DNA of 64,000 nt, from positions 1-64,000 of IMG/VR virus record IMGVR_UViG_3300034410_000480; one strand, given 5' to 3'. The position numbers were made by a program, and so were the translations under genes. Source of the stretch: a virus (taxonomy: Duplodnaviria; Caudoviricetes). Numbering within the stretch: position 1 is the first letter of the stretch; the number at the start of each line of letters is the position of its first letter. Below are positions 1-64,000 of the stretch, one piece after another. A model generated the notes under the pieces. That model made no database searches. It was not told the origin of the DNA and saw only the letters and a list, made by a program, of their open reading frames with translations.

Positions 1-490
1 CTGTGTTGCCCGTTGTTGTTTGGCTAACTATTCGACTTCCATTTTCAAACTCTATTGAACCTTTGTTGTAACTAGTAACGCCTGCTCTAATATGATCAGG
101 ACAACTTTCATATACAAAACGTATACGTGACATAATTTCTTGTGCACCTGTGTATTTGTGTGCAGCAATAAGTACAGTTTGATCAGGAACAAACATAGCA
201 TACCAAGCCAAGTAAATACTAGCACAAGTAGTTTTGCCTGTTTGTCTTGGCATCATGTTTATGTTAAATCTATAGTTGTGGTAACTTGACATCAACCCAA
301 GTTGATATTCGTAAGGATCGTACAACAGCTTGCCTTGTACAGGATGCTGAATGTAAGCAAAGTTTTCAGCAAAATACAAGTACCCAGATACTGGGTCCAT
401 ACAGGCTTGTAAATCCTGTATTTGAGCTTCGGTAAATGTTTCTTTTTTATTCGCCTTTTTAATTAAGACGCCATCTAATGACTTTGACAT
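1..490 (-). CDS. terL: Terminase large subunit (T4 gp17-like), N-terminal part; runs off the left edge
   Basis: Not in the ORF track. Manual translation from ATG at 490 gives MSKSLDGVLIKKANKKETF...YIQHPVQGKLLYDPYEYQ (adenine-binding Q motif)...MMPRQTGKTT (Walker A)...VLIAAHK...YNKGSIEFENGSRI, the gp17 ATPase signature. Confidence 0.95.
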   Translation of the reverse strand, partial: MSKSLDGVLIKKANKKETFTEAQIQDLQACMDPVSGYLYFAENFAYIQHPVQGKLLYDPYEYQLGLMSSYHNYRFNINMMPRQTGKTTCASIYLAWYAMFVPDQTVLIAAHKYTGAQEIMSRIRFVYESCPDHIRAGVTSYNKGSIEFENGSRIVSQTTTGNT

Positions 491-494
491 AGTG

Positions 495-502
495 TATTTA
501 CT
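495..502 (-). promoter_or_regulatory. Late promoter-like TAAATA box, leaderless terL transcript
   Basis: Minus strand reads AGTAAATA-CACT-ATG with no Shine-Dalgarno; resembles the T4 late promoter TATAAATA. Confidence 0.7.
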
Positions 503-530
503 CAAAAGAATAGCGCCATTAGGCGCTATT
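502..530 (-). terminator. Rho-independent terminator after the 547..1332 gene
   Basis: Perfect 9-bp stem AATAGCGCC-TAAT-GGCGCTATT (509-530) followed by CTTTT on the minus strand. Confidence 0.8.
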
Positions 531-546
531 GAGTACTCTGGAGGGT

Positions 547-1332
547 TTAATCACATTTGCAAGAGCCTGGCTCGCCACGTTTTTTACCTGCAACTTTTGT
601 ACAGCCTTTCCAGCATTTTTTATAAATTTTGCTGTTGCCGTGACGCTCGCCTTCTGCTAGTTCAGCAAGTTCTTTCTTTTCGGAAGCAGTTAACATTTGA
701 TTTCCGCATTCGTTACATGTTCCTTCTTTCATTTCATTTAAAGCATCCCATAGTCTTGCTTTAATTGAATCTTCTAATGCCATTGGGTTGTCACCACCTG
801 CTGCTTTTTTGTAGGCTTTCTTTTCGCGATTTAACCCACCTGACAAGTCTTTTGTCATTGTTTGTGTATCTGCATATTCTTCATCTGGCTCGTTAGCATA
901 ATCGTCGTCTAATTTATGTGCTGTGTCTTTGCTCATTTTTACTGGGTGCATTTTTCCTGATCCTGGAGGAAATTCAAATTCACTTTTATGTGCTCTTGCT
1001 GCTGCCGCTGCTGCTTGATTGTATGCATTTTCGTCTACTTCTTCTTCGCCTACTTCTTCTTCAGCTCTGTTTACAATGCTAGAAAAGTTTTCCATATCTG
1101 TACGCATATCATTTGTGCCTTTTAGTGGCATTGGAGGCATCTCTGGCATATCGTCTGGGCCTACTGTATGCGCATGATCTGCACCTGCTGCACCTTTGAC
1201 AATATCTAATAGTCTTCCAACTTCATCTGCGCTATCCGCATTCATTGAAATATTCATAGAAGCCATTTCTTTAATTTCTTTTTTTCCTGAATCAATAGTA
1301 TCAATTGATTCTAATAATTTTTTCATGTCCAT
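547..1332 (-). CDS. Acidic probable prohead core / internal head protein with Cys-containing C-terminal motif
   Basis: E/D-rich 261 aa with several (I/L/V)-x-E sites (LLES, IKEM, VDEN, LNEM, LAEG) resembling T4 gp21 protease sites; ends CWKGC...GKKRGEPGSCKCD. Confidence 0.5.
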   Translation of the reverse strand: MDMKKLLESIDTIDSGKKEIKEMASMNISMNADSADEVGRLLDIVKGAAGADHAHTVGPDDMPEMPPMPLKGTNDMRTDMENFSSIVNRAEEEVGEEEVDENAYNQAAAAAARAHKSEFEFPPGSGKMHPVKMSKDTAHKLDDDYANEPDEEYADTQTMTKDLSGGLNREKKAYKKAAGGDNPMALEDSIKARLWDALNEMKEGTCNECGNQMLTASEKKELAELAEGERHGNSKIYKKCWKGCTKVAGKKRGEPGSCKCD

Positions 1333-1334
1333 AG

Positions 1335-1892
1335 TTAGCTCCCTACAACACTTTTAGTGTTTTCTGTTTCAGTGATATCTGCTGATTCACCTGCTGCTAC
1401 GCCGTCTATTGGACTATGTTCGTTGTCTTTGCGAGCAGTTTCTAATTCTTTTAATAGATCCATTACACGATTGCCGCCAACTGATTCTTGTGCGCTTTCG
1501 CCGCCCATATCGTCTTTGCCTAGCATTGCTTCGTATGGTGTATCTTCTTTCTTTTCCTGATATTCTTCAGCCATATCATTAGGATTACGTACAATAATGT
1601 GTGTTTGAGGACAACCACAACATTTGCCGATATATTCCTGCATAACTTGAGATGTAGTTGGATAGTTTACTTCCGCTTCAAAATATGTAACTTCCATATT
1701 TTCTAGTTGTGGAAAATCTAACGGACGCTCTTGTATAGGTGTCTTTTTACCTGTAGACAAGTTTGATAAATTATATTTTTCTAAACATGTTTCTAACATA
1801 TCTACAAAATTTTCAGGTAAGTCACCTGCTACTCCTATCTTAAATGGATAGGTTTTTTTAGATTCTGTTAAAAATTCAGTAAACGATTTCAT
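1335..1892 (-). CDS. Hypothetical virion protein with capsid-targeting-sequence-like N-terminus
   Basis: 185-aa ORF with SD (AGGA) and late box upstream; starts MKSFTEFLTES, similar to the T4 internal-protein targeting peptide MKT(Y/F)xEF. Confidence 0.55.
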   Translation of the reverse strand: MKSFTEFLTESKKTYPFKIGVAGDLPENFVDMLETCLEKYNLSNLSTGKKTPIQERPLDFPQLENMEVTYFEAEVNYPTTSQVMQEYIGKCCGCPQTHIIVRNPNDMAEEYQEKKEDTPYEAMLGKDDMGGESAQESVGGNRVMDLLKELETARKDNEHSPIDGVAAGESADITETENTKSVVGS

Positions 1893-1915
1893 TGTTCAAT
1901 TCCTAATGCTATATG

Positions 1916-2413
1916 TTATTTATCTTTATCTATGCCTTTGATACGTTCTAAGAGACTGTTTCTATCTGTAACAACGTAGCCTTCGCCGGGTACAAAATCT
2001 CCGTCTCCAGGTCCTGTATCTCTATCCAGTTTTTCTTTTTTAAGTTGCAATTCGATCATCTTTAATTTTTTGTCTAATTTTGCAGTTTTAGCATCAAGAC
2101 TTGTTTTAAGCATTGTGCCAGCAACTTCAAATACTCTACCGCTATACCGCGATTCTACATTCATACCAAGATCCATTAAATCGTCGTATGCTTGCATTGC
2201 TTTATCAGCAACTTCATTTAGCTCTTTATCTGCTGCATTTCCTAAACCTTTAACACTAGGCAAAGCACTTGCAATTTTATCAAACTCAGAAATATCACGC
2301 AACGTGTCTTCTTGATCTACTACTGCTCTAGATGCCTTGTCTTCGTTTTTAGACTCTTCGATAATTTCTTTAGAGTCAGGCAAATTCAATAATTCTTCTA
2401 ATTTTTTGGTCAT
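1916..2413 (-). CDS. Putative terminase small subunit (T4 gp16-like)
   Basis: Helical 165-aa protein; ESRYSGRVFEVAGTMLK...MIELQLKK resembles the gp16 core SPRAYEV..L.K...L.LQK; close to terL. Confidence 0.55.
   Translation of the reverse strand: MTKKLEELLNLPDSKEIIEESKNEDKASRAVVDQEDTLRDISEFDKIASALPSVKGLGNAADKELNEVADKAMQAYDDLMDLGMNVESRYSGRVFEVAGTMLKTSLDAKTAKLDKKLKMIELQLKKEKLDRDTGPGDGDFVPGEGYVVTDRNSLLERIKGIDKDK
1917..1924 (-). promoter_or_regulatory. Late promoter-like GATAAATA overlapping the upstream stop codon
   Basis: Plus-strand tatttatc; lies upstream of the SD and ATG at 1892. Confidence 0.7.
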
Positions 2414-2439
2414 ATTAACTTTCCATTATATGCTACTAT

Positions 2440-2447
2440 TATTTATC
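2440..2447 (-). promoter_or_regulatory. Late promoter-like GATAAATA overlapping the gp4 stop codon
   Basis: Plus-strand tatttatc contains the TAA at 2443-2445. Confidence 0.7.
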
Positions 2448-2880
2448 TACGTTTGCCTTGATGGAATATATCAGCTTCTGTTACTACCCTAAACAACATG
2501 CCTTTTTGTTTACAATATGCTCTTGCTGCTTCCCATTTAGCTTGATTTAAAATATAACTTGCTTGATTTGCTCTGCTACGACCTGTTTTTTCTTTTATAG
2601 CCTGATTAGCAGGCTTTACTTCGATAAGTTCAACCTTTTGTCGTCCACGCTTATCTGCATATACAATAAAAAAGTCAGGCACATATATCGTATGTTTGCC
2701 TGTTAACGGATTTCTATATGGAATTTTTATTGCTTCACTTGCCCATTGACTTACGCTAGGATGCTCGTCACAAAAACGCATAAACGCAAACTCCCAGCTT
2801 GATCTGTAAGTTGGAGTTCTACCACCTATATACTTGGCAGGGTTTTTGAGGTTAAATTTTCCTTGTGCAAAACGTCCCAT
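2443..2880 (-). CDS. Head completion nuclease (T4 gp4-like, TnsA-type PD-(D/E)xK fold)
   Basis: YRSSWE..FM.FCD.HP.V..W.SE...IPY..P....YVPDF...LIEVKP...N.AKWEAA motifs. Confidence 0.9.
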   Translation of the reverse strand: MGRFAQGKFNLKNPAKYIGGRTPTYRSSWEFAFMRFCDEHPSVSQWASEAIKIPYRNPLTGKHTIYVPDFFIVYADKRGRQKVELIEVKPANQAIKEKTGRSRANQASYILNQAKWEAARAYCKQKGMLFRVVTEADIFHQGKRR

Positions 2881-3209
2881 TAGACTATGATATTTCTAGA
2901 CTCTGTGGTGTTAATTTTTTCTGTTGTTTTAACGCCAAGTTCACTAGTGCGTTGACCGTTTGCATTTATAGTTTCTAACACTACTTTACTTAGTAATGGC
3001 GCCTCTACTGAACCTAATGTATCTAACAATTCAAATACTTTGATATTGTCAATTTTTGCTTGTTTTAGTAGAACTGCACTAATACTTGCTGCTGATTGTT
3101 TTGAAAACCCACGCTTTTCAAAAAAAGCAATAGTAGCATCAACTTGATTACTTGGAAAAGATAATTGTTTTACAAAGTAATTGTCAAAATATTTCTTTTG
3201 ATCTTCCAT
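2880..3209 (-). CDS. Hypothetical protein, translationally coupled to gp4 (TAATG)
   Basis: 109-aa ORF with SD AGGAGAG; no recognisable motif. Confidence 0.7.
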   Translation of the reverse strand: MEDQKKYFDNYFVKQLSFPSNQVDATIAFFEKRGFSKQSAASISAVLLKQAKIDNIKVFELLDTLGSVEAPLLSKVVLETINANGQRTSELGVKTTEKINTTESRNIIV

Positions 3210-3217
3210 ATTCTCTC

Positions 3218-4456
3218 CTATGCAGTATTTAACGCTGTACTTGCTAATTTTAAGATTTTTGGATTATCTGCACGTATTTCATTATACATTTCATTTAAGT
3301 AATACTCTTTTGCAGTTGCAGTAAGAGATCTATAGTTAGTTTTACTAGTTGTAATGCTGTAGTATTTCTCTACTGTGCTGTTACGTAGAGTTGTATTTTG
3401 ATTTAGTTGACCTATAATATAATTATTATCATGTGTTCTAATATCTGTTTTCGATTGTACTGCACTTGTTGTTTCTATTGTATTTTGTGGTCCTGCAAAA
3501 AATACTCCGTTGATACCTATGTTATCTTTATTATTTTGCTGACTAAACAAAACAGATAAACCGTTAGGGCGGTGTCCTTCAAGTGATAAGTCTCTTGTGT
3601 TAGTATATGCATCTAAAGTTTCTTGTAATGGCTTTGAATAATTTGGGTTATGCTGTGTATACATAGTATCGCCAAATTTCTTTGATAGATTGTTAACCAT
3701 TGATCCAGGACCTTCGTTGCGAGTGTCGCTGTTGTTTCCTATAAAGCTCTTTTCTTGATCATAATGCTCCGGCGTTGCAAATCCTTTCGGAGCATTGCCT
3801 TCAACAATATCACCTGTTTCATATTTTACAGTTTCGTACTGTAGTTGCATTGTGCTTTCTAACACTTCACTTGCTGCACTTGCATCTACGCTATCGTGTT
3901 GCCATCCAGTAATTTTAGGCAATATTAAATGTGTAGTATGATGTGTATGTCTTGCCATTTCACTAATACTGATTCTAGTAAAAAATGGTTCATCACTACC
4001 GTTATCTAAACCATACTTTTTAGGACCTAATGGTTGATAAACATTGTTAGTTGGATATAAACTTTGTGAATCAGCAAAGTAGTAGTCATAATATGCTTGC
4101 CAAAGTCTTGTGGTTATACCTTCATTGTCGTCATGAAATCTTATGATTACAGGTGAATAATCTAATCTAGTGTGTACAACTTTTTTTCTGTTATACTGCT
4201 GTTTTGTTTCTGTTTCGATATCAAACTTTGGCAAATCTGCATACTTAGCAAGTAAACTTATTTCATTACCATGCTTTTCTACAAATCCACCTGCAACTTG
4301 ACTGTTAATAGTAAAACTTACATGGTAGAGAAACTTATGCTTAGGAGCAAGTCTATAAAAGTTGTCTACAAATGTGTGACTACTATGCCAATAGTCAGCA
4401 AGCGTAACTTCGCTTTGATTATTGGTTGATCCATATTTTGTTGCTTTGTTTGCCAT
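3218..4456 (-). CDS. Tail-tube-fold baseplate / tube initiator protein (gp48/gp54-like)
   Basis: ADLPKFDIETETKQQYNRKKVV...YSPVIIRFHDD...MQLQYE is a tube-fold pattern; adjacent to the tail tube gene. Confidence 0.6.
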   Translation of the reverse strand: MANKATKYGSTNNQSEVTLADYWHSSHTFVDNFYRLAPKHKFLYHVSFTINSQVAGGFVEKHGNEISLLAKYADLPKFDIETETKQQYNRKKVVHTRLDYSPVIIRFHDDNEGITTRLWQAYYDYYFADSQSLYPTNNVYQPLGPKKYGLDNGSDEPFFTRISISEMARHTHHTTHLILPKITGWQHDSVDASAASEVLESTMQLQYETVKYETGDIVEGNAPKGFATPEHYDQEKSFIGNNSDTRNEGPGSMVNNLSKKFGDTMYTQHNPNYSKPLQETLDAYTNTRDLSLEGHRPNGLSVLFSQQNNKDNIGINGVFFAGPQNTIETTSAVQSKTDIRTHDNNYIIGQLNQNTTLRNSTVEKYYSITTSKTNYRSLTATAKEYYLNEMYNEIRADNPKILKLASTALNTA

Positions 4457-4461
4457 ACTAA

Positions 4462-4469
4462 TATTTATC
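4462..4469 (-). promoter_or_regulatory. Late promoter-like GATAAATA, leaderless transcript
   Basis: Minus strand reads GATAAATA-TTAGT-ATG, with no room for an SD. Confidence 0.7.
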
Positions 4470-4490
4470 TTAATTATTAAGTGGGTACAT

Positions 4491-4518
4491 AATAAAAAAG
4501 GAGCCCAAAGGCTCCTTT
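4491..4518 (-). terminator. Rho-independent terminator after the tail tube gene
   Basis: Stem AAAGGAGCC-TTTG-GGCTCCTTT (4497-4518) followed by TTTATT on the minus strand. Confidence 0.85.
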
Positions 4519-4540
4519 AATCATTAGTTGTGTTAGTTTA

Positions 4541-5170
4541 TTAAACTGTACCTGAACCTGTAGATAGTGTTCCGCCACCTGATGGAATACTTTCAGCTGA
4601 TATACCGCCGCCTACTGTTTGTACTGCATTATCATAGCGTATAGCTAGTGAAATTTGTACTGGATCGTTTGTTGAATATGCTAATGTATTGTAGTTAGCA
4701 TTTTGTACAAAACAACCGTATAATTCAAAGGTATCTAAAACGTTAACAGCAGTGTTACCGTTACCGCCGTCTAAGATCTCTATTTTTGTTGTAAATTTAT
4801 AATCAATACCTGATGGTGCGCTTGATTGTTCAAAGAAATCAAATTGCTTCTGAATCTGTTCACCTACAAGTTTTTGAACGTTGTTGTTTACATCTTCACG
4901 TAAGTTAAGCGTAATTGCTTCCCAAGCAGGCTTACCTGCTAGGTACACACGTGAGTTGTAAACCGGTAGTTCAATTTCTTCAAAGTTTACAGTTGGACGA
5001 GTAACATCAATTACCTGCTTTGTTAATTCAGTAGTTGCTGATCCTAATCCAAAATTTGTAAGTGACACTCTAAAGCGGTACTGAAGTTTTGGCATCAACA
5101 AACCTTGCGTTTGATTGCCTGTTCCGCCGTCCAGTGGCACTGTAATTTTTGATAGTGTTGAAATTGCCAT
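4541..5170 (-). CDS. Tail tube protein (gp19-like)
   Basis: PKLQYRFRV...VTRP.V.FEEI...YLAGKP.W..ITL.LRED...LYGCF...Y..L.Y....V.ISL.IRYD; directly downstream of the sheath gene. Confidence 0.9.
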   Translation of the reverse strand: MAISTLSKITVPLDGGTGNQTQGLLMPKLQYRFRVSLTNFGLGSATTELTKQVIDVTRPTVNFEEIELPVYNSRVYLAGKPAWEAITLNLREDVNNNVQKLVGEQIQKQFDFFEQSSAPSGIDYKFTTKIEILDGGNGNTAVNVLDTFELYGCFVQNANYNTLAYSTNDPVQISLAIRYDNAVQTVGGGISAESIPSGGGTLSTGSGTV

Positions 5171-5190
5171 ATTTTACTCCTGTACACAAG

Positions 5191-5198
5191 TATTTATC
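5191..5198 (-). promoter_or_regulatory. Late promoter-like GATAAATA for the tail tube gene
   Basis: Box followed by SD AGGAG and ATG at 5170. Confidence 0.75.
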
Positions 5199-5202
5199 AT
5201 TT

Positions 5203-5229
5203 GTAGGGGATTACTAATTAACCCCCTAC
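5203..5229 (-). other. Intergenic GC-rich stem-loop between sheath and tube genes (no U-tract)
   Basis: GTAGGGG(5203-5209)...CCCCTAC(5223-5229) inverted repeat. Confidence 0.6.
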
Positions 5230-5238
5230 TTAATGATT

Positions 5239-8200
5239 TTAAAGACCTGCGATCTCTCCTGTATTTTTCAAGCGTAGTGGAATGTAAATAAATTCAACTG
5301 CCTTGACTGGTTCAATTGCAATGTCTAAGTATAGCTCATTACGATCAATTCTTGCTGGTGTGTTGTTTGTTTCATCACATACAACTAGATAATCGTTAAG
5401 TGCTCTTAAACCTGTAAGCTCTAACATTAAGCTCTCAGCTGCTTGTTTAATCTCATCACGTGTGATCTTATCGTTTGGTTCAAAGATATAAGGTTTTGCT
5501 AACTTGTTAAGCTGTCCTCTTAGATAAATTACAAGTCTTGCAACGTTGATTCTATCCAATGCACTTGCATTTGCTGCTCTAGTTTTCTGACCAAAGTTAA
5601 CAAGTCCTGCACCTGTAATAAATGTAACTGGGTTAACTTTATTACTGTATAGTGTGTCTCTTTGACCTTCGTTTAGCGCCACTGCAACAAATTCACCTTC
5701 GTTACTAATGTAACCTGTTGATGTTGCGTTTGAAATGCCGCCACGTCTTGTACCTGCTGGTGCAAACCATGGATAAGCAACTTGGTCACTTAGTGCAAAT
5801 GTGCGTAGCATCATATGACTTGCTGGAACAACAACATTGTTACCAAAGTTATCACTGCTAAATCCGCTTGGGTAGAACACAGCCATGTACTCATCACTGC
5901 TTACTAGTCCGTCATCATTGTCTTCAACTGCTGCTGCAACGTTTGTTGCCCAGTTGTTTAATGAAGTTGCATCAGGTGTTAAACGCATTGGGCTGTCACC
6001 TAGTACAAATGCTGTTAAGCCTCTGTCAAAGTTTAGACCAATCATTTCACCGATTAGCTCTGGATATCCTGGTGTTGCCATTAAGTTAAACAGTCTTGAT
6101 TCATCATCTCTAATTTCATCATTTCCGTTTACCATTGCTTGTAACGCTTGTACAACAACTTTACGCTGTGCATGACGCCCGAAGCTACCGGCTCCATCAG
6201 CTTGGTTACCTGACTCAGTTACCCAACGATGCTCATAATAATTAGTCATTACTGCATCATTCATACGTGGGTTTGTTTCAGTTGTATCAATTGCATTGCG
6301 TACAAACTTCTTAACGTTAAAGCCACTTCTACGTGTGTTCCACATAACCATGCCTTTTGGATATAGTGCAGGATCTGGAGCATCTGGATCTAAGTAATCG
6401 CTTGTTAGCATTGCATCCATTGCGCCTGCTACACTGTTTGAACCTGCTGTTGACCAACGAGCATCTGCAAATAGTACACCGTTTTCAGTAGTTTGATCTG
6501 CTGTGTCTAGTGCTACCCACTGATCTGTTGCCCATCTGTAAATTTTTGGATAGTTTTCTAAATCAGCAGTGCTAATCCAGATATCATTATCAACCAATGG
6601 ACTTTTACCAGCATCATTTTGTGTTAATGGTTCACTTGCTGCAACAATTGGTCCTGTTGCATTAGTATTTGCATACACATTATGATAACCTTTCCATGTA
6701 GTACCATCGTGTGCCATCATGTCTACTTCGTCTACAATTGAATTGTACCATAGTGTGCCATCTGCTGTAAGTGCTTTTGGTGCTGTAGCTGACGCAGTAT
6801 ATGTTAGTACCTTCCAATTCGAAGCAATAAAGTATACAGTTGATCCATCATCAAAGTTATCATACAAGTTATCAGTTGTACCTGGTACAAAACCTGCTGA
6901 CTGTAGGATATTATCATGATCTCTAAAGCGTATTTCGCCACCTAATGCGTGTGTAATAACAACTCTGTTTTGCGAATCAACACTTGCAGTTACGTTAGTT
7001 AGTCCAGCACCGTTGATTCCTGATGCAAGTGTTTCTGCATCTGTTGCGTCATTTGCAAAAGGAACAGCAAAAGTAACTTCAGACCATGCTGTTAAACCAG
7101 CTTGCCCTTTTACACTTTCTTGTATTTCAAAGCGTCCTGCTGATGCTGGAATACTTGCACTAATAACATTACCTGTTACTGTTGTAGCACCTGCTGCAAC
7201 TCTTGCCATGATTTTAAAGTTTGCTTCAGTTTGTGCAACTTCACCTACATTATACTGTACATATGTTGTACCTGCTGCTAGGTTAGCACCGCCACCTGCT
7301 TTGTCCATATTAAACAATGCTGAGTGGTTATCTGCATATAATGGTGCAGCTGAATCTGCCCATAGTTGTGTAGTTGCATTATACTTCTTGACTGCCCATT
7401 TTGCACCACTGTTTGGTTCAGTTGTTTTAACCCAAATTGATCCTGTTGGACGTGGTGTAGTATCAGCTGTTTTCCACTCTGGAACACTTGTATGTGGAGC
7501 AACATTTACTGCTGGTGCAGCGTGTGTTCCTACAAGTCCTAGTGTAGCAGCCGATGTGCCTGATGTATCTGCAATTGTTACAGCAGCGCCTGTAGAATAA
7601 ATTTCTAATACGCCGTTAACTGATGCAGCACTAATGCCATCAATTGACAAACCATTAATGTCAGTTGCTAGGCTTGTTGCCGTTGTGCCTGATGTTGTTA
7701 CAGGTACAGTATTAATTGTAAACGTATCACCTGCTGTATGTGCTGATGCTGTTGCTGTTACAGCAGCATGGCTATTTTGCCAATCATCTGTTCCAACTTC
7801 AACCCAAGTACCAGATGCATTTCTGTACCATAGTTTGTTAAGTGTGCTTACTGCAACAATAGCATAGTCGCCCACAGCACCAACTGATCCTTTTGGAGCG
7901 CCTGGTGCACTTGCTGAACCAGTAACTTTTGAAACTTCAGTAATTACAATTGGTGTTTTTACATTAAATGACTGGCCGCCTGTTGTTGCTTTAGGTGCAC
8001 CATTCCACTCAAAAATACCAAACTTAGTATTTGTAGTGTCAAACCACCATGTGCCGTCTGCCGGAGCTGCACCTGGTGCATTAGCACTTGCTTCTAGTTC
8101 GCCTAAATCTATATCTGCACGGACTACCCATGCTCTGTTTGCAACACCTAAGAATGAGTATGCTGCTTGTAATCCATATTCGTTCAGCTCGCCGCCGTGA

Positions 8201-8451
8201 ATTGGATTATTACCTGTATCGGTATAAAATAGTGGATCTCCAAAGGTATCTGCAAGATCTCTCTGGCTTGTAATTAAATAAGCCTTTCCAGAATTTGCTT
8301 TTAAAGTACCTTGCGCAACACCAGTGCCACCTGCATTGGTTTTATTTTGCTTGGATGCCACGAAAATCATTGGTACGGTGCCCGGTTCTGCTGGTGTATA
8401 GAACGATTCGTCTATTACCTTAACCTCTACACCTGGTGATGTTAATGCCAT
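5239..8451 (-). CDS. Contractile tail sheath protein (gp18-like) with large internal insertion
   Basis: N-terminus MALTSPGVEVKVIDES; C-terminus PWFAPAGTRRG, RDTLYSNKVNP, FGQKT, ALDRINVARL, FEPND, VVCDETNNTP, IEPVKAVEFIYI. Confidence 0.97.
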   Translation of the reverse strand: MALTSPGVEVKVIDESFYTPAEPGTVPMIFVASKQNKTNAGGTGVAQGTLKANSGKAYLITSQRDLADTFGDPLFYTDTGNNPIHGGELNEYGLQAAYSFLGVANRAWVVRADIDLGELEASANAPGAAPADGTWWFDTTNTKFGIFEWNGAPKATTGGQSFNVKTPIVITEVSKVTGSASAPGAPKGSVGAVGDYAIVAVSTLNKLWYRNASGTWVEVGTDDWQNSHAAVTATASAHTAGDTFTINTVPVTTSGTTATSLATDINGLSIDGISAASVNGVLEIYSTGAAVTIADTSGTSAATLGLVGTHAAPAVNVAPHTSVPEWKTADTTPRPTGSIWVKTTEPNSGAKWAVKKYNATTQLWADSAAPLYADNHSALFNMDKAGGGANLAAGTTYVQYNVGEVAQTEANFKIMARVAAGATTVTGNVISASIPASAGRFEIQESVKGQAGLTAWSEVTFAVPFANDATDAETLASGINGAGLTNVTASVDSQNRVVITHALGGEIRFRDHDNILQSAGFVPGTTDNLYDNFDDGSTVYFIASNWKVLTYTASATAPKALTADGTLWYNSIVDEVDMMAHDGTTWKGYHNVYANTNATGPIVAASEPLTQNDAGKSPLVDNDIWISTADLENYPKIYRWATDQWVALDTADQTTENGVLFADARWSTAGSNSVAGAMDAMLTSDYLDPDAPDPALYPKGMVMWNTRRSGFNVKKFVRNAIDTTETNPRMNDAVMTNYYEHRWVTESGNQADGAGSFGRHAQRKVVVQALQAMVNGNDEIRDDESRLFNLMATPGYPELIGEMIGLNFDRGLTAFVLGDSPMRLTPDATSLNNWATNVAAAVEDNDDGLVSSDEYMAVFYPSGFSSDNFGNNVVVPASHMMLRTFALSDQVAYPWFAPAGTRRGGISNATSTGYISNEGEFVAVALNEGQRDTLYSNKVNPVTFITGAGLVNFGQKTRAANASALDRINVARLVIYLRGQLNKLAKPYIFEPNDKITRDEIKQAAESLMLELTGLRALNDYLVVCDETNNTPARIDRNELYLDIAIEPVKAVEFIYIPLRLKNTGEIAGL

Positions 8452-8486
8452 TGCGTTATCTCCTTGAAAGTAAACTTTGCTAAATG

Positions 8487-8494
8487 TATTTAGC
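8487..8494 (-). promoter_or_regulatory. Late promoter-like GCTAAATA for the sheath gene
   Basis: Box upstream of SD AAGGAG and ATG at 8451. Confidence 0.7.
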
Positions 8495-8546
8495 CAAGTG
8501 CTGTTAAAATATACCTATTATACACTATAAAAAGGGGAGCAAAAGG

Positions 8547-8554
8547 TGTAAATA
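8547..8554 (+). promoter_or_regulatory. Late promoter-like TGTAAATA, leaderless transcript
   Basis: TAAATA-CTGT-ATG(8559). Confidence 0.65.
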
Positions 8555-8558
8555 CTGT

Positions 8559-8897
8559 ATGAGACCACTTTGTATATGCGGATTGCGACCTGCTGCTGTA
8601 AATTATAAAAAAGATAATAAAACCTATTATAGGAAAAAGTGTGAAATTTGTAATAAGCACGGAGGAACCGGACATGGTATACCTAAATGGAAAATGCGTG
8701 GGTATACAAAAAAAGACACATGTGAGAAATGCGGCTTCGGTAGTAAAAATCCAGAACAGTTTAATGTCTATCATATAGATGGAAATTTAGATAATTGCAA
8801 GTATAACAATCTAAAAACAATTTGTGCTAACTGTCAACGTGTTTTACAAAAAGAAGGAATTAAATGGAAACAAGGCGACTTAATAGCAGATTTTTAG
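8559..8897 (+). CDS. Zn-finger HNH-like protein (degenerate)
   Basis: CxC, CxxC, CEKC...YHIDGNLDN...NNL..ICANCQ: HNH scaffold with four Cys pairs. Confidence 0.75.
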   Translation: MRPLCICGLRPAAVNYKKDNKTYYRKKCEICNKHGGTGHGIPKWKMRGYTKKDTCEKCGFGSKNPEQFNVYHIDGNLDNCKYNNLKTICANCQRVLQKEGIKWKQGDLIADF

Positions 8898-8898
8898 G

Positions 8899-8926
8899 TT
8901 GACTTTTTCTGTAGTTTTGCTATAAT
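8899..8926 (+). promoter_or_regulatory. Sigma70-type promoter (extended -10)
   Basis: TTGACT(8899)-16 nt-TATAAT(8921) with TGn just before the -10; SD AGGAG precedes ATG 8949. Confidence 0.8.
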
Positions 8927-8948
8927 ATAGAGAATTACAGGAGCCACT

Positions 8949-9221
8949 ATGATAGATTACAAATTTAACGAAAAAACCTATATTGATGAATTTCAAACAT
9001 ATATTGATAGTACATATCAAGGACATTATGCTACTAATAAATTTCAATCAACTGAAGTAATTATTGAAAGGGGACATGGTACTGGATTCTGTATGGGCAA
9101 TGTTGACAAGTACTCTAATCGATATGGTAAAAAAGGTTCTAAGGATGATGCAAGAAAAGACCTAATGAAAGTCTTGCACTATGCACTTATTCAGTTGTAT
9201 ATACACGACAACGATCTTTAG
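8949..9221 (+). CDS. DUF3310 / SaV-like (T7 gp1.7-related) small protein
   Basis: HY....Q..EVI.....GFCMGNVDKYSNRYGKKG....DLMK..HY pattern. Confidence 0.7.
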   Translation: MIDYKFNEKTYIDEFQTYIDSTYQGHYATNKFQSTEVIIERGHGTGFCMGNVDKYSNRYGKKGSKDDARKDLMKVLHYALIQLYIHDNDL

Positions 9222-9976
9222 CCTATTGTAAAAGAATAACCTGTACCACCTGCTACTGCTAGTGCTACTTCTTGTTCCAATTTATCTAATTCGCCTTGAG
9301 CTTCTGCTTTTAGTGCATCACCGTTAAGTGTTGATCCGCCTTGTGGTCCAGCAATAGTAGCAAATTTACTACGTGCTTCACCTAACATATATTTGCATGT
9401 AGCAAGTGTATAACTTTTAATCCATTGTATTGACATGTAATCGTCTATAAGCTGCTCATCGCCTCTATAATTATAAACATACAACATTAGATTTTCTTGT
9501 GCTCTAGGACGTTGTAAGATTGTTAATTTTTTAGATTGAGAATTCCATTTAAATTCAATAAAAGACCCGAACATACGTCCAACTAGCTCTTGATATTGAC
9601 TAAACATATCGTATGTTGCTAATCCGCCCATATTAGAACTTGCTAAAAGATAGGTATTAGTATAAGCCATATTAAATGGTTCAAATAATGTACCACCATC
9701 ACCGCCGCCTGTACGTGAACCAATTGAACGTCTAAAGATTTGACGCACTTCTACCACTTCTTGGGGTAATATGTATTCGTTCTGATCTTTAACAGTAGGT
9801 AGAAACATGTAAGACTCTTCAACAGAATGATCACTACGCTGTCTAAAACGTGTTAATGCAGTTTTTAGTGCAGTTTCATAATGTATTGGATCGAGTTCTA
9901 CATCAACCATGCCTCCACCTAACATAGCGTAAACATAATCATATATCTCTTTTTTCTTAGTTGTAATTGAGGCCAT
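9218..9976 (-). CDS. Neck protein (T4 gp13-like); start revised to ATG 9976
   Basis: LGGGMVDVELD...EYILP.EV.EVR...WIK.Y.LA.CK..LGE.R.KF..I.GP.GG..LNG; SD GGAG and late box lie upstream of MASITT. Confidence 0.85.
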   Translation of the reverse strand: MASITTKKKEIYDYVYAMLGGGMVDVELDPIHYETALKTALTRFRQRSDHSVEESYMFLPTVKDQNEYILPQEVVEVRQIFRRSIGSRTGGGDGGTLFEPFNMAYTNTYLLASSNMGGLATYDMFSQYQELVGRMFGSFIEFKWNSQSKKLTILQRPRAQENLMLYVYNYRGDEQLIDDYMSIQWIKSYTLATCKYMLGEARSKFATIAGPQGGSTLNGDALKAEAQGELDKLEQEVALAVAGGTGYSFTIG

Positions 9977-9993
9977 AAATATTCTCCACATTG

Positions 9994-10013
9994 TATTTAT
10001 CTTACGCTAAATA
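9994..10013. promoter_or_regulatory. Back-to-back late promoters (GATAAATA on minus, GCTAAATA on plus)
   Basis: tatttatc at 9994-10001 and gctaaata at 10006-10013; the plus box is 5 nt from ATG 10019. Confidence 0.75.
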
Positions 10014-10018
10014 TACAT

Positions 10019-11164
10019 ATGCCAAGAATAAGTTTATACAAACCAGAAAAAGGCAAGGATTTTTACTTCCTTGATAACACTATCGGAGAAATGTTTACCG
10101 TTGGTGGAACTGATGTTCATGTACACAAATACATAGGACCAGAAAATACATCAGAGGAAGCAAGTACAGCTGATAGACCTCAATATGATGCTGTTAAAGA
10201 AACTAATATTCAAGACTTGTTATTTTTAGAAAATAGAGATAGAAAGTACGATCCTGATGTATACAGTATTAGAGGCATTTATAATGTACAAGACATAGAT
10301 TTTGATCTAAGTCAATTTGGTTTATTTTTACAAAACGATACATTGTTTATGACTGTGCATATTTCTAGCAGTGTAAAGTCAATTGGTCGAAAACTTATGT
10401 CAGGTGATGTTATTGAATTACCTCATCTAAAAGATGAATATGCACTCAATGATTTTGATGTAGCATTGAAGAGATTCTATGTCATAGACGAAGTAAGTAG
10501 AGCTGCTGAAGGTTTTTCTCAGACTTGGTATCCGCATTTATATAGATTAAAATTAAAACAAATTTATGACGGACAAGAATTTAAAGAAATATTGGATCTT
10601 CCAGCAAGTGAAGATAGTGATAACACTTTACGTGATGTTTTAAGTACGTTCGAAAAAGAAATGCAAATAAATGAAGCAGTCGTACAACAAGCTGAAGCAG
10701 ATAGTCCACTTAGTGGTTATGAAACAAGTCATTTATATACTAGAAAAGTTGCAGAAGATGGCACAAATGTAATTGAACAAAGTTTTCCATCTGATGTACC
10801 TGAAGTAGTTTCTGAGCGTATTACAGAAGAAGGTGTTAAAGACGACTATGACGGATACCTTATAGGTGATGGTCTAGCACCTGATGGAGAAACGTTTGGG
10901 TTTGGTATTAATTTTCCATTAAATGCTGCTACCGGAGATTATTTTTTGCGCAATGACTTTTTACCAAATAAACTGTTTAGATATAATGGATCTAAATGGG
11001 TTAGACAAGAAGATAGTGTACGAATGACATTATCAAACACTAATTTGCGTCAAACACAAAAAACATCATTTATTAACAACACAAATACAAGTACAATAGG
11101 TGGCGATGTTATAGAAGAAAGACAATCACTAAGTAAAGCACTTAGACCTAAGGCGGACAATTAA
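10019..11164 (+). CDS. Neck protein (T4 gp14-like)
   Basis: DLLFLENRDRKY...DLSQFGLFL...GDVIELP pattern; lies between the gp13-like and gp15-like genes. Confidence 0.7.
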   Translation: MPRISLYKPEKGKDFYFLDNTIGEMFTVGGTDVHVHKYIGPENTSEEASTADRPQYDAVKETNIQDLLFLENRDRKYDPDVYSIRGIYNVQDIDFDLSQFGLFLQNDTLFMTVHISSSVKSIGRKLMSGDVIELPHLKDEYALNDFDVALKRFYVIDEVSRAAEGFSQTWYPHLYRLKLKQIYDGQEFKEILDLPASEDSDNTLRDVLSTFEKEMQINEAVVQQAEADSPLSGYETSHLYTRKVAEDGTNVIEQSFPSDVPEVVSERITEEGVKDDYDGYLIGDGLAPDGETFGFGINFPLNAATGDYFLRNDFLPNKLFRYNGSKWVRQEDSVRMTLSNTNLRQTQKTSFINNTNTSTIGGDVIEERQSLSKALRPKADN

Positions 11165-12588
11165 TGCAGCATTTTTATGACGGACAAATAAGACGTTATC
11201 TTACACAAATTATTCGTTTAATGAGTAATTTTCAATATCAAGATAACAAAGGACAGTTTACAAGTATTCCTGTCATGTACGGCGATATGACTAGACAAGT
11301 ATCTAGCCTGTTAAGAGACAATTCAGAAAATAAAGTACCTAGTGCGCCTAGAATGGCTGTATATATTACCGGTCTTGAAATGGATAGATCAAGAACAAGT
11401 GATCAAAGCTATGTTAGTAAAGTAAATGTACGTGAAAGAGAATACGATCCTGCTACAAATACTTACGGAGATGAGCAAGGAAATGCATATACTGTAGAAC
11501 GCATTATGCCTGTACCTTATATACTAAGTGTAAACGTCGATATTTGGAGTACAAATACTGATCAAAAATTACAAATAATGGAGCAAATATTATGTTTGTT
11601 TAATCCAAGTTTAGAGATACAAACTACTGATAACTACGTAGATTGGACAAGTTTAAGTGTAGTGCATTTAGAAAATATTAACTGGAGTAATAGATCTATA
11701 CCTGTAGGAATAGATAGTGAAATAGATGTAGGTTCTATTAGCTTTACAACTCCGGTGTTTATTAGCCCGCCTGCTAAAGTTAAAAGACTCGGTGTAATTA
11801 CAAATATTATTACAAGTATATTTAATGAAGAAGCAGGAGTTATTGATTTCGGTGAAGCACGACCTACGTTAGATTCTTATCAAAACAATCCGTTAGCTGC
11901 AACAAGCGAAAATAGGAACGGGGAAGATCGTAAAGCTATAAGAGGCGATACTGATGCCATGGCAAATGTAAATTATAATAATTACAATATTGTTGTACTA
12001 AACAATACTGCTTTAATAGTAGAAGGAGCAACAGTAGGCGAAATAGATTGGCAACCTATGTTTGAACAATTTGCAGGTCCATATAGAGCAGGAATTAGTA
12101 AACTATTTTTACGTAGATCTGATATAGATGGTGATGTAGTTGCAACTTTTACATTAGATGCAACAAATACCAAACGTTTAATATTAGATTTTGACGAAGA
12201 TACAGTTCCTACAGATAGTATCATTACTAGTCCACTGCAAACTAAGTCAAAAATAGACTATATTATAGATCCTTCAAATTATGATCCAACAGCAATCAAA
12301 TCAAGTGGCGTTAGATTATTACTTTTATCAGCAATAGGACCTCATACAGGAGGTGAAGGGCCAAGTGCATGGCAAAATACGGATAGCTCTTATCTTACTG
12401 CAAATGCAAACGATATTGTTGAATGGAACGGATCGAGCTGGAGTGTTGTTTTTGACTCTACTACAACATCTGAACTAACATATACCTCAAACTTAAATAC
12501 TGGTGTTCAATACAAGTATAACGGAGTAGAATGGGTTAAATCCTTTGAAGGAGAATACCAGGTTGGCACCTGGAGAATTGTACTTTAA
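11164..12588 (+). CDS. Tail sheath stabiliser / terminator (T4 gp15-like) with C-terminal extension
   Basis: HFYDGQIRRY...IPVMYG...PRMA...MPVPY.L...IW.....QIMEQIL..FNP. Confidence 0.85.
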   Translation: MQHFYDGQIRRYLTQIIRLMSNFQYQDNKGQFTSIPVMYGDMTRQVSSLLRDNSENKVPSAPRMAVYITGLEMDRSRTSDQSYVSKVNVREREYDPATNTYGDEQGNAYTVERIMPVPYILSVNVDIWSTNTDQKLQIMEQILCLFNPSLEIQTTDNYVDWTSLSVVHLENINWSNRSIPVGIDSEIDVGSISFTTPVFISPPAKVKRLGVITNIITSIFNEEAGVIDFGEARPTLDSYQNNPLAATSENRNGEDRKAIRGDTDAMANVNYNNYNIVVLNNTALIVEGATVGEIDWQPMFEQFAGPYRAGISKLFLRRSDIDGDVVATFTLDATNTKRLILDFDEDTVPTDSIITSPLQTKSKIDYIIDPSNYDPTAIKSSGVRLLLLSAIGPHTGGEGPSAWQNTDSSYLTANANDIVEWNGSSWSVVFDSTTTSELTYTSNLNTGVQYKYNGVEWVKSFEGEYQVGTWRIVL

Positions 12589-12600
12589 AATATATACTAT

Positions 12601-13044
12601 ATGAAAGCAGATATAGTATGTAGCGGAGCCTTAATTTTTGCCAAAGAAACAGAAAGATTTTTACTTTTGCATAGAGCAAATGGTAAAAAGAACAATCTTT
12701 GGGGACTAGTAGGTGGCGGTAATGAAGCTGGAGAAACACCGTTTGAAGGCTTAAAACGTGAAATAATAGAAGAAATAGGCGAAATGCCAAATATAAGGAA
12801 AACTATTCCTTTAGAAAGTTTTGTTAGTAATGACGAACATTTTCATTTTCACACCTATTTGTGCGTAATAAATGAAGAATTTATACCTAATTTAAACAGT
12901 GAACATGATGGTTATGCATGGGTATCTTTTGGTATGTGGCCTAAGCCATTACACCATGGCCTTAGAAATACACTTCAAAGTAAAGTAAACCAAACAAAAT
13001 TACGCACTGTATTTCAAGTAATATCTTTACTTGACGAATCTTAA
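12601..13044 (+). CDS. NUDIX hydrolase
   Basis: Nudix box G-GNEAG-E-TPFEGLK-REIIEEIG; downstream LNSEHDGYAWV. Confidence 0.92.
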   Translation: MKADIVCSGALIFAKETERFLLLHRANGKKNNLWGLVGGGNEAGETPFEGLKREIIEEIGEMPNIRKTIPLESFVSNDEHFHFHTYLCVINEEFIPNLNSEHDGYAWVSFGMWPKPLHHGLRNTLQSKVNQTKLRTVFQVISLLDES

Positions 13045-13059
13045 TAAGAATGTTATAAT
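13031..13059 (+). promoter_or_regulatory. Near-consensus sigma70 promoter for the hldE-hldD-cupin cassette (leaderless)
   Basis: TTGACG(13031)-17 nt-TATAAT(13054) with TGn extension; ATG lies 5 nt downstream at 13065 with no SD. Confidence 0.85.
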
Positions 13060-13064
13060 TAACC

Positions 13065-14228
13065 ATGTCAAAAGTATTAGTTTTAGGTGATGTTATAATC
13101 GACAAATATGTTTATGGTACTAGTTCTCGAATTAGTCCAGAAGCACCTGTTCCTGTAATTACATATTCAGAAGAAAAAGAGACATTAGGTGGTGCAGGAC
13201 TTGTTTACGAAAATCTTAAAAGCCTAGGTGTAGATGTTACATTGTTCGAGACCGGTCAGCCGCACAGTATAAAGACACGCATTATATGTGACGGGCATTA
13301 TATTACACGAATAGACAATGATAAAGATGCAAAATCAAATGTAGTATTAGATGAAGTATTATGTAGTAATTTTTCAGAATATGATTATGTAATATTGAGC
13401 GATTATGACAAAGGTGCACTAGACAATGCAAAACAAATTATTGCACACATTAACAGTCAAGGTCCTAAAGTAATTGTAGACCCAAAACGATATGCACACG
13501 AGTACGAAGGTGCTTGGCTAGTAAAGCCCAACAACAGTGAATATACCAAGTTTGAGTTTGACGAATGGCAAGGCAACATTATTACCACAGACGCAGGTCA
13601 CAGTGTAAGTGCTACAATAGACGATATTGAATATACAATTCCTGTAGAACCAGTAGAAGTATCAGATGTTACTGGAGCTGGAGATTGTTTTATGGCTGCA
13701 TTTGTATACGGGTTAACAAAAAATTATGATTACAAAAAATGTTTAAAACTAGCAGTGTTAGGATCTACTGAAAGTGTAAAACATAGTGGTACATACATAC
13801 TAAAAGAAACAGATTTACAAAAACGTATAATTTTTACAAATGGCTGTTTTGATATTCTACACAAAGGCCATTTAACATTGTTAAAAAAGGCACGTAGTTT
13901 AGGAGATAAATTAATTGTAGGTTTAAACACTGATAACAGTGTTAAGAAACTAAAAGGTCCTAGTCGTCCAATAAATGATGAGCAAACAAGACTAGAACAA
14001 TTAGAAATTTTAGACTGGGTAGATGAAGTTATATTGTTTGATGACAAAACTCCATATAATTTAATAAAAAATCTAAAACCCGACCTTATTGTAAAGGGCG
14101 GAGACTACAAGGTTGACGAAATTGTAGGGCATGATTTAGCACCTGTGCATATTATACCTACTGTTCAAGGATATTCAACTACAAATATTATAGAGAATAC
14201 AAATGAAAATACTAATTACAGGCTATAA
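13065..14228 (+). CDS. hldE: Bifunctional heptose-7-phosphate kinase / heptose-1-phosphate adenylyltransferase
   Basis: VLGDVIIDKY..G...RISPEAPVPV, GGAG, LSDYDKG, VDPK, KPN, DVTGAGD (PfkB kinase), then FTNGCFDILHKGH...GDKLIVGLNTD...KGGDY (nucleotidyltransferase). Confidence 0.95.
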   Translation: MSKVLVLGDVIIDKYVYGTSSRISPEAPVPVITYSEEKETLGGAGLVYENLKSLGVDVTLFETGQPHSIKTRIICDGHYITRIDNDKDAKSNVVLDEVLCSNFSEYDYVILSDYDKGALDNAKQIIAHINSQGPKVIVDPKRYAHEYEGAWLVKPNNSEYTKFEFDEWQGNIITTDAGHSVSATIDDIEYTIPVEPVEVSDVTGAGDCFMAAFVYGLTKNYDYKKCLKLAVLGSTESVKHSGTYILKETDLQKRIIFTNGCFDILHKGHLTLLKKARSLGDKLIVGLNTDNSVKKLKGPSRPINDEQTRLEQLEILDWVDEVILFDDKTPYNLIKNLKPDLIVKGGDYKVDEIVGHDLAPVHIIPTVQGYSTTNIIENTNENTNYRL

Positions 14229-15033
14229 AGGATTTATAGCACAAAATTTAGGTAGATATTTACATTCACAAGGCCATGAAGTAGAAGGCTTTGACTGGAT
14301 TACAAATACCTTACCGGCTGTTGATTTTTACGATCAAATTATTCATCTAGGTGCAATTAGTGAAACAACTTGTACTGACGTTGAAGCAGTGATGGAGCAA
14401 AATTTAGACTTTTCTACAAGGTTGTTAGGACTATGCGAAAATTACGGAACAAATTTAATGTATGCTTCTAGTGCAAGTGTATATGGTCCTTTGAAAGACT
14501 GTAAAGAAACATCACCCTGTTTACCTAAATCGCCCTATGCATGGTCGAAATACCTGTTTGATAGAATTGTTACTTCAGCAGATGTATCCGAGTTTGGGTG
14601 TAGGGTACAAGGTTTTAGGTATTTTAATGTTTTTGGTGAGTATGAAGACCATAAAGGATCGCAGGCTAGTATTTTTCACCAATTTCGTAAACAAGCATTT
14701 AATGGATCTATACAACCTTTTCAAAATTCTGACAATTATTACCGTGATTTTATATATGTTGGTGATATTTGTAAAATTACCGAAAAATTCTTAGATATTG
14801 ACGAAAGTGGTATATGGAATATAGGTAGTGGTCATGCAGAAAGTATCGGCGCAGTGGCAAAATTCATGTCCGAGCGCATGGGAGTACCTATAAAAGAAGT
14901 AGAAATGCCAACATCACTGCATGGTCAGTACCAAGAATACACTTGCAGTGACAATACTAAACTTTTAAACACAATTGGTGACTTTAAATTCACTACACCT
15001 TATGAATGGATGGAAAATGGTAACAAGACTTGA
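14203..15033 (+). CDS. hldD: ADP-L-glycero-D-manno-heptose 6-epimerase-like extended SDR
   Basis: ITGYKGFIA Rossmann motif, HLGAIS.T, YASSASVYG, YAWSK (YxxxK), FRYFNVFG..EDHKGSQAS (HldD has FRYFNVYG..E.HKGSMAS), RDFIYVGD, YQEYT. Confidence 0.9.
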   Translation: MKILITGYKGFIAQNLGRYLHSQGHEVEGFDWITNTLPAVDFYDQIIHLGAISETTCTDVEAVMEQNLDFSTRLLGLCENYGTNLMYASSASVYGPLKDCKETSPCLPKSPYAWSKYLFDRIVTSADVSEFGCRVQGFRYFNVFGEYEDHKGSQASIFHQFRKQAFNGSIQPFQNSDNYYRDFIYVGDICKITEKFLDIDESGIWNIGSGHAESIGAVAKFMSERMGVPIKEVEMPTSLHGQYQEYTCSDNTKLLNTIGDFKFTTPYEWMENGNKT

Positions 15034-15415
15034 AGGAAAAGTAGAAAAAGGATGGGGTTTTGAACTAATCTGGGCTACAAATGAAAAATATTGTGGTAAA
15101 ATCATGGTTTTTGAGAAGGTTGGTGCTAAATTCTCTATGCATTTTCACAAAGAGAAGGACGAAACATGGTTTGTTAATAACGGCCGCTTTATTGTTCGCT
15201 GGATTGACACAAAAACTGCAAAAATGAATATGCAAGAGCTTAAAGAAGGCGATGTCTGGCATAATCCGCCTTTACAACCACACCAACTTGAATGTATACA
15301 AGCAGGAAGTTCAATTACCGAAGTATCAACTCCAGATTCTGTTGAAGATAACTATAGAGTGTTTCCAGGAGATAGCCAAACTGCTACGCCTGAGCTTCTC
15401 CCCACTTCAGAATAA
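15017..15415 (+). CDS. Cupin-fold sugar-phosphate isomerase-like protein; probable start 15017
   Basis: VEKGWGFELIW...YCGKI...SMHFHKEKDETW...PLQPHQL...EVSTPD..EDNYR; HxHxxxxE...H metal site. Confidence 0.8.
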   Translation: MVTRLEGKVEKGWGFELIWATNEKYCGKIMVFEKVGAKFSMHFHKEKDETWFVNNGRFIVRWIDTKTAKMNMQELKEGDVWHNPPLQPHQLECIQAGSSITEVSTPDSVEDNYRVFPGDSQTATPELLPTSE

Positions 15416-18400
15416 CATTTCCTTCAATTGGTGCACCACTTGTCTTACGTATATTAATAGCTAACACGTCAGGACCGTTTGGAAACGTTCCTCTACCACC
15501 TAAACTTGTGTTTGTAAGTTCTTTAATCGGTGAAAGATCTAGTTCTGAACGTTCTCCCGGAACAGCAATAAACTTAAAGATAGTTTCTCCAGGTTTGGCA
15601 AAAGCTGCCGCAGTAAGATCAAATGTAACACTGTCTCCTGCGGTAAAGGAAGCAAACGAGGCCTGGTTAAGTGTAACTTTTGAATAAAGAGTACCACCTA
15701 GTTCAATTGATTCTACGCTAGATACAATTGTACCAGCAGGGAAGTTTGTATCACTTACTGCAACAGGAGTACCAGTTGTTGCACCTGTAGCTAAAAAGTT
15801 TGATTCTGTGAATAATAATGTTGTCGTTACTCCATCAGGTGCAGGATATGTAAGCGTTGCTGTAAAGCCATAAGCATAACCTCTTTGTAGCCTTTGGTTT
15901 AAATTAAGTCTATCAGCTCGTTGGTAGCCGCTACCAAACCATATGTTTTGGTTGTTTCGATTTACACTATTTATAATAGTATTATTTCTAAACACTGATT
16001 GGCCATTGCTGTTATTACCAGTTATAACCATACCCGATTCAATAGGCGTGACAGGAGATGATAGTATATAGACATAATTGTTATTTTGGCTATATGCTGA
16101 GGTAGTTGCTGTAAGTGTGATACCTGCTGCTACAGTAAGAGCACTTTCTGTAACAGCAGCTCCAACACCCCAGTTAATACCAGCACCTGCAACAACTTGA
16201 GCAAATGATGGCTGCCCGCCTTCAGCTTGTGTATTCAAGGATACCCATTGTACGTCACCAGGTGCGTCTGGATAGTTTTGAGGATTTAGTACGCCTTCAA
16301 CAATAATACCACCTGAGTCTGCAGAAGCTAAAGGATCTGATGTAACCTCAATACCGTTTAGAAGTAACTGTGCTCTGTTAAGAAGCTCTCTATCTCCTAA
16401 GTCTCCGGTAATAGCATTAGAAACACTAGGTGCTAGCCTAATTAGGAATGCAGTTTGTCTTACGGTAGAAATTTCAACTCCAGTAGATGCATAACTAAAG
16501 ATATATCCACGATCTTCGTCAAAGCCGCCGTCTGTAATAAACGCTGACCCCCAGTGACTAATAATAGGTGTAATTGTGTTACTAATTATAATAACACCTG
16601 TTCTTCTAGTATGTGCTGCTGAAGGGCCTGCTGTATAGGTACGTTGGGCGCCTGCTTGAAAATTAATTAAGTTTGTTCCTCTTGTACATCCAGTAAGATT
16701 ATTACCATCAATACCTGTGTATGTTATAATTTCATTATCGATATAAACTGTAGCACCTAAAGCTGGAAAGAAAGAAGCATCTTCTAAAGGTAAAGTTGTT
16801 TGTTGATTATCTATTCCGTCTGCTAGTTTTCCGTTTGGTCCCTCATTTGTTACTTCATAACGCACCGGTAAGTTACCAGATCTCATAAACGCTTCTGTAT
16901 TAATGTTTGAATTACGCATTCTGTGTGTAAAAATAAAGTTACCATCGGCTCCACGTATCATATAATCTATAAATCCAGCACCATACCAACTATACTGAAT
17001 ACCAATCATTTGCATTTTTGATATATCAACATCGTATGCACTTTGACCAGTGCCATCAACTTTATCTAAATTGAAATCTTTTTGTTTTACTTTTTTATCT
17101 TTAACTAAACATAATTTTGCATTTACTGCTGGTCTAACACCTCTATAATCAGGTGTTAAAGACATTTGAGTTTGACTATCAATTTGACTTACTACATGTG
17201 TCATGCCTTTTAGTACAACTCTATCACCTGCTTTAAGCTGGTCTTTAAATCTTGTATTTGATCCTGTAACTAGATTTTTATCAGGATTGACTGATACTAA
17301 TCCTGCAACTTGGAATGTACTACTCCTTTGCACAACGTTTAGGTTAGAACCGTCATACTCCCAAAAGATTCCGTTTTGATCATCATAGGCTCCTGCTCTA
17401 ACAGTTGCACCGTGCCACGTTTTAATACTAACTTGACAGCTGTCACTTAATGTAGGCAATCTTGAACCTAATTGTGTTTGTGCAGTTATTTTAAACACTC
17501 TTTCATTAACAACATCTGTCACAGTATACAAACCATCATATCCAGCAGTTTCGACTCCTAATATTTCTATGCCGCCTCCTACTTGTAATCCGTGATCAGC
17601 GTCATCAATTTCTACTGTAATTAACGATCCAATAGTAGCATCTGTTGCTGACATGTTTAAAATATCGTAACTAGGTGCAAAAAGTGCACCAGTTGTATAC
17701 ATAATACCTTTACCTGACTGATAACGGATATAGTTTTTACTTTGACGTATTGCTTGAGCACCGTGTTGTGGACCACCGGTTCCTAATTGAACACCGCCGT
17801 CATACGGTCTATGAACAAAAAAGCTGTCTGGTCTTAAATAAACAGCGCCAGTAACTGGGTCGGCATTTGCAATACCTGTGTCAATTGTACCTGCTGTTCT
17901 AGCCTGATATGATAATCTAGTAGACGTAGGTATACTTGTTGCAATAAACGATCCAGCAGCTAATGCATGTTCGTTACTTCCGTCATCGCTTGTTATTGTA
18001 GAAATAACAGTTGCACCTGGAACAATACCATGCGGTCCATCAAAGTCTATTTCAATTGTTGCAAGTTGTTCAAACGCAACATTTACTGCTGCTGCTAATG
18101 GAGCAGTTAATACTTCAGTCATTGTAACAGTGCTGTAAAATTCTAATGCAGCAGATGATGTAACTGTTCCACTAGTACTTACATTAGTGATTCCGCCTGT
18201 CCCGTCTATACTTTCCACTACAATTGTTACATCGTTTGTGCCGCCATCGCCGCCTACATCGCTACCTGGAACAACTAATGTATTACCTACTAGATATCCG
18301 GTACCAGCATTGTTTGGAATAACTACGTAATTTGATACAGTTCGCTGGATATCAAAAGTTGCACTATTACCATTAAATTGTGCATAGGCAGGTGCTACCG

Positions 18401-21400
18401 CAGTATAAGTACCGGATCCGTTGCCACCTGTACCACTTGTTGTAACAGCAGTTATGCCCCCAACACCGTTTACTGTTGATACTGTAATAGTAAAGTCATT
18501 TGCAGGAGAAGCACCACCTAATTCAACACCAGATACAACAATTTGATTACCAACAGAATAGCCCTCACCTGGATTTGAAATTGCATCTAGTGTATATACG
18601 GTTGCAGTATTTGTAATATCAAATCCTGCTCCTGTACCTGCTTCGTTTACTCCTTCTATTGCAGGTAGTGTTTCTGTGTTAGCCGCAGTACCTGATATAT
18701 TTGTGTCAGTTATTCCACCGTTACCGTCAATTGTAGCAACAGTTACAACTAAGTTATTTGCAGGTGCAGTTCCGCCTAATGCAGTACCTAAAATATCTAA
18801 TGTATCACCAATACTCCAGCCTGAGCCTCCACCATTAATATTAACGCTGTACGTAGTTCCTATTCGTGAAACTTGAAGTATAGCATTTATACCGTTAGAT
18901 GCTGTGCTATAAACTACATTATTATAACTTGCAAATCCGTCAGTAGCTGTTCCTGTTTCAGATACTGCTGTAATTTCTCCACTAGCACCAACTGTACTAA
19001 CAGTAATTGTACAATCGTTGACAGCAAGTTGACCACCTAATTGATCACCTTCAATAATTATTATGTCACCTGCTTGATAACCAGAACCTCTTAAATCTGC
19101 AGGCGTACCTGTAATGTTTGCTGCTGTAATTTCTCCAGTTGCAGTAACACCTGTAACAGATATAGTTGCATCGTTAATAACATCTTCACCTCTCAACACA
19201 GCTCCAAGAATTGTTATCACAGACGATGTTGTAAAATATTCTCCACCATTAATAATTTGTAATGAATAAGACCCTGCACTTTCAGTAATTTGAAATTGTG
19301 CATTTTGTCCGTATACATTACTGCCCGAACTTGAAGGAAGTGAATAAGAGTCAAGTGCTGTACCAGTAGTTGTAATAGTATCAATACTATCATTAGTACC
19401 TAATGTATTAATTGTAATTGTACAATCATTAGCTGGGCTTGTGCCTCCTAATTCAGTCCCGTCAATTAAAAAAGTTTCATTAATAACATAACCAGAACCA
19501 GGATTTGTTACTTGTGCTGTATATGTAGTGCCTGCTTGTATTATAATAAACTGGGCATCTATACCACTAGCACCTGCATATACAGCAGTAAACGAAGTAT
19601 AAGTTGCATCTTCTGCTGCGCCTGTACCTGACGAACTCACATTCGTGATTGCTCCTGTACCTGTGTCTATGCCTGTAACAGTAATAAGTAAGTCGTTTGT
19701 ACCAGATTGACCCTGTAATTGTGCACCGTCTATTAATATCTGATCACCTGTTTGATAAGATGTTCCACCTGTTTCAATAATAACACTATATGCACCTGCA
19801 TTTACGTTAATTGTAAATTGAGCACTGGCGCCTAATGGTGCGGGGTCAAACCCGTTGACTGTTTCGTTTAAGGAACTTGTTGCTGCACTATAAACATTAT
19901 TTGTTTTTGTAATATCAAAAAATGCTCCTGATCCTACTCCAGATTGTAGTACACCTGATATTCCTGTAAAACTGCCGTCAGCTGGCGCTGCTACACCACT
20001 TTCATCAAATGTTAGAATTTCTCCACTACCGCCGATTGAAGTAACACGTATGTAAATATTATTAGCAGGATTTTGTCCTGCTAATAAATTACCCGGAATC
20101 TCTAATACATCATTTACAACATATCCTGATCCAGCATTGTTTATTGTAGTAGTATACGTTCCTGCGCTCCTACTTACATTAAATGTCGCATTTGTTCCTA
20201 TTGTTGCAGTTTGTAGTGATCCTGATAAGTCTTCATATGTCACATCTGAACCTGCTCTGTTAGCCGTTAACGGTCTGTCTAGGTTTACAGTTGTTCCCTG
20301 TATAGTAGTAACAATACCTGCGCTTCCGTCTCCTAAGTCAATTGCCATACCTACAACTATACCCGAAGTGTCTATTACATCAAAACTATTTTCGCCTTCA
20401 AGAATATCTTCAGCTGTACCAGCAGTAACTTGAACGCCTGAGCCATTTCCTATAGTACCTGTAACCTGTGAACCTGTTGGTATAGAATGTGGCAGAGCGC
20501 CTTGTTGTACAAGCGGTGCTCCTAATTCGGGTATTGTTCCGTTCACAGTTATAGTATCTGATCCTGTCGGATGAGACAGCGAAGTTGTAAATGTTCCTGC
20601 ACTACCTTGACTTGCTATTGAAAAGGTAGGCGATCCTACAGCAGCTCCTGTGTAAAACCCGGCTTTTCTAAGTTGTGTATAATAAGTAGATAACACTTCG
20701 CCTGTATTAACTCCTACTTTAGACTTTGCATAGTAGTTAAAAGTTGTGCTTGAAGGTGCGCCATTTACAACAAAGGACCCTTCTGCTCTACCAATTCCTA
20801 ATGCGGTGCCGCCTAAACCTTTAATAGTAAACGGATCACCTGGTTCAAAGTCGTGCGGTGCACTAGTTGTGACTGTTATTAAACTAGAACCAATACCCGA
20901 TGTTGCAATAGATGCATCTGTTATTACCGATATAACATTTAATTCTGTACCAGGTACTTCGTAAATACTAGGATAACCGCGCTGCATACCAATAGCTTGC
21001 CATTTAGTGGGTTGCAATCCGTATTCAAAGTCAGCATCTAGCATTGATTGTGCATTTGCTACTCTGTTTCTTTCAATAGCATCTGTACCAAAGTCAAACG
21101 GTCTTGTTCTAATTTCTTTATCTTCTACGAATATTTGTAATCTATCAGTAGCAGCATGTGTGGCAGTACTATAATATAGCTTTATACTTGTAATAGTATC
21201 AGCTGTCTGACTAAAGCTACTAAATTCTTTTTCAATGGTTGCATCAACATCTGTATCTTTTAAAAATTCAACGTCTGCAATTTTACCAGGGTCGTTAAAT
21301 GTATAAATTACTTCGCCTTTGCTAACATTTGTAATGAGCAAAATATCTTCTTCTCTAAATCTACCTTGCACACGAATAGTACCTAAACCGTTTACTTTTG

Positions 21401-22745
21401 TCGGTAATGACTCTATTCCGTTTAAAATTACGTCTGTTAATAGCGTTCTTAATGTTGTTATACTACTTACAACACCTGTTTCTGTAGTCTTAGTTAGATC
21501 AATTAATTGTGTGCTTCTTACTGGATCTTGACGAGTAGTAAATTGAGTGTTTAATAATATATAATCATTTAGCAGTGTTTCTATAAACTGGTGTGTTTCA
21601 ACCTCGGGCAATCTATTACCGTCTACTTGCGGAACTCCTTGTTTCCAGTAAAAAGATGATACTTCGTATGTGCTTTTATTACCTGTATATCTTAAATCGT
21701 GTAAATAAGCATCTATCACATATCCTATATCTCTTTCACATTTATATTCGTTATAAGTATATTCTGCAAATGCATAACCGTATGTGTCATTAGGAACTGA
21801 ATCAATGCCGTTGATTAAGGTTTGTTGTATTGTTAATATAAAATTTGAAATTTTTGTAGTAACCCCAGCTTCAGAAGGGGATCCTGCTTGTGTTTGTATA
21901 ATTTCAGTTTGTAGTACTGGAGTTTTAAGCACGTTTTGTAAAACATAATTATTATACATATTTTCTAATTCGTCAAAAATAAGTTGTAGCGGTGCTCTAT
22001 TTCCTGCTACGAGAGAAATTTCATCGTCCCAAAGTAAACGTGTTGCAGCATTTGTATTATATGTTCCTCCGTATCGTACGTCAAATTTTATGCCATCAAC
22101 AATATCATCTAACAATGTATCCCAAAATTCTTCATTATATGTATAGTCATAAAAGGGTGTTGATACTGCATCATCTAACGCACTATCAAATGAATGAACA
22201 CTTGTATCGGAAGATATACCTACATTCATTGTAATTGATGTAGCATCTGTTGCTGTGATTTCAATTAAATTATGAGCGTACGGATCGTTACCTGTAATGT
22301 TTGCCACACCAGATTCACGTGGGTATGGATGCAATGTTGCATTGTTATCTTTTTCACAGGTAAATGTTATGCCACCTATAGCAATTTTAATTTTATCGCC
22401 AACAGAAAGACTGTGGCTGCCAATTGTTATATTCAAAACACCAGTTGCACCTACATATGTAGCATTAGTAGGAGTGTAGGATAATTGGGCCGCGTCAGCT
22501 TCATTTTGTATCCATTCTTTTAATTCTCGTTTAATCCAATCATTATTTGCTGCTAGTTGTGCTGATGCATCAGGATTATCGTCGTTAGCTGTGTCTAATG
22601 CAATCCTGTAATTAATGTATTCAACTGCTTCGTCTTTGATATATTCTTTATTTGACTCGATTAATGAGTATGCATTTGGAACAACGTTTTCTAAAACGCC
22701 TCGCCCTGGGTTAAAAATATACGTAGAGAGTTTTTTCTTTGACAT
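15384..22745 (-). CDS. Giant tail/baseplate-associated structural protein (2453 aa) with internal beta-sandwich repeats
   Basis: T/G/S-rich; eight G.GY..G..I.I.G..LGG....ND..I.V repeats; helical YNEYKCERDIGY..DA module shared with the 31237 protein; lies in the late tail operon. Confidence 0.75.
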   Translation of the reverse strand: MSKKKLSTYIFNPGRGVLENVVPNAYSLIESNKEYIKDEAVEYINYRIALDTANDDNPDASAQLAANNDWIKRELKEWIQNEADAAQLSYTPTNATYVGATGVLNITIGSHSLSVGDKIKIAIGGITFTCEKDNNATLHPYPRESGVANITGNDPYAHNLIEITATDATSITMNVGISSDTSVHSFDSALDDAVSTPFYDYTYNEEFWDTLLDDIVDGIKFDVRYGGTYNTNAATRLLWDDEISLVAGNRAPLQLIFDELENMYNNYVLQNVLKTPVLQTEIIQTQAGSPSEAGVTTKISNFILTIQQTLINGIDSVPNDTYGYAFAEYTYNEYKCERDIGYVIDAYLHDLRYTGNKSTYEVSSFYWKQGVPQVDGNRLPEVETHQFIETLLNDYILLNTQFTTRQDPVRSTQLIDLTKTTETGVVSSITTLRTLLTDVILNGIESLPTKVNGLGTIRVQGRFREEDILLITNVSKGEVIYTFNDPGKIADVEFLKDTDVDATIEKEFSSFSQTADTITSIKLYYSTATHAATDRLQIFVEDKEIRTRPFDFGTDAIERNRVANAQSMLDADFEYGLQPTKWQAIGMQRGYPSIYEVPGTELNVISVITDASIATSGIGSSLITVTTSAPHDFEPGDPFTIKGLGGTALGIGRAEGSFVVNGAPSSTTFNYYAKSKVGVNTGEVLSTYYTQLRKAGFYTGAAVGSPTFSIASQGSAGTFTTSLSHPTGSDTITVNGTIPELGAPLVQQGALPHSIPTGSQVTGTIGNGSGVQVTAGTAEDILEGENSFDVIDTSGIVVGMAIDLGDGSAGIVTTIQGTTVNLDRPLTANRAGSDVTYEDLSGSLQTATIGTNATFNVSRSAGTYTTTINNAGSGYVVNDVLEIPGNLLAGQNPANNIYIRVTSIGGSGEILTFDESGVAAPADGSFTGISGVLQSGVGSGAFFDITKTNNVYSAATSSLNETVNGFDPAPLGASAQFTINVNAGAYSVIIETGGTSYQTGDQILIDGAQLQGQSGTNDLLITVTGIDTGTGAITNVSSSGTGAAEDATYTSFTAVYAGASGIDAQFIIIQAGTTYTAQVTNPGSGYVINETFLIDGTELGGTSPANDCTITINTLGTNDSIDTITTTGTALDSYSLPSSSGSNVYGQNAQFQITESAGSYSLQIINGGEYFTTSSVITILGAVLRGEDVINDATISVTGVTATGEITAANITGTPADLRGSGYQAGDIIIIEGDQLGGQLAVNDCTITVSTVGASGEITAVSETGTATDGFASYNNVVYSTASNGINAILQVSRIGTTYSVNINGGGSGWSIGDTLDILGTALGGTAPANNLVVTVATIDGNGGITDTNISGTAANTETLPAIEGVNEAGTGAGFDITNTATVYTLDAISNPGEGYSVGNQIVVSGVELGGASPANDFTITVSTVNGVGGITAVTTSGTGGNGSGTYTAVAPAYAQFNGNSATFDIQRTVSNYVVIPNNAGTGYLVGNTLVVPGSDVGGDGGTNDVTIVVESIDGTGGITNVSTSGTVTSSAALEFYSTVTMTEVLTAPLAAAVNVAFEQLATIEIDFDGPHGIVPGATVISTITSDDGSNEHALAAGSFIATSIPTSTRLSYQARTAGTIDTGIANADPVTGAVYLRPDSFFVHRPYDGGVQLGTGGPQHGAQAIRQSKNYIRYQSGKGIMYTTGALFAPSYDILNMSATDATIGSLITVEIDDADHGLQVGGGIEILGVETAGYDGLYTVTDVVNERVFKITAQTQLGSRLPTLSDSCQVSIKTWHGATVRAGAYDDQNGIFWEYDGSNLNVVQRSSTFQVAGLVSVNPDKNLVTGSNTRFKDQLKAGDRVVLKGMTHVVSQIDSQTQMSLTPDYRGVRPAVNAKLCLVKDKKVKQKDFNLDKVDGTGQSAYDVDISKMQMIGIQYSWYGAGFIDYMIRGADGNFIFTHRMRNSNINTEAFMRSGNLPVRYEVTNEGPNGKLADGIDNQQTTLPLEDASFFPALGATVYIDNEIITYTGIDGNNLTGCTRGTNLINFQAGAQRTYTAGPSAAHTRRTGVIIISNTITPIISHWGSAFITDGGFDEDRGYIFSYASTGVEISTVRQTAFLIRLAPSVSNAITGDLGDRELLNRAQLLLNGIEVTSDPLASADSGGIIVEGVLNPQNYPDAPGDVQWVSLNTQAEGGQPSFAQVVAGAGINWGVGAAVTESALTVAAGITLTATTSAYSQNNNYVYILSSPVTPIESGMVITGNNSNGQSVFRNNTIINSVNRNNQNIWFGSGYQRADRLNLNQRLQRGYAYGFTATLTYPAPDGVTTTLLFTESNFLATGATTGTPVAVSDTNFPAGTIVSSVESIELGGTLYSKVTLNQASFASFTAGDSVTFDLTAAAFAKPGETIFKFIAVPGERSELDLSPIKELTNTSLGGRGTFPNGPDVLAINIRKTSGAPIEGNVILKWGEAQA
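18170..20240 (-). repeat. Eight ~80-90-aa protein-level repeats inside the 2453-aa gene (boundaries approximate)
   Basis: Half A (G..A.F.I....G.Y...I..) and half B (G.GY..GD.I.I.G..LGG..PAND.TITV....G.IT.....GT) each occur 8 times. Confidence 0.8.
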
Positions 22746-22748
22746 GTT

Positions 22749-23711
22749 TTATGATCCTAAAGCAATTGCTAATGCAGTAACGTTTTCGTCCACATACCGT
22801 TTGTTTGCTATGCCGGTAGTTGTTGTTGGTGATTGTGTAACAGATGCTGTAGTAAATGCACCTGTTCCTGGCGTAGTTGCACCTATATTTATTCCGTTTA
22901 ATGTGCCTGCTGTTGCTTCTAGAGTTGAAAAAGATCCAGTAGCAGGTACATTGTTTCCTATGTTTATATTATTAATTGATCCTACAGTTCCACTGTCAAT
23001 TGTTACAATACCTGAGCCTCTTGCAATTAAATTTATAGGATTGTCTTGAGGACGTAAATCAATTAAGCCGCTTGTGCTTGTAATTGACGGAGCGGTTATT
23101 GCTAACCCTTCTACAGATCCTGTACTAGCTGAAATATTAACAGTACCTGATCCTGTAGGTTGTAATCTAATAGATGCATCTGCACCTAATGCGTTAATAT
23201 TGCCAGCAACAGTAAGTGTGTTAAATGAGCCATTGCCTGTTACAACAGGATCAGATATTGCAATTTGACCAAACGGAGCGCCTGTTGAATTTGTGTAACG
23301 TAACGCTGCTGGCGCATCTATAGGAACATCAAAGGTTAGAATTCCTGTGGTTTTTCCTTGGGCAGCTGCACCTGTTGTTGTTACATTATTAGTTGTAGTG
23401 TGTGATACACCAGTATTATATAGTGCAGACCCGTCTTCGTTTGAAATATTAAAATTTAATGTTGACAGTGTAAGAGCAATTGTATATCTTACACCTCTTA
23501 ACAATGTAAGTGAAGGATTGTCCGGGTCATTACCTGTTTCTCTAAATTGAGATGCACCTGATTCTGAAAATGCATAATCGGTTTCTGTTTCGTCTTCAGC
23601 AGCAATAGTAAACGACAAAGACCGGGCAGTAATGTTACCCTGGTCGTCTACTGTAAATCCTGTGCTTTTAAAACCATGTTCCGATTCAAACGGATTATAT
23701 GTAATAGGCAT
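22749..23711 (-). CDS. Tail fibre / connector protein
   Basis: NPSLTLLRGVRY...LTFDVPIDAP..LRY module, INNINIG...PATGSFS fibre repeats, ANKRYVD and C-terminal ALAIALGS. Confidence 0.7.
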   Translation of the reverse strand: MPITYNPFESEHGFKSTGFTVDDQGNITARSLSFTIAAEDETETDYAFSESGASQFRETGNDPDNPSLTLLRGVRYTIALTLSTLNFNISNEDGSALYNTGVSHTTTNNVTTTGAAAQGKTTGILTFDVPIDAPAALRYTNSTGAPFGQIAISDPVVTGNGSFNTLTVAGNINALGADASIRLQPTGSGTVNISASTGSVEGLAITAPSITSTSGLIDLRPQDNPINLIARGSGIVTIDSGTVGSINNINIGNNVPATGSFSTLEATAGTLNGINIGATTPGTGAFTTASVTQSPTTTTGIANKRYVDENVTALAIALGS

Positions 23712-23727
23712 TTAACACTCCTTACAG

Positions 23728-23735
23728 TATTTATC
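23728..23735 (-). promoter_or_regulatory. Late promoter-like GATAAATA
   Basis: Followed by SD AAGGAG and ATG 23711. Confidence 0.7.
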
Positions 23736-23737
23736 TT

Positions 23738-24148
23738 TTAGTAAGGAACCAATAAATTTTGATTTTGGAAGTAAAATGCATTGTAAACTAATTTACTATT
23801 TTTATATGCATCGTCAGTAGGAGTAGCTTTTAAACTTACATAAGAATCATTTACTGTAGCACTTAGATTTACAATTTCATTGCCTAAATTTGATCTTCCA
23901 AAAACTGTAAGTGTTGCTTTGTCTAAAGATGCAACTACTAATATTTTTAACATTTCTTTATTTTGTGTATCTAAGTCTACAAAGACTGTATACTCTGCGC
24001 CTGTAAAATCTCCTAGATAAAAACGATCAAATTCTGTTTCTTGCGGAATTGCTACCCACGGACCGGTTCTCATTAATTGTGTATCGTTTTTTAGACTTAT
24101 AGTATTTTTTCTACCTACTTGTAAATACTTGTCAATAAATATTGCCAT
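23738..24148 (-). CDS. Small structural protein, stand-alone paralogue of the C-terminal domain of the 60802 fibre
   Basis: DF..A.Y.V......KEM..I.V.....A.....G......L...SA.V....V.L.ATP aligns by eye with DFRTAKVLIQI...EMLILH...LATFSTQVSGGNIELLATP. Confidence 0.6.
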   Translation of the reverse strand: MAIFIDKYLQVGRKNTISLKNDTQLMRTGPWVAIPQETEFDRFYLGDFTGAEYTVFVDLDTQNKEMLKILVVASLDKATLTVFGRSNLGNEIVNLSATVNDSYVSLKATPTDDAYKNSKLVYNAFYFQNQNLLVPY

Positions 24149-24168
24149 TTACAATCTCCTTGATAATG

Positions 24169-24176
24169 TATTTATT
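24169..24176 (-). promoter_or_regulatory. Late promoter-like AATAAATA overlapping the carbamoyltransferase stop codon
   Basis: Followed by SD AAGGAG and ATG 24148. Confidence 0.6.
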
Positions 24177-25953
24177 CGGTTACACACGTTATTAATTTTC
24201 CAAATTCTGGTAGATATAGATAGTTAATACCACTTTGTGATAGCGTCCATAACGCATCTTCTAGTGTTTCAACAAGGGGTTCTCCCCCTAAGTTAAATGA
24301 TGTATTAAAAATAATTGGACATCCTGTTGCATCTTTAAACGCCTTGATAAGTCTATAATAGTTTGGGTTTTGTTCTTCGTTTACAGTTTGTATACGACAT
24401 GTTCCGTCTATGTGAATGATTGCAGGAATTTTTTCTTCAATACCTGGCCGACAATTTACAGCATACATCATTGTAGGTGAACTATCCATACCACGTAAGT
24501 CAAACCACTCATGTACATCTTCTTCTAATATACTACCTGCAAATGGACGAAAGTATTCTCTGTGTTTAACTTCGTTTACAAAATCTTTTCCATTTGGATC
24601 TGTAGGATCATAAAGTATACTTCTGTTTCCTAATGCACGGGGACCATTTTCCGACTTTCCTTGAAATATACTTACAATATTTTTTGTTGTAATTAAATTA
24701 ATTACATCTTTATCGACTGCATCTTGCACTGTAGCATTATATTTTTTTGCTAAAGTTTCGATTTCGTTTTTTGAATAACAGTAATGAAATCCTTCGTATA
24801 ACGTATCTGTCCTTTTTCGAACAGTTGTATCTTTAGTAATTTCATACCATTGAAGTAGTGCTGCGCCCATTGCTGTTCCGCTATCATTAGATACAGGCTC
24901 AACATATATTTCAATGTCATCTAAATTGTCTAAGTAATAGTAGTTAGCAACACAGTTTAACCCATAACCGCCACTTATTACAACCTTATTTTTACCAGTC
25001 ATTTCAACTGCTTTTTGAATTAGTTTTAACACTTGTTCTTGTGTTTGTGTTTGTACAGCATAGGCTAAGTCACGTCTATTTTGTAATAGTGTAAGATCCT
25101 GTTCTTCTTCGCCAGATTCATGTAATTCTTCGTATACATCTTTGTTAACATATGCACCGTTAGGATATGTTGGAATAATTAAATTTCTATTACTGACATC
25201 GCCGTATAGTGTACTATGAAAAAGTTTTGGAATATTTTCGTTTGGCTTACCATACGGAAACAGGCCCATTGTTTTTCCAGCTTCGATAAAATTCCATCCA
25301 CAATATTCTGTAACAGCTTCGTAAGTTTTTGTTATTCCGGCTTTTTCGGTTACATATGCTTCATGTGTGCCATTATCATTAAAGATAGTACTATCAATAC
25401 CTTCTGCAAATTTTTCAACTAATGGACCTGTAGTGCCAATATTCTTTCTTACAGTAGCTAAATTATTAGGATAAGAACAATCAAATATAGTTTCAACTTC
25501 CCAAACTATAGTATCTCCCATATTAATAAATGTACCTGCGCCGTCAACAACTAGACCAGCTGCTTCTTTAAACCCGCTTCTATAAAAAGCACATGCTGCA
25601 TGTAGTTTATGATGATAACTACTCATATCAATTACTTGAGGGTGGTCATAAGGATTTTGTTTCCTATCAATAAGACCAAGTTTTCTTGCTAAACCTGTAT
25701 ACATATCATCACCACTAAAATCTATTCTACCTGCTTCATTTAATGGTTGGGTATGTGCTACAACTAGATAATCTAATTTATCTGTATATTCTAATATTTT
25801 ATACATTCCAGCAAACGGCCCACCGTCATATTTCTGGCGGCTTAACCTTTCTTCTTCAATATTAAAAATAATTTCACCATCTTTTAAAAGACATACACTT
25901 GCGTTATGGCCTCTAGCAATAGCAGCAATCCATATAGGATCTGTTTTAATCAT
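24172..25953 (-). CDS. O-carbamoyltransferase, NodU/CmcH/TobZ family
   Basis: HNASVCL..DG......EEERLSR.K, HHKLHA, VVDGAG, GKTMGL.PYG, SGG..LNC.AN, ND.G...GAA (Kae1-like domain); E.GPRALGNRSIL, K.RE.FRPFA, H.DGT.R.QTV, NTSFN (YrdC-like domain). Confidence 0.95.
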   Translation of the reverse strand: MIKTDPIWIAAIARGHNASVCLLKDGEIIFNIEEERLSRQKYDGGPFAGMYKILEYTDKLDYLVVAHTQPLNEAGRIDFSGDDMYTGLARKLGLIDRKQNPYDHPQVIDMSSYHHKLHAACAFYRSGFKEAAGLVVDGAGTFINMGDTIVWEVETIFDCSYPNNLATVRKNIGTTGPLVEKFAEGIDSTIFNDNGTHEAYVTEKAGITKTYEAVTEYCGWNFIEAGKTMGLFPYGKPNENIPKLFHSTLYGDVSNRNLIIPTYPNGAYVNKDVYEELHESGEEEQDLTLLQNRRDLAYAVQTQTQEQVLKLIQKAVEMTGKNKVVISGGYGLNCVANYYYLDNLDDIEIYVEPVSNDSGTAMGAALLQWYEITKDTTVRKRTDTLYEGFHYCYSKNEIETLAKKYNATVQDAVDKDVINLITTKNIVSIFQGKSENGPRALGNRSILYDPTDPNGKDFVNEVKHREYFRPFAGSILEEDVHEWFDLRGMDSSPTMMYAVNCRPGIEEKIPAIIHIDGTCRIQTVNEEQNPNYYRLIKAFKDATGCPIIFNTSFNLGGEPLVETLEDALWTLSQSGINYLYLPEFGKLITCVTE

Positions 25954-26924
25954 TATGCTGCATCCTTTAGCTCAGGTTTACCATTCCATTTTTTTTGATT
26001 TTTAACACACGATTCAACAATGACATTTTCTATTTTATCATTCATTCTCATAACACCTTCGTTCATTCTATCTGTATATTCATCTACAGTTATACGTATA
26101 GGACTATACATTCTAGCATCTTCTCCCATATCTAAAATATCAAAATATTTACAGCCAGGATATGATACATTTATTTCATATGTACTACCTAAAACAATTG
26201 TTGCAGGTGTGCGCAATGCATATGACATATGTTGTCCTACACTATCGCATCCTAAAAAATAATCTGCTTGATTTATAATAGCAGACCATTCTCTTAAGTC
26301 AGCTCCTTGAGGTATAGCTATAGGTTCTTTAATATCGTAGTCACCAAATTGTATACCTATTTCTGACATAAACACTACTGCAAACTTTTTAGAAAGTTTT
26401 CTCACAATACTTACAACAGCTTCAGGCTCGAAACTCCTTCCAGTAGGATCTAAAATCATACCGTCTTCATTCATAATACCTCTACCAAATGGCTGAAATA
26501 CTATTACTTTTTCTTTTTTTGTTTTTTCTTTAATTTCTTTTATAAGTTTTTGTGCAAAGACAGTTTCTTGTTTTCCAAGGTAGATGTGAGGACGAGGCAA
26601 ATCCCTAAGACCTTGTTTATTAATTTCTATGTCGTATGCTTGAGCTAAACTGCATTTTTGATTATAATATTCCCAAACTCTATACGGCTCAGGACTTATT
26701 AAATCCATATCTTTTAATTTATCTTCAAATAAATTTTTATGCCATACATCGTATGCACGTTTATGCAATTGCGGATGTCCTTTATAAAAATCAGTTCCGC
26801 CCTCACAGACTATTATAAAATCGTTATTTGGATTTTCTTTTTCGAACAATTCTAATGCTGGAATGCTTGTAATTACACGGCCTGCGCCGCCATTAATAAA
26901 AAATGCTTTGTTTCTTTCTGTCAT
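25953..26924 (-). CDS. GT-B glycosyltransferase, GT9 (ADP-heptose heptosyltransferase)-like, with atypical active site
   Basis: FFINGGAGRVITSIPAL (WaaC has IVKTSSMGDVLHTLPAL); LREWSAIINQADYFLGCDSVGQHMSYAL..P...LGST (GT9 E...D(T/S)G..H motif); coupled by TAATG to the carbamoyltransferase. Confidence 0.8.
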   Translation of the reverse strand: MTERNKAFFINGGAGRVITSIPALELFEKENPNNDFIIVCEGGTDFYKGHPQLHKRAYDVWHKNLFEDKLKDMDLISPEPYRVWEYYNQKCSLAQAYDIEINKQGLRDLPRPHIYLGKQETVFAQKLIKEIKEKTKKEKVIVFQPFGRGIMNEDGMILDPTGRSFEPEAVVSIVRKLSKKFAVVFMSEIGIQFGDYDIKEPIAIPQGADLREWSAIINQADYFLGCDSVGQHMSYALRTPATIVLGSTYEINVSYPGCKYFDILDMGEDARMYSPIRITVDEYTDRMNEGVMRMNDKIENVIVESCVKNQKKWNGKPELKDAA

Positions 26925-26961
26925 AAAAATACCTCTCTATAAATTACTTATAGAGAGGTAT
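26925..26961 (-). promoter_or_regulatory. Terminator-like 14-bp hairpin that sequesters the GT9 SD and contains a TATAAGTA late-box variant
   Basis: Minus strand reads ATACCTCTCTATAA-GTAAT-TTATAGAGAGGTAT-TTTT-ATG. Confidence 0.8.
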
Positions 26962-26983
26962 ACAAAATTAAACTAAAAGTGGT

Positions 26984-27601
26984 TTAACCGCCTTCTGGTA
27001 TATCTGGCATCAGTACTTCCCATGGTTCGTGCCCTGCCCAAACAGTAGTGATATCTCTTAATGCTTGTCTATATGTTACCCACGGTGCTTTTACACTTTC
27101 TGGTATATCATCTCTAACTCTAGGATCACTCCAAATTAATAGAGAGTTACGTATATCTCTTATTCCGTCCCACGTAATTAAATTTCTATCCCATGTGTAA
27201 GACCAAGTACTAGTTGCTGTATCATATACAATACCTTCACAGCGATATGCTTCGTGCGGCGGTAAAGGATCAAAATCTATATGTGTTTTACCATCTGGAA
27301 GTGCCCATGATCTCGTAGGAGCCTCTCCATCAAAGTCTGTTGCAACAAAAGTTGCTACTAATGGATCACGAGTCGGATCAACTTCTACTTTAATTTCTGT
27401 TGGTACAGGATTAAATGTTTCTCCGTCTGTTTCTACAGTTAATGCATCTCTCGGTTCAAGTTGTCCAGTTTCGGCATCTATAAACACCCATATTCTATCT
27501 GGTCCTGTATATGACCACGATGCTAGAGTGTAATTTTCTAAGTTAGGTTCACCACGTTTGTTTGGTGCTTTATAACTAAAATCTACATTTATTGTCGTCA
27601 T
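26984..27601 (-). CDS. Tail fibre assembly chaperone-like protein (paralogue 2)
   Basis: C-terminal WDGIRDIRNSLL..SD.....D.P...K..W..YRQALRDIT is the tail-assembly-chaperone pattern; YTGPD..W.F.D..TG shared with 29126..29776. Confidence 0.75.
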   Translation of the reverse strand: MTTINVDFSYKAPNKRGEPNLENYTLASWSYTGPDRIWVFIDAETGQLEPRDALTVETDGETFNPVPTEIKVEVDPTRDPLVATFVATDFDGEAPTRSWALPDGKTHIDFDPLPPHEAYRCEGIVYDTATSTWSYTWDRNLITWDGIRDIRNSLLIWSDPRVRDDIPESVKAPWVTYRQALRDITTVWAGHEPWEVLMPDIPEGG

Positions 27602-27609
27602 TACTAATC

Positions 27610-28353
27610 CTATCTAAATATTAAGTATACTTGGCCGCCGGCGCCCGGTGTTCCACATTGGCTAGTACAACCGCCTTGTGTATGCGATGTCATGCCACCT
27701 CCGCCTGGAAATGTTCCGAAGTAACATCCTGCGCCATATCTATTCATACAGCAACCATTTTCAAACATACGTGTATGTCCTGTCATTGCAGGTCCTGGAT
27801 TAACTTCATAAGTGTGGTTGTAACACCAGTTGTTGTTAAACACATATGATAAATTTCTTGGATGGATTGTTCCTGTAACACCACTACCTTGAACAGCTCC
27901 ACCGTTTTCTTGACAAACACGCTGACATGTGTAGCAATAGAATCCATTACATTGCCAATAACCGTGACAGCCGCCACATGCTACAATACACCATGTACTT
28001 GGCTTACAAATATAAGAATTGCTACCGTTTTGGCAACTACTGTAACTTCTACAACAAGTTGAACCAGCTGCACATACTGTTATATTATCGCCTGGCTGAA
28101 CCGGTGCATTGAATTCTACGTATCCTCCCGGGCTGCCTCCGCATCCATATGTACAACAATATCCACCTGCACCTGCGCCACCGCCTGCCCAAACTTCGCC
28201 GCTGACGCTAGACATATTAGGTCCTACAGTATATAAACAACATTTACCTCCGTTGTTACCTGTAGTAATATTAGTGTTAAATACCACTAACTCTTGCGGA
28301 ACATTACTCCCTCCTGCTTCGTATCCATATAAATAATCTCTTAAATTAGCCAT
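27610..28353 (-). CDS. Cys/Gly-rich fibre-tip-like protein (paralogue 3)
   Basis: About 23 Cys in 247 aa (manual count); NNGGKCCLYTV...EVWAGGG...VCAAGSTCC...FPGGGG...CGTPGAGG.V. Confidence 0.75.
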   Translation of the reverse strand: MANLRDYLYGYEAGGSNVPQELVVFNTNITTGNNGGKCCLYTVGPNMSSVSGEVWAGGGAGAGGYCCTYGCGGSPGGYVEFNAPVQPGDNITVCAAGSTCCRSYSSCQNGSNSYICKPSTWCIVACGGCHGYWQCNGFYCYTCQRVCQENGGAVQGSGVTGTIHPRNLSYVFNNNWCYNHTYEVNPGPAMTGHTRMFENGCCMNRYGAGCYFGTFPGGGGMTSHTQGGCTSQCGTPGAGGQVYLIFR

Positions 28354-28362
28354 TTTCTATCC

Positions 28363-29112
28363 TTATTCCGATGCAACATAAAGTAATTGTACCATGCCAG
28401 ATCCGCCCGGAGCACCACAAACAGTACCACCTGCACTATTACCGCTCATACCACCGTGTCCTGGATATGGTACACAGTTTCCCATAAATGCCAATCCATG
28501 ACATGTTGCACAACCTGTCATACTCCATATTCCTGTCGTATGTGCATATGGCGCTCCTGGAGCAAACTGTTTAAAGTTACACTTACCACCGTATGTCCAT
28601 TTTCCGTGTCCTTGTACAGGACGAATACATAATGTGGCACCTAGTACACACCCTGTCTGACAATTATTTAATGAATTACCGCAACTACAGTTACCGTAAC
28701 TGAGTGTACATCCGCCTGAGCCTCCACTTACGCACACACAATCTGTAGAGGCTTGACATATATATGATCCAAAACCGGTGCATCCGCAACAACTTGATCT
28801 ACAGCACGTAGTTCCGCCTGCACAAATTGTCCACTGAGTTCCTGGAGAAGTTTCAATTATTTTTCTTGCATAAGCGCCTGGACCGCCGCTGCGTCCGGCG
28901 TGACAGTTAGGTGCACCAGCGCCAGCGCCGCCGCCTCCCCACAATTCTACACCTATCCATGTAACGTTTGCAGGCACAGTAAATAAACAACATCTACCTC
29001 CGTTGTTAACATTAGACGGTGATGATGCTAATATCCTTACAACGGACATTGTGCCGTTTGTTGGTACTCCTCCGTCGGTTCCGTAATCTAATAAACTTCT
29101 TAAGCCTGCCAT
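28363..29112 (-). CDS. Cys/Gly-rich fibre-tip-like protein (paralogue 2)
   Basis: About 23 Cys in 249 aa; NNGGRCCLFTVP...ELWGGGG...ICAGGTTCC...YPGHGG...CGAPGGSG.V. Confidence 0.75.
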   Translation of the reverse strand: MAGLRSLLDYGTDGGVPTNGTMSVVRILASSPSNVNNGGRCCLFTVPANVTWIGVELWGGGGAGAGAPNCHAGRSGGPGAYARKIIETSPGTQWTICAGGTTCCRSSCCGCTGFGSYICQASTDCVCVSGGSGGCTLSYGNCSCGNSLNNCQTGCVLGATLCIRPVQGHGKWTYGGKCNFKQFAPGAPYAHTTGIWSMTGCATCHGLAFMGNCVPYPGHGGMSGNSAGGTVCGAPGGSGMVQLLYVASE

Positions 29113-29125
29113 TTTATATCCTTAA

Positions 29126-29776
29126 TTATGCTGAATCTTCAGGTGATTCAGGAAAAATTACTTTATGAGCATCTTGGCCTATCCAGTTTGCCGGTAATGC
29201 TCTAAGTGCAGCCCTGTATGCTACCCAAGTTGCTTTTAAATCGTCTGGCATATCTGCCGGAACCTTGTAATCTGAACTTTCTAAAGCAGTATCTCTTGCT
29301 GATCTTACATCATCCCAAGTTACTTCTGCTTCTATAAAGCTATGTGTCCACGCACCATCTGCATAACGTATTGTTGTTCTATCTACAATTTCGTCTGGCG
29401 ATTGTGGCCAATCAAAGCTATAATCTGCTGTACTATCGTCAGCTAATGTAATAGTTTCAGTTACTGTTGATCTTGCAGTAGATTGCGAATACCCGCTAGG
29501 GTCAATAATAGAAGCAATAAACGGATCATCTGCTGAATTAACTACTACCTTTAATGCACCTGCCGGAGTGCCTATATCAGCTCCATCATTTTCGTCTGTT
29601 AAAGTTGGCCACATACCTTGTGACATAATCCCTGTAGTTTCATCTACAAAAATATACCATTTATCTGGGCCTGTATATTCTGCATTTACTGTTACGTTAT
29701 TACTTGTCGATGTGCTAAATTGCTCATCTGGAGCGGTAAAAGTAAATGCTTGTGTTATAATATTATTGTTTGGCAT
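29126..29776 (-). CDS. Tail fibre assembly chaperone-like protein (paralogue 1)
   Basis: C-terminal WDDVRSARDTALESSD....D.P......W..YRAALRALP.......FPESP. Confidence 0.75.
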   Translation of the reverse strand: MPNNNIITQAFTFTAPDEQFSTSTSNNVTVNAEYTGPDKWYIFVDETTGIMSQGMWPTLTDENDGADIGTPAGALKVVVNSADDPFIASIIDPSGYSQSTARSTVTETITLADDSTADYSFDWPQSPDEIVDRTTIRYADGAWTHSFIEAEVTWDDVRSARDTALESSDYKVPADMPDDLKATWVAYRAALRALPANWIGQDAHKVIFPESPEDSA

Positions 29777-29788
29777 CTTTTCTTTCCT

Positions 29789-30520
29789 TTATGCATATGA
29801 CACTCTAATTATTCCGCCCATACCCGGAGTACCACATTTACAAACTCCTGAACATGTTATAGCGTTTGATCCTGGACCTGCTGGAAAGTGTCCGTATCCC
29901 CAGCAACAAGCATTACAATATGTTGTATTCATACATAGTGACCTTGTAGCATTAAAAGTACCTAATTGATAAGCACCTCCCATGACCCATTTATTAGTAT
30001 TCATACATCCACCTTCTTTATGTGTTGTATTTCTGATTGCTGGCATACACCATTCACCTGCTGTTGTTTTACAAACAACACATCCTGCACAACAGGTAGT
30101 GCCGTCTAATGTAAAACACGATGTTCTACCCGGTTCACCTGATGGCGCACATGTTGTTGCTATTCCTGATCCACTAACATACGATGTTGCTCCTGTAGTG
30201 CCGCCACAACTTGAACTACAGCATCCGCTTCCTGCTGCGCATAGTGTATATGTACAACCGGCTACAGTTGAAATTGTACGCATTGCATACATGCCTCCTG
30301 AGCCAGTGAATACTGTTGCTTGACAGCATCTAGCAGCAGGACCGCTGGGACCTGATCCCCATAATTCAAATGTAACTTGGGTTACACCATCTGGCACAGT
30401 CCATAAGCAACACCGACCACCATTATTCTGGCTCCTGCTATCATTCGATATAGTAAACGAAGTTATTCCCGGGTTAGAGGTTGGTGCTAGGTCTACTTTT
30501 AAACTACTTAAACTTGCCAT
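29789..30520 (-). CDS. Cys/Gly-rich fibre-tip-like protein (paralogue 1)
   Basis: About 24 Cys in 243 aa; NNGGRCCLWTVPDGVT.VTFELWGSG...LCAAGSGCC...FPAGPG...CGTPGMGG.I. Confidence 0.75.
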   Translation of the reverse strand: MASLSSLKVDLAPTSNPGITSFTISNDSRSQNNGGRCCLWTVPDGVTQVTFELWGSGPSGPAARCCQATVFTGSGGMYAMRTISTVAGCTYTLCAAGSGCCSSSCGGTTGATSYVSGSGIATTCAPSGEPGRTSCFTLDGTTCCAGCVVCKTTAGEWCMPAIRNTTHKEGGCMNTNKWVMGGAYQLGTFNATRSLCMNTTYCNACCWGYGHFPAGPGSNAITCSGVCKCGTPGMGGIIRVSYA

Positions 30521-30535
30521 TATGCTTCCTTATTA

Positions 30536-30868
30536 TTATGATCCTGCTAAGACCCAGCCATATGTTGCTCCGCTATAAACTAGGGTAGCTGCACTGTTGC
30601 CAATGTCTAACGCTAAGTCTTCTGCTAAGCCATGTATGTTATGTCCATTTCTTGCTACAGTACAATTATTCGTACCAAAATCTCCTGCAACATCAATAAA
30701 CTGAATTGTATCGTTTACTAATGTTGTTGCCTGACTAGGTAGTGTAACTGTAACAGTAGCTGAACTTGTATCAACCAACAAACGTTCGTTTGCTACTGCT
30801 GCTGTGTTTCCAGTTACAGTACGTACTGTAGTGCTTGCTGAACCTGTTGTTGTAATGTATCTTGCCAT
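30536..30868 (-). CDS. Small fibre adaptor domain protein
   Basis: LVDTS...VTVTLP.......I.F.D..G.F.TNNCTV..NG.NI.G.AEDL.LD.......LVY....GW; the same domain ends 52557..53516. Confidence 0.7.
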   Translation of the reverse strand: MARYITTTGSASTTVRTVTGNTAAVANERLLVDTSSATVTVTLPSQATTLVNDTIQFIDVAGDFGTNNCTVARNGHNIHGLAEDLALDIGNSAATLVYSGATYGWVLAGS

Positions 30869-30888
30869 TTTAATTCCTTACTACAATG

Positions 30889-30896
30889 TATTTATC
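30889..30896 (-). promoter_or_regulatory. Late promoter-like GATAAATA heading the adaptor / Cys-rich / chaperone unit
   Basis: Overlaps the TGA of 30895..31221; SD AAGGA lies downstream. Confidence 0.75.
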
Positions 30897-31221
30897 AAGA
30901 CGAAGGTAATGGTGTTTCTACACCAAATCCTACTGCACTTACGTTAGCTGAGTTTGCACGTACAACTAACTTTTGGGTTGCACCAAGTGCAATACCCGTT
31001 CTCTCCAAAACTCCTTTTGGAGGTATTTCTGTTTCATACTCTATGTATTCTGCTAAAGCTGGTACGTCTAAGTCAGCTACAGCTAATCTTACTGTGATTG
31101 TTTGGTTACCTCTGTTACAGAATGACACACTAGCAATAGTGAATGTATCTGCAGGCACAGTATATAATGTTGTGTCTGTTGCGCTTGTTAGATCGTTTGC
31201 GCCTAATCTTCCCGATGCCAT
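30895..31221 (-). CDS. Small beta-sandwich tail protein, paralogue of 54022..54351
   Basis: TTLYTVP....I..VS.CN......V.......Y..Y...IPP.G.L.....L.....L.V pattern shared with 54022..54351. Confidence 0.65.
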   Translation of the reverse strand: MASGRLGANDLTSATDTTLYTVPADTFTIASVSFCNRGNQTITVRLAVADLDVPALAEYIEYETEIPPKGVLERTGIALGATQKLVVRANSANVSAVGFGVETPLPSS

Positions 31222-31236
31222 TTTTCTTTCCTTTAT

Positions 31237-34200
31237 CTATGCGTTTAAAAAGTACTGTAACGCTAATGGTGTTCCAGATACCCCTTGGGTGAAGTTTGTT
31301 GTTGCTCCTACAATAATTGTAGAATTATCAGTTGTGGAAATTGTATTTCCTGTAATTTGTATATTACCGGCAACTAATGTGTTAACGTTTAGTGTAGCAC
31401 CACCACCACCAATTTGTGCGTTAATATACGTTCTTATAGCCCTTTGGGTAGGAACAATATTATCACTATCTGCTGCAAATGTTCCATCTGTACTAAATTC
31501 TCTAATTGTAGCACTTGTACCACCTAAGCTAACACTACCGAGTTGTAGTTCTTGTAGACCACTAACACTAAAGTTATCAGCATCTAGTGTAGCAGTACCT
31601 GTTGCTTGTTCAACTGTAAACAAGTCGCCAACTCTAAAGTTACCATCTTGGTCAGTAGAAGTATAAAATACTCGTCCACCGCCTGATTCCCTTGTTTCAG
31701 CATCTGCGTCGGGCGCATTTGCAGGAATTCCAGGATAGTTAGTATCAGTAAAATTACCAGTACCTATATCTAAGAAATCATGTCCTGTTAAACGTACTTG
31801 AGAATATCTTATTCGTAGTGTTACTTGTGCGCCATGTGCTGGTTCTGAGTCTACTGCAATTTCTGGACTTACTTGTAATCTAGCAGCATAAGGCCCAGAT
31901 CCTGTAAGTTCAAATACTTCAACTAGTTTATATATAGTCGAGTCGCCTGCAATTTGTACGTTTGAGCCAGGTAAAGGTTCATTTATAGATGCTTCTACAT
32001 ATAAATATTTTCCGCTTTGTTTGACATCAGCATACCCGTCACCGTCAATGCTTGTTGAACATGTTTCGTATCCTGTACCTCTATCACTAAAGGTAGGCGG
32101 TCCTAATACCCCGTCACCTATTCTTACTTCTAATGGTGCATCAATTGTATTAATAGGATCTGTTATAGTTACTGTTGGCGGGTTAAGAGTATCATATCCG
32201 CTGCCTGGATCAAATAATGTTATTTGGAATATTTTTCCGCTTGCAACTTTAACTCTTGCTCGTGCAGTTGTTCCTGATACAGGATCACCGATTGATATTC
32301 TAGGTTCAACTCTATATTGAGATGTTTGATCTAATGCAACTTCAAGCGCAGTACCTGGAACTAAATGATCCCATCCCGAAGTGTCGTCGCTCATTTTTTT
32401 AATTGTTGCTAGTTTTGTACCTGCATTATATGTATCAATATACCCGTACTGTCCAACACCCACACCGTCTTCAATATATACTGCCATGCCAATATAATCA
32501 GCACTATTTGCTGTATCAGTTGCTGACAATGTAATAGATGTAGTTGTGCCTGTTTGTGCATTATTTAAAGATGTTTGGTAATCAGCACCACCATAATTTC
32601 CTGCACTATTTAACAACCGTATTTCAAACACGCCGCCATCATTTGTATCTATTGCGCCTACTGCTGCGTCGATGCCTTCACCGATAAATGTATAAGTTGC
32701 GGTTGTATATGATACACCACAGTTTGCATATTCTAGTGCTAGGATTCTGTCACCGTCGGTAATAGTATTTGCAACGTTTGCTTCTGTATAGTAGTTATTG
32801 ACTGTACTTGTATTAGGCACTTCTGTTGAGTCAATGCCTTCTGCCACTGAACCGTATGCACCATATGAGTTGTTACCGTTAGTAGCACGAATCTTACCAC
32901 CGTTTTCTGCAAGGTAACCAATATGATTGTAGTATGTAAACACACTAACAAGCTCTGATCTACCTAAGTTTGTAACCCAATATCCAATTCCATCGCTTAA
33001 GATTTGTGTAAAGTCGTTAGCAACAATACTGTCGTTTCCGCCGTCATGTAATGCACCGTCAACTTTTAACCCTATACAGCCTGAACCAAAGGTTGACACA
33101 TTCTGTATGTATGGCGATTTACTATGAATCCAAACTATTCTATCTGATTCATCTTCTCCTGGATCTAAACTTACGTAGGCGCCTGCGCTAGGACGACTTG
33201 TACCATACGCATTTGCTCCGCTAAGTGATCCTGTTAAGCCTGCAAGTGTACAGTTTCTTATTCCGCAACCGTTTCTAACATAAAACATATTTTCTGTTTC
33301 ATAACCTGTATCAGGCTTAATTTTTGTTGAACGTAACTCGTCGCCTACTAATGCTGTATGTGCAGGAATAGAAATTGGTAATTGCTCTAAGTACTCACCT
33401 GTTTTAACAAATACAGTTGTATTAACAACTTGTTCTGCAGGTAAAGCATTTGTATTGCCAGCTGTAATAGATGCAGTAACTAACCCTACTAAAGTATCAT
33501 ATGTAGTTTCTGCATCAGCTTCTTCTGTTTTAGTGCCGTCAATAGTTTGTGTTACAGGTGTTGCAACACTGTTTTCAGTTTGATAGTTTGTAGCTGGAGC
33601 AACATTACTTAACACAGCATCAACAACTTCCAAACTATAATTGATAGATGCAACAGTTTCTGTTTCTTGTCCAAGAATATAGCTTGCACCTGCTTCGGTA
33701 AAATATGATTGTGCTGTTTTTCTTGTTTCAACATTTCCGCCGTGTGATATATCATATCCTACTGCTTTTACAATTTTTTTCATATCTCGCAAGCACAAAG
33801 CCTTATCATATGTAAATGCATTTGTAAATGGTGCAATACTATTTGCAATCTGATAATCAGTCCATTCTACAACTTCTGCTGCAATGAAATCTACATTTGC
33901 ATCTAATAATGCCTTTGCGTTGTGTCTTCTAGTTGAGGTTAAAATGTAATTCATACAATATGCTACACTAGCATATGGTCTATCTAAGGTTGTTCCAAAT
34001 CCGTCTGCATCTGTTCCGTTTGGTGCTACGTAAAATACGTTTTCAACAAATCCAAAATCAATCCATTCAGGCGCGGTTGCACTTGCATTAACTGCTAATA
34101 CCTGTCCTGGATTTCCTATAGGTAATCTAGCCGGTCCTGACCCTGCATAATATAATATATCACCGTCAGTTGTAAGTGTGTTTTCTTCTGCAGTTGAACT

Positions 34201-35499
34201 TACAATATTCCAATATGTACCAAGTGTATCTAAATCTGGTTTGTTTGACGCAATGTCTGCTATGTGTGCCAAGATACAAACATATGCATTTCCACTAAAA
34301 TTAACAACGTCTCCTGCAACATATGACGTTGCATCAGCCCACGCACTAGTCCAATAGAAGCCTTCGTTTAGTTTATCCCAGTAGCTTGCATTAGGTGGAG
34401 TATTGCCAACATTGTCAGCATTACAAAGATATGTGTAACCGTTTAATCTTACAACATCACCTACTTTATAATTTGTAGCAATGTCCCAATCGCCTTCTAA
34501 ATTAAATCCAGTTATAAATAAATCCCAGGCTGCAGGTGTTGTTGATGGCACACTATTGCTGTGATCTGTTTTTGCGATATATGTATATCCACCATATGTT
34601 ACAATGTCACCTGGTTGATAAATTGTGCTATTGCTCCATGAATCTTCAAATTCTATGCCGGGTAAATATACATCCCAATTAGATGAGTCAGCAGCAAATG
34701 TTCCAGTGGATGTGTGTTCTGCTGTGGAAATATATAAGCTAGGTCCGTTTTTTACAACATCGTTTACCGTATAACGTGTAGTAGGTGCCCACGCTGCTCT
34801 GTAATTAATGCCATCGTACATTAAATTCCAGTTAATAATATCATCTTCTAAACCTGCTGCAACAGTAGCTTGTGATGTGTGTCCTGTAGAGCACATGTAA
34901 ATTCTTCCGTAATAATTTACTACATCGTACTCTTTGTAACGTGTGCTTGTTGTCCAAACACCTTTCCAATCCATGCCTCTTGAAAAGACTGACCATTTTA
35001 AATCGTCGACTTCTAACCCGTCTACAATATTTGCAGCACTTGTATGCGCTTCTGTACAAATATATGTAGCTGTGCCATATGCTATGATATCATTGACTTT
35101 ATATTTTGTGTTTGTGTTCCAGCTGCCTGCATAATTTAAGCCTTCAGCAAACAAATCCCAGTTCGAAAGATTACCTTCAAGACCTATTAATACATCAGCA
35201 TTAGACGTGTGTCCTGTATTACATATATACAAGAAACCGCCGTTTTTAACAATGTCATTTACTTTATAATATGTTGCAACATTCCAATCGCCGCGCCATG
35301 CTAAACCGTCGCCGAACTGTTCCCATTTTGGTTGGACATCATTAAGATCTGTTTCAAGATCACTACTTGCTGTATGTGCAAGGATGGCAATAAATGTTTT
35401 ACCACCATACGATACAATATCGTCACGTACATATTCAGTACCTGCGGTCCAGGTACCCTTCCAGATAAATCTGATTCTACCGAGTTTAAATTCAGCCAT
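31237..35499 (-). CDS. Large tail fibre/spike: Trp-rich carbohydrate-binding-like repeats plus beta-helix-like domain; start revised to ATG 35499
   Basis: Eight W....Y..(N/G)D.V...G..Y.C...HTS repeats; YVAPNG.D...G, VKTG.Y.E, GDELRS, SPYIQN.S.FG, NDFTQ, GGGRVFYTSTDQDGNFRVG. Confidence 0.8.
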   Translation of the reverse strand: MAEFKLGRIRFIWKGTWTAGTEYVRDDIVSYGGKTFIAILAHTASSDLETDLNDVQPKWEQFGDGLAWRGDWNVATYYKVNDIVKNGGFLYICNTGHTSNADVLIGLEGNLSNWDLFAEGLNYAGSWNTNTKYKVNDIIAYGTATYICTEAHTSAANIVDGLEVDDLKWSVFSRGMDWKGVWTTSTRYKEYDVVNYYGRIYMCSTGHTSQATVAAGLEDDIINWNLMYDGINYRAAWAPTTRYTVNDVVKNGPSLYISTAEHTSTGTFAADSSNWDVYLPGIEFEDSWSNSTIYQPGDIVTYGGYTYIAKTDHSNSVPSTTPAAWDLFITGFNLEGDWDIATNYKVGDVVRLNGYTYLCNADNVGNTPPNASYWDKLNEGFYWTSAWADATSYVAGDVVNFSGNAYVCILAHIADIASNKPDLDTLGTYWNIVSSTAEENTLTTDGDILYYAGSGPARLPIGNPGQVLAVNASATAPEWIDFGFVENVFYVAPNGTDADGFGTTLDRPYASVAYCMNYILTSTRRHNAKALLDANVDFIAAEVVEWTDYQIANSIAPFTNAFTYDKALCLRDMKKIVKAVGYDISHGGNVETRKTAQSYFTEAGASYILGQETETVASINYSLEVVDAVLSNVAPATNYQTENSVATPVTQTIDGTKTEEADAETTYDTLVGLVTASITAGNTNALPAEQVVNTTVFVKTGEYLEQLPISIPAHTALVGDELRSTKIKPDTGYETENMFYVRNGCGIRNCTLAGLTGSLSGANAYGTSRPSAGAYVSLDPGEDESDRIVWIHSKSPYIQNVSTFGSGCIGLKVDGALHDGGNDSIVANDFTQILSDGIGYWVTNLGRSELVSVFTYYNHIGYLAENGGKIRATNGNNSYGAYGSVAEGIDSTEVPNTSTVNNYYTEANVANTITDGDRILALEYANCGVSYTTATYTFIGEGIDAAVGAIDTNDGGVFEIRLLNSAGNYGGADYQTSLNNAQTGTTTSITLSATDTANSADYIGMAVYIEDGVGVGQYGYIDTYNAGTKLATIKKMSDDTSGWDHLVPGTALEVALDQTSQYRVEPRISIGDPVSGTTARARVKVASGKIFQITLFDPGSGYDTLNPPTVTITDPINTIDAPLEVRIGDGVLGPPTFSDRGTGYETCSTSIDGDGYADVKQSGKYLYVEASINEPLPGSNVQIAGDSTIYKLVEVFELTGSGPYAARLQVSPEIAVDSEPAHGAQVTLRIRYSQVRLTGHDFLDIGTGNFTDTNYPGIPANAPDADAETRESGGGRVFYTSTDQDGNFRVGDLFTVEQATGTATLDADNFSVSGLQELQLGSVSLGGTSATIREFSTDGTFAADSDNIVPTQRAIRTYINAQIGGGGATLNVNTLVAGNIQITGNTISTTDNSTIIVGATTNFTQGVSGTPLALQYFLNA

Positions 35500-35501
35500 T
35501 C

Positions 35502-35517
35502 GGTTCACTCTCCCCTA
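35502..35517 (-). repeat. 16-nt leader element, copy 1 (TAGGGGAGAGTGAACC)
   Basis: Identical to 60760..60775; both copies are followed by NN-ATGGC. Confidence 0.9.
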
Positions 35518-35535
35518 TAGGCAATTGCTTAATAT

Positions 35536-35543
35536 TATTTATC
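35536..35543 (-). promoter_or_regulatory. Late promoter-like GATAAATA
   Basis: Intergenic, upstream of the 16-nt leader element. Confidence 0.75.
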
Positions 35544-35554
35544 CTTATCCAAAT

Positions 35555-38500
35555 TTAAGGCGCCGTAAACAATTGTGACATTATATATAACCCTGAATAA
35601 CTTTGCAGATTAATTGCAGCATCTATATTAATTTGTGTTGCTGTAGCATTTTCATTCAAATTTATTCCTTGTATGTCGACACTTAATTGGCTTGTAAGCA
35701 ATGCGTTTGCGTTAATTATTGATCCACCACTTGAAATACGACTAGTAATATATGAAGCTATTGCTTTTTGTGTAGGCACAACATTATCACTATTGTCTAC
35801 AAATGTAGGATCTGTGCTAAATTCTCTAACAACAGCGTTTGTACCACCTAGTACAATACCACCGATTCTAAGTTCATCAAGACCTGACAAATCAAACTGC
35901 GAAGCACTAATTGTAACTGTGCCAGTTGCCTGATCAACTTTAAACAATTCACCAACTCTAAAGTTTCCGTCTTGGTCTGTACTTGTATAAAATACTCGTC
36001 CACCACCGGATCCTGCTGTTTCTTGATTTTGTCTTACTTCGTTATCTGATGTAAATCCTTCTGTATATCTTATTGGATATGCTGTTGATGTGAAGTTACC
36101 GGATCCTATGTCTAAAAAATCGTGTCCAGTTAATCGTACTTGACTAAAGTTTTGACGTATGTTAATAAATGAATTATGCACCGGTGCTTCATTAATATCT
36201 AACGGCGGTGTAATTTGGAATTCTGCATTCAATGCAGGTTCTGTACCTTCTAAATTACTAATTTTTTGTATATAAAATTGTTTATTTAATCCTGTAAATG
36301 TTATAGCGTCACCTGGACCAGGTGCTCTAAGTAAGTTACTAACTTGGATAATACCGCCGACTGGAAATTGATCTGCAAATCCATCGCCGTCTATAGTTAC
36401 ACTTGTTTTAAAATATAATGATCCAGGATCTAATATACTAGGCTGTCCTAACACACCACTTGCAAGTCTTATATCATACTGTGCATCTGTTACAGACTGA
36501 CTATCTGTTATTTCTGATGCAGGTGGATTTTGATAATTGCTGCCTGGATCTAAAATAAAGAATCCGTCAATTCTGTTAGATTTCACATTGGGCCTAGCAA
36601 TAGCCCTTGCACCATACTCTAAGAATTGCATATTTGAAGAACTTGTATTGTTAACTAATACCCATGCACTGTAAGGACTATTACCGTCGCCGATATATTC
36701 AACATATGAAAGTGCTGACCAAGTTTGTCCTCCTATAGGTGTAATAGCTCTCCAGTTAATTGCATCTTGGCTAACATTCAAAACACCGTTATTTGCTACT
36801 GCTATCATTAAGCCGTTGTTTATGTCTATTCGCCATGAACCTACACTAATTGCATTTGGATCAGCTTCTGCACCTTTAAAATGATTACCTACACTAAACT
36901 GTAAAGGTTCATTATATACGCTTCTTGTGTATAAAGGTAAACTTGCATTTATACCGCCTATATCTCTAGCACATGCGACAAATGCATTAGATCCACCATC
37001 AAGGTCTGTTAATTCATATCCTGCTAAGGTTGATAAAATACTTCCTCCAGATAACGGACTCCAGCTGCCACCATTATCAACACTATCATATACAATACCA
37101 GTTGTATCAGCTACAACCCATCTGTTAGAGTCAACTGCTACAAAGCTAAAGCCTCCTGCTTTACCTGTATTTTGTTGCGACCAAGAAACACCGCTATCAG
37201 TGGATACAGCTACGTTTTGTGTTCCAGTTGCAGCGGCAATTAATGTAGCGTTATACCGTTTAACATCTTGGTATGGTAGATTTGGTGCTGCACTAGCTGT
37301 TGCCCAGTTAATACCGTCTGATGATTCTGCTACTTCCCCTGTAGTAGCAAACGCCATGAACTTAATACCAGTCCAGATTGCAGATTTCCAATCAGCACTT
37401 ACAGGCAATGTTGTATTGACCCAGGTTTGTCCTGTTGTTGAATAAGCAACAACATTTGAACCTAATGTTGTAGCAATATTCACGTTTCCGTTAGAAGCAA
37501 CAGCACCTAATTCTTTAAAACTACCAGTTGCTTGAGTAAATGAATTGTATTCAGGATCTTCTATGTCAAGATATGGTTCAATTACATAACGAGTAGTACC
37601 GTCAAGTGTTGTGCTTATAGCTTTGCCTGAAACAAATGTATTCCAACCAGTTTGTCCCCACATATTTTCTATAGTAGCAACTTTTGTACTAGGATCGTAT
37701 GCACTTATTTTGCCCCATTGTCCTGCACCTAGGCCTGCCTTAATAAAAATATTCATACCAACATAACTGTTATCATCTATAGTTTCTGAAGCTGATAACG
37801 TAATACTAGTCAATCCACCAATCTGAGCGTTGTTTTCTATTCTTCTAAAATCAGCGCCGCCTATATTACTAGAATCTTCAGATTCTTTAATTCTAATTTC
37901 TGAAACACCTTTATACCTAGCATGTTGTGCTTCTAAGTTACCTGCTATACCAGAGCCCGTAATTATATACTGTGCTGATGTATATTCTTGTCCAGCATGA
38001 CTATAAGACAACCCAATAATTTTTCCGGTTTCATCTGAGTAAACTTCGGCTGCCTGTGCTTCTCTAGATCTGTTATTTAAAACAGCAGTGATAGGTAGTT
38101 CTTCATCATTTACACCTTCTGCTACAGATCCAAAATCACCATACGAATTGTTACCATTTGTAGCACGTAATTTACCGCCGCCTGTTGCAAGATATCCTAT
38201 ATGACAATAATATGTAAACACACTAACAAGTTCTGATCTGCCTTCACCGCTTGCCCAGTAACCAATGCCGTCACTTAAGATTTGTGTAAAATCGTTTGCA
38301 ACCATTGATCTATAGCCGCCGTTGTGTAGGGCTCCATCGATTTTCATTCCGGTGCATCCTGTACCAAACGATGAGCAATTTTGTACATAAGGAGATTTAC
38401 TATCAATCCAAGCAGTTTGGTCGTTTGGACCTGTTCCAGGATTTAAACTTACATACGAACCTGCGGTTGGTCTTCTTGTTAGGTATTCGTTAAGATCTCC

Positions 38501-40693
38501 TAACGTACCATTTAATCCTTGCATAGTACAATTACGCAATCCGCTGCCATTATTCATATAAAACATATTTTCAGTTTCAAATCCAAGTGCTGGTTTAATT
38601 GCTACACTTCGTAATTCGTCTCCTACAATTGCAACATCTCTTGGAACAACAATGGGCAATTCTTCTTCAAATGTTCCAGTCTTGACGAAAAGAGTTGCAG
38701 GAGATCTAGCTGGAGCATCGGCTGCTATATGCTCACATGCATATTTAATTGTTCTAAATGGTGCTCCTTCGGAACCATTTTGTATTGTATCTGCTCCGAG
38801 CAAACTAACATAGTAAACTTTAGGTGTGGCTTGGAATGCAGACCATTCAATAGGCGGTAATGACGGAGATGTATTATCAACCTTTAACGCATTACCAGCA
38901 GTGCCGATAGAGAATGCTAAATCATCAGTGTCTCTTCTATATTTTATATCACCTACATTAACAAGAACGTTAGTAGCACTACCTAAAATAAGCACCTGCC
39001 AATAACTGTTGTCAGCATCTAGATCCGGTCGTACTAAACTACTATCGTCGCCTCTATGAGCTTGCACACAAGTATATGCTGTTCCTGCATATGTTGATAC
39101 ATCACCTAGTGCATATCTATTTGTAGAACTCCAAGGACCTTTCCATGCTTGTCCTCTAATTATTCTATCCCAACTTGTGCTATCATTAGTAGGTGTTACT
39201 GATGAAAAGTTGTACATGCCGCTATGATTTGCACATACAGGATAAAATTCTCCCCAATTAAATTCGGGTTCAATTCTTATTTGTCTATTATTAGCAGCTT
39301 CAAAACCGCTTATATATAATTCAGGTGTAACTTCAATATCGTCTAGTAAATATACAGGTCCTGAAAGGTAATTATAAGAGCCCTCAACATGATGCCCGTT
39401 AGCAATGGTGCTAAAGTACATTGGATGTGTATTGTTTGTAACATCTGACTGGTCAATTATATATGTGTTACCTGTTACTAAAAATAAATTAGGAGCAAGA
39501 ATGTCATTGATATGATATCTGTTTGCGCTGTCTACTTCTTTAACTGTAACTGTGTATGTAATAGTTGTTGGTTCTTCAATTGGATAAGATGATGTATCTT
39601 GTGTTGCAACATATAAGTCGCCGCCATCTCGTGCTACATCACCTGTCTTATATAAAGTATCCGCAGTCCATTGTCCTCTAAAGTTGTAACTTGTTGACAC
39701 TAATGTCCATTGCGCACTAGTAGTAGAAGGAATATTTCCAACATTTAAGTTAGAAGTACTTCTATAAGTATATCCACCATATAATACCATATCTCCTATT
39801 TGATATGATAATGTTTTATCATACGCTGCTTCATATCCTGTTCCAGGAATATAAAGTGTCCAATTACCTGGTGTAAATGTTGAATTGTTTACAATTGCAG
39901 TTGTAATAAATAAACTGTTATTCCATTTTATAATATCGTTAGGTAGATATAATGTGTCATTTACATAATTACCTCTATAACGTGTACTGTCTAATACAAC
40001 TTCCCAGTTACTAGAATCAATAGGCAAACCTAGCAATTCGTTAGAATTAGATGTATGTCCTGTAGTACAACGGTATATTCTACCACCATATGTTATAACA
40101 TCTCCTAGTACATATCTATTTCCAGTACCCCATGAAGATCTATAATTATCGGAAGAATTAATTAACGCCCATTTTTCTTGATCAGCTTCTAATCCTTCAG
40201 TAGTTGACCTTGAAGTGTGTTCTTGTATACACTGATATACAGCACCATTATATGTAACAACATCACCTACAAAATAGCTACGAGATACAGTCCAAGCTGT
40301 TCTCCAATTAGAAGTTTTAGCAATAAATGCCCATTTTTCAATATCTGCTGCAACACCGTCTGATGTTAAAGCTGCACTTGTGTGTCCTGCAATACAGCTA
40401 TAAATTGTAGCGCCATATTTAATAAGTTCACTTGTTTCATATTTTGTACTAGCAGTCCAATTTCCTCTCCAGCGTTGGCCTTCTGCCATTAACACCCATC
40501 TTGGTTCTGCATTGCCATACTGATCAACTGCGTTTAGATCATCGTCGAATGAAGAAAGCGAAGATATATGTCCTATAAGACATACATAAATTTTACCACC
40601 TACGACTGCAATATCATCTTGACTAAATGAAGTGCCGTTAGCCCACGGACCTTTCCAAACGTATTTAAATCGTGATATATTAAATTCTGCCAT
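35555..40693 (-). CDS. Large tail fibre/spike, paralogue of 31237..35499, with inserted cupredoxin-like and BNR/propeller-like domains
   Basis: Same W-repeats, beta-helix and C-terminal motifs; extra THPMYF...VCANHSGM domain and S.DG..W (Asp-box-like) repeats. Confidence 0.8.
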   Translation of the reverse strand: MAEFNISRFKYVWKGPWANGTSFSQDDIAVVGGKIYVCLIGHISSLSSFDDDLNAVDQYGNAEPRWVLMAEGQRWRGNWTASTKYETSELIKYGATIYSCIAGHTSAALTSDGVAADIEKWAFIAKTSNWRTAWTVSRSYFVGDVVTYNGAVYQCIQEHTSRSTTEGLEADQEKWALINSSDNYRSSWGTGNRYVLGDVITYGGRIYRCTTGHTSNSNELLGLPIDSSNWEVVLDSTRYRGNYVNDTLYLPNDIIKWNNSLFITTAIVNNSTFTPGNWTLYIPGTGYEAAYDKTLSYQIGDMVLYGGYTYRSTSNLNVGNIPSTTSAQWTLVSTSYNFRGQWTADTLYKTGDVARDGGDLYVATQDTSSYPIEEPTTITYTVTVKEVDSANRYHINDILAPNLFLVTGNTYIIDQSDVTNNTHPMYFSTIANGHHVEGSYNYLSGPVYLLDDIEVTPELYISGFEAANNRQIRIEPEFNWGEFYPVCANHSGMYNFSSVTPTNDSTSWDRIIRGQAWKGPWSSTNRYALGDVSTYAGTAYTCVQAHRGDDSSLVRPDLDADNSYWQVLILGSATNVLVNVGDIKYRRDTDDLAFSIGTAGNALKVDNTSPSLPPIEWSAFQATPKVYYVSLLGADTIQNGSEGAPFRTIKYACEHIAADAPARSPATLFVKTGTFEEELPIVVPRDVAIVGDELRSVAIKPALGFETENMFYMNNGSGLRNCTMQGLNGTLGDLNEYLTRRPTAGSYVSLNPGTGPNDQTAWIDSKSPYVQNCSSFGTGCTGMKIDGALHNGGYRSMVANDFTQILSDGIGYWASGEGRSELVSVFTYYCHIGYLATGGGKLRATNGNNSYGDFGSVAEGVNDEELPITAVLNNRSREAQAAEVYSDETGKIIGLSYSHAGQEYTSAQYIITGSGIAGNLEAQHARYKGVSEIRIKESEDSSNIGGADFRRIENNAQIGGLTSITLSASETIDDNSYVGMNIFIKAGLGAGQWGKISAYDPSTKVATIENMWGQTGWNTFVSGKAISTTLDGTTRYVIEPYLDIEDPEYNSFTQATGSFKELGAVASNGNVNIATTLGSNVVAYSTTGQTWVNTTLPVSADWKSAIWTGIKFMAFATTGEVAESSDGINWATASAAPNLPYQDVKRYNATLIAAATGTQNVAVSTDSGVSWSQQNTGKAGGFSFVAVDSNRWVVADTTGIVYDSVDNGGSWSPLSGGSILSTLAGYELTDLDGGSNAFVACARDIGGINASLPLYTRSVYNEPLQFSVGNHFKGAEADPNAISVGSWRIDINNGLMIAVANNGVLNVSQDAINWRAITPIGGQTWSALSYVEYIGDGNSPYSAWVLVNNTSSSNMQFLEYGARAIARPNVKSNRIDGFFILDPGSNYQNPPASEITDSQSVTDAQYDIRLASGVLGQPSILDPGSLYFKTSVTIDGDGFADQFPVGGIIQVSNLLRAPGPGDAITFTGLNKQFYIQKISNLEGTEPALNAEFQITPPLDINEAPVHNSFINIRQNFSQVRLTGHDFLDIGSGNFTSTAYPIRYTEGFTSDNEVRQNQETAGSGGGRVFYTSTDQDGNFRVGELFKVDQATGTVTISASQFDLSGLDELRIGGIVLGGTNAVVREFSTDPTFVDNSDNVVPTQKAIASYITSRISSGGSIINANALLTSQLSVDIQGINLNENATATQINIDAAINLQSYSGLYIMSQLFTAP

Positions 40694-40705
40694 TTTCTTT
40701 CCTAA

Positions 40706-41071
40706 TTATACATCGTCTGAGTAAGTGTAACCTTGGTTAATTCTTACAACAAATTCTCCGTCGTCGTTAATATAATAATAAACATTTCTATCATCCCAAC
40801 GGAATTGTTCGTAGTTTAAATTTCTATATACAAGGTTATGATATGTATCTCTGCCTTCAAAAAAGTCTTGTCCTGGAGTAAACCCTGGATAATCTTGACT
40901 AGGGTCATCACCAACGTTGTTTATTTGAATTCCATCTGTAACATTCAGTTGGTCAACCTTTGCAAAATATAAATATCCATCTGGATCTCTTCTTAAACCA
41001 TAGAAGTATCTTGCACCTCCTAAGGAATCTGCAAGCATTCCTGCATCATTACCTACATAAAAATCAGCCAT
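40706..41071 (-). CDS. Small tail-associated protein, paralogue of 53561..54022
   Basis: FYG.R...DG.L...KVD....DG....GDDP..D.P.F.PG.DFFEG.D..H...Y..L.Y.Q...DD.N..YY..D.GE...R.NQG present in both. Confidence 0.75.
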   Translation of the reverse strand: MADFYVGNDAGMLADSLGGARYFYGLRRDPDGYLYFAKVDQLNVTDGIQINNVGDDPSQDYPGFTPGQDFFEGRDTYHNLVYRNLNYEQFRWDDRNVYYYINDDGEFVVRINQGYTYSDDV

Positions 41072-41088
41072 GTCAATCTCCTATATTG

Positions 41089-41096
41089 TATTTATC
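41089..41096 (-). promoter_or_regulatory. Late promoter-like GATAAATA overlapping the upstream TGA
   Basis: Followed by SD AGGAG and ATG 41071. Confidence 0.75.
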
Positions 41097-44000
41097 AGAT
41101 AGCATTATTTGGATAAGAATACCCTGCACCCCAAATAACACGTACTATTCCTCTACTACCGGCTGCACCTATGTCATTAGGTATACCTGTACTATTGCCT
41201 CCTGACGATCCGCCACCGCCACCGCCAAACTCGCCACCAGTTCCAGTACCATTGGCGCCGCCTGACCCTCCTGATCCATTTTTGTCAGAAGTATATGAAC
41301 TAGATGCGCCTTGTGAACCAGCATTACCACTAACACCTACACCGTTGACTCCTACTCCGCCGCCTCCACCGCCGGTTGTAGGATCATAATAGCCTTGTCC
41401 GTATGAAGTGTAATAAAAGTTAGCAGATTCGTGAGCTCCGCCGCCACCTCCACCTGAACCGTTTCCTGGATTAGAAGTTACTCTGCCTGCGCCAGATCCA
41501 CCAGATCCTTGATAACCTCCAGCACCACCGCCACCACCGCCACGTTGCCCGTCAGTATGACCTCCGATTCCGCCGTCGCCGCCTCCGGTGTTTCCAGCAG
41601 CAGTTGTTGTAGCATCGTACACTCTATTACTTCCTCCTGCTCCACCGTTATCTGTATTACCTCCTGTGCTATTGGCAAAGGGTGTAAATGTTGCCCATGT
41701 TTGCTTACCGCCACCACCGCCACCGGCTGCTAAAAGTTTTGTACTACTTCGTCTAATATTACTTTCACCTCCGTTGCCGCCATTTTCTTGAATTGCTGTA
41801 CCTGCGCTGCCACCCGCTCCTACAGTGATTGATAAAGTTTCACCTGCTGTCACTGGAATACTTTCTGCCCAAGCAACTGCACCTCCACCACCGCCTCCAC
41901 CGGATCCTGTGTTAGTAATATCTACCGAACCCTGTGTTTGAGGATAAGGATTAGTGCCTGAAACCATATGTCCGGCTCCGCCACCACCACCACCGATTAC
42001 TACTGCACTAATACTACTAACACCGCCGGGAACTACCCATTCTTGATTTGATGTAAATGACTTTGTACCTGTCGACGGAGTTTCACTAGTATCGTTTATT
42101 GTAATGTTATTTGAATCAAACACATTTCCGTCTGGATCAGTTATTGTAATTTTAAAACTTTCAACACCTTCGGAAATATTATCGTTTGATATAGGAAATT
42201 GCAATGCTGAACTAAATCCGTAATATGCAGCATTTACTTGCGGAGTAAATGTACCCGAAATAGCTGTAATGAAATCACCTGAATCTATATTTGTACCCGA
42301 CACTGCATATGAATGTGTGCCCTGTGAAGCACAATCTATATTAGCAGTAACAACCGTACCTTCGTCGTATACTAAAGTAGGTATTCTAAATTCAACAGTA
42401 GGTTTAATAGTTAATTCGTCAGTTGTATGAACTGTATTACCTAGTCCATCTAGGATACTTATACTAAATTTATTTTCTATTGTTTCAGAATCTGCTGTAG
42501 TCAAAATAGTAAATGATCCAGAATTTTCTTGAATATAAAATGGTTCTGTGCGAATCGATTCATCTACCATGTTTAATTGTCCGCCCATATCTAAGTGCGC
42601 ACTACATTGATAATATAATCTATTAGGAGCATTTAATGGAACAGTAAATTCACAAACACCTGATGTAACACCTTGACCAGTTACTCCAGTAGGGTATGTA
42701 TTTACGTTGCCTGCAACAGCATCAGTCTTAATATAAAAAGGATGTCCAGGAGCGTTGACACTAAATCTATATGTACGCCCTCTTATTAATGTTAAATTAG
42801 GGTTATTAAAATTTAAAAGTCCGTTTCCGGTAAATGTATAATAATCTGTTAAAGTATTAACAATATTAAATGATATTGGAGAAGAAGTATCGCTTGTAAA
42901 ATCAAAATTGTTAGTAGAATTATGATTTATATAATACTTATATGCACTACCATCTAATACACTTTGTGTAGAAACTGTTGCAGTTATAGATTGGCCGCCT
43001 CTTACAATCTCATTATCAAATGTTACATCGATAGTAGGTTCATCATCGTCTTCAATTAATGTTAGTGTTATACTATTGTTACCTTCTATTTCATATAACA
43101 GACTAGGATTATATATAGTAAATGTAGCCGTTGCATCACCTATATAAATTTCTGACAATTGAGTAGGAATTGAAATAGATAAATCAGTTTCTCCAGATTG
43201 CCAGGCAGATACTCCACTAGTACCGACAAATCTCGAATCAGCATTTGTTAATGTCCAAGCAATAGTAGGTCTGTCTGATAAGGAACTAATTCCATCTACT
43301 AAGTGTTCTCGCTGTAGTAATACAGTAAATGTGTTTCCTTCATCGACAGAAACGTTAGGCGTTGATATTGATATTGTTTTCACTTCCTCTATAGTATCAT
43401 TAATTCTTATTGTGCTTGTATTATTGGCATCATCGATTACATAATTGCTTGTAGCATTTAAAATTCTAATTGTGTTAAATGTAGAAGTTTGTAATCCTGG
43501 TGTAGATTGGACAGGAATATTTATATCGTTAGTTAATGCAGTTCCTGCAATACTTACAGTGCCGCTTGTTAAGGATACCCTGTCATCGTTTAATGCTGTA
43601 CCAAACCCCCAAGATATTACAGTAGTATCGTCTGGAGTGCTATCTGCACCGTTTCTTTTATATACTCTAGATAATGTAACGCTACCTGTTTCGCCCTCTG
43701 TAAAAATCGCACTACTAGCAATTCTTACAAGTTTATATAAATTGTTTATTGTAATTAGTGAATTACCTGTAATAGTATATCTTGCATCTGAAACAGAGTC
43801 AATTTCTATTATATTTGTACTACTAGGTGCTTGAGTATTATTAGGAGCTATACTAAGGTTAATTGTAGCTTCGGTTTCGCCTGCGGGTATAATTGTAGAT
43901 CCTGAAGTTGTGTTCCATCTGTCATCTGGATCGTCACCTACATTTTCTCCCCTAATACTCCAAAATACAGTAATAGGTAGCCCTAAGTCAGATGTGCCAT

Positions 44001-45786
44001 TTCTTATAGAAGTACGTAGTAATTTAACAGATATAGTTTCTCCTTCGTCAATATTATATGTTGGAGATAGCCATCCTACTTCTCTTATAGGAGGATTAGG
44101 ATTAGTCTGTATACCTAAGGTTGTTGTATTGGTTGAGACTGTATAGTTATCCGTTGACGCAGTTAAATTAAATGTAAAAGTTCCAGTGTTAGAACCAGCA
44201 ATATCACTAATTGCATCATCCAAGACCGGAATAACAATATTTTGTACATTAGATCCTGATTCAAATTGCGATTCTCTATCAACATTAATTGCATCAGTAT
44301 CAACAGTAGTAGGAATTGTACCTGTAAGTTTATAAGATATAATAGGAGTGTCTTCGTTAAAATTTAATGTTGTTCCATCTTCGACTTCGTATACATCATC
44401 GTTATGCTGAGGAGTTTGTATTGTTTGTCCTTCATATTCTCTACCACCTCCCCAAATTATTCTAACTGCTCCGTCACCTCCACTTGGTCCTGGAAAACAT
44501 TGATCAACATCGGTTCCTGGCCATTCATACCCTGAAGCACCGTGTCCAAACCAACCAGTGCTAGGGGAAATGTTTGCGCCGTATTTTTTATATACTAATG
44601 CACCTGTTGATCCGTTTGAACCTTTATACCCATTTACATTATTTCCGCCTATACTTTGTTGGCAAACTTGCCAAAGTCCGGTACCACCGCCGCATTGTCT
44701 GTATCCACCTGCACCGCCTCCACCGGATCCATCAAGTCCGTAAGGCGCAGTGCCACTTCTTGGTCCGCCAGCACCACCAGTACCACTGTAGCCTGCTGTG
44801 CCACCGCCACCGCCTGGCCAGCCTTCAACTATAGCACCATTTGAATCAGTTGCTCTCTCAGTTCCTCCACCGGATCCTCCGTTGCCGCCGCCACTATTAG
44901 ATAATGCACTATCTACAATGTATTGGCCGCCTGTAGATAAAGGTTCATAGTTATTCAAACCTGAAGTACTACCGCCACCACCGCCACATGCTGCCATAAA
45001 TTGACAATTATTTCCCATATGGCATATTCTACTAGGTTGTCCGGATAATCCTGCATCTCCTGTTTGTCCTACTCCTCCTTCTCCTACTTCTATTTTTATA
45101 CTGTCTCCAGAAGTTACTGATGCTGTTCCCCAAGCAAGTCCTGCCCCTGCGCCGCCCTTGCCCCAAAACGCTCCTAATTGAGTTCCATAGGCACCGCCAC
45201 CGGCTCCTCCTCCTCCAATAGCTACCATACTAATTTCAGTTACACCGCTTGGTACATTCCATGTATATGTACCGGGAGAAGTGTATGCAACCTGTCCTTG
45301 AGCTTGTAAGTTGTTTACTTCGAATGTCCTTAATATAGGAATATTAAAAGATTGTGCAGCATTATCTAATACAACAAGTGTTGCATTTGGTTGATCAATA
45401 CTAACTGTCTTGTTATATGTTACTGCTCCTACAGGCAGGCTACGAATTTCAAATCGTCTGCTATAAGCATACACATCTGCATTAACAGTAGCTTTTAATT
45501 TGTATACAGTATTTTGGTAATCATCATCTGTTTCGATTTTTAAAACAGTTAGATTGTCTCCAGATTCAGTTGTGCCGTAATCTTCAAAAGTAAATGCAGG
45601 AACATTTACTAAATTAGATGCTGTATCTTGTTCAATAGTATAAGTTACTGATTTCCTATTTGATATAATCCCTACTCTTACTATAGAGTTATTAGGTACT
45701 ATAATTTCTGATAATTGAGTTTCAAATTCAATAGAACCTGATGTTCCACTTGCAGAAAGGATACCAACTATACCTATATCAGACAT
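41095..45786 (-). CDS. Multidomain adhesin-like tail protein: two glycine-rich domains, Calx-beta/Ig-like repeats, cupredoxin-like domain
   Basis: Two W.VP.GV..IS.V.IGGGG...G.VR.IWG modules; (V/I)DEG.T repeats; GHPFYIK...YYQCSAHLDMGG. Confidence 0.75.
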   Translation of the reverse strand: MSDIGIVGILSASGTSGSIEFETQLSEIIVPNNSIVRVGIISNRKSVTYTIEQDTASNLVNVPAFTFEDYGTTESGDNLTVLKIETDDDYQNTVYKLKATVNADVYAYSRRFEIRSLPVGAVTYNKTVSIDQPNATLVVLDNAAQSFNIPILRTFEVNNLQAQGQVAYTSPGTYTWNVPSGVTEISMVAIGGGGAGGGAYGTQLGAFWGKGGAGAGLAWGTASVTSGDSIKIEVGEGGVGQTGDAGLSGQPSRICHMGNNCQFMAACGGGGGSTSGLNNYEPLSTGGQYIVDSALSNSGGGNGGSGGGTERATDSNGAIVEGWPGGGGGTAGYSGTGGAGGPRSGTAPYGLDGSGGGGAGGYRQCGGGTGLWQVCQQSIGGNNVNGYKGSNGSTGALVYKKYGANISPSTGWFGHGASGYEWPGTDVDQCFPGPSGGDGAVRIIWGGGREYEGQTIQTPQHNDDVYEVEDGTTLNFNEDTPIISYKLTGTIPTTVDTDAINVDRESQFESGSNVQNIVIPVLDDAISDIAGSNTGTFTFNLTASTDNYTVSTNTTTLGIQTNPNPPIREVGWLSPTYNIDEGETISVKLLRTSIRNGTSDLGLPITVFWSIRGENVGDDPDDRWNTTSGSTIIPAGETEATINLSIAPNNTQAPSSTNIIEIDSVSDARYTITGNSLITINNLYKLVRIASSAIFTEGETGSVTLSRVYKRNGADSTPDDTTVISWGFGTALNDDRVSLTSGTVSIAGTALTNDINIPVQSTPGLQTSTFNTIRILNATSNYVIDDANNTSTIRINDTIEEVKTISISTPNVSVDEGNTFTVLLQREHLVDGISSLSDRPTIAWTLTNADSRFVGTSGVSAWQSGETDLSISIPTQLSEIYIGDATATFTIYNPSLLYEIEGNNSITLTLIEDDDEPTIDVTFDNEIVRGGQSITATVSTQSVLDGSAYKYYINHNSTNNFDFTSDTSSPISFNIVNTLTDYYTFTGNGLLNFNNPNLTLIRGRTYRFSVNAPGHPFYIKTDAVAGNVNTYPTGVTGQGVTSGVCEFTVPLNAPNRLYYQCSAHLDMGGQLNMVDESIRTEPFYIQENSGSFTILTTADSETIENKFSISILDGLGNTVHTTDELTIKPTVEFRIPTLVYDEGTVVTANIDCASQGTHSYAVSGTNIDSGDFITAISGTFTPQVNAAYYGFSSALQFPISNDNISEGVESFKITITDPDGNVFDSNNITINDTSETPSTGTKSFTSNQEWVVPGGVSSISAVVIGGGGGGAGHMVSGTNPYPQTQGSVDITNTGSGGGGGGGAVAWAESIPVTAGETLSITVGAGGSAGTAIQENGGNGGESNIRRSSTKLLAAGGGGGGKQTWATFTPFANSTGGNTDNGGAGGSNRVYDATTTAAGNTGGGDGGIGGHTDGQRGGGGGGAGGYQGSGGSGAGRVTSNPGNGSGGGGGGAHESANFYYTSYGQGYYDPTTGGGGGGVGVNGVGVSGNAGSQGASSSYTSDKNGSGGSGGANGTGTGGEFGGGGGGSSGGNSTGIPNDIGAAGSRGIVRVIWGAGYSYPNNAI

Positions 45787-45794
45787 ATTTTTTC

Positions 45795-46718
45795 CTAACT
45801 AAAATTCTGTCCAGCGACAAATCCATAAAAGACTGTGCCGCCATCAACAGATAATAATGTAATGATATCTTTACCACTTGTTGTTAATGTCGGAGGCGAT
45901 CCTTGCGACCAAATTATTTGTCCAGGCCATGTTATGTCATATGTACCACTGTTTGTTATAACTAATGTAATTGTAGAACCAGCGGCTGCTGCATTACTTA
46001 AAGTTAAATTTGTAACATTACTGTTTAAATCTAACGCAAATACATTAGATGCTGCTAGGTCTAATTCAAGTGATCCTCCTAAAGATCCTAAATTAAGTGC
46101 AGGTTCATTACCGGCTCCTTTGACTTTAATGTACCCTTTCATATTAGATCTAACTTCACTTTGATATACATATGTTCCTGCTGCATCAACCGGAATCTTC
46201 CAATACAAAGAACCACTGGTCTTACCTTGTGCTGATATTCCTACTGCCTGCGTTCCATCATCAGAAACATGTACTAGACCATCATTATAATCATTACCAT
46301 TATAATCTTGTATCCGAACTGCATCACCGGTTGTGTCTAAATCTAACCTCATAATAGTTCCAGCAAATGCTGACAACATAGGATTATTACCATTGTTAGG
46401 ATCTTCGGCAACTTTATAGTTAGCACTTTGTGTTGATAGCGTATACGAACTGGCAGCAGAAAACGCAATTTGTCTATATTTTAAATCTGTGTTAGCAAAA
46501 AATGTTCCGTCATAAAATATTAAATCGCCTGCTGTTAGATCAGTAAGTCCTACATCAGTTAAAGTAACAAATGAAGTTGAACCACCGCCACTTCCGCTAC
46601 TACCGCCCAGTGATGTTGCTTTCCACAAGTTTTTTTCTAATACATAAGTATATAATGTATTAGATGCAATAAATTCCTGTCCATCTGATGGGCTATTTGG
46701 AAAGTTTATTTGAGCCAT
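45795..46718 (-). CDS. Tail fibre connector protein
   Basis: N-terminal INFP.SP..GQ.......YTY.....W; degenerate cupredoxin-like module; C-terminal LDL...NVF...I.W..G..PTLT..G.DII....DGG..FYG.V.GQNF. Confidence 0.65.
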   Translation of the reverse strand: MAQINFPNSPSDGQEFIASNTLYTYVLEKNLWKATSLGGSSGSGGGSTSFVTLTDVGLTDLTAGDLIFYDGTFFANTDLKYRQIAFSAASSYTLSTQSANYKVAEDPNNGNNPMLSAFAGTIMRLDLDTTGDAVRIQDYNGNDYNDGLVHVSDDGTQAVGISAQGKTSGSLYWKIPVDAAGTYVYQSEVRSNMKGYIKVKGAGNEPALNLGSLGGSLELDLAASNVFALDLNSNVTNLTLSNAAAAGSTITLVITNSGTYDITWPGQIIWSQGSPPTLTTSGKDIITLLSVDGGTVFYGFVAGQNFS

Positions 46719-46736
46719 ATGTTATTCTCCTAACTA

Positions 46737-46744
46737 TATTTATT
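46737..46744 (-). promoter_or_regulatory. Late promoter-like AATAAATA overlapping the upstream stop codon
   Basis: Followed by SD AGGAG and ATG 46718. Confidence 0.6.
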
Positions 46745-49484
46745 GAATTATCAGTAATGTATCAGTAGTCGTTGAAAATGTTGTTGTAGGTACTGTTGGT
46801 GATCCATTATAAATTAAACCTTTGCTTACCCTAACAGGTCCATAACGACCGACATATCTGTTAGTAACAAAAGGCCACCACGCAAAAGTAATTGCTCCAA
46901 AAGAGCTTATGTGACCAGATGTATTATTTTGCCACGTACGAGTGCCTCCGTTTCCTGTTGCATTCAGCCACCATCGAGCTACCATTGGTCCATTTGAACT
47001 AGTTGAAAGTTCTACTGTTAACAATCCCCACGTATTCTGAGCTAAGGTGCCTGCACTTGAACCAATTGAACCACTTGGACTACCTGACGCTCCTCTATAT
47101 CTCCATTGCATAGCACCATTAGTCATATAATCAACACCATGATACATTGAGTTTGCTGGGTCACTTACTCCAAATATTGTATCGCCTTGGGCAACAGTGT
47201 TTACCCACATTTCAACAGTTATTTGTGTTTGTTGCCCGTACTGCGATTGAAGACTATACTGAGGTCCGCCACTTTGACTACCGTTAGCACCAAAACTTAG
47301 ATTACTAAATTTTTTTGGATTACTTGTACGATAAAATCCTGAAGGTAAATTCATAGTTGACACTGACACAATATTAGCTGATACATTCACATTGTTAATA
47401 GTTATTGCACTTGTTGTATCGACTACAGTGCCACTTGTACTTACAGTTCTAATTTGTACTTGGAATGTTTCCGAATTTTCAACTACACCATCTATAATAG
47501 GTGTAACTGTAAATGATCCGGCATTACTTGTAATTGTAAAGCTACCACTAGATGTACTAAAGTCGCTTGCCGTAGTTACTGTCCAATATAGTGTGGTTGC
47601 ATCTGGAACAGCAGTTGTTGCTACATTAATTGTTACTGAGTTACCTTCACTGACTGAAAATGTTGATGGTGTTGCTGTGTAAGTCGGAACTGCCGGCGGT
47701 ACATACGTAGTTTCATAACCGTTTGAATCTGCTAATGCTACATTAGTTGAAGGGAATGCTCTTGCTGGTCCCCAAATAAGTCTTACTGCACCTTTACCAG
47801 CAGTTGTATTTTCTAAACCAGGATATGAAGGTATATACGAGGCACTAGTTCTTTGATATACAACACCGGCACCACCGCCATAATCTCCGCCGTTTGCTTG
47901 CTGATTGTTGATTCCTCCACGAGTTCCGTCCTCTCCTCCAGATCCGCCTTTACCTGCGTATAAAGTAGTACTATTTGTTGCAGCACCTCCTGCGCCATTT
48001 GCACCCTGACCATATACTCCTACACCGCCACCTCCGGTGGTAGGTATTATCCCAGTAAAATTAATATTTCCTGAGCTATAATGGGCGCCACCGCCACCGC
48101 CACCGCCGCTTCCTGCATCACCAGCATCTAGAACTACAGTACTAGATCCGCCCGAGTGTCTGCCTGCATCACCGCCGGTTCCACTATAGCCACCTGCTCC
48201 GCCTCCTGATTTTGACGATGTTACATATCCGCCACCTGCGCCTCCATAACCTCCTGCGCCACCACCATCTCCTACCACTTCACTACCAGTCCGTGCAATA
48301 GCCGCGCTAGTACTGTCTCCACCTTTTGCTCTAACAGTGGATGTACTTACAAAATAACTACTTCCAGACTGGGTCGCAGGTTGGCCTTGTGAGGTCATTG
48401 TTGCGCCAGCGCCTACAAAAACAGTGTAATCTTCTCCAGGTATAACAGGTATAGAATTTTTATAAGCTAGAGCGCCTCCTTCGCCGCCGTATAACCCCCA
48501 GTCAGCTGTACCACCGCCGCCGATTACCACTGCACTAACACTAGTTACACCAACAGGTGCAGTCCATGTATACATACCAGGAATATCATATAGTATACCC
48601 CCGATTGGTGATGTAGTAGTAATTGAATTAGACATTGCTCCATGGAATTGACAAATATAATAGAAAGTATCCGCTGTATGTACAGTCCATCGAATTGTTC
48701 CGCTAGATGTACCATTATTTGGTATTTCGTCTCCGTCGATAATAATTTTATTGCTCGTACCAGTATTTGCTACTGTTTTAAGAAAAAACGGATGTCCTGG
48801 ACTATTAACTATAAAATCTACAACATCATTTACATAAAATTCTAAAGTTGGATTTTGTCCACTAACTACTCCGTTTCGATCAGTACCAGACAATGTATAA
48901 GACGATGCACTAGAAGCAGATACATTGATTGTGTAATCAGGATCTGTGTTATCTACTACATCAAGACTAGTATCAGAAATAGTAAACTCAGCTGAAGTAG
49001 CATTAGTAGGATTTCCTAACGAGTCAGTGGCATCTAAAGAAAAAGTTGCTATATCAACACCATCAGTTGATAAATCAGCTTTTGCTACTAATGTTACAGT
49101 TGCAATGCTATTATATATAACAGCAGTTCCTTGAAAAGATCCTCCTGTAACATCAGAAACACTAATTCCTTCCCATAAATACCCAACTGATGTGCCATCT
49201 GATACTCCAGTTGTAGTTATGGTAACAGTCATAGTGTCGCCTTCGTCTACTGCGCCGCCAATTGGAGATTTAATTAAAGTGTAGGTAGGAGTACCTGCAT
49301 AATAACTATTTTCATATATTTTTTTCCAACCGCTATTTGCCGTTTTTAGAATATAGAATGCATCTTCGCTAGTAATCCATGCTATTGTTCCTATGTCAAT
49401 TCCCGAATTCGGTATTGCATTTAAATTAGCAAATGTAAGGACATTTTCTTGTGATAAAGATTTTTTTCTTGAATATTTTGCCAT
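46740..49484 (-). CDS. Glycine-rich adhesin-like tail tip protein with cupredoxin-like and C-terminal LamG/ConA-like domains
   Basis: GHPFFLK...YYICQFHGAM; WTAPVGVTSVSAVVIGGGG...GAVRLIWG; C-terminal ITVEMWV...NTW..L.V...GPVRVSKG..Y.....VPT..F.....TLLII. Confidence 0.75.
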   Translation of the reverse strand: MAKYSRKKSLSQENVLTFANLNAIPNSGIDIGTIAWITSEDAFYILKTANSGWKKIYENSYYAGTPTYTLIKSPIGGAVDEGDTMTVTITTTGVSDGTSVGYLWEGISVSDVTGGSFQGTAVIYNSIATVTLVAKADLSTDGVDIATFSLDATDSLGNPTNATSAEFTISDTSLDVVDNTDPDYTINVSASSASSYTLSGTDRNGVVSGQNPTLEFYVNDVVDFIVNSPGHPFFLKTVANTGTSNKIIIDGDEIPNNGTSSGTIRWTVHTADTFYYICQFHGAMSNSITTTSPIGGILYDIPGMYTWTAPVGVTSVSAVVIGGGGTADWGLYGGEGGALAYKNSIPVIPGEDYTVFVGAGATMTSQGQPATQSGSSYFVSTSTVRAKGGDSTSAAIARTGSEVVGDGGGAGGYGGAGGGYVTSSKSGGGAGGYSGTGGDAGRHSGGSSTVVLDAGDAGSGGGGGGGAHYSSGNINFTGIIPTTGGGGVGVYGQGANGAGGAATNSTTLYAGKGGSGGEDGTRGGINNQQANGGDYGGGAGVVYQRTSASYIPSYPGLENTTAGKGAVRLIWGPARAFPSTNVALADSNGYETTYVPPAVPTYTATPSTFSVSEGNSVTINVATTAVPDATTLYWTVTTASDFSTSSGSFTITSNAGSFTVTPIIDGVVENSETFQVQIRTVSTSGTVVDTTSAITINNVNVSANIVSVSTMNLPSGFYRTSNPKKFSNLSFGANGSQSGGPQYSLQSQYGQQTQITVEMWVNTVAQGDTIFGVSDPANSMYHGVDYMTNGAMQWRYRGASGSPSGSIGSSAGTLAQNTWGLLTVELSTSSNGPMVARWWLNATGNGGTRTWQNNTSGHISSFGAITFAWWPFVTNRYVGRYGPVRVSKGLIYNGSPTVPTTTFSTTTDTLLIIQ

Positions 49485-50833
49485 TATGAATAGTCCTGTT
49501 CTTGCACAATACTATCTGTATCTGCTGCATTGATTGCAGGGAAGCTACGACTATCTCCCCACATTATTCTAACAGCTCCGTCTGCTCCATTTTGTCCAAA
49601 ACCTGCTGCTGTATTAGTAGTTACGGCTGTGCCGCTGCCGCCACCACCTGGAAATCCACCTGTTCCTGTATCTCCATCGCCTGCACCTGAACCACCACCG
49701 CCACCGCTTTGGAGTACCGGAAGTCCGTCCGATCCTAGGCCATTAATTCCTACACCACCGCCTCCAGATAATCCTGGTGATGAAATAGCTTCACTGCCGC
49801 CAGCGCCGCCGCCACCTACACCTGCTGTCCCATTTTGACCATTTGCTGGAAGATCTTGAATAAACGACGAACTTCCACCTGTGCCACCAAGGCCGCCGTA
49901 GCCACCTGCTCCGCCACCGCCGCCACCTGTACTTCCAATACTTGTTGCTCCGCTGCCGCCATCACCTCCAGAATATGCTGAATTTAGTCCAGCAACTCCG
50001 CCGCCTGCACCAGCAGTACCAAACGATCCGCCTTGACCACCTGATGCTTCTATCAGTACTTGTCCGTTTCCAGTTTTTGAAATTCTAGTGAATCCACCGT
50101 TAGCACCTGGAAAGTTTCTTACACCTCCGCTGCCTCCAGCACCAACTGTAATTGTTAGTGATGAACCATCATTTGCAACATTATTAGCATAAGATAGTGT
50201 ACCACCACCTCCACCTGCACCAGATGTGTTAGTTGAAGATTGCATACCAGAACCACCGCCACCTGCTCCTATACAAACAATATGTATCAATCCAGGAGTT
50301 CCTTGAGGAGGAACCCATGTATATACTCCTGGTTTAACCCAAATTGCTCCGCTATCTGCTGCGGTAGTAACTGTTTGTGAAAGCAATAATAATACATCTT
50401 TTGAAATACTATTAATTCCGTCACTAGCGGTTACTCTGATAAGTTTTTCACAAGTTTCTGTTGTTGTAATAGGTGTAATGACTAATACACCTGTATCATC
50501 ATCAAATGTTAACGAATCAACTGGATCTGTACCTGTGTTATCACTAGTAAATGTCGGATAAGATAATTCGTAATTTATTAAGGCGCCTTCAGGGTCTGTT
50601 GCACCAAAATCTAAAGTTGTAGTAACACCGGCTTGTTCTAAAAATACTGTTGCATCTATTCGGTTATTCCATATGGGTGGCAGGTTTTCAGTTTGTATAT
50701 ATCCCCATTCGTCGCCGTCCCATAAAAATACTTCACCAGCAATAAAAGACTTACTTCCGTTTGGCACACCAATACTAGGTAATGCATTTGTATATTCTTT
50801 TTGATATCCTTTGTTAGCTCTATAACTACCCAT
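49484..50833 (-). CDS. Glycine-rich adhesin-like tail tip protein; probable start at the TAATG overlap (50833)
   Basis: Shared N-terminal anchor ALP..G...G......V..W.G..W; cadherin/Ig-like ATDPEG...VTASDG; YTWVPP.G...IVCIGAGGGG...GAVRIMWG. Confidence 0.75.
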   Translation of the reverse strand: MGSYRANKGYQKEYTNALPSIGVPNGSKSFIAGEVFLWDGDEWGYIQTENLPPIWNNRIDATVFLEQAGVTTTLDFGATDPEGALINYELSYPTFTSDNTGTDPVDSLTFDDDTGVLVITPITTTETCEKLIRVTASDGINSISKDVLLLLSQTVTTAADSGAIWVKPGVYTWVPPQGTPGLIHIVCIGAGGGGSGMQSSTNTSGAGGGGGTLSYANNVANDGSSLTITVGAGGSGGVRNFPGANGGFTRISKTGNGQVLIEASGGQGGSFGTAGAGGGVAGLNSAYSGGDGGSGATSIGSTGGGGGGAGGYGGLGGTGGSSSFIQDLPANGQNGTAGVGGGGAGGSEAISSPGLSGGGGVGINGLGSDGLPVLQSGGGGGSGAGDGDTGTGGFPGGGGSGTAVTTNTAAGFGQNGADGAVRIMWGDSRSFPAINAADTDSIVQEQDYS

Positions 50834-52557
50834 TAACTGTTCCCCCATGCAAACCGTATAGCACCTTGAGTTCCACTGCTAGTATCTTTACCTAGAAACC
50901 ATTTATAATAATAGCTTGTACCGCTACTGATAATAGTTTGATTACGTATACGTCCACCTACACCACCTCCGGCGCCGCCGCCGTATGCATTACCTGTTGC
51001 TGTCCCGCCATTAGTGCCGTTACCAGCAAGAGTATAGTTATAACTTCCACTATATAATGGTGGTGCATTAGTGCCATTATTTCCAGTTACTGCGCCACCA
51101 TATAAATGCATGCCGCCTCCTTGACCACCATTTGCTTGTTTACTGTAGTTGTATCCGCCATTACTTCTATAGAAGTCGCCACGCCCTCTACCGCCCATGC
51201 CTCCACGGCCTGCGCCGCCTCCGCCACCAGGAAATGTTCCTGAATTACCTGATTGTCCAACGTTACCTGTTTTACCATTAACTATTTCATGGCTGTCGGC
51301 AAGTGTAGCAACAGAGCTGTGTACAGATCCAACTCCCCCGTTACCGCCTGTAATAATTCTACCTATGCCGCCGCCGCCTGCTGTTGCTACAGTAACGGTA
51401 TTATGCACTATATAACTAGCCTGTCCACTAGTTGGATCTAGTATTGAGCCAGATTGTGGATAGTAGGTGAGTCCTGTACCACTATTCGTACTAACTATTT
51501 CAAAAGGACTGTTAGCATAATTTATACCAGCAGTACCACCTGCGCCTACATAAACAGAAATAGCATCTCCAGGTGTAACTGGCCAGCCTAATACTGAAAC
51601 ATAAGCACCACCGCCTCCGCCACCAGATGATCCGTTACTAAATTCTCCTGCTTCAGCTGAACCGCCACCACCGACTGCATAAATTTTTACACTTGTTACT
51701 CCTGCCGGAACTGTAAATGTTCCATTTTCTGTAAATAGTTGGTCACCTGAAACAATTGCACTTGTATCGTTTATTGTAACAGATATATTATCACCACCGT
51801 TATTGAGAGTCAATAAAAATGTTTCACTACCTTCATCTACACTAGAATCTTCTTTAATATTGAATGATTTTTGAGAAGCACCAACTGCATCTATTGTAAA
51901 CGATCCTGTTAAAGAAGTTTCTCCTGGTGCTTCTAAATCTGTTGCTTGTATTCCAGTTATTGTATATGGTAATAAAGTTCCTGTAGGAACATTTACAGTG
52001 TTAAGTGTAATAGTAAATGAATCTCCTTCGTCCACTGTTGCTTGGCTACGAGAAAGTGTATATTCAGCAACAGGTGTTGTGCTTGTATCTCCTATTGTAA
52101 CACTAGTACTATCTGCACCATTATCTAAACTAAAAATCAGTGTTTCGCCGCCTTCAGTTGTTAAATCTTCTGCTACAGTATAAGCCACAGATGCTGTATT
52201 ATCAACAATAGTAAATGAGCCCGTTAACGATGCTCCACTTAAATCTGCACTAGATACTGTTCCTGTTATTGTATAGCCTAAAGTTGTATTATCAGGAATA
52301 TTAGTAGTAGTTAAATTAATAGTTAGTGTATCACCTTCGTCAACTACATTGCTTACAGCTGATACATTATAAGTTTGAATAAACAAACTAGCCGGTGGAT
52401 CTAATAAATTTGCTTCGACCCAAAAATTTCCGTTCCATATATAAACATCGTCGCCTACTATATATCTATCACCTATAGCATTATCACTTAAAGGCAACGC
52501 TTCTTTTGTAGGTTTAACTGAAATTTCAAAGTATTTTTCTTCACTGTAACGACTCAT
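50833..52557 (-). CDS. Glycine-rich adhesin-like tail tip protein
   Basis: Shared N-terminal anchor; two VDEGD Ig-like repeats; FTVPAGVTSVKIYAVGGGG...GAIRFAWG. Confidence 0.75.
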   Translation of the reverse strand: MSRYSEEKYFEISVKPTKEALPLSDNAIGDRYIVGDDVYIWNGNFWVEANLLDPPASLFIQTYNVSAVSNVVDEGDTLTINLTTTNIPDNTTLGYTITGTVSSADLSGASLTGSFTIVDNTASVAYTVAEDLTTEGGETLIFSLDNGADSTSVTIGDTSTTPVAEYTLSRSQATVDEGDSFTITLNTVNVPTGTLLPYTITGIQATDLEAPGETSLTGSFTIDAVGASQKSFNIKEDSSVDEGSETFLLTLNNGGDNISVTINDTSAIVSGDQLFTENGTFTVPAGVTSVKIYAVGGGGSAEAGEFSNGSSGGGGGGAYVSVLGWPVTPGDAISVYVGAGGTAGINYANSPFEIVSTNSGTGLTYYPQSGSILDPTSGQASYIVHNTVTVATAGGGGIGRIITGGNGGVGSVHSSVATLADSHEIVNGKTGNVGQSGNSGTFPGGGGGAGRGGMGGRGRGDFYRSNGGYNYSKQANGGQGGGMHLYGGAVTGNNGTNAPPLYSGSYNYTLAGNGTNGGTATGNAYGGGAGGGVGGRIRNQTIISSGTSYYYKWFLGKDTSSGTQGAIRFAWGNS

Positions 52558-53516
52558 TATCTATCTTTCAGTATCCAACCGTTCACTGAGCTATGAAATA
52601 TTAACCCCAAACTTGCTCTGTTTACATCAACAATTAAATCTTCTGCTTCTCCTTGAATAGGAGCAGTTGAAGTTATCGTACATGCGTTTGTTGCAAAATT
52701 TCCTTTTATATCTACTATCCTTACTTCTTCCCCTTTTGTTGGTCCTGCTGGTAAATCTACAGTTACTGGTCCTGCTGTTGTATCTACAAATATCATATCG
52801 TATGAAGATGCAGCGTAAGGACTTTGTGTAGAGTTTATATCAATAGGCTCAAGAACATCAGCAGATTGACTACTACCAGCAGTAAATGTTAATCCAGTAC
52901 CTGTTGAATTAACTGTTACAAATGCGTTTTCATTTCCAACAAAACTGTTAGGGGTATCTGACATTCCTATAAATGTTGTAATACCTGCTTGTACATCGCC
53001 GTTAAACTGTTCAATAACATTACCACCGTTAGATTGAACCCATACTCCCTCTGTAGCAAACCAAACAGCTAAAATTCCTAATTCACTATCATACCACAAA
53101 TCACCAGCTGCTGGATTAGATGGTGCTGTTGTGCTAACTGTAACACTTGCTCCGCCTCCGCCGCCAGAACCACTTCCTGAAATTGTTAAAACATTTCCAG
53201 ATACTGATGTTGCTATTCCACCGGATCCTACAATTCCTAAGGTTGTATTACCTCCACTAGCTACTCCGGTTCCGCTATCTGATTGAACAGCATTAAATGC
53301 AATTGCACTAGACGAACTTGGTACAAAATTTACTCCGTTATATGCTAAAATTTGTCCTGAAGATGCTCCTGATAAATTAATTTGTACACTATTGCCGTTA
53401 CCCAATGCATTATATAATTCTGTAAAATTACTATTAACTTTACCTGCACCATCTCTTAAGCTATCACCTGTACCGTCATTAGCGCCAGCACCTGTGTTTA
53501 TTGTTTGTTTTGCCAT
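52557..53516 (-). CDS. Baseplate wedge / fibre attachment protein with T4 gp9/gp10-like N-terminus and C-terminal adaptor domain
   Basis: MAKQTINTG..ANDGTGDSLRDG..KVN.NFTELY closely matches T4 gp10 MKQNINIG...DDGTGDYLRKG..KINENFDELY. Confidence 0.8.
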   Translation of the reverse strand: MAKQTINTGAGANDGTGDSLRDGAGKVNSNFTELYNALGNGNSVQINLSGASSGQILAYNGVNFVPSSSSAIAFNAVQSDSGTGVASGGNTTLGIVGSGGIATSVSGNVLTISGSGSGGGGGASVTVSTTAPSNPAAGDLWYDSELGILAVWFATEGVWVQSNGGNVIEQFNGDVQAGITTFIGMSDTPNSFVGNENAFVTVNSTGTGLTFTAGSSQSADVLEPIDINSTQSPYAASSYDMIFVDTTAGPVTVDLPAGPTKGEEVRIVDIKGNFATNACTITSTAPIQGEAEDLIVDVNRASLGLIFHSSVNGWILKDR

Positions 53517-53560
53517 TACTGCGGCTCCTTGTTATCGAATCTTATGTCTTGGTTATCCAA

Positions 53561-54022
53561 CTAAACTGTATTATTATCCAATGCTGGGTATACACCAAAA
53601 CGTCTATAATCTTTTTGTATTGGATTAATAGGTACGTCAGGAACAATTACAGTTCCCTCGTCAATGCCTTGGTTAACTCTTAATGTAAGTTCGCCATTAT
53701 CGTCAACATAGTAAGAATAGTTACCGTCATCAAATTTGTATTGTTGATAAATTAGACTAGGGTAACGCTCCGCATGATTTATATCATTGCCTTCGAAAAA
53801 GTCTACACCTGGTATGAAATAAGGAAAGTCAAATGCCGGATCATCACCAATTTCATTCACTAGTACTCCGTCAGTACTATCAAATGCATCAACTTTACAT
53901 AATATTAATTCTTCACCGTCTGATCGCATACCATAAAAGAAACGTTGACTACGAGTTTGTTTTGCTTTTTTCCTAGGTGTTTCACCTACATAATAAACTG
54001 AGTCTAATTTCTTTAGTGACAT
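53561..54022 (-). CDS. Small tail-associated protein, paralogue of 40706..41071
   Basis: Shared FYG.R...PG.DFFEG.D..H...YY..D.GE...R.NQG motif. Confidence 0.75.
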   Translation of the reverse strand: MSLKKLDSVYYVGETPRKKAKQTRSQRFFYGMRSDGEELILCKVDAFDSTDGVLVNEIGDDPAFDFPYFIPGVDFFEGNDINHAERYPSLIYQQYKFDDGNYSYYVDDNGELTLRVNQGIDEGTVIVPDVPINPIQKDYRRFGVYPALDNNTV

Positions 54023-54351
54023 TAGAGTATTTCCACATAACTTACTATTGCATCTACACTGTTTTCTAGATTACTTTTTACCTTTAATTGATTATCGTTA
54101 CCTAGTATTAACTTTTCTCCTCCTGCAATTAGTCTCAAACTACTGTTAGGAGGTAACATAACTTCTTTAATAAAATATCCTTCAACGTCTAATTCATTTG
54201 TTACAGTTACATCAATGAATAAGTTACTTTCGGAAACGTTTGCTAGACTAATACCTACTACAGTAAGTTTACTATTGTTTGTATTGTCTACCATTGTTAC
54301 TGGTGTAGAACCTATATTTTTTTGTATACTATTTCTAAAATAATTTGCCAT
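54022..54351 (-). CDS. Small beta-sandwich tail protein
   Basis: MANYFRN...TVVGISLAN...DV.......Y..K...PP.SSL....G.KL.L...L.V.S....S.DA..SY.EI. Confidence 0.7.
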   Translation of the reverse strand: MANYFRNSIQKNIGSTPVTMVDNTNNSKLTVVGISLANVSESNLFIDVTVTNELDVEGYFIKEVMLPPNSSLRLIAGGEKLILGNDNQLKVKSNLENSVDAIVSYVEIL

Positions 54352-54355
54352 TTCT

Positions 54356-57300
54356 TTATCCCATAATTAACGCTGCCATAAACGATGCGTCTTCAGCGTC
54401 TGCTACACTTATACCTGAACTTGAAGATGCTGCTACTGGTAACCATTTTCCTTGTATAGAATCCCAACGTAGATAGTCTCCGTTTTGAACTCCGGTAGTG
54501 TCTATATCACCAATTTGATCTAATATAATATCAATACTAGCACCATCAACTGTGCCAGGTTCCCAAGTAAGTGTAAAATTGTTCCAAACTAACGCTTGAC
54601 CGTTTGTTGCACCTGCTTGATCTAATTTTGATGTATTTAGAACACTATTTACACCATCAACTAACAGGGTTGAGTCATCACCAAATATACTACCTGTAAC
54701 ATCACCGTCAAACCCGCCGCCAGTTGCACTAATATAACCTGCATCATTTGTAAAATGACTTACATTTGTAGGAGCACCGTTTAGATCTGCATAGTTACCT
54801 GTTAACCCAACTTGTGCAATACTCGGAGTACCTGATATATTACTATATGTTATTTGCTTAAATGTAACATCACCGCTACCATCAGTGCCTAAAAACTCTC
54901 CGTTATTACCGTCTGCTGTAGGCAATGTATACGATTCGTTAATTTCTATTGCACCGTCATTACCTCGTATTCTTAAACGTTCTTGTAATAAGTTTGTAAC
55001 ATTGTTACTTGCTTGTCCTTGCGACCCTGTTTTGAAAACAATAGCACCGCTACTAGCTGTACCGGTTGATGTTCCTGCAATAACTTCAATTGTACTACCT
55101 GATATATTTGTGCCAACGCCATTTGCTGATGATATAGCTCTTGTTGCTCCGCCTGTGGCATCAGTTGCTGCTCTTCCTAGAGTAATATTACTTTCAACAA
55201 AGAAATCATCATGATTTTCTAATCTAAAGAAATCTGAGCCAATTTCTAGTTGCGGAACATTAGCACTATTTGAATATTTAAGTGCAACGCCTTGAGAGTA
55301 TATTTCGTTTTGTACAGTGATGCTATTGTTAACCACAATTGCACTTGACGTTGTATTCCCTCTACCTGTAACTGTGCCAAATGTGTCTGCTTCAGCAGTA
55401 AGATATCCACTTGCGTTATTAAAGCTAATTACACCTGTAGCTTGATCAAAACTTATATCACCAGTGCCAGAAATATCTGTCAATGCCAAGAAAGACAAAT
55501 CATTATTTAAATCACTTAGATTAACAGGAAAGTTATTATAACTTGATCCATCGTTTGTGTATTGCCATTTGTCTGAAGTTTCGTTCCAACGTATTGCTAC
55601 AGTACTACTTCCGCCTCTAAGGACTTCAATACCTGCATTTTCAGTAGGAGTTCCTGTTGTAAAATCGCTATTGAGTGTGATAATATTATCAGCAAGATTA
55701 ATTGTAGTGCTGTTAACAGTTGTTGTTGTGCCAGATACAATCAAGTTACCGTTAACTGTCATATCGTTTACAGCAATATTATTTGTTGTAGTTGCATTTC
55801 TACTTGTTACACTATGTAATGTATCCGTTTCTGTAATATTAGCACTTGTAATAAATCCGCTAGTGTTATTGAAACTTATTTGTCCAGTTCCTGAATCATA
55901 CGTAATATCTCCAGTACCACTAAGTAATCCACGTATGGTTGCATCTGTTCTTTCAGTGTAAGATATAACACCTGTAGCACTATCATAACTTAGATCGCCA
56001 CTTGCACTAATTAAGCCACGTATTGTTGCATCTGATCGTTCACTGAACGACATTACACCAGTAGCATTGTCATAACTTAGATCGCCACTTGCACTGATTA
56101 ATCCACGTATAGTTGCATCAGTACGTTCAGTAAATGACATAATACCAGTACTATTGTCATAACTTAGATCGCCACCTGCACTAATACCTGTTCGTGTAAT
56201 AAATCCAGCAGTGTTTGTTAAATCACCTGTATCAACAGCAATAACTTGATAGTTAGCACCATCGTTTGTAAATTCCCATTCGTCATTAGTTTCGTTCCAG
56301 CGAATAGCAACAGCAGACGACACACCTCTGTTTACAGATACGCCTGCATTTTCTGTTGGTGTTCCTGTAACGTCACTGTTTAATGTTATTATGTTATCTG
56401 CAACATCAAGTGTAGCTGTATTGATAGTTGTTGTAGTTCCGCTAACTGTTAAGTCTCCACTTACTATTAATCCGCCTACGGTAAGATTGTTAGTAGTAGT
56501 TGCGCCTCTATCTGTAACACTGTCTAGTGTGTCAGTTTCTGTATAGTCAGTTATAAATCCACTATTATTACTAAAGCTAATAACACCTGTTGAATTGTCA
56601 TATCCAATATCCCCAGTGCCGCTAATTAATCCACGTATTGTTGCATCTGATCTTTCGCTATAAGATATAACACCTGTGCTGCTATCGTAACTTAAATCAC
56701 CTCCGGCACTTATTAATCCGCGTATTGTTGCATCTGTTCGTTCAGTAAACGATATAACACCTGTAGCACTATCATAACTAATGTCACCGCTTGCACTTAA
56801 TGCAGATCTTGCTCTACCTTGAGTAAAATATAAATTCGATCCTGATTCAGATATGTCACCAGTGCCTAAAACAACAGCACCGGTTTTTGTGTTTACACTA
56901 GTTACAGGTGAAGCCGATTGTGTGAAGCTAATAACACCAGTACTGCTATCGTAACTTAAATCACCTGATGCACTAATTAATCCACGTATTGTTGCATCAG
57001 TTCTTTCTGTGTAACTAAACACACCTGTAGAATTATCATAACTTAAACTTCCACTAGCACTAAACAATGCTCTAATATCTGAGTCTGAACTTGACGCAGG
57101 AGTATCAGTTAGGTCATTATAACTTCCTGAAGTTGCTACTGTAGCTAAAGTCGGAGTTCCGGATATAGCTGAATATGCAATTTGTCCAAAAGAGGTACTA
57201 CCCGACCCGTCTGTAACAAGTGCTTGGCCAGTTGTACCGTCACTTGTTGGTAATGCATAAGCAGCGTTAATAGTAATTTTTCCATCACTACCACTTATTT

Positions 57301-60300
57301 TAAATCTTTCAGATAGAGCATTTGTTGATGATCCTGATGAACCTGTGCTACCTGTTTTTAAAATAATGTTACCACCGGCGCCTGAACCAGTTGAGCTACC
57401 TGCTTCAATATTTAAATTGTTACCTGCAATATTTGTACCTAATGCATTTGCTGTTGCTATCTTTTTTGTATCACCACCTGAAGTATTTTGCTGTGAATTT
57501 GCTAACCAAAGATCACCGTCTGAGTATAATTGGTTAATGTAATTTAATTGCACATATCCGTTAACCATTGATAGGTTAGTTTTGTTAGCACCTGATTCAG
57601 TTTGTAGCGCAATACCATTAGTAAATATTTCATTAGTAATTGTTAGCGCACCTGTCATTGCTACAGTATTGTTAAACGCAACATGGTTATCTGTACTATT
57701 ACCTCTATCAGTTACTGATTGTAAAGTGTCAGTTTCTGATGTAAGAAATCCTGTACCATTATTAAACGAAATAACACCAGTACTACTATCGTAATTAATA
57801 TCGCCAGTTGCACTTATGCCGGATCTAGAAATAAATGCCGAGTCATTATTAAATATGCTGATATTAGCGCCCGATAACGCAACATTAGTTCCGCCTACTG
57901 TTAATCCGCCAAATTCTGCACTATTTGAAGTAGATGACCCTCTACCTGTTACATCATCTAATGTATCAACCTCTGTATATTCAGTTAAGTAACCACTACT
58001 ATTATTGAAACTGATTACACCAGTGCTATTATCATAACTAATGTCACCAGTAGCACTTATTCCTGAGCGTGTAATAAAACCTGTACCGCTATTATCAATA
58101 GAAATTTCACCAGTACCGCTATTATACGAAATACCTGTACCACCGCTTAAACTACTTAAACTAATATAGTTAGAATCATTATTTAATTCTGATACAGCAG
58201 TTGCAATATTTTGATAGGTACTACCATCATTTGTAAATTCCCATTTACCGTTTGATTCGTTCCAGCGCAATGTAACGTTTGCTGATGTGCCTCTTTCAAC
58301 TTCAATACCTGCATTTTCAGTAGGTGAACCTGACACATCACTGTTTAGTGTCATAATATTGTCTGCTATGTTTAATGTAGCAGTATTAATTGTAGTTGTT
58401 GTTCCGCTTACTGTAAGATTTCCAGTAACAGTCATATCACCAACTTGAATATTATTAGAAGTTGTAGCACCTCTACCTGTTACACTATCTAGTGTATCAA
58501 CCTCAGTATATTCTGTAAGGTAACCGCTTGTATTAGAAAAACTTATAACACCGGTGCTATTATCGTAACCTATATCACCTGTACCACTTATTAGACCACG
58601 CACTTCTGCATCGGTGCGTTCAGTAAAGCTAACAACACCTGTACTGCTATTATATGATAAATCTCCTCCAGCACTTATAAGACCACGCACTTCTCCGTCA
58701 GTGCGTTCGGTAAAACTAAATGTACCAGTTGCATTATTATATGACAAATCGCCAGTTACGCTTAAATCTGATAATGTAATAAAATTAGAATCGTTAGTAA
58801 AGTCACTTAAATTACTAGGAGTTGTATAACTAATTACACCTGTTGCATTATTGTATGCAAGATCACCTGCTACACTAATAGAAGTTCTTGCTCTAGCTTG
58901 TGTAAAATATTGATTTGTTGAACCTTCTGATAAATCATCAGTATCTTTTGCAGCAAAGTTTGTATCAAAATCTGTTGCTGTGTAAGGATCTGCAGGTTCC
59001 CAATATTGGTTTGCATTGTCCCAAATAAGTATTTGTCCGTCTGTTGCAGAACTTGTATAATTTACATCTGATAAATCATCTAATGTTGCTGCGGCAATTC
59101 TTGCATCAGCGTCAGCATCTTTATATGTAGTAACGCTAATTACACCTGTACTATTATCGTATGATGCATCACCGCTTGCACTAATTAATCCACGTACTTC
59201 AGCATCAGTACGTTCTGTAAAACTAAATTCACCGCTAGAATTGTTATATGATAAATCTCCTCCAGCACTTAGGTCAGCAAGTTTTATATAACCTGCATTA
59301 TTTGTTAAGTCTCCTAAATCATCAGGAGCAGTGTAGCTTATGACACCTGTGCTATTATCATAGCTTAGATCACCTGCTGCACTAATTAAGCCACGTACTT
59401 CTGCATCTGTTCTTTCAGTAAATGATATAACGCCAGTTGAACTATCATAACTTACATCGCCTAATGCACTTATTGCCGAACGTGCTCTAGTATTTGTAAA
59501 ATATAAATTACTGCCTTCAGACAAATCTGTTGTTGATTTAAGGCCAAACGCAGTATTAAATCTTGCTTGGGTATAATAAAGATTATTGCTACCTTCAGAT
59601 AGATCATCTGTAGTAACACCACTAAGATCTAACTCAGCCCCCAATTGTAAATCAATACGTGCATCTACTCTAGCATCTGTATAGTATAAGTTTGTACCTT
59701 CACTTAGGTCAGTTGTACTATGATTGCTTATGTCGCTAACTGTACCTGTAACATTACCTGTTAAATTGCCTGCAAAATTTGTGCTTGCTGTAATTACAGT
59801 ACCGTTAATAGTTGTAAACGCCCCGGTTGATGTTACTGTACTACCAATAGCTGTACCATCAATGGTGCCACCGTTAACATCTATTGAAGCAAATGTAGAC
59901 GTTCCAGTACTAGTAATATCACCTGTTACATCACCAGTTAGGTTGCCAGTTACATCACCAGTTACATCGCCAGTTAAATTACCAGTTACGTCACCTAATA
60001 GATCTGTATCAAGTGTTTTGTTCATTACAAACTTATCACCTGTCGCAGCATATGTTAAAGTAGCATCAGCTCCGTCTATTGTTATTCCAGAGCCATTTGC
60101 TGCTGCTGCATCGGCTGCGCCATTTGCTAATACTATATTTAAATCTTCAACAGTTAATGTTGCAGTGTTTAATGTAGTAGTTGTACCATTTACAGTTAAA
60201 TTTCCTGATACAATCAAATTGTCATCTACAGTAACATCTGTTCCTGCGCCTGTTGCTGTAATTGTATCTGTTAATATTTTATCTGTTGCTGTAACTGTAT

Positions 60301-60757
60301 TAAATGTAACATCTTGATCAGTTGCAATATTTTGAGCAATACTAAATTCTCCTGTAGTATTGTCGTAGGTAATTCCTGTACCGCCGCTAAGGTCTGTCAG
60401 TGTAATGTAACCAGTGGTGTTGTTAAAACTTATTTGTCCATTTGCACTTTCATATGTAATATCTCCGGTGCCGCTAAACAAGTTACGCACTTGTTGATCA
60501 GTACGTTGTGTAAAACTAATTACACCTGTTGTATTATTATATGTAATGTCACCACTTGCTGAAATGTCAGTAAGTGTAATATAGTTTGCATCGTTAGTCA
60601 GTTCACTTACATTGTCAGCATTTGTTATTACAGTATCACTGCCAATTGTAATTGTATATCCGTTAGCGAATGCAGCGGTATTATTATCAATGTCAACATT
60701 GAAATCGCCCGACCCTACCTGCAGGCCTTTTTTGACCTTAAAATCACTAGTTGCCAT
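54356..60757 (-). CDS. Long repetitive tail fibre (about 2130 aa); start revised to ATG 60757
   Basis: Fibre repeats GNLTV.GTTTT.NT, TTDDLSEG.NLY.T..R, 29-aa FTERTDA..RGLISA.GDLSYD..TGVIS, GQ.L.W....WEP. Confidence 0.85.
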   Translation of the reverse strand: MATSDFKVKKGLQVGSGDFNVDIDNNTAAFANGYTITIGSDTVITNADNVSELTNDANYITLTDISASGDITYNNTTGVISFTQRTDQQVRNLFSGTGDITYESANGQISFNNTTGYITLTDLSGGTGITYDNTTGEFSIAQNIATDQDVTFNTVTATDKILTDTITATGAGTDVTVDDNLIVSGNLTVNGTTTTLNTATLTVEDLNIVLANGAADAAAANGSGITIDGADATLTYAATGDKFVMNKTLDTDLLGDVTGNLTGDVTGDVTGNLTGDVTGDITSTGTSTFASIDVNGGTIDGTAIGSTVTSTGAFTTINGTVITASTNFAGNLTGNVTGTVSDISNHSTTDLSEGTNLYYTDARVDARIDLQLGAELDLSGVTTDDLSEGSNNLYYTQARFNTAFGLKSTTDLSEGSNLYFTNTRARSAISALGDVSYDSSTGVISFTERTDAEVRGLISAAGDLSYDNSTGVISYTAPDDLGDLTNNAGYIKLADLSAGGDLSYNNSSGEFSFTERTDAEVRGLISASGDASYDNSTGVISVTTYKDADADARIAAATLDDLSDVNYTSSATDGQILIWDNANQYWEPADPYTATDFDTNFAAKDTDDLSEGSTNQYFTQARARTSISVAGDLAYNNATGVISYTTPSNLSDFTNDSNFITLSDLSVTGDLSYNNATGTFSFTERTDGEVRGLISAGGDLSYNSSTGVVSFTERTDAEVRGLISGTGDIGYDNSTGVISFSNTSGYLTEYTEVDTLDSVTGRGATTSNNIQVGDMTVTGNLTVSGTTTTINTATLNIADNIMTLNSDVSGSPTENAGIEVERGTSANVTLRWNESNGKWEFTNDGSTYQNIATAVSELNNDSNYISLSSLSGGTGISYNSGTGEISIDNSGTGFITRSGISATGDISYDNSTGVISFNNSSGYLTEYTEVDTLDDVTGRGSSTSNSAEFGGLTVGGTNVALSGANISIFNNDSAFISRSGISATGDINYDSSTGVISFNNGTGFLTSETDTLQSVTDRGNSTDNHVAFNNTVAMTGALTITNEIFTNGIALQTESGANKTNLSMVNGYVQLNYINQLYSDGDLWLANSQQNTSGGDTKKIATANALGTNIAGNNLNIEAGSSTGSGAGGNIILKTGSTGSSGSSTNALSERFKISGSDGKITINAAYALPTSDGTTGQALVTDGSGSTSFGQIAYSAISGTPTLATVATSGSYNDLTDTPASSSDSDIRALFSASGSLSYDNSTGVFSYTERTDATIRGLISASGDLSYDSSTGVISFTQSASPVTSVNTKTGAVVLGTGDISESGSNLYFTQGRARSALSASGDISYDSATGVISFTERTDATIRGLISAGGDLSYDSSTGVISYSERSDATIRGLISGTGDIGYDNSTGVISFSNNSGFITDYTETDTLDSVTDRGATTTNNLTVGGLIVSGDLTVSGTTTTINTATLDVADNIITLNSDVTGTPTENAGVSVNRGVSSAVAIRWNETNDEWEFTNDGANYQVIAVDTGDLTNTAGFITRTGISAGGDLSYDNSTGIMSFTERTDATIRGLISASGDLSYDNATGVMSFSERSDATIRGLISASGDLSYDSATGVISYTERTDATIRGLLSGTGDITYDSGTGQISFNNTSGFITSANITETDTLHSVTSRNATTTNNIAVNDMTVNGNLIVSGTTTTVNSTTINLADNIITLNSDFTTGTPTENAGIEVLRGGSSTVAIRWNETSDKWQYTNDGSSYNNFPVNLSDLNNDLSFLALTDISGTGDISFDQATGVISFNNASGYLTAEADTFGTVTGRGNTTSSAIVVNNSITVQNEIYSQGVALKYSNSANVPQLEIGSDFFRLENHDDFFVESNITLGRAATDATGGATRAISSANGVGTNISGSTIEVIAGTSTGTASSGAIVFKTGSQGQASNNVTNLLQERLRIRGNDGAIEINESYTLPTADGNNGEFLGTDGSGDVTFKQITYSNISGTPSIAQVGLTGNYADLNGAPTNVSHFTNDAGYISATGGGFDGDVTGSIFGDDSTLLVDGVNSVLNTSKLDQAGATNGQALVWNNFTLTWEPGTVDGASIDIILDQIGDIDTTGVQNGDYLRWDSIQGKWLPVAASSSSGISVADAEDASFMAALIMG
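55900..59500 (-). repeat. 87-bp (29-aa) repeat arrays within the long fibre gene (boundaries approximate)
   Basis: CATAACTTAGATCGCCAC recurs exactly at 55984, 56071 and 56158 (period 87); degenerate copies lie near 56600-57050, 58550-58750 and 59150-59480. Confidence 0.9.
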
Positions 60758-60759
60758 CT

Positions 60760-60775
60760 GGTTCACTCTCCCCTA
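60760..60775 (-). repeat. 16-nt leader element, copy 2 (TAGGGGAGAGTGAACC)
   Basis: Identical to 35502..35517. Confidence 0.9.
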
Positions 60776-60791
60776 ATTGGCTTATATATTG

Positions 60792-60799
60792 TATTTATC
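60792..60799 (-). promoter_or_regulatory. Late promoter-like GATAAATA
   Basis: Intergenic, upstream of the 16-nt leader element. Confidence 0.75.
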
Positions 60800-60801
60800 G
60801 G

Positions 60802-63800
60802 TTACAATGTAATCATAGTTTTAGCTACTTTGTAAACCAATGTATTCGCTGTTGACGGTGTTGCCAGCAGCTCAATATTGCCCCCTGAAACTTGTGTGCT
60901 AAATGTTGCAAGTGCCGCACTACCAGTAAACAGAACGGCATATTCTGTTGATTTTACGCCTGCATTATTTGTGCTATCATGTAATATTAACATTTCTTGT
61001 GCTTGATATTCGCCATCTGATGCATTATTAATTTGTATTAAAACTTTTGCAGTTCTAAAGTCTGCCACTGCCCATTCTGCAACTTTAACTGCATTAGTTC
61101 CGCTTGATGTTGTTGTTTCAGTATCTAGTGCTACGTCTTGTACTTGTAAAGGTGCTTTTGGTGTACTAGTTTGTATACCAACTGCATCTGCACTTCCGTC
61201 TAAAAATAACATATGTGTTTGTGCGTTTGATTCTATTCTAAAATCTACACTAGCACCTGCTTCGTTAATAGTTACTGCACCTTCAATATCAGCTCCCTGA
61301 TCAACAGTAAGTGGGTTTTGTACATTTATAACACCTGTACCTGCTGCACGTAATTCTAAATTACTATTAGATACTGTTGTTCCGATATAACTGCTATTGA
61401 TTTCAATATCGCCTACATCTAATCTACCAAATCCTGTTTCAGTTAATTCAGCAGCCATTACTCCGTTAGCAAAAAACTTAATAGTATCGTTGTCTGCACC
61501 TGGACTTGTTTCTGTACTTATAAATGTATCACCGTCTACATCGCCTGTATTCTGTAAACTAATCCAGTTTGCGCCGTCATACCCTTCGTATTGACCTAGT
61601 GTTGTATTATATCTTACATATCCTTGAACAGCAGTAGGCCGCTGTACTGTTGTGCCTACTGGAAATCTAATAGCGTCTGTTGCGTTTATGTCTAAAGTTA
61701 CCTGTGGTGTTAGAGTATTAATTCCTACTCTATGTTCTGTACCGTCAACAAATAATGTATCGGTATCAACTGTAAGTTCGTCTAGATCTAATGCTCCTAG
61801 TGTGATGCTATTTGACCATACCGGAACTGTACCATTACTTTTTAACACATACCCATCAGGTCCAATTCCTAGTTTACTTAAAGAATCACTGTTTAATGAC
61901 AAGGTTGTACCGGCGTATAACAAGTCGCCTTGTGTATATCCTGTTAAGTTTGTACCGCCTTTTGTAATAGGCATTGAGCGTGTGTTATTTTCTGGGTTAA
62001 GATAGTACGAACCTGCCTGTCCATTAAGTGTACTTGCATCTAATTGACCACCATCTGCTGTACTTAAAACACTTATTTCACCGTCAGCTGTAATATCAAA
62101 CTGAGATTTATTAAATGCTGCAACTCCAAAGTTTGTATATGTTACACCACCTGCAGCTGGATCAACTGGATCTACTTGTATTTCAAGTTCACCAAAGTAT
62201 TTTTCTTCTCCGCCTTCTGTTACACTATCGCCAACAATAGATATTGGATTATTGTCTGCAATAGTTATACTACGTACAGTTCTTTTGTATACACCGTCTC
62301 CGTATAATGCTGTGTTTTGATTCGCTGTGCCTGTACCTAGTCTTGTAGTTGAAATAATACCGCTAACAATGTTAGTTGCGTCTATATTCAAACTATTCAA
62401 ACTAGCATAGTTATCTAGATTTTGACTAGATGTGTTTATAGTACCTATAATTTTTACATTTTGTTCACGGAAGTTTGTTGTACCAGAACTAGGTGCAGTT
62501 ATATCAACTACTGATTGTGTTGTACCGTTGACACTTTCAAGTGCATCATTTCTTAAAGTATGCAATGTAAATGAATTTGTTGTTACACTACCTACGAAGT
62601 AAAAATTACCATCTGTTAGTCCCGTAGGAGGAGTTGCAGCAATTATTCTTACACCTGTTCCTGTTGTGTATCCGTGATTTGCTAAAAATATTCTATCACC
62701 TGCAGAACTTACATTACGTAATCTAAATAAATGACTTCCGTTACTACTTGTTCCAAAATTAACTTGACTAGCATCAGAAACATCGTATTTTGTATATACT
62801 TCAAAAGTATCTGCATCAATCCTTTTTGCAAAATATACTACACCATTTTCTAATCCGCCGATTTCAGTATTGCCGTTTGCACTATATTCAATTGGATCAC
62901 CATTAACTAACCCGTGAGCTGTAATAATAATTTGATTGTCTGTATAATCGATTTCGTTATCTACAGCATTTGCGCTAAACGTTGTCGTAGTAAAGCCTGC
63001 TTGATTTATATTTTGCGTAGTTGCATTGTTGTCCTCGATAAATTCGTTTGTTGTTACACTTGCATCAAATTTAACATTGTTACCAGTAAGGTCAACATAT
63101 AATCTATTTTCAACTGATTGTACATCAACTGTAAATGCACTACCTCCAGATCTTCCACCTAGATCAGAATCAGCTGCACTTAAAGTATCACCTGCAGAGT
63201 AATTTTCACCACCCCTAGTCAAATCAACAACAGTTACAGTACCAGTTCCGTCAACTGTAATATCAGCTTTTGCGCCGCTACCTGTACCGCCTGTCAATGT
63301 TACATTAGTATAAGTACCTGCTGTACCGTATCCGCTTCCGCTAGGTAAGGTGTTTGTGTTTGTAAATGTAGCAACACCTTCTCTGTAATCTGTAATTGTA
63401 CCTTCTGCTAATGTATTAGCACCTTTGATATCTGTACCGGTAACAAAATTATGTACAGTGCTATCATCAGGATCGTCAATAATTAAAAACTGACTTTCGC
63501 TATCGTCTGAAAGGAAATAATTATCTTGGGCATCAACACTTCCTGTTGTTGAAGCTACATAAGTTGATAGCGCACCTGTTGTACTACCTGACAATGTATC
63601 AGCTGCATTGGTTGTAAATGTTCCAGTTACATTAACGAGCGTAAGTTCTGTAGCACTAGATATTGCTGCTTTTACTTCACCAGTTGCGCCACTATTAAGC
63701 TGAGTTACTGTTTCTCCTTTTACAAGAGATTTAGCAGCATTTAGTGTAAGTACTTCTTGAGCATATGCCTCGATAATATTATCACCTGATAAAACTTCAT

Positions 63801-64000
63801 CGGCAGGAATATTTTCAAATAATGTTAATCTTTCTTCAAATTTATCTAAAGTAAAACTACTGTTTGTTCTAATTGGTGGAATTAAATCACTATTAATTTT
63901 ACCACTACTATTAAGTTGTACAACAGCACCTGGCACACTAGATGATGTAACTTGCTTGTCAAGGAAATCACCTAGTCTATTGTTCATAAACGAACGTTGT
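60802..64000 (-). CDS. Large tail fibre / structural protein, C-terminal part; frame stays open past the right edge
   Basis: Upstream of the ORF-track Met the frame reads Q-R-S-F with no stop; GSGY..GTY..V.LTGG.G.GA.A.I.V, two HG...G..(I/V) modules, PVGTT.QRP....G..RYN....YEGY.G..W. Confidence 0.8.
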   Translation of the reverse strand, partial: QRSFMNNRLGDFLDKQVTSSSVPGAVVQLNSSGKINSDLIPPIRTNSSFTLDKFEERLTLFENIPADEVLSGDNIIEAYAQEVLTLNAAKSLVKGETVTQLNSGATGEVKAAISSATELTLVNVTGTFTTNAADTLSGSTTGALSTYVASTTGSVDAQDNYFLSDDSESQFLIIDDPDDSTVHNFVTGTDIKGANTLAEGTITDYREGVATFTNTNTLPSGSGYGTAGTYTNVTLTGGTGSGAKADITVDGTGTVTVVDLTRGGENYSAGDTLSAADSDLGGRSGGSAFTVDVQSVENRLYVDLTGNNVKFDASVTTNEFIEDNNATTQNINQAGFTTTTFSANAVDNEIDYTDNQIIITAHGLVNGDPIEYSANGNTEIGGLENGVVYFAKRIDADTFEVYTKYDVSDASQVNFGTSSNGSHLFRLRNVSSAGDRIFLANHGYTTGTGVRIIAATPPTGLTDGNFYFVGSVTTNSFTLHTLRNDALESVNGTTQSVVDITAPSSGTTNFREQNVKIIGTINTSSQNLDNYASLNSLNIDATNIVSGIISTTRLGTGTANQNTALYGDGVYKRTVRSITIADNNPISIVGDSVTEGGEEKYFGELEIQVDPVDPAAGGVTYTNFGVAAFNKSQFDITADGEISVLSTADGGQLDASTLNGQAGSYYLNPENNTRSMPITKGGTNLTGYTQGDLLYAGTTLSLNSDSLSKLGIGPDGYVLKSNGTVPVWSNSITLGALDLDELTVDTDTLFVDGTEHRVGINTLTPQVTLDINATDAIRFPVGTTVQRPTAVQGYVRYNTTLGQYEGYDGANWISLQNTGDVDGDTFISTETSPGADNDTIKFFANGVMAAELTETGFGRLDVGDIEINSSYIGTTVSNSNLELRAAGTGVINVQNPLTVDQGADIEGAVTINEAGASVDFRIESNAQTHMLFLDGSADAVGIQTSTPKAPLQVQDVALDTETTTSSGTNAVKVAEWAVADFRTAKVLIQINNASDGEYQAQEMLILHDSTNNAGVKSTEYAVLFTGSAALATFSTQVSGGNIELLATPSTANTLVYKVAKTMITL

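Follow-up and report, generated by a model that had tools for sequence, protein, structure and literature searches.

The receptor-binding fibre of cyanophage Pam3 is formed by TNF-like and glycine-rich (Gly_rich_2) domains, and the enzymes of the GT9 fold include lipid-acceptor enzymes such as WaaC and WaaF as well as TibC, a protein heptosyltransferase. An Asp has been implicated by mutagenesis as the catalytic base and has been called strictly conserved in HepI homologues (bioRxiv 10.1101/2021.06.16.448588), and WapO and a 7-O-carbamoyl HepII have been described for the Pseudomonas core (PMC8005017). One review reports neither heptose nor Kdo in the LPS of marine Synechococcus WH8102, the host of phage Sf-FS3, and CC9311 (PMC4515613), and heptose genes have been reported from phage S-SM2 (PMC3037559). 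The window analysed here, 64,000 nucleotides, is a fragment of a T4-like cyanomyovirus whose parent IMG/VR record is 86 kb long and 28% complete.

T4-like cyanomyoviruses are shown here to keep a conserved late-gene module comprising a large fibre, two small adaptors, three paralogous tips and two Tfa-type chaperones (Table 1), which was compared across the best 80 of 439 IMG/VR matches to the glycosyltransferase (GT) of the window. The large fibre gene is syntenic with 'tail fiber protein' genes of S-SSM7, S-CAM1 and P-SSM2 and lies upstream in collinear loci too, and the small fibre-like protein, the first of two conserved proteins of roughly 106–110 aa, has a homologue in 65 of these best 80 loci (median identity 55%). 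The adaptor matches phrog_31104 (E 5e-18) and many tail-protein PHROGs, as well as Pfam T4_gp9_10_N (E 7e-4, 20.1 bits, under the cut-off of 25). Chaperone 1 matches Phage_tail_APC above the cut-off of 26.6 (E 3.9e-9, 36.7 bits) and phrog_4912 (tail fiber assembly), and chaperone 2 matches the same Pfam family slightly under that cut-off (E 3.3e-5, 24.1 bits). The minus-strand block 24172–30896 delineated by the first-pass annotation, from a late box through an adaptor, three Cys-rich proteins, two chaperones and a hairpin to a GT9-like enzyme and a carbamoyltransferase (CT), is real, with matching reading frames and gene order; the gaps between its genes are 8–59 nt.

Table 1. Features of the fibre module, the enzyme cassette and the heptose-pathway genes in the window.
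Feature	Position	Strand	Size and composition	Matches and remarks
HldE-like heptose-7-P kinase / heptose-1-P adenylyltransferase	13065..14228	+		rfaE domains I and II; PfkB + CTP_transf_like
HldD-like ADP-glyceromanno-heptose 6-epimerase	14203..15033	+		TIGR02197 E 5e-60, 203 bits, cut-off 275; Pfam Epimerase
NodU/CmcH/TobZ-family O-carbamoyltransferase (CT)	24172..25953	-	593 aa	Carbam_trans_C E 6.5e-59; Carbam_trans_N E 5.8e-28
Atypical GT9-fold glycosyltransferase (GT)	25953..26924	-	323 aa	Fold match; phrog_8954 E 1e-146
Hairpin followed by UUUUU-AUG	26929..26961	-	14 bp	In the 59-nt gap before GT; 3' arm holds the GT Shine-Dalgarno
Tail-fibre assembly chaperone 2	26984..27601	-	205 aa	Phage_tail_APC; phrog_9740; phrog_4912
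Cys-rich tip 3	27610..28353	-	247 aa, 23 Cys, 19% Gly	phrog_4205 E 1e-9; in tip alignment
Cys-rich tip 2	28363..29112	-	249 aa, 23 Cys, 20.5% Gly	phrog_4205 E 2e-25
Tail-fibre assembly chaperone 1	29126..29776	-	216 aa, 0 Cys	Phage_tail_APC; phrog_4912
Cys-rich tip 1	29789..30520	-	243 aa, 24 Cys, 15% Gly	phrog_4205 E 3e-31
Adaptor related to gp9/gp10-type baseplate/fibre attachment domain	30536..30868	-	110 aa	T4_gp9_10_N; phrog_31104
T4-type late-promoter-like box (G)ATAAATAC, seen as GATAAATAC	30888..30895	-		20 nt upstream of the adaptor start
Small fibre-like protein	30895..31221	-	108 aa	phrog_11338 tail fiber protein E 6.7e-11
Large tail-fibre protein, heads the module	31237..35508	-	1423 aa	Pfam CBM_5_12 E 4e-41, 7 stretches

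Within the Gly_rich_2 fibre-tip domain family the Cys-rich proteins form a branch laden with cysteine, and each is shown to combine a TNF-like and a glycine-rich domain of the Pam3 kind. The AF2 model of tip 1 (pLDDT 79.5) has the cyanophage Pam3 fibre 7ypx_A as its best PDB fold match (E 1.6e-5, TM 0.47), and the nearest atlas clusters of tip 2 have PF21722 (Gly_rich_2) in 47% and 17% of their members, which bears out the earlier description of fibre-tip-like proteins with dedicated chaperones. Although the domains are alike, the cyanomyovirus tips, unlike the Pam3 fibre, carry 19–46 cysteines. The 23–24 cysteines (9–10%) per tip and the CC pairs described by the first-pass annotation were recovered by counting, with Cys shares of 9.9, 9.2 and 9.3% and 5, 3 and 4 CC pairs in tips 1, 2 and 3, respectively; the 14 neighbouring proteins counted contain 0.48% Cys and 0 CC pairs. 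In the tip alignment the N-termini are polar (consensus MAxLRxLL), and no signal peptide was evident from the N-termini read by eye.

The AF2 model of GT (pLDDT 87.2) was matched by Foldseek to the GT9 structure 3tov (E 9e-11), WaaC (1e-9), TibC (1e-8) and WaaF (2.5e-8), a search that did not separate the lipid-acceptor enzymes WaaC and WaaF from the protein-acceptor TibC. The GT motif GRVITSIPAL aligns with GDVLHTLPAL, placing Arg16 where WaaC has its catalytic Asp13, and R16 is present in 33 of 33 sequences, in agreement with the atypical GT9 with Arg for the catalytic Asp that had been proposed. As a result of this substitution, GT could be inactive or work by a different chemistry. The donor-binding motif GCDSxGQH is equally invariant (D227, S228, Q231 and H232 in 33/33) and aligns with the DTGLSH/DSGLMH motif of WaaC/WaaF. 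GT and CT overlap as TAATG, the translational coupling noted at first pass. As judged from its sequence, CT groups with the sugar O-carbamoyltransferases and not with HypF: it matches TobZ, NovN and GdmN at E 1e-44 to 1e-56, its solved PDB relatives (7xb6, NovN, TobZ and GdmN) are all O-carbamoyltransferases, and its score against the HypF profile is 15.6 bits, with a cut-off of 466.

Among the best 80 of the 439 GT matches, CT adjoins GT in every locus: at most 25 nt away in 22, separated from it by one or two genes in 48 and in a GT–CT–GT or CT–GT arrangement in 10. One to three Cys-rich genes are adjacent in 71 of these 80 loci (three in 63), and in the other nine the sequence ends within 0.2–4.6 kb on the relevant side, so that the association holds in 71 of the 71 loci with adequate flank. 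All 80 loci are at least 54% identical in GT and thus represent one viral lineage. The enzyme pair is locally inverted in 16 of them and adjacency survives; however, the pair has turned around on the spot, flanked by two fibre modules, and a translocation would have spoken more strongly for selection that keeps these genes together. In the reverse direction, 114 loci were collected through the tip motif WGGGGxGAGxCCC, and GT and CT were found in all 32 that were informative (at least 6 kb downstream), 21 of which are contigs outside the first set. The isolates S-SSM7, S-CAM1, P-SSM2 and Sf-FS3 have the same gene order, followed by heptose-pathway genes; P-SSM2 has both the GT and the Cys-rich tip families, and both are absent from the complete genomes of S-SM2, S-PM2, Syn9 and P-SSM4. 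The adjacency of tips, GT9(Arg) and CT across phage contigs, on which the first-pass annotation had staked its proposal, was therefore found from both sides. Median identities to the window are 63% for GT and 66% for CT, and 34–39% for the tips and 32% for the chaperones; by this measure the enzyme pair is shown to be much more conserved than the fast-evolving tips, while fixed to the fibre module. Taken by themselves, the anatomy of the locus and its linkage can be stated with high confidence.

The HldE-like protein (NCBIfam HldE E 2.6e-84, under the equivalog cut-off) is probably the donor-sugar supply, encoded 10 kb from the cassette; the first-pass annotation had overlooked the HldE and HldD genes. 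The two genes point to heptose and, by analogy with the Pseudomonas core, may point to carbamoyl-heptose. GmhA was not found in the 28% complete record, and S-SM2, with heptose genes as reported but neither GT nor tips, indicates that the heptose pathway is not exclusive to the cassette. With regard to expression, ATAAATAC occurs in the window about as often as chance predicts (8 found versus 7.4 expected), yet each of the seven minus-strand copies precedes a minus-strand start codon by 2–25 nt. No further late box lies between 30888 and 24168, and the enzyme pair is thus not split from the fibre genes by one; from this placement we infer late expression of the cassette. The hairpin, located where a regulatory hairpin had been annotated, folds at -20.2 kcal/mol (z -5.0, with none of 200 shuffles as good) and recurs at the matching position with z <= -2.5 in 42 of the best 80 loci with differing stem sequences, as would befit a terminator-like element and/or a translational attenuator.

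Tentatively, we propose that fibre proteins receive carbamoyl-heptose through the products of this late-expressed cassette. The phage HldE and HldD would produce ADP-heptose, a sugar reportedly missing from marine Synechococcus LPS, and GT would transfer the heptose, in the cytoplasm during late assembly, to a fibre protein of the virion; the Cys-rich tips or proteins beside them would be the most plausible acceptors. CT would then add an O-carbamoyl group to the heptose, a step for which WapO is the presumed enzyme on HepII of the Pseudomonas core, and the Shine-Dalgarno-sequestering hairpin may ensure that much less enzyme than structural protein is made. The tip cysteines would be mainly structural, occupying core positions and not acceptor sites, and after release of the virion into oxic seawater they would probably be cross-linked through disulfides or metal ions. 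The tip alignment shows no conspicuously conserved Ser, Thr or Asn; its columns that are invariant or conserved to >=90% hold Gly, Cys, Pro, Trp, Tyr, Glu and Leu.

The main rival is that GT and CT, with phage ADP-heptose, alter a receptor envelope glycan of the host, preventing superinfection or the loss of progeny on debris, with the enzyme genes beside the receptor-binding genes because both co-evolve. Receptor-blocking or receptor-modifying genes do lie next to receptor-binding protein genes in T5 (llp by the pb5 gene) and P22 (gtr near the tailspike gene). The LPS enzymes WaaC and WaaF are among the best fold matches of GT, which also has weak local NCBIfam matches to RfaQ/heptosyltransferase III; genes near the cassette have been termed 'LPS genes' (PMC3037559; PMC7378029), carbamoyl-heptose is described as an LPS-core feature in Pseudomonas, and S-SM2 reportedly keeps heptose genes without tips or GT. 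However, marine Synechococcus LPS reportedly lacks the canonical GT9 acceptor, the inner core of Kdo and heptose (PMC4515613), the cassette has no separate late box and continues the late-type unit of the fibre genes, while genes for exclusion are as a rule expressed early, and the linkage is specific to Cys-rich tips in both directions, with co-absence in four genomes. On balance, host-surface modification appears unlikely, if still a serious competitor.

It is improbable that GT is a pseudoenzyme that binds sugars or nucleotides and serves the tips as an assembly factor or as a minor part of the virion, with an unrelated small molecule as the substrate of CT. Arg does replace the Asp implicated as catalytic base, Pfam gave no match for GT, including GT9 at E <= 0.1, and the distant homologues in Vibrio phages lie between giant virion proteins without CT; nevertheless, the donor-binding motif is invariant, GT is tightly coupled in translation to a sugar O-carbamoyltransferase, heptose-pathway genes are near and GT is highly conserved compared with its structural neighbours.

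Quite improbable is a role of the cysteines as acceptors, with S-heptosylation by the Arg-type GT9 and/or S-carbamoylation protecting or functionalizing thiols in the reducing cytoplasm. An extreme-Cys family strictly co-occurs with a GT9 lacking the general-base Asp, and a thiolate might need less base catalysis; the tips have a near-invariant CCC motif, and Cys counts are odd in 98 of 173 Cys-rich proteins (even in 75), so that not every Cys can sit in an intramolecular disulfide. Against this, CT goes with the O-carbamoyltransferases and not with HypF, the conserved tip cysteines occupy alignment positions that in Cys-free homologues are buried in the core and aliphatic or small, only about nine Cys columns are at least 90% conserved while most Cys positions vary, the Vibrio-phage GT homologue keeps the Arg without an adjoining Cys-rich tip gene, and no GT9 is known to make S-glycosides. 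While the fibre-tip/chaperone, Arg-type GT9 and adjacency parts of the first-pass interpretation were supported, its modified cysteines and its analogy to S-carbamoyl-Cys formation by HypF were not, and nor was its RiPP framing, the supposed precursors being folded domain proteins of 243–249 aa and not leader-core peptides. That CT and GT decorate hydroxymethylated bases of phage DNA is hardly credible: although a phage DNA 5hmC carbamoyltransferase (bioRxiv 10.1101/2024.12.05.627091) and DNA-modifying phage glycosyltransferases have been reported, the cassette lies within the fibre module in every locus examined (best 80 of 439) and goes with ADP-heptose genes, and a thymidylate-synthase-like hydroxymethylase was not found in the 86-kb record (28% complete).

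In conclusion, the linkage of the tip genes of these cyanomyoviruses to both enzymes suggests that the phages may sugar-coat their own fibre tips.

The window carries tail sheath, tube, neck and baseplate-fibre proteins, which together make up the late, structural region of a T4-like cyanomyovirus, and among annotated relatives its genes are nearest to those of Kyanoviridae of Synechococcus and Prochlorococcus; the parent record is an 86.5-kb fragment with an estimated completeness of 28%. The anatomy of the minus-strand block is exactly that described in the first-pass annotation: an adaptor, Cys-rich tip 1, chaperone 1, tips 2 and 3, chaperone 2, a hairpin, a glycosyltransferase (GT) and a carbamoyltransferase (CT), with gaps of 8-59 nt between the genes and a TAATG overlap between GT and CT. 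A megablast search of the block against phage records gave no match. The late-box motif ATAAATAC shows no overall enrichment in the window (8 observed versus 7.4 expected), and TATAAATA is likewise not enriched (6 observed versus 11 expected), while seven of the seven minus-strand late-box copies sit 2-25 nt 5' of minus-strand starts. Because of this placement, and because no late box was found between 30888 and 24168, the stretch from the adaptor to CT looks like one late unit, which may be attenuated at the hairpin. The hairpin (-20.2 kcal/mol, z -5.0, equalled by 0 of 200 shuffles) keeps its position in relatives with differing stem sequences, and the Shine-Dalgarno sequence always lies within its 3' arm.

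Coordinates of the module, its surroundings and related features in other records
Record	Coordinates	Strand	Feature
Window	12601-15033	+	Island of NUDIX protein, HldE-like heptose kinase-adenylyltransferase and HldD-like epimerase, in this order, amid minus-strand structural genes
Window	13065-14228	+	HldE
Window	14203-15033	+	HldD
Window	22749-24148	-	136-aa and 320-aa genes 3' of CT
Window	24172-30896	-	Tip-enzyme block
Window	24172-25953	-	CT, 593 aa
Window	25953-26924	-	GT, 323 aa
Window	26929-26961	-	Hairpin
Window	27610-28353	-	Tip 3
Window	28363-29112	-	Tip 2
Window	29789-30520	-	Tip 1
Window	30888-30895	-	Late box (G)ATAAATAC of the minus-strand unit
Window	31237-35508	-	1423-aa fibre heading the module
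Vibrio phage K479 (L004)	6881-12678		GT homologue between two giant virion (tail) proteins
S-SSM7 (L001)	7317-7976		2OG-Fe(II) oxygenase/prolyl-4-hydroxylase-like gene
Sf-FS3 (L005)	7305-7937		2OG-Fe(II) oxygenase/prolyl-4-hydroxylase-like gene
L014	10947-11846		Inserted gene(s) between GT and CT
L021	10341-12142		Inserted gene(s) between GT and CT
P-SSM2	235279-236193		Open frame around the GT match

Seven CBM_5_12 carbohydrate-binding repeats lie in the N-terminal part of the large fibre at the head of the module. The two genes that follow CT each have a ATAAATAC box of their own, are syntenic in most relatives (the 136-aa gene in 66 and the 320-aa gene in 51 of the 80 loci examined below), and the 320-aa protein is fibre-connector-like (phrog_677). 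The enzyme pair thus has a fibre module on either side.

The association of tips and enzymes was followed across phages in both directions. GT as a query matched 439 IMG/VR stretches, and in the best 80 of these 439 (54-99% identity) CT adjoins GT in all 80, with a gap of at most 25 nt in 22, one or two inserted genes in 48 and a GT-CT-GT or CT-GT order in ten. Cys-rich genes are adjacent in 71 of the 80 loci (three genes in 63, two in seven and one in one), and in the other nine the contig is cut 0.2-4.6 kb from GT on the relevant side. Sixteen loci show an in-place inversion of the enzyme pair, which still abuts the tip module; the hairpin reaches z <= -2.5 in 42 of the 80 loci and is absent where the pair is inverted. 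In the reverse direction, 114 loci encode the motif WGGGGxGAGxCCC, of which 32 extend at least 6 kb downstream, the other 82 being too short to judge; GT and CT are present in 32 of the 32 informative loci, 21 of which are contigs outside the GT-found set, with GT identity down to 36%. The adjacency of Cys-rich genes, GT and CT, which the first-pass annotation had named as its test, therefore holds across phage contigs. Among complete genomes, P-SSM2 has both the GT and the tip families, and S-SM2, S-PM2, Syn9 and P-SSM4 have neither. For searches that start from the Cys-rich proteins themselves, tblastn is too insensitive for the family and BLAST cannot establish its absence from other phages: three such searches returned 3 records (24% of the query), no record, and 11 records from S-CAM1 or S-CAM3 alone. 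The median identity is 63-66% for the enzymes versus 34-39% for the tips and 32% for the chaperones, and slowly evolving enzymes beside fast tips and chaperones are what one would expect if a constant tailoring function served receptor-binding proteins that diversify.

The cassette also varies in its gene content. The genes inserted between GT and CT (L014, L021 and 46 other loci) are one or two paralogues of 270-316 aa, missing from the window, with the N-terminus RLFxFGCSxTxYxWPTWAD...ENWGxxGxGN; the sequences tested matched no Pfam or PHROG family, and their FGCSxT...GxGN pattern may resemble the block motifs of SGNH/GDSL proteins. In the ten loci with CT upstream of the last GT (L059-L062, L067, L068, L077, L080, L082 and L084), CT lies between two GT paralogues in nine, which share 46-54% and 58-61% identity with GT of the window, and L062 is cut just upstream, so that only CT-GT is visible. 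In S-SSM7 and Sf-FS3 an oxygenase-like gene stands between the chaperone and GT, immediately 5' of the latter, and the Sf-FS3 cluster holds several further 2OG-Fe(II) oxygenase/prolyl-4-hydroxylase-like genes and a second carbamoyltransferase.

The three tips contain 24 Cys in 243 residues, 23 in 249 and 23 in 247, with five, three and four CC pairs, respectively, whereas the 14 proteins neighbouring them average 0.48% Cys with no CC pair. They are members of phrog_4205 (no known function), and none of the three has a Pfam match at E <= 0.1, an NCBIfam match or, by sequence, a significant hit in a profile search of solved structures. The 173 unique homologues from related loci form one BLAST-connected family of 80 clusters at 60% identity, rich in Gly (18.5%) and Cys (9.8%) and scarce in charged residues, and 54 aligned members share the scaffold MAxLRxLL ... 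NGGxCCxWTVPxGxT ... FExWGGGGxGAGxCCC ... GGSGxY ... YxICAA ... FPGGGG ... GAGGxVxIxY, with about nine columns in which Cys is present in at least 90%. PF21722 (Gly_rich_2) matches 24 of these 54 members (best E 1.8e-10) and occurs in 47% and 17% of the members of the Atlas neighbour clusters of tip 2. A profile search with the family gave 2574 clusters (50% identity) at E <= 1e-3, and the median Cys content among the top 150 is 9%. An exception is P0055, a library protein of 5418 aa with seven tandem Cys-free copies of the tips' glycine-rich domain and 0 Cys in its first 2400 residues. The conserved tip Cys, when aligned to the P0055 repeats, fall on aliphatic or small core positions, and these Cys-free copies indicate that the phage branch acquired its Cys load secondarily.

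[quoted passage not shown] The predicted fold is TNF-like plus glycine-rich, as in Pam3 gp24 and ALK/LTK. According to the available text on Pam3 (PMC9608196, PMC9942802), gp24, the best match (probability 1.00, TM 0.47), forms a trimeric receptor-binding fibre, is about 250 aa long and requires a chaperone of the Tfa type, and disulfides are used in Pam3 tails. Like the tips, gp24 has a short N-terminal docking helix, a TNF-like domain and then a glycine-rich domain with GGGGxG motifs, and a Tfa-type chaperone gene (gp25, TFA) lies 3' of the fibre gene. In the window, chaperone 1 matches Phage_tail_APC (PF16778) at 36.7 bits against a cut-off of 26.6, and chaperone 2 reaches 24.1 bits, slightly under that cut-off, with PHROG tail-fibre-assembly matches. 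However, gp24's glycine-rich domain is 39% Gly and not Cys-rich, the identity is 15%, and Pam3 has a single fibre gene where the window has three paralogues preceded by a large fibre and adaptors; the same text mentions neither a glycosyltransferase nor a carbamoyltransferase with the Pam3 fibre. [quoted passage not shown] A fully intramolecular disulfide-bonded tip fold was considered and rejected, since it calls for even Cys counts and 98 of the 173 tip proteins have odd counts versus 75 even; the tips would then need inter-chain or metal sites, or free thiols.

The GT sequence falls into no Pfam family at E <= 0.1 and found nothing significant in a profile search of solved structures; its matches to NCBIfam RfaQ and HepIII are local, with 21 bits against cut-offs of 467 and 170, and hhalign gave probabilities of 15% with WaaC and 5.6% with WaaF. 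The AF2 model (pLDDT 87.2) nevertheless has GT9 entries as its listed Foldseek PDB matches through rank 14, the best being 3tov (E 8.9e-11, TM 0.64-0.66), then WaaC, TibC and WaaF, and the predicted fold is a GT-B two-Rossmann fold closest to WaaC, WaaF and TibC. The donor-side motif GCDSVGQH, in which D227, S228, Q231 and H232 are invariant in 33 of 33 sequences, aligns with DTGLSH of WaaC and DSGLMH of WaaF, the D-(S/T)-G-x-x-H donor-binding motif of GT9. In the N-terminal local alignment GRVITSIPAL stands opposite GDVLHTLPAL of WaaC, placing G15-R16 against G12-D13, and the N-terminal catalytic Asp of GT9 is replaced by Arg in 33 of 33 phage sequences and in a Vibrio phage homologue. Asp13 of WaaC is implicated as the base in catalysis and shows strict conservation in HepI homologues, according to the available part of bioRxiv 10.1101/2021.06.16.448588. 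The invariant Arg opposite Asp13 bears out the earlier designation of GT as an atypical GT9 (Arg). Loss of the Asp could point to changed chemistry or to an inactive protein. The Vibrio homologue, in phage K479, is 26% identical to the window GT, belongs like it to phrog_8954, keeps the Arg, has a GLGRVICAIPAL motif and scores 21.0 bits against PF01075 (cut-off 22); neither CT nor a Cys-rich tip adjoins it, and the 1643-aa tail protein on its 3' side has 39 Cys, locally 11 per 150 residues. In P-SSM2 the genome search found one TGA within the open frame around the GT match.

CT exceeds the cut-offs of its two domain models, Carbam_trans_N and Carbam_trans_C, with 198.7 bits (cut-off 27) for one and 98.7 bits (cut-off 24) for the other, and its solved relatives 7xb6, NovN, TobZ and GdmN (E 4e-56 to 9e-44) are all sugar/polyketide O-carbamoyltransferases. 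It scores 142 against the NodU equivalog cut-off of 1000 and is thus a family member rather than a NodU orthologue. The analogy with S-carbamoylation by HypF, which had been drawn from the sequence, is not supported: HypF-HypE and CT have a Kae1/YrdC-like carbamoyl-AMP chemistry superfamily in common, but CT matches HypF (TIGR00143) at 15.6 bits against a cut-off of 466.1, over residues 285-366 only, and in domain architecture and nearest solved relatives it sides with the O-carbamoyltransferases. The likeness to a RiPP precursor with tailoring enzymes is confined to gene-cluster logic, as the candidate precursors are proteins of 243-249 aa with predicted complete fibre-tip folds, and no protease or leader is evident.

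A sugar donor may be supplied by the phage itself, since the window encodes HldE and HldD, and heptose genes lie directly 3' of CT in S-SSM7, S-CAM1, P-SSM2 and Sf-FS3. In the 86-kb record (28% complete), the search for GmhA was empty and GmhB was not seen, and a thymidylate-synthase search was also empty. The analysis establishes a fibre-tip module, a physically fixed cassette of GT9-fold enzyme and O-carbamoyltransferase, and a phage ADP-heptose pathway. In the mechanism that we propose, GT would transfer heptose and CT would O-carbamoylate the transferred heptose, by analogy with the 7-O-carbamoyl-HepII of Pseudomonas and WapO, as reported in the accessible text of PMC8005017.

TibC/TibA and Aah/AIDA-I offer a precedent in which a GT9-fold enzyme heptosylates an adhesin in the cytoplasm from ADP-heptose and the enzyme gene adjoins the substrate gene; TibC thus shows that adhesins can be heptosylated by a GT9 fold. 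TibC, which forms an iron-binding dodecamer and has a catalytic Asp, ranks with the top fold matches of GT (E 1.2e-8), whereas GT has Arg at the WaaC Asp13 position, 323 aa rather than about 400, and no detectable sequence similarity to it. A virion protein that is heptosylated and then O-carbamoylated is a plausible acceptor, at somewhat short of even chances, and it is favoured by the late operon context, by linkage that is specific to the tips and by the LPS of the hosts: in marine Synechococcus, including WH8102, the host of Sf-FS3, heptose and Kdo are reported absent from LPS in the available text of PMC4515613, whereas the acceptor of WaaC/WaaF is Kdo2-lipid A. If the enzymes instead remodel the host surface, they would constitute a late-acting receptor-masking system. 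WaaC and WaaF match GT as well as TibC does, and WaaC/WaaF with WapO present the same pairing of a GT9 fold, a NodU-family carbamoyltransferase and an ADP-heptose pathway (PMC8005017, available text); GT, unlike WaaC/WaaF, has no catalytic Asp and stays below the cut-offs of Pfam and NCBIfam. Modification of the fibre is in turn weakened by S-SM2, which is reported with heptose genes in the accessible text of PMC3037559 and has neither GT nor tips in our analysis, by the Vibrio homologue, which keeps the Arg without CT or a Cys-rich tip, and by the fact that all loci examined are of one viral lineage. A version of virion-protein modification directed at Cys is improbable.

Each part of the module is of a known kind: a Pam3-like tip, a Tfa chaperone, a GT9 fold and a NodU-family carbamoyltransferase. 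The enzyme genes are the same as those of the cyanophage 'LPS gene clusters' of P-SSM2, S-SM2 and S-SSM7 (Sullivan et al., 2010; PMC3037559), the record notes giving T4-GC 302 as the glycosyltransferase, 303 as the carbamoyltransferase and 304-308 as heptose genes. In the available text of that study their purpose is left open, as either 'stuffer DNA' or functionally linked, and the terms 'cysteine' and 'tail fiber' are absent from the main text as available. No papers on the Cys-rich tips or on the tip-enzyme linkage were found in open-access PMC and bioRxiv, and within that literature the Cys-laden Gly_rich_2 branch, the near-obligate coupling of Cys-laden tips to an Arg-type GT9 and CT, and the implied role of the 'LPS genes' in serving the fibre all appear to be new.

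In conclusion, this module yields a large, fast-evolving family of candidate receptor-binding tips in the cyanomyoviruses of Prochlorococcus and Synechococcus, which are among the most abundant ocean viruses and whose host recognition is poorly understood, and ties these tips to a conserved enzyme pair previously filed under 'LPS genes' (PMC3037559, in its available text). If the enzymes decorate the fibre, this would amount to a new type of virion modification in phages with a bearing on host range, stability and decoy avoidance, and the GT9 of Arg type would represent a new variant in catalysis; both this outcome and a remodelled host surface can be tested in the cultured isolates that carry the module, S-SSM7, S-CAM1, P-SSM2 and Sf-FS3. 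That the invariant Arg marks a virus-specific GT9 branch which heptosylates the Cys-rich tips, possibly on thiols, with O-carbamoylation of the heptose to follow, is an unlikely proposal. If true, cyanophage fibre tips would bear a sugar that their hosts do not make, and the module would be the first viral protein-heptosylation system and would give a functional account of the long-puzzling cyanophage 'LPS genes'.
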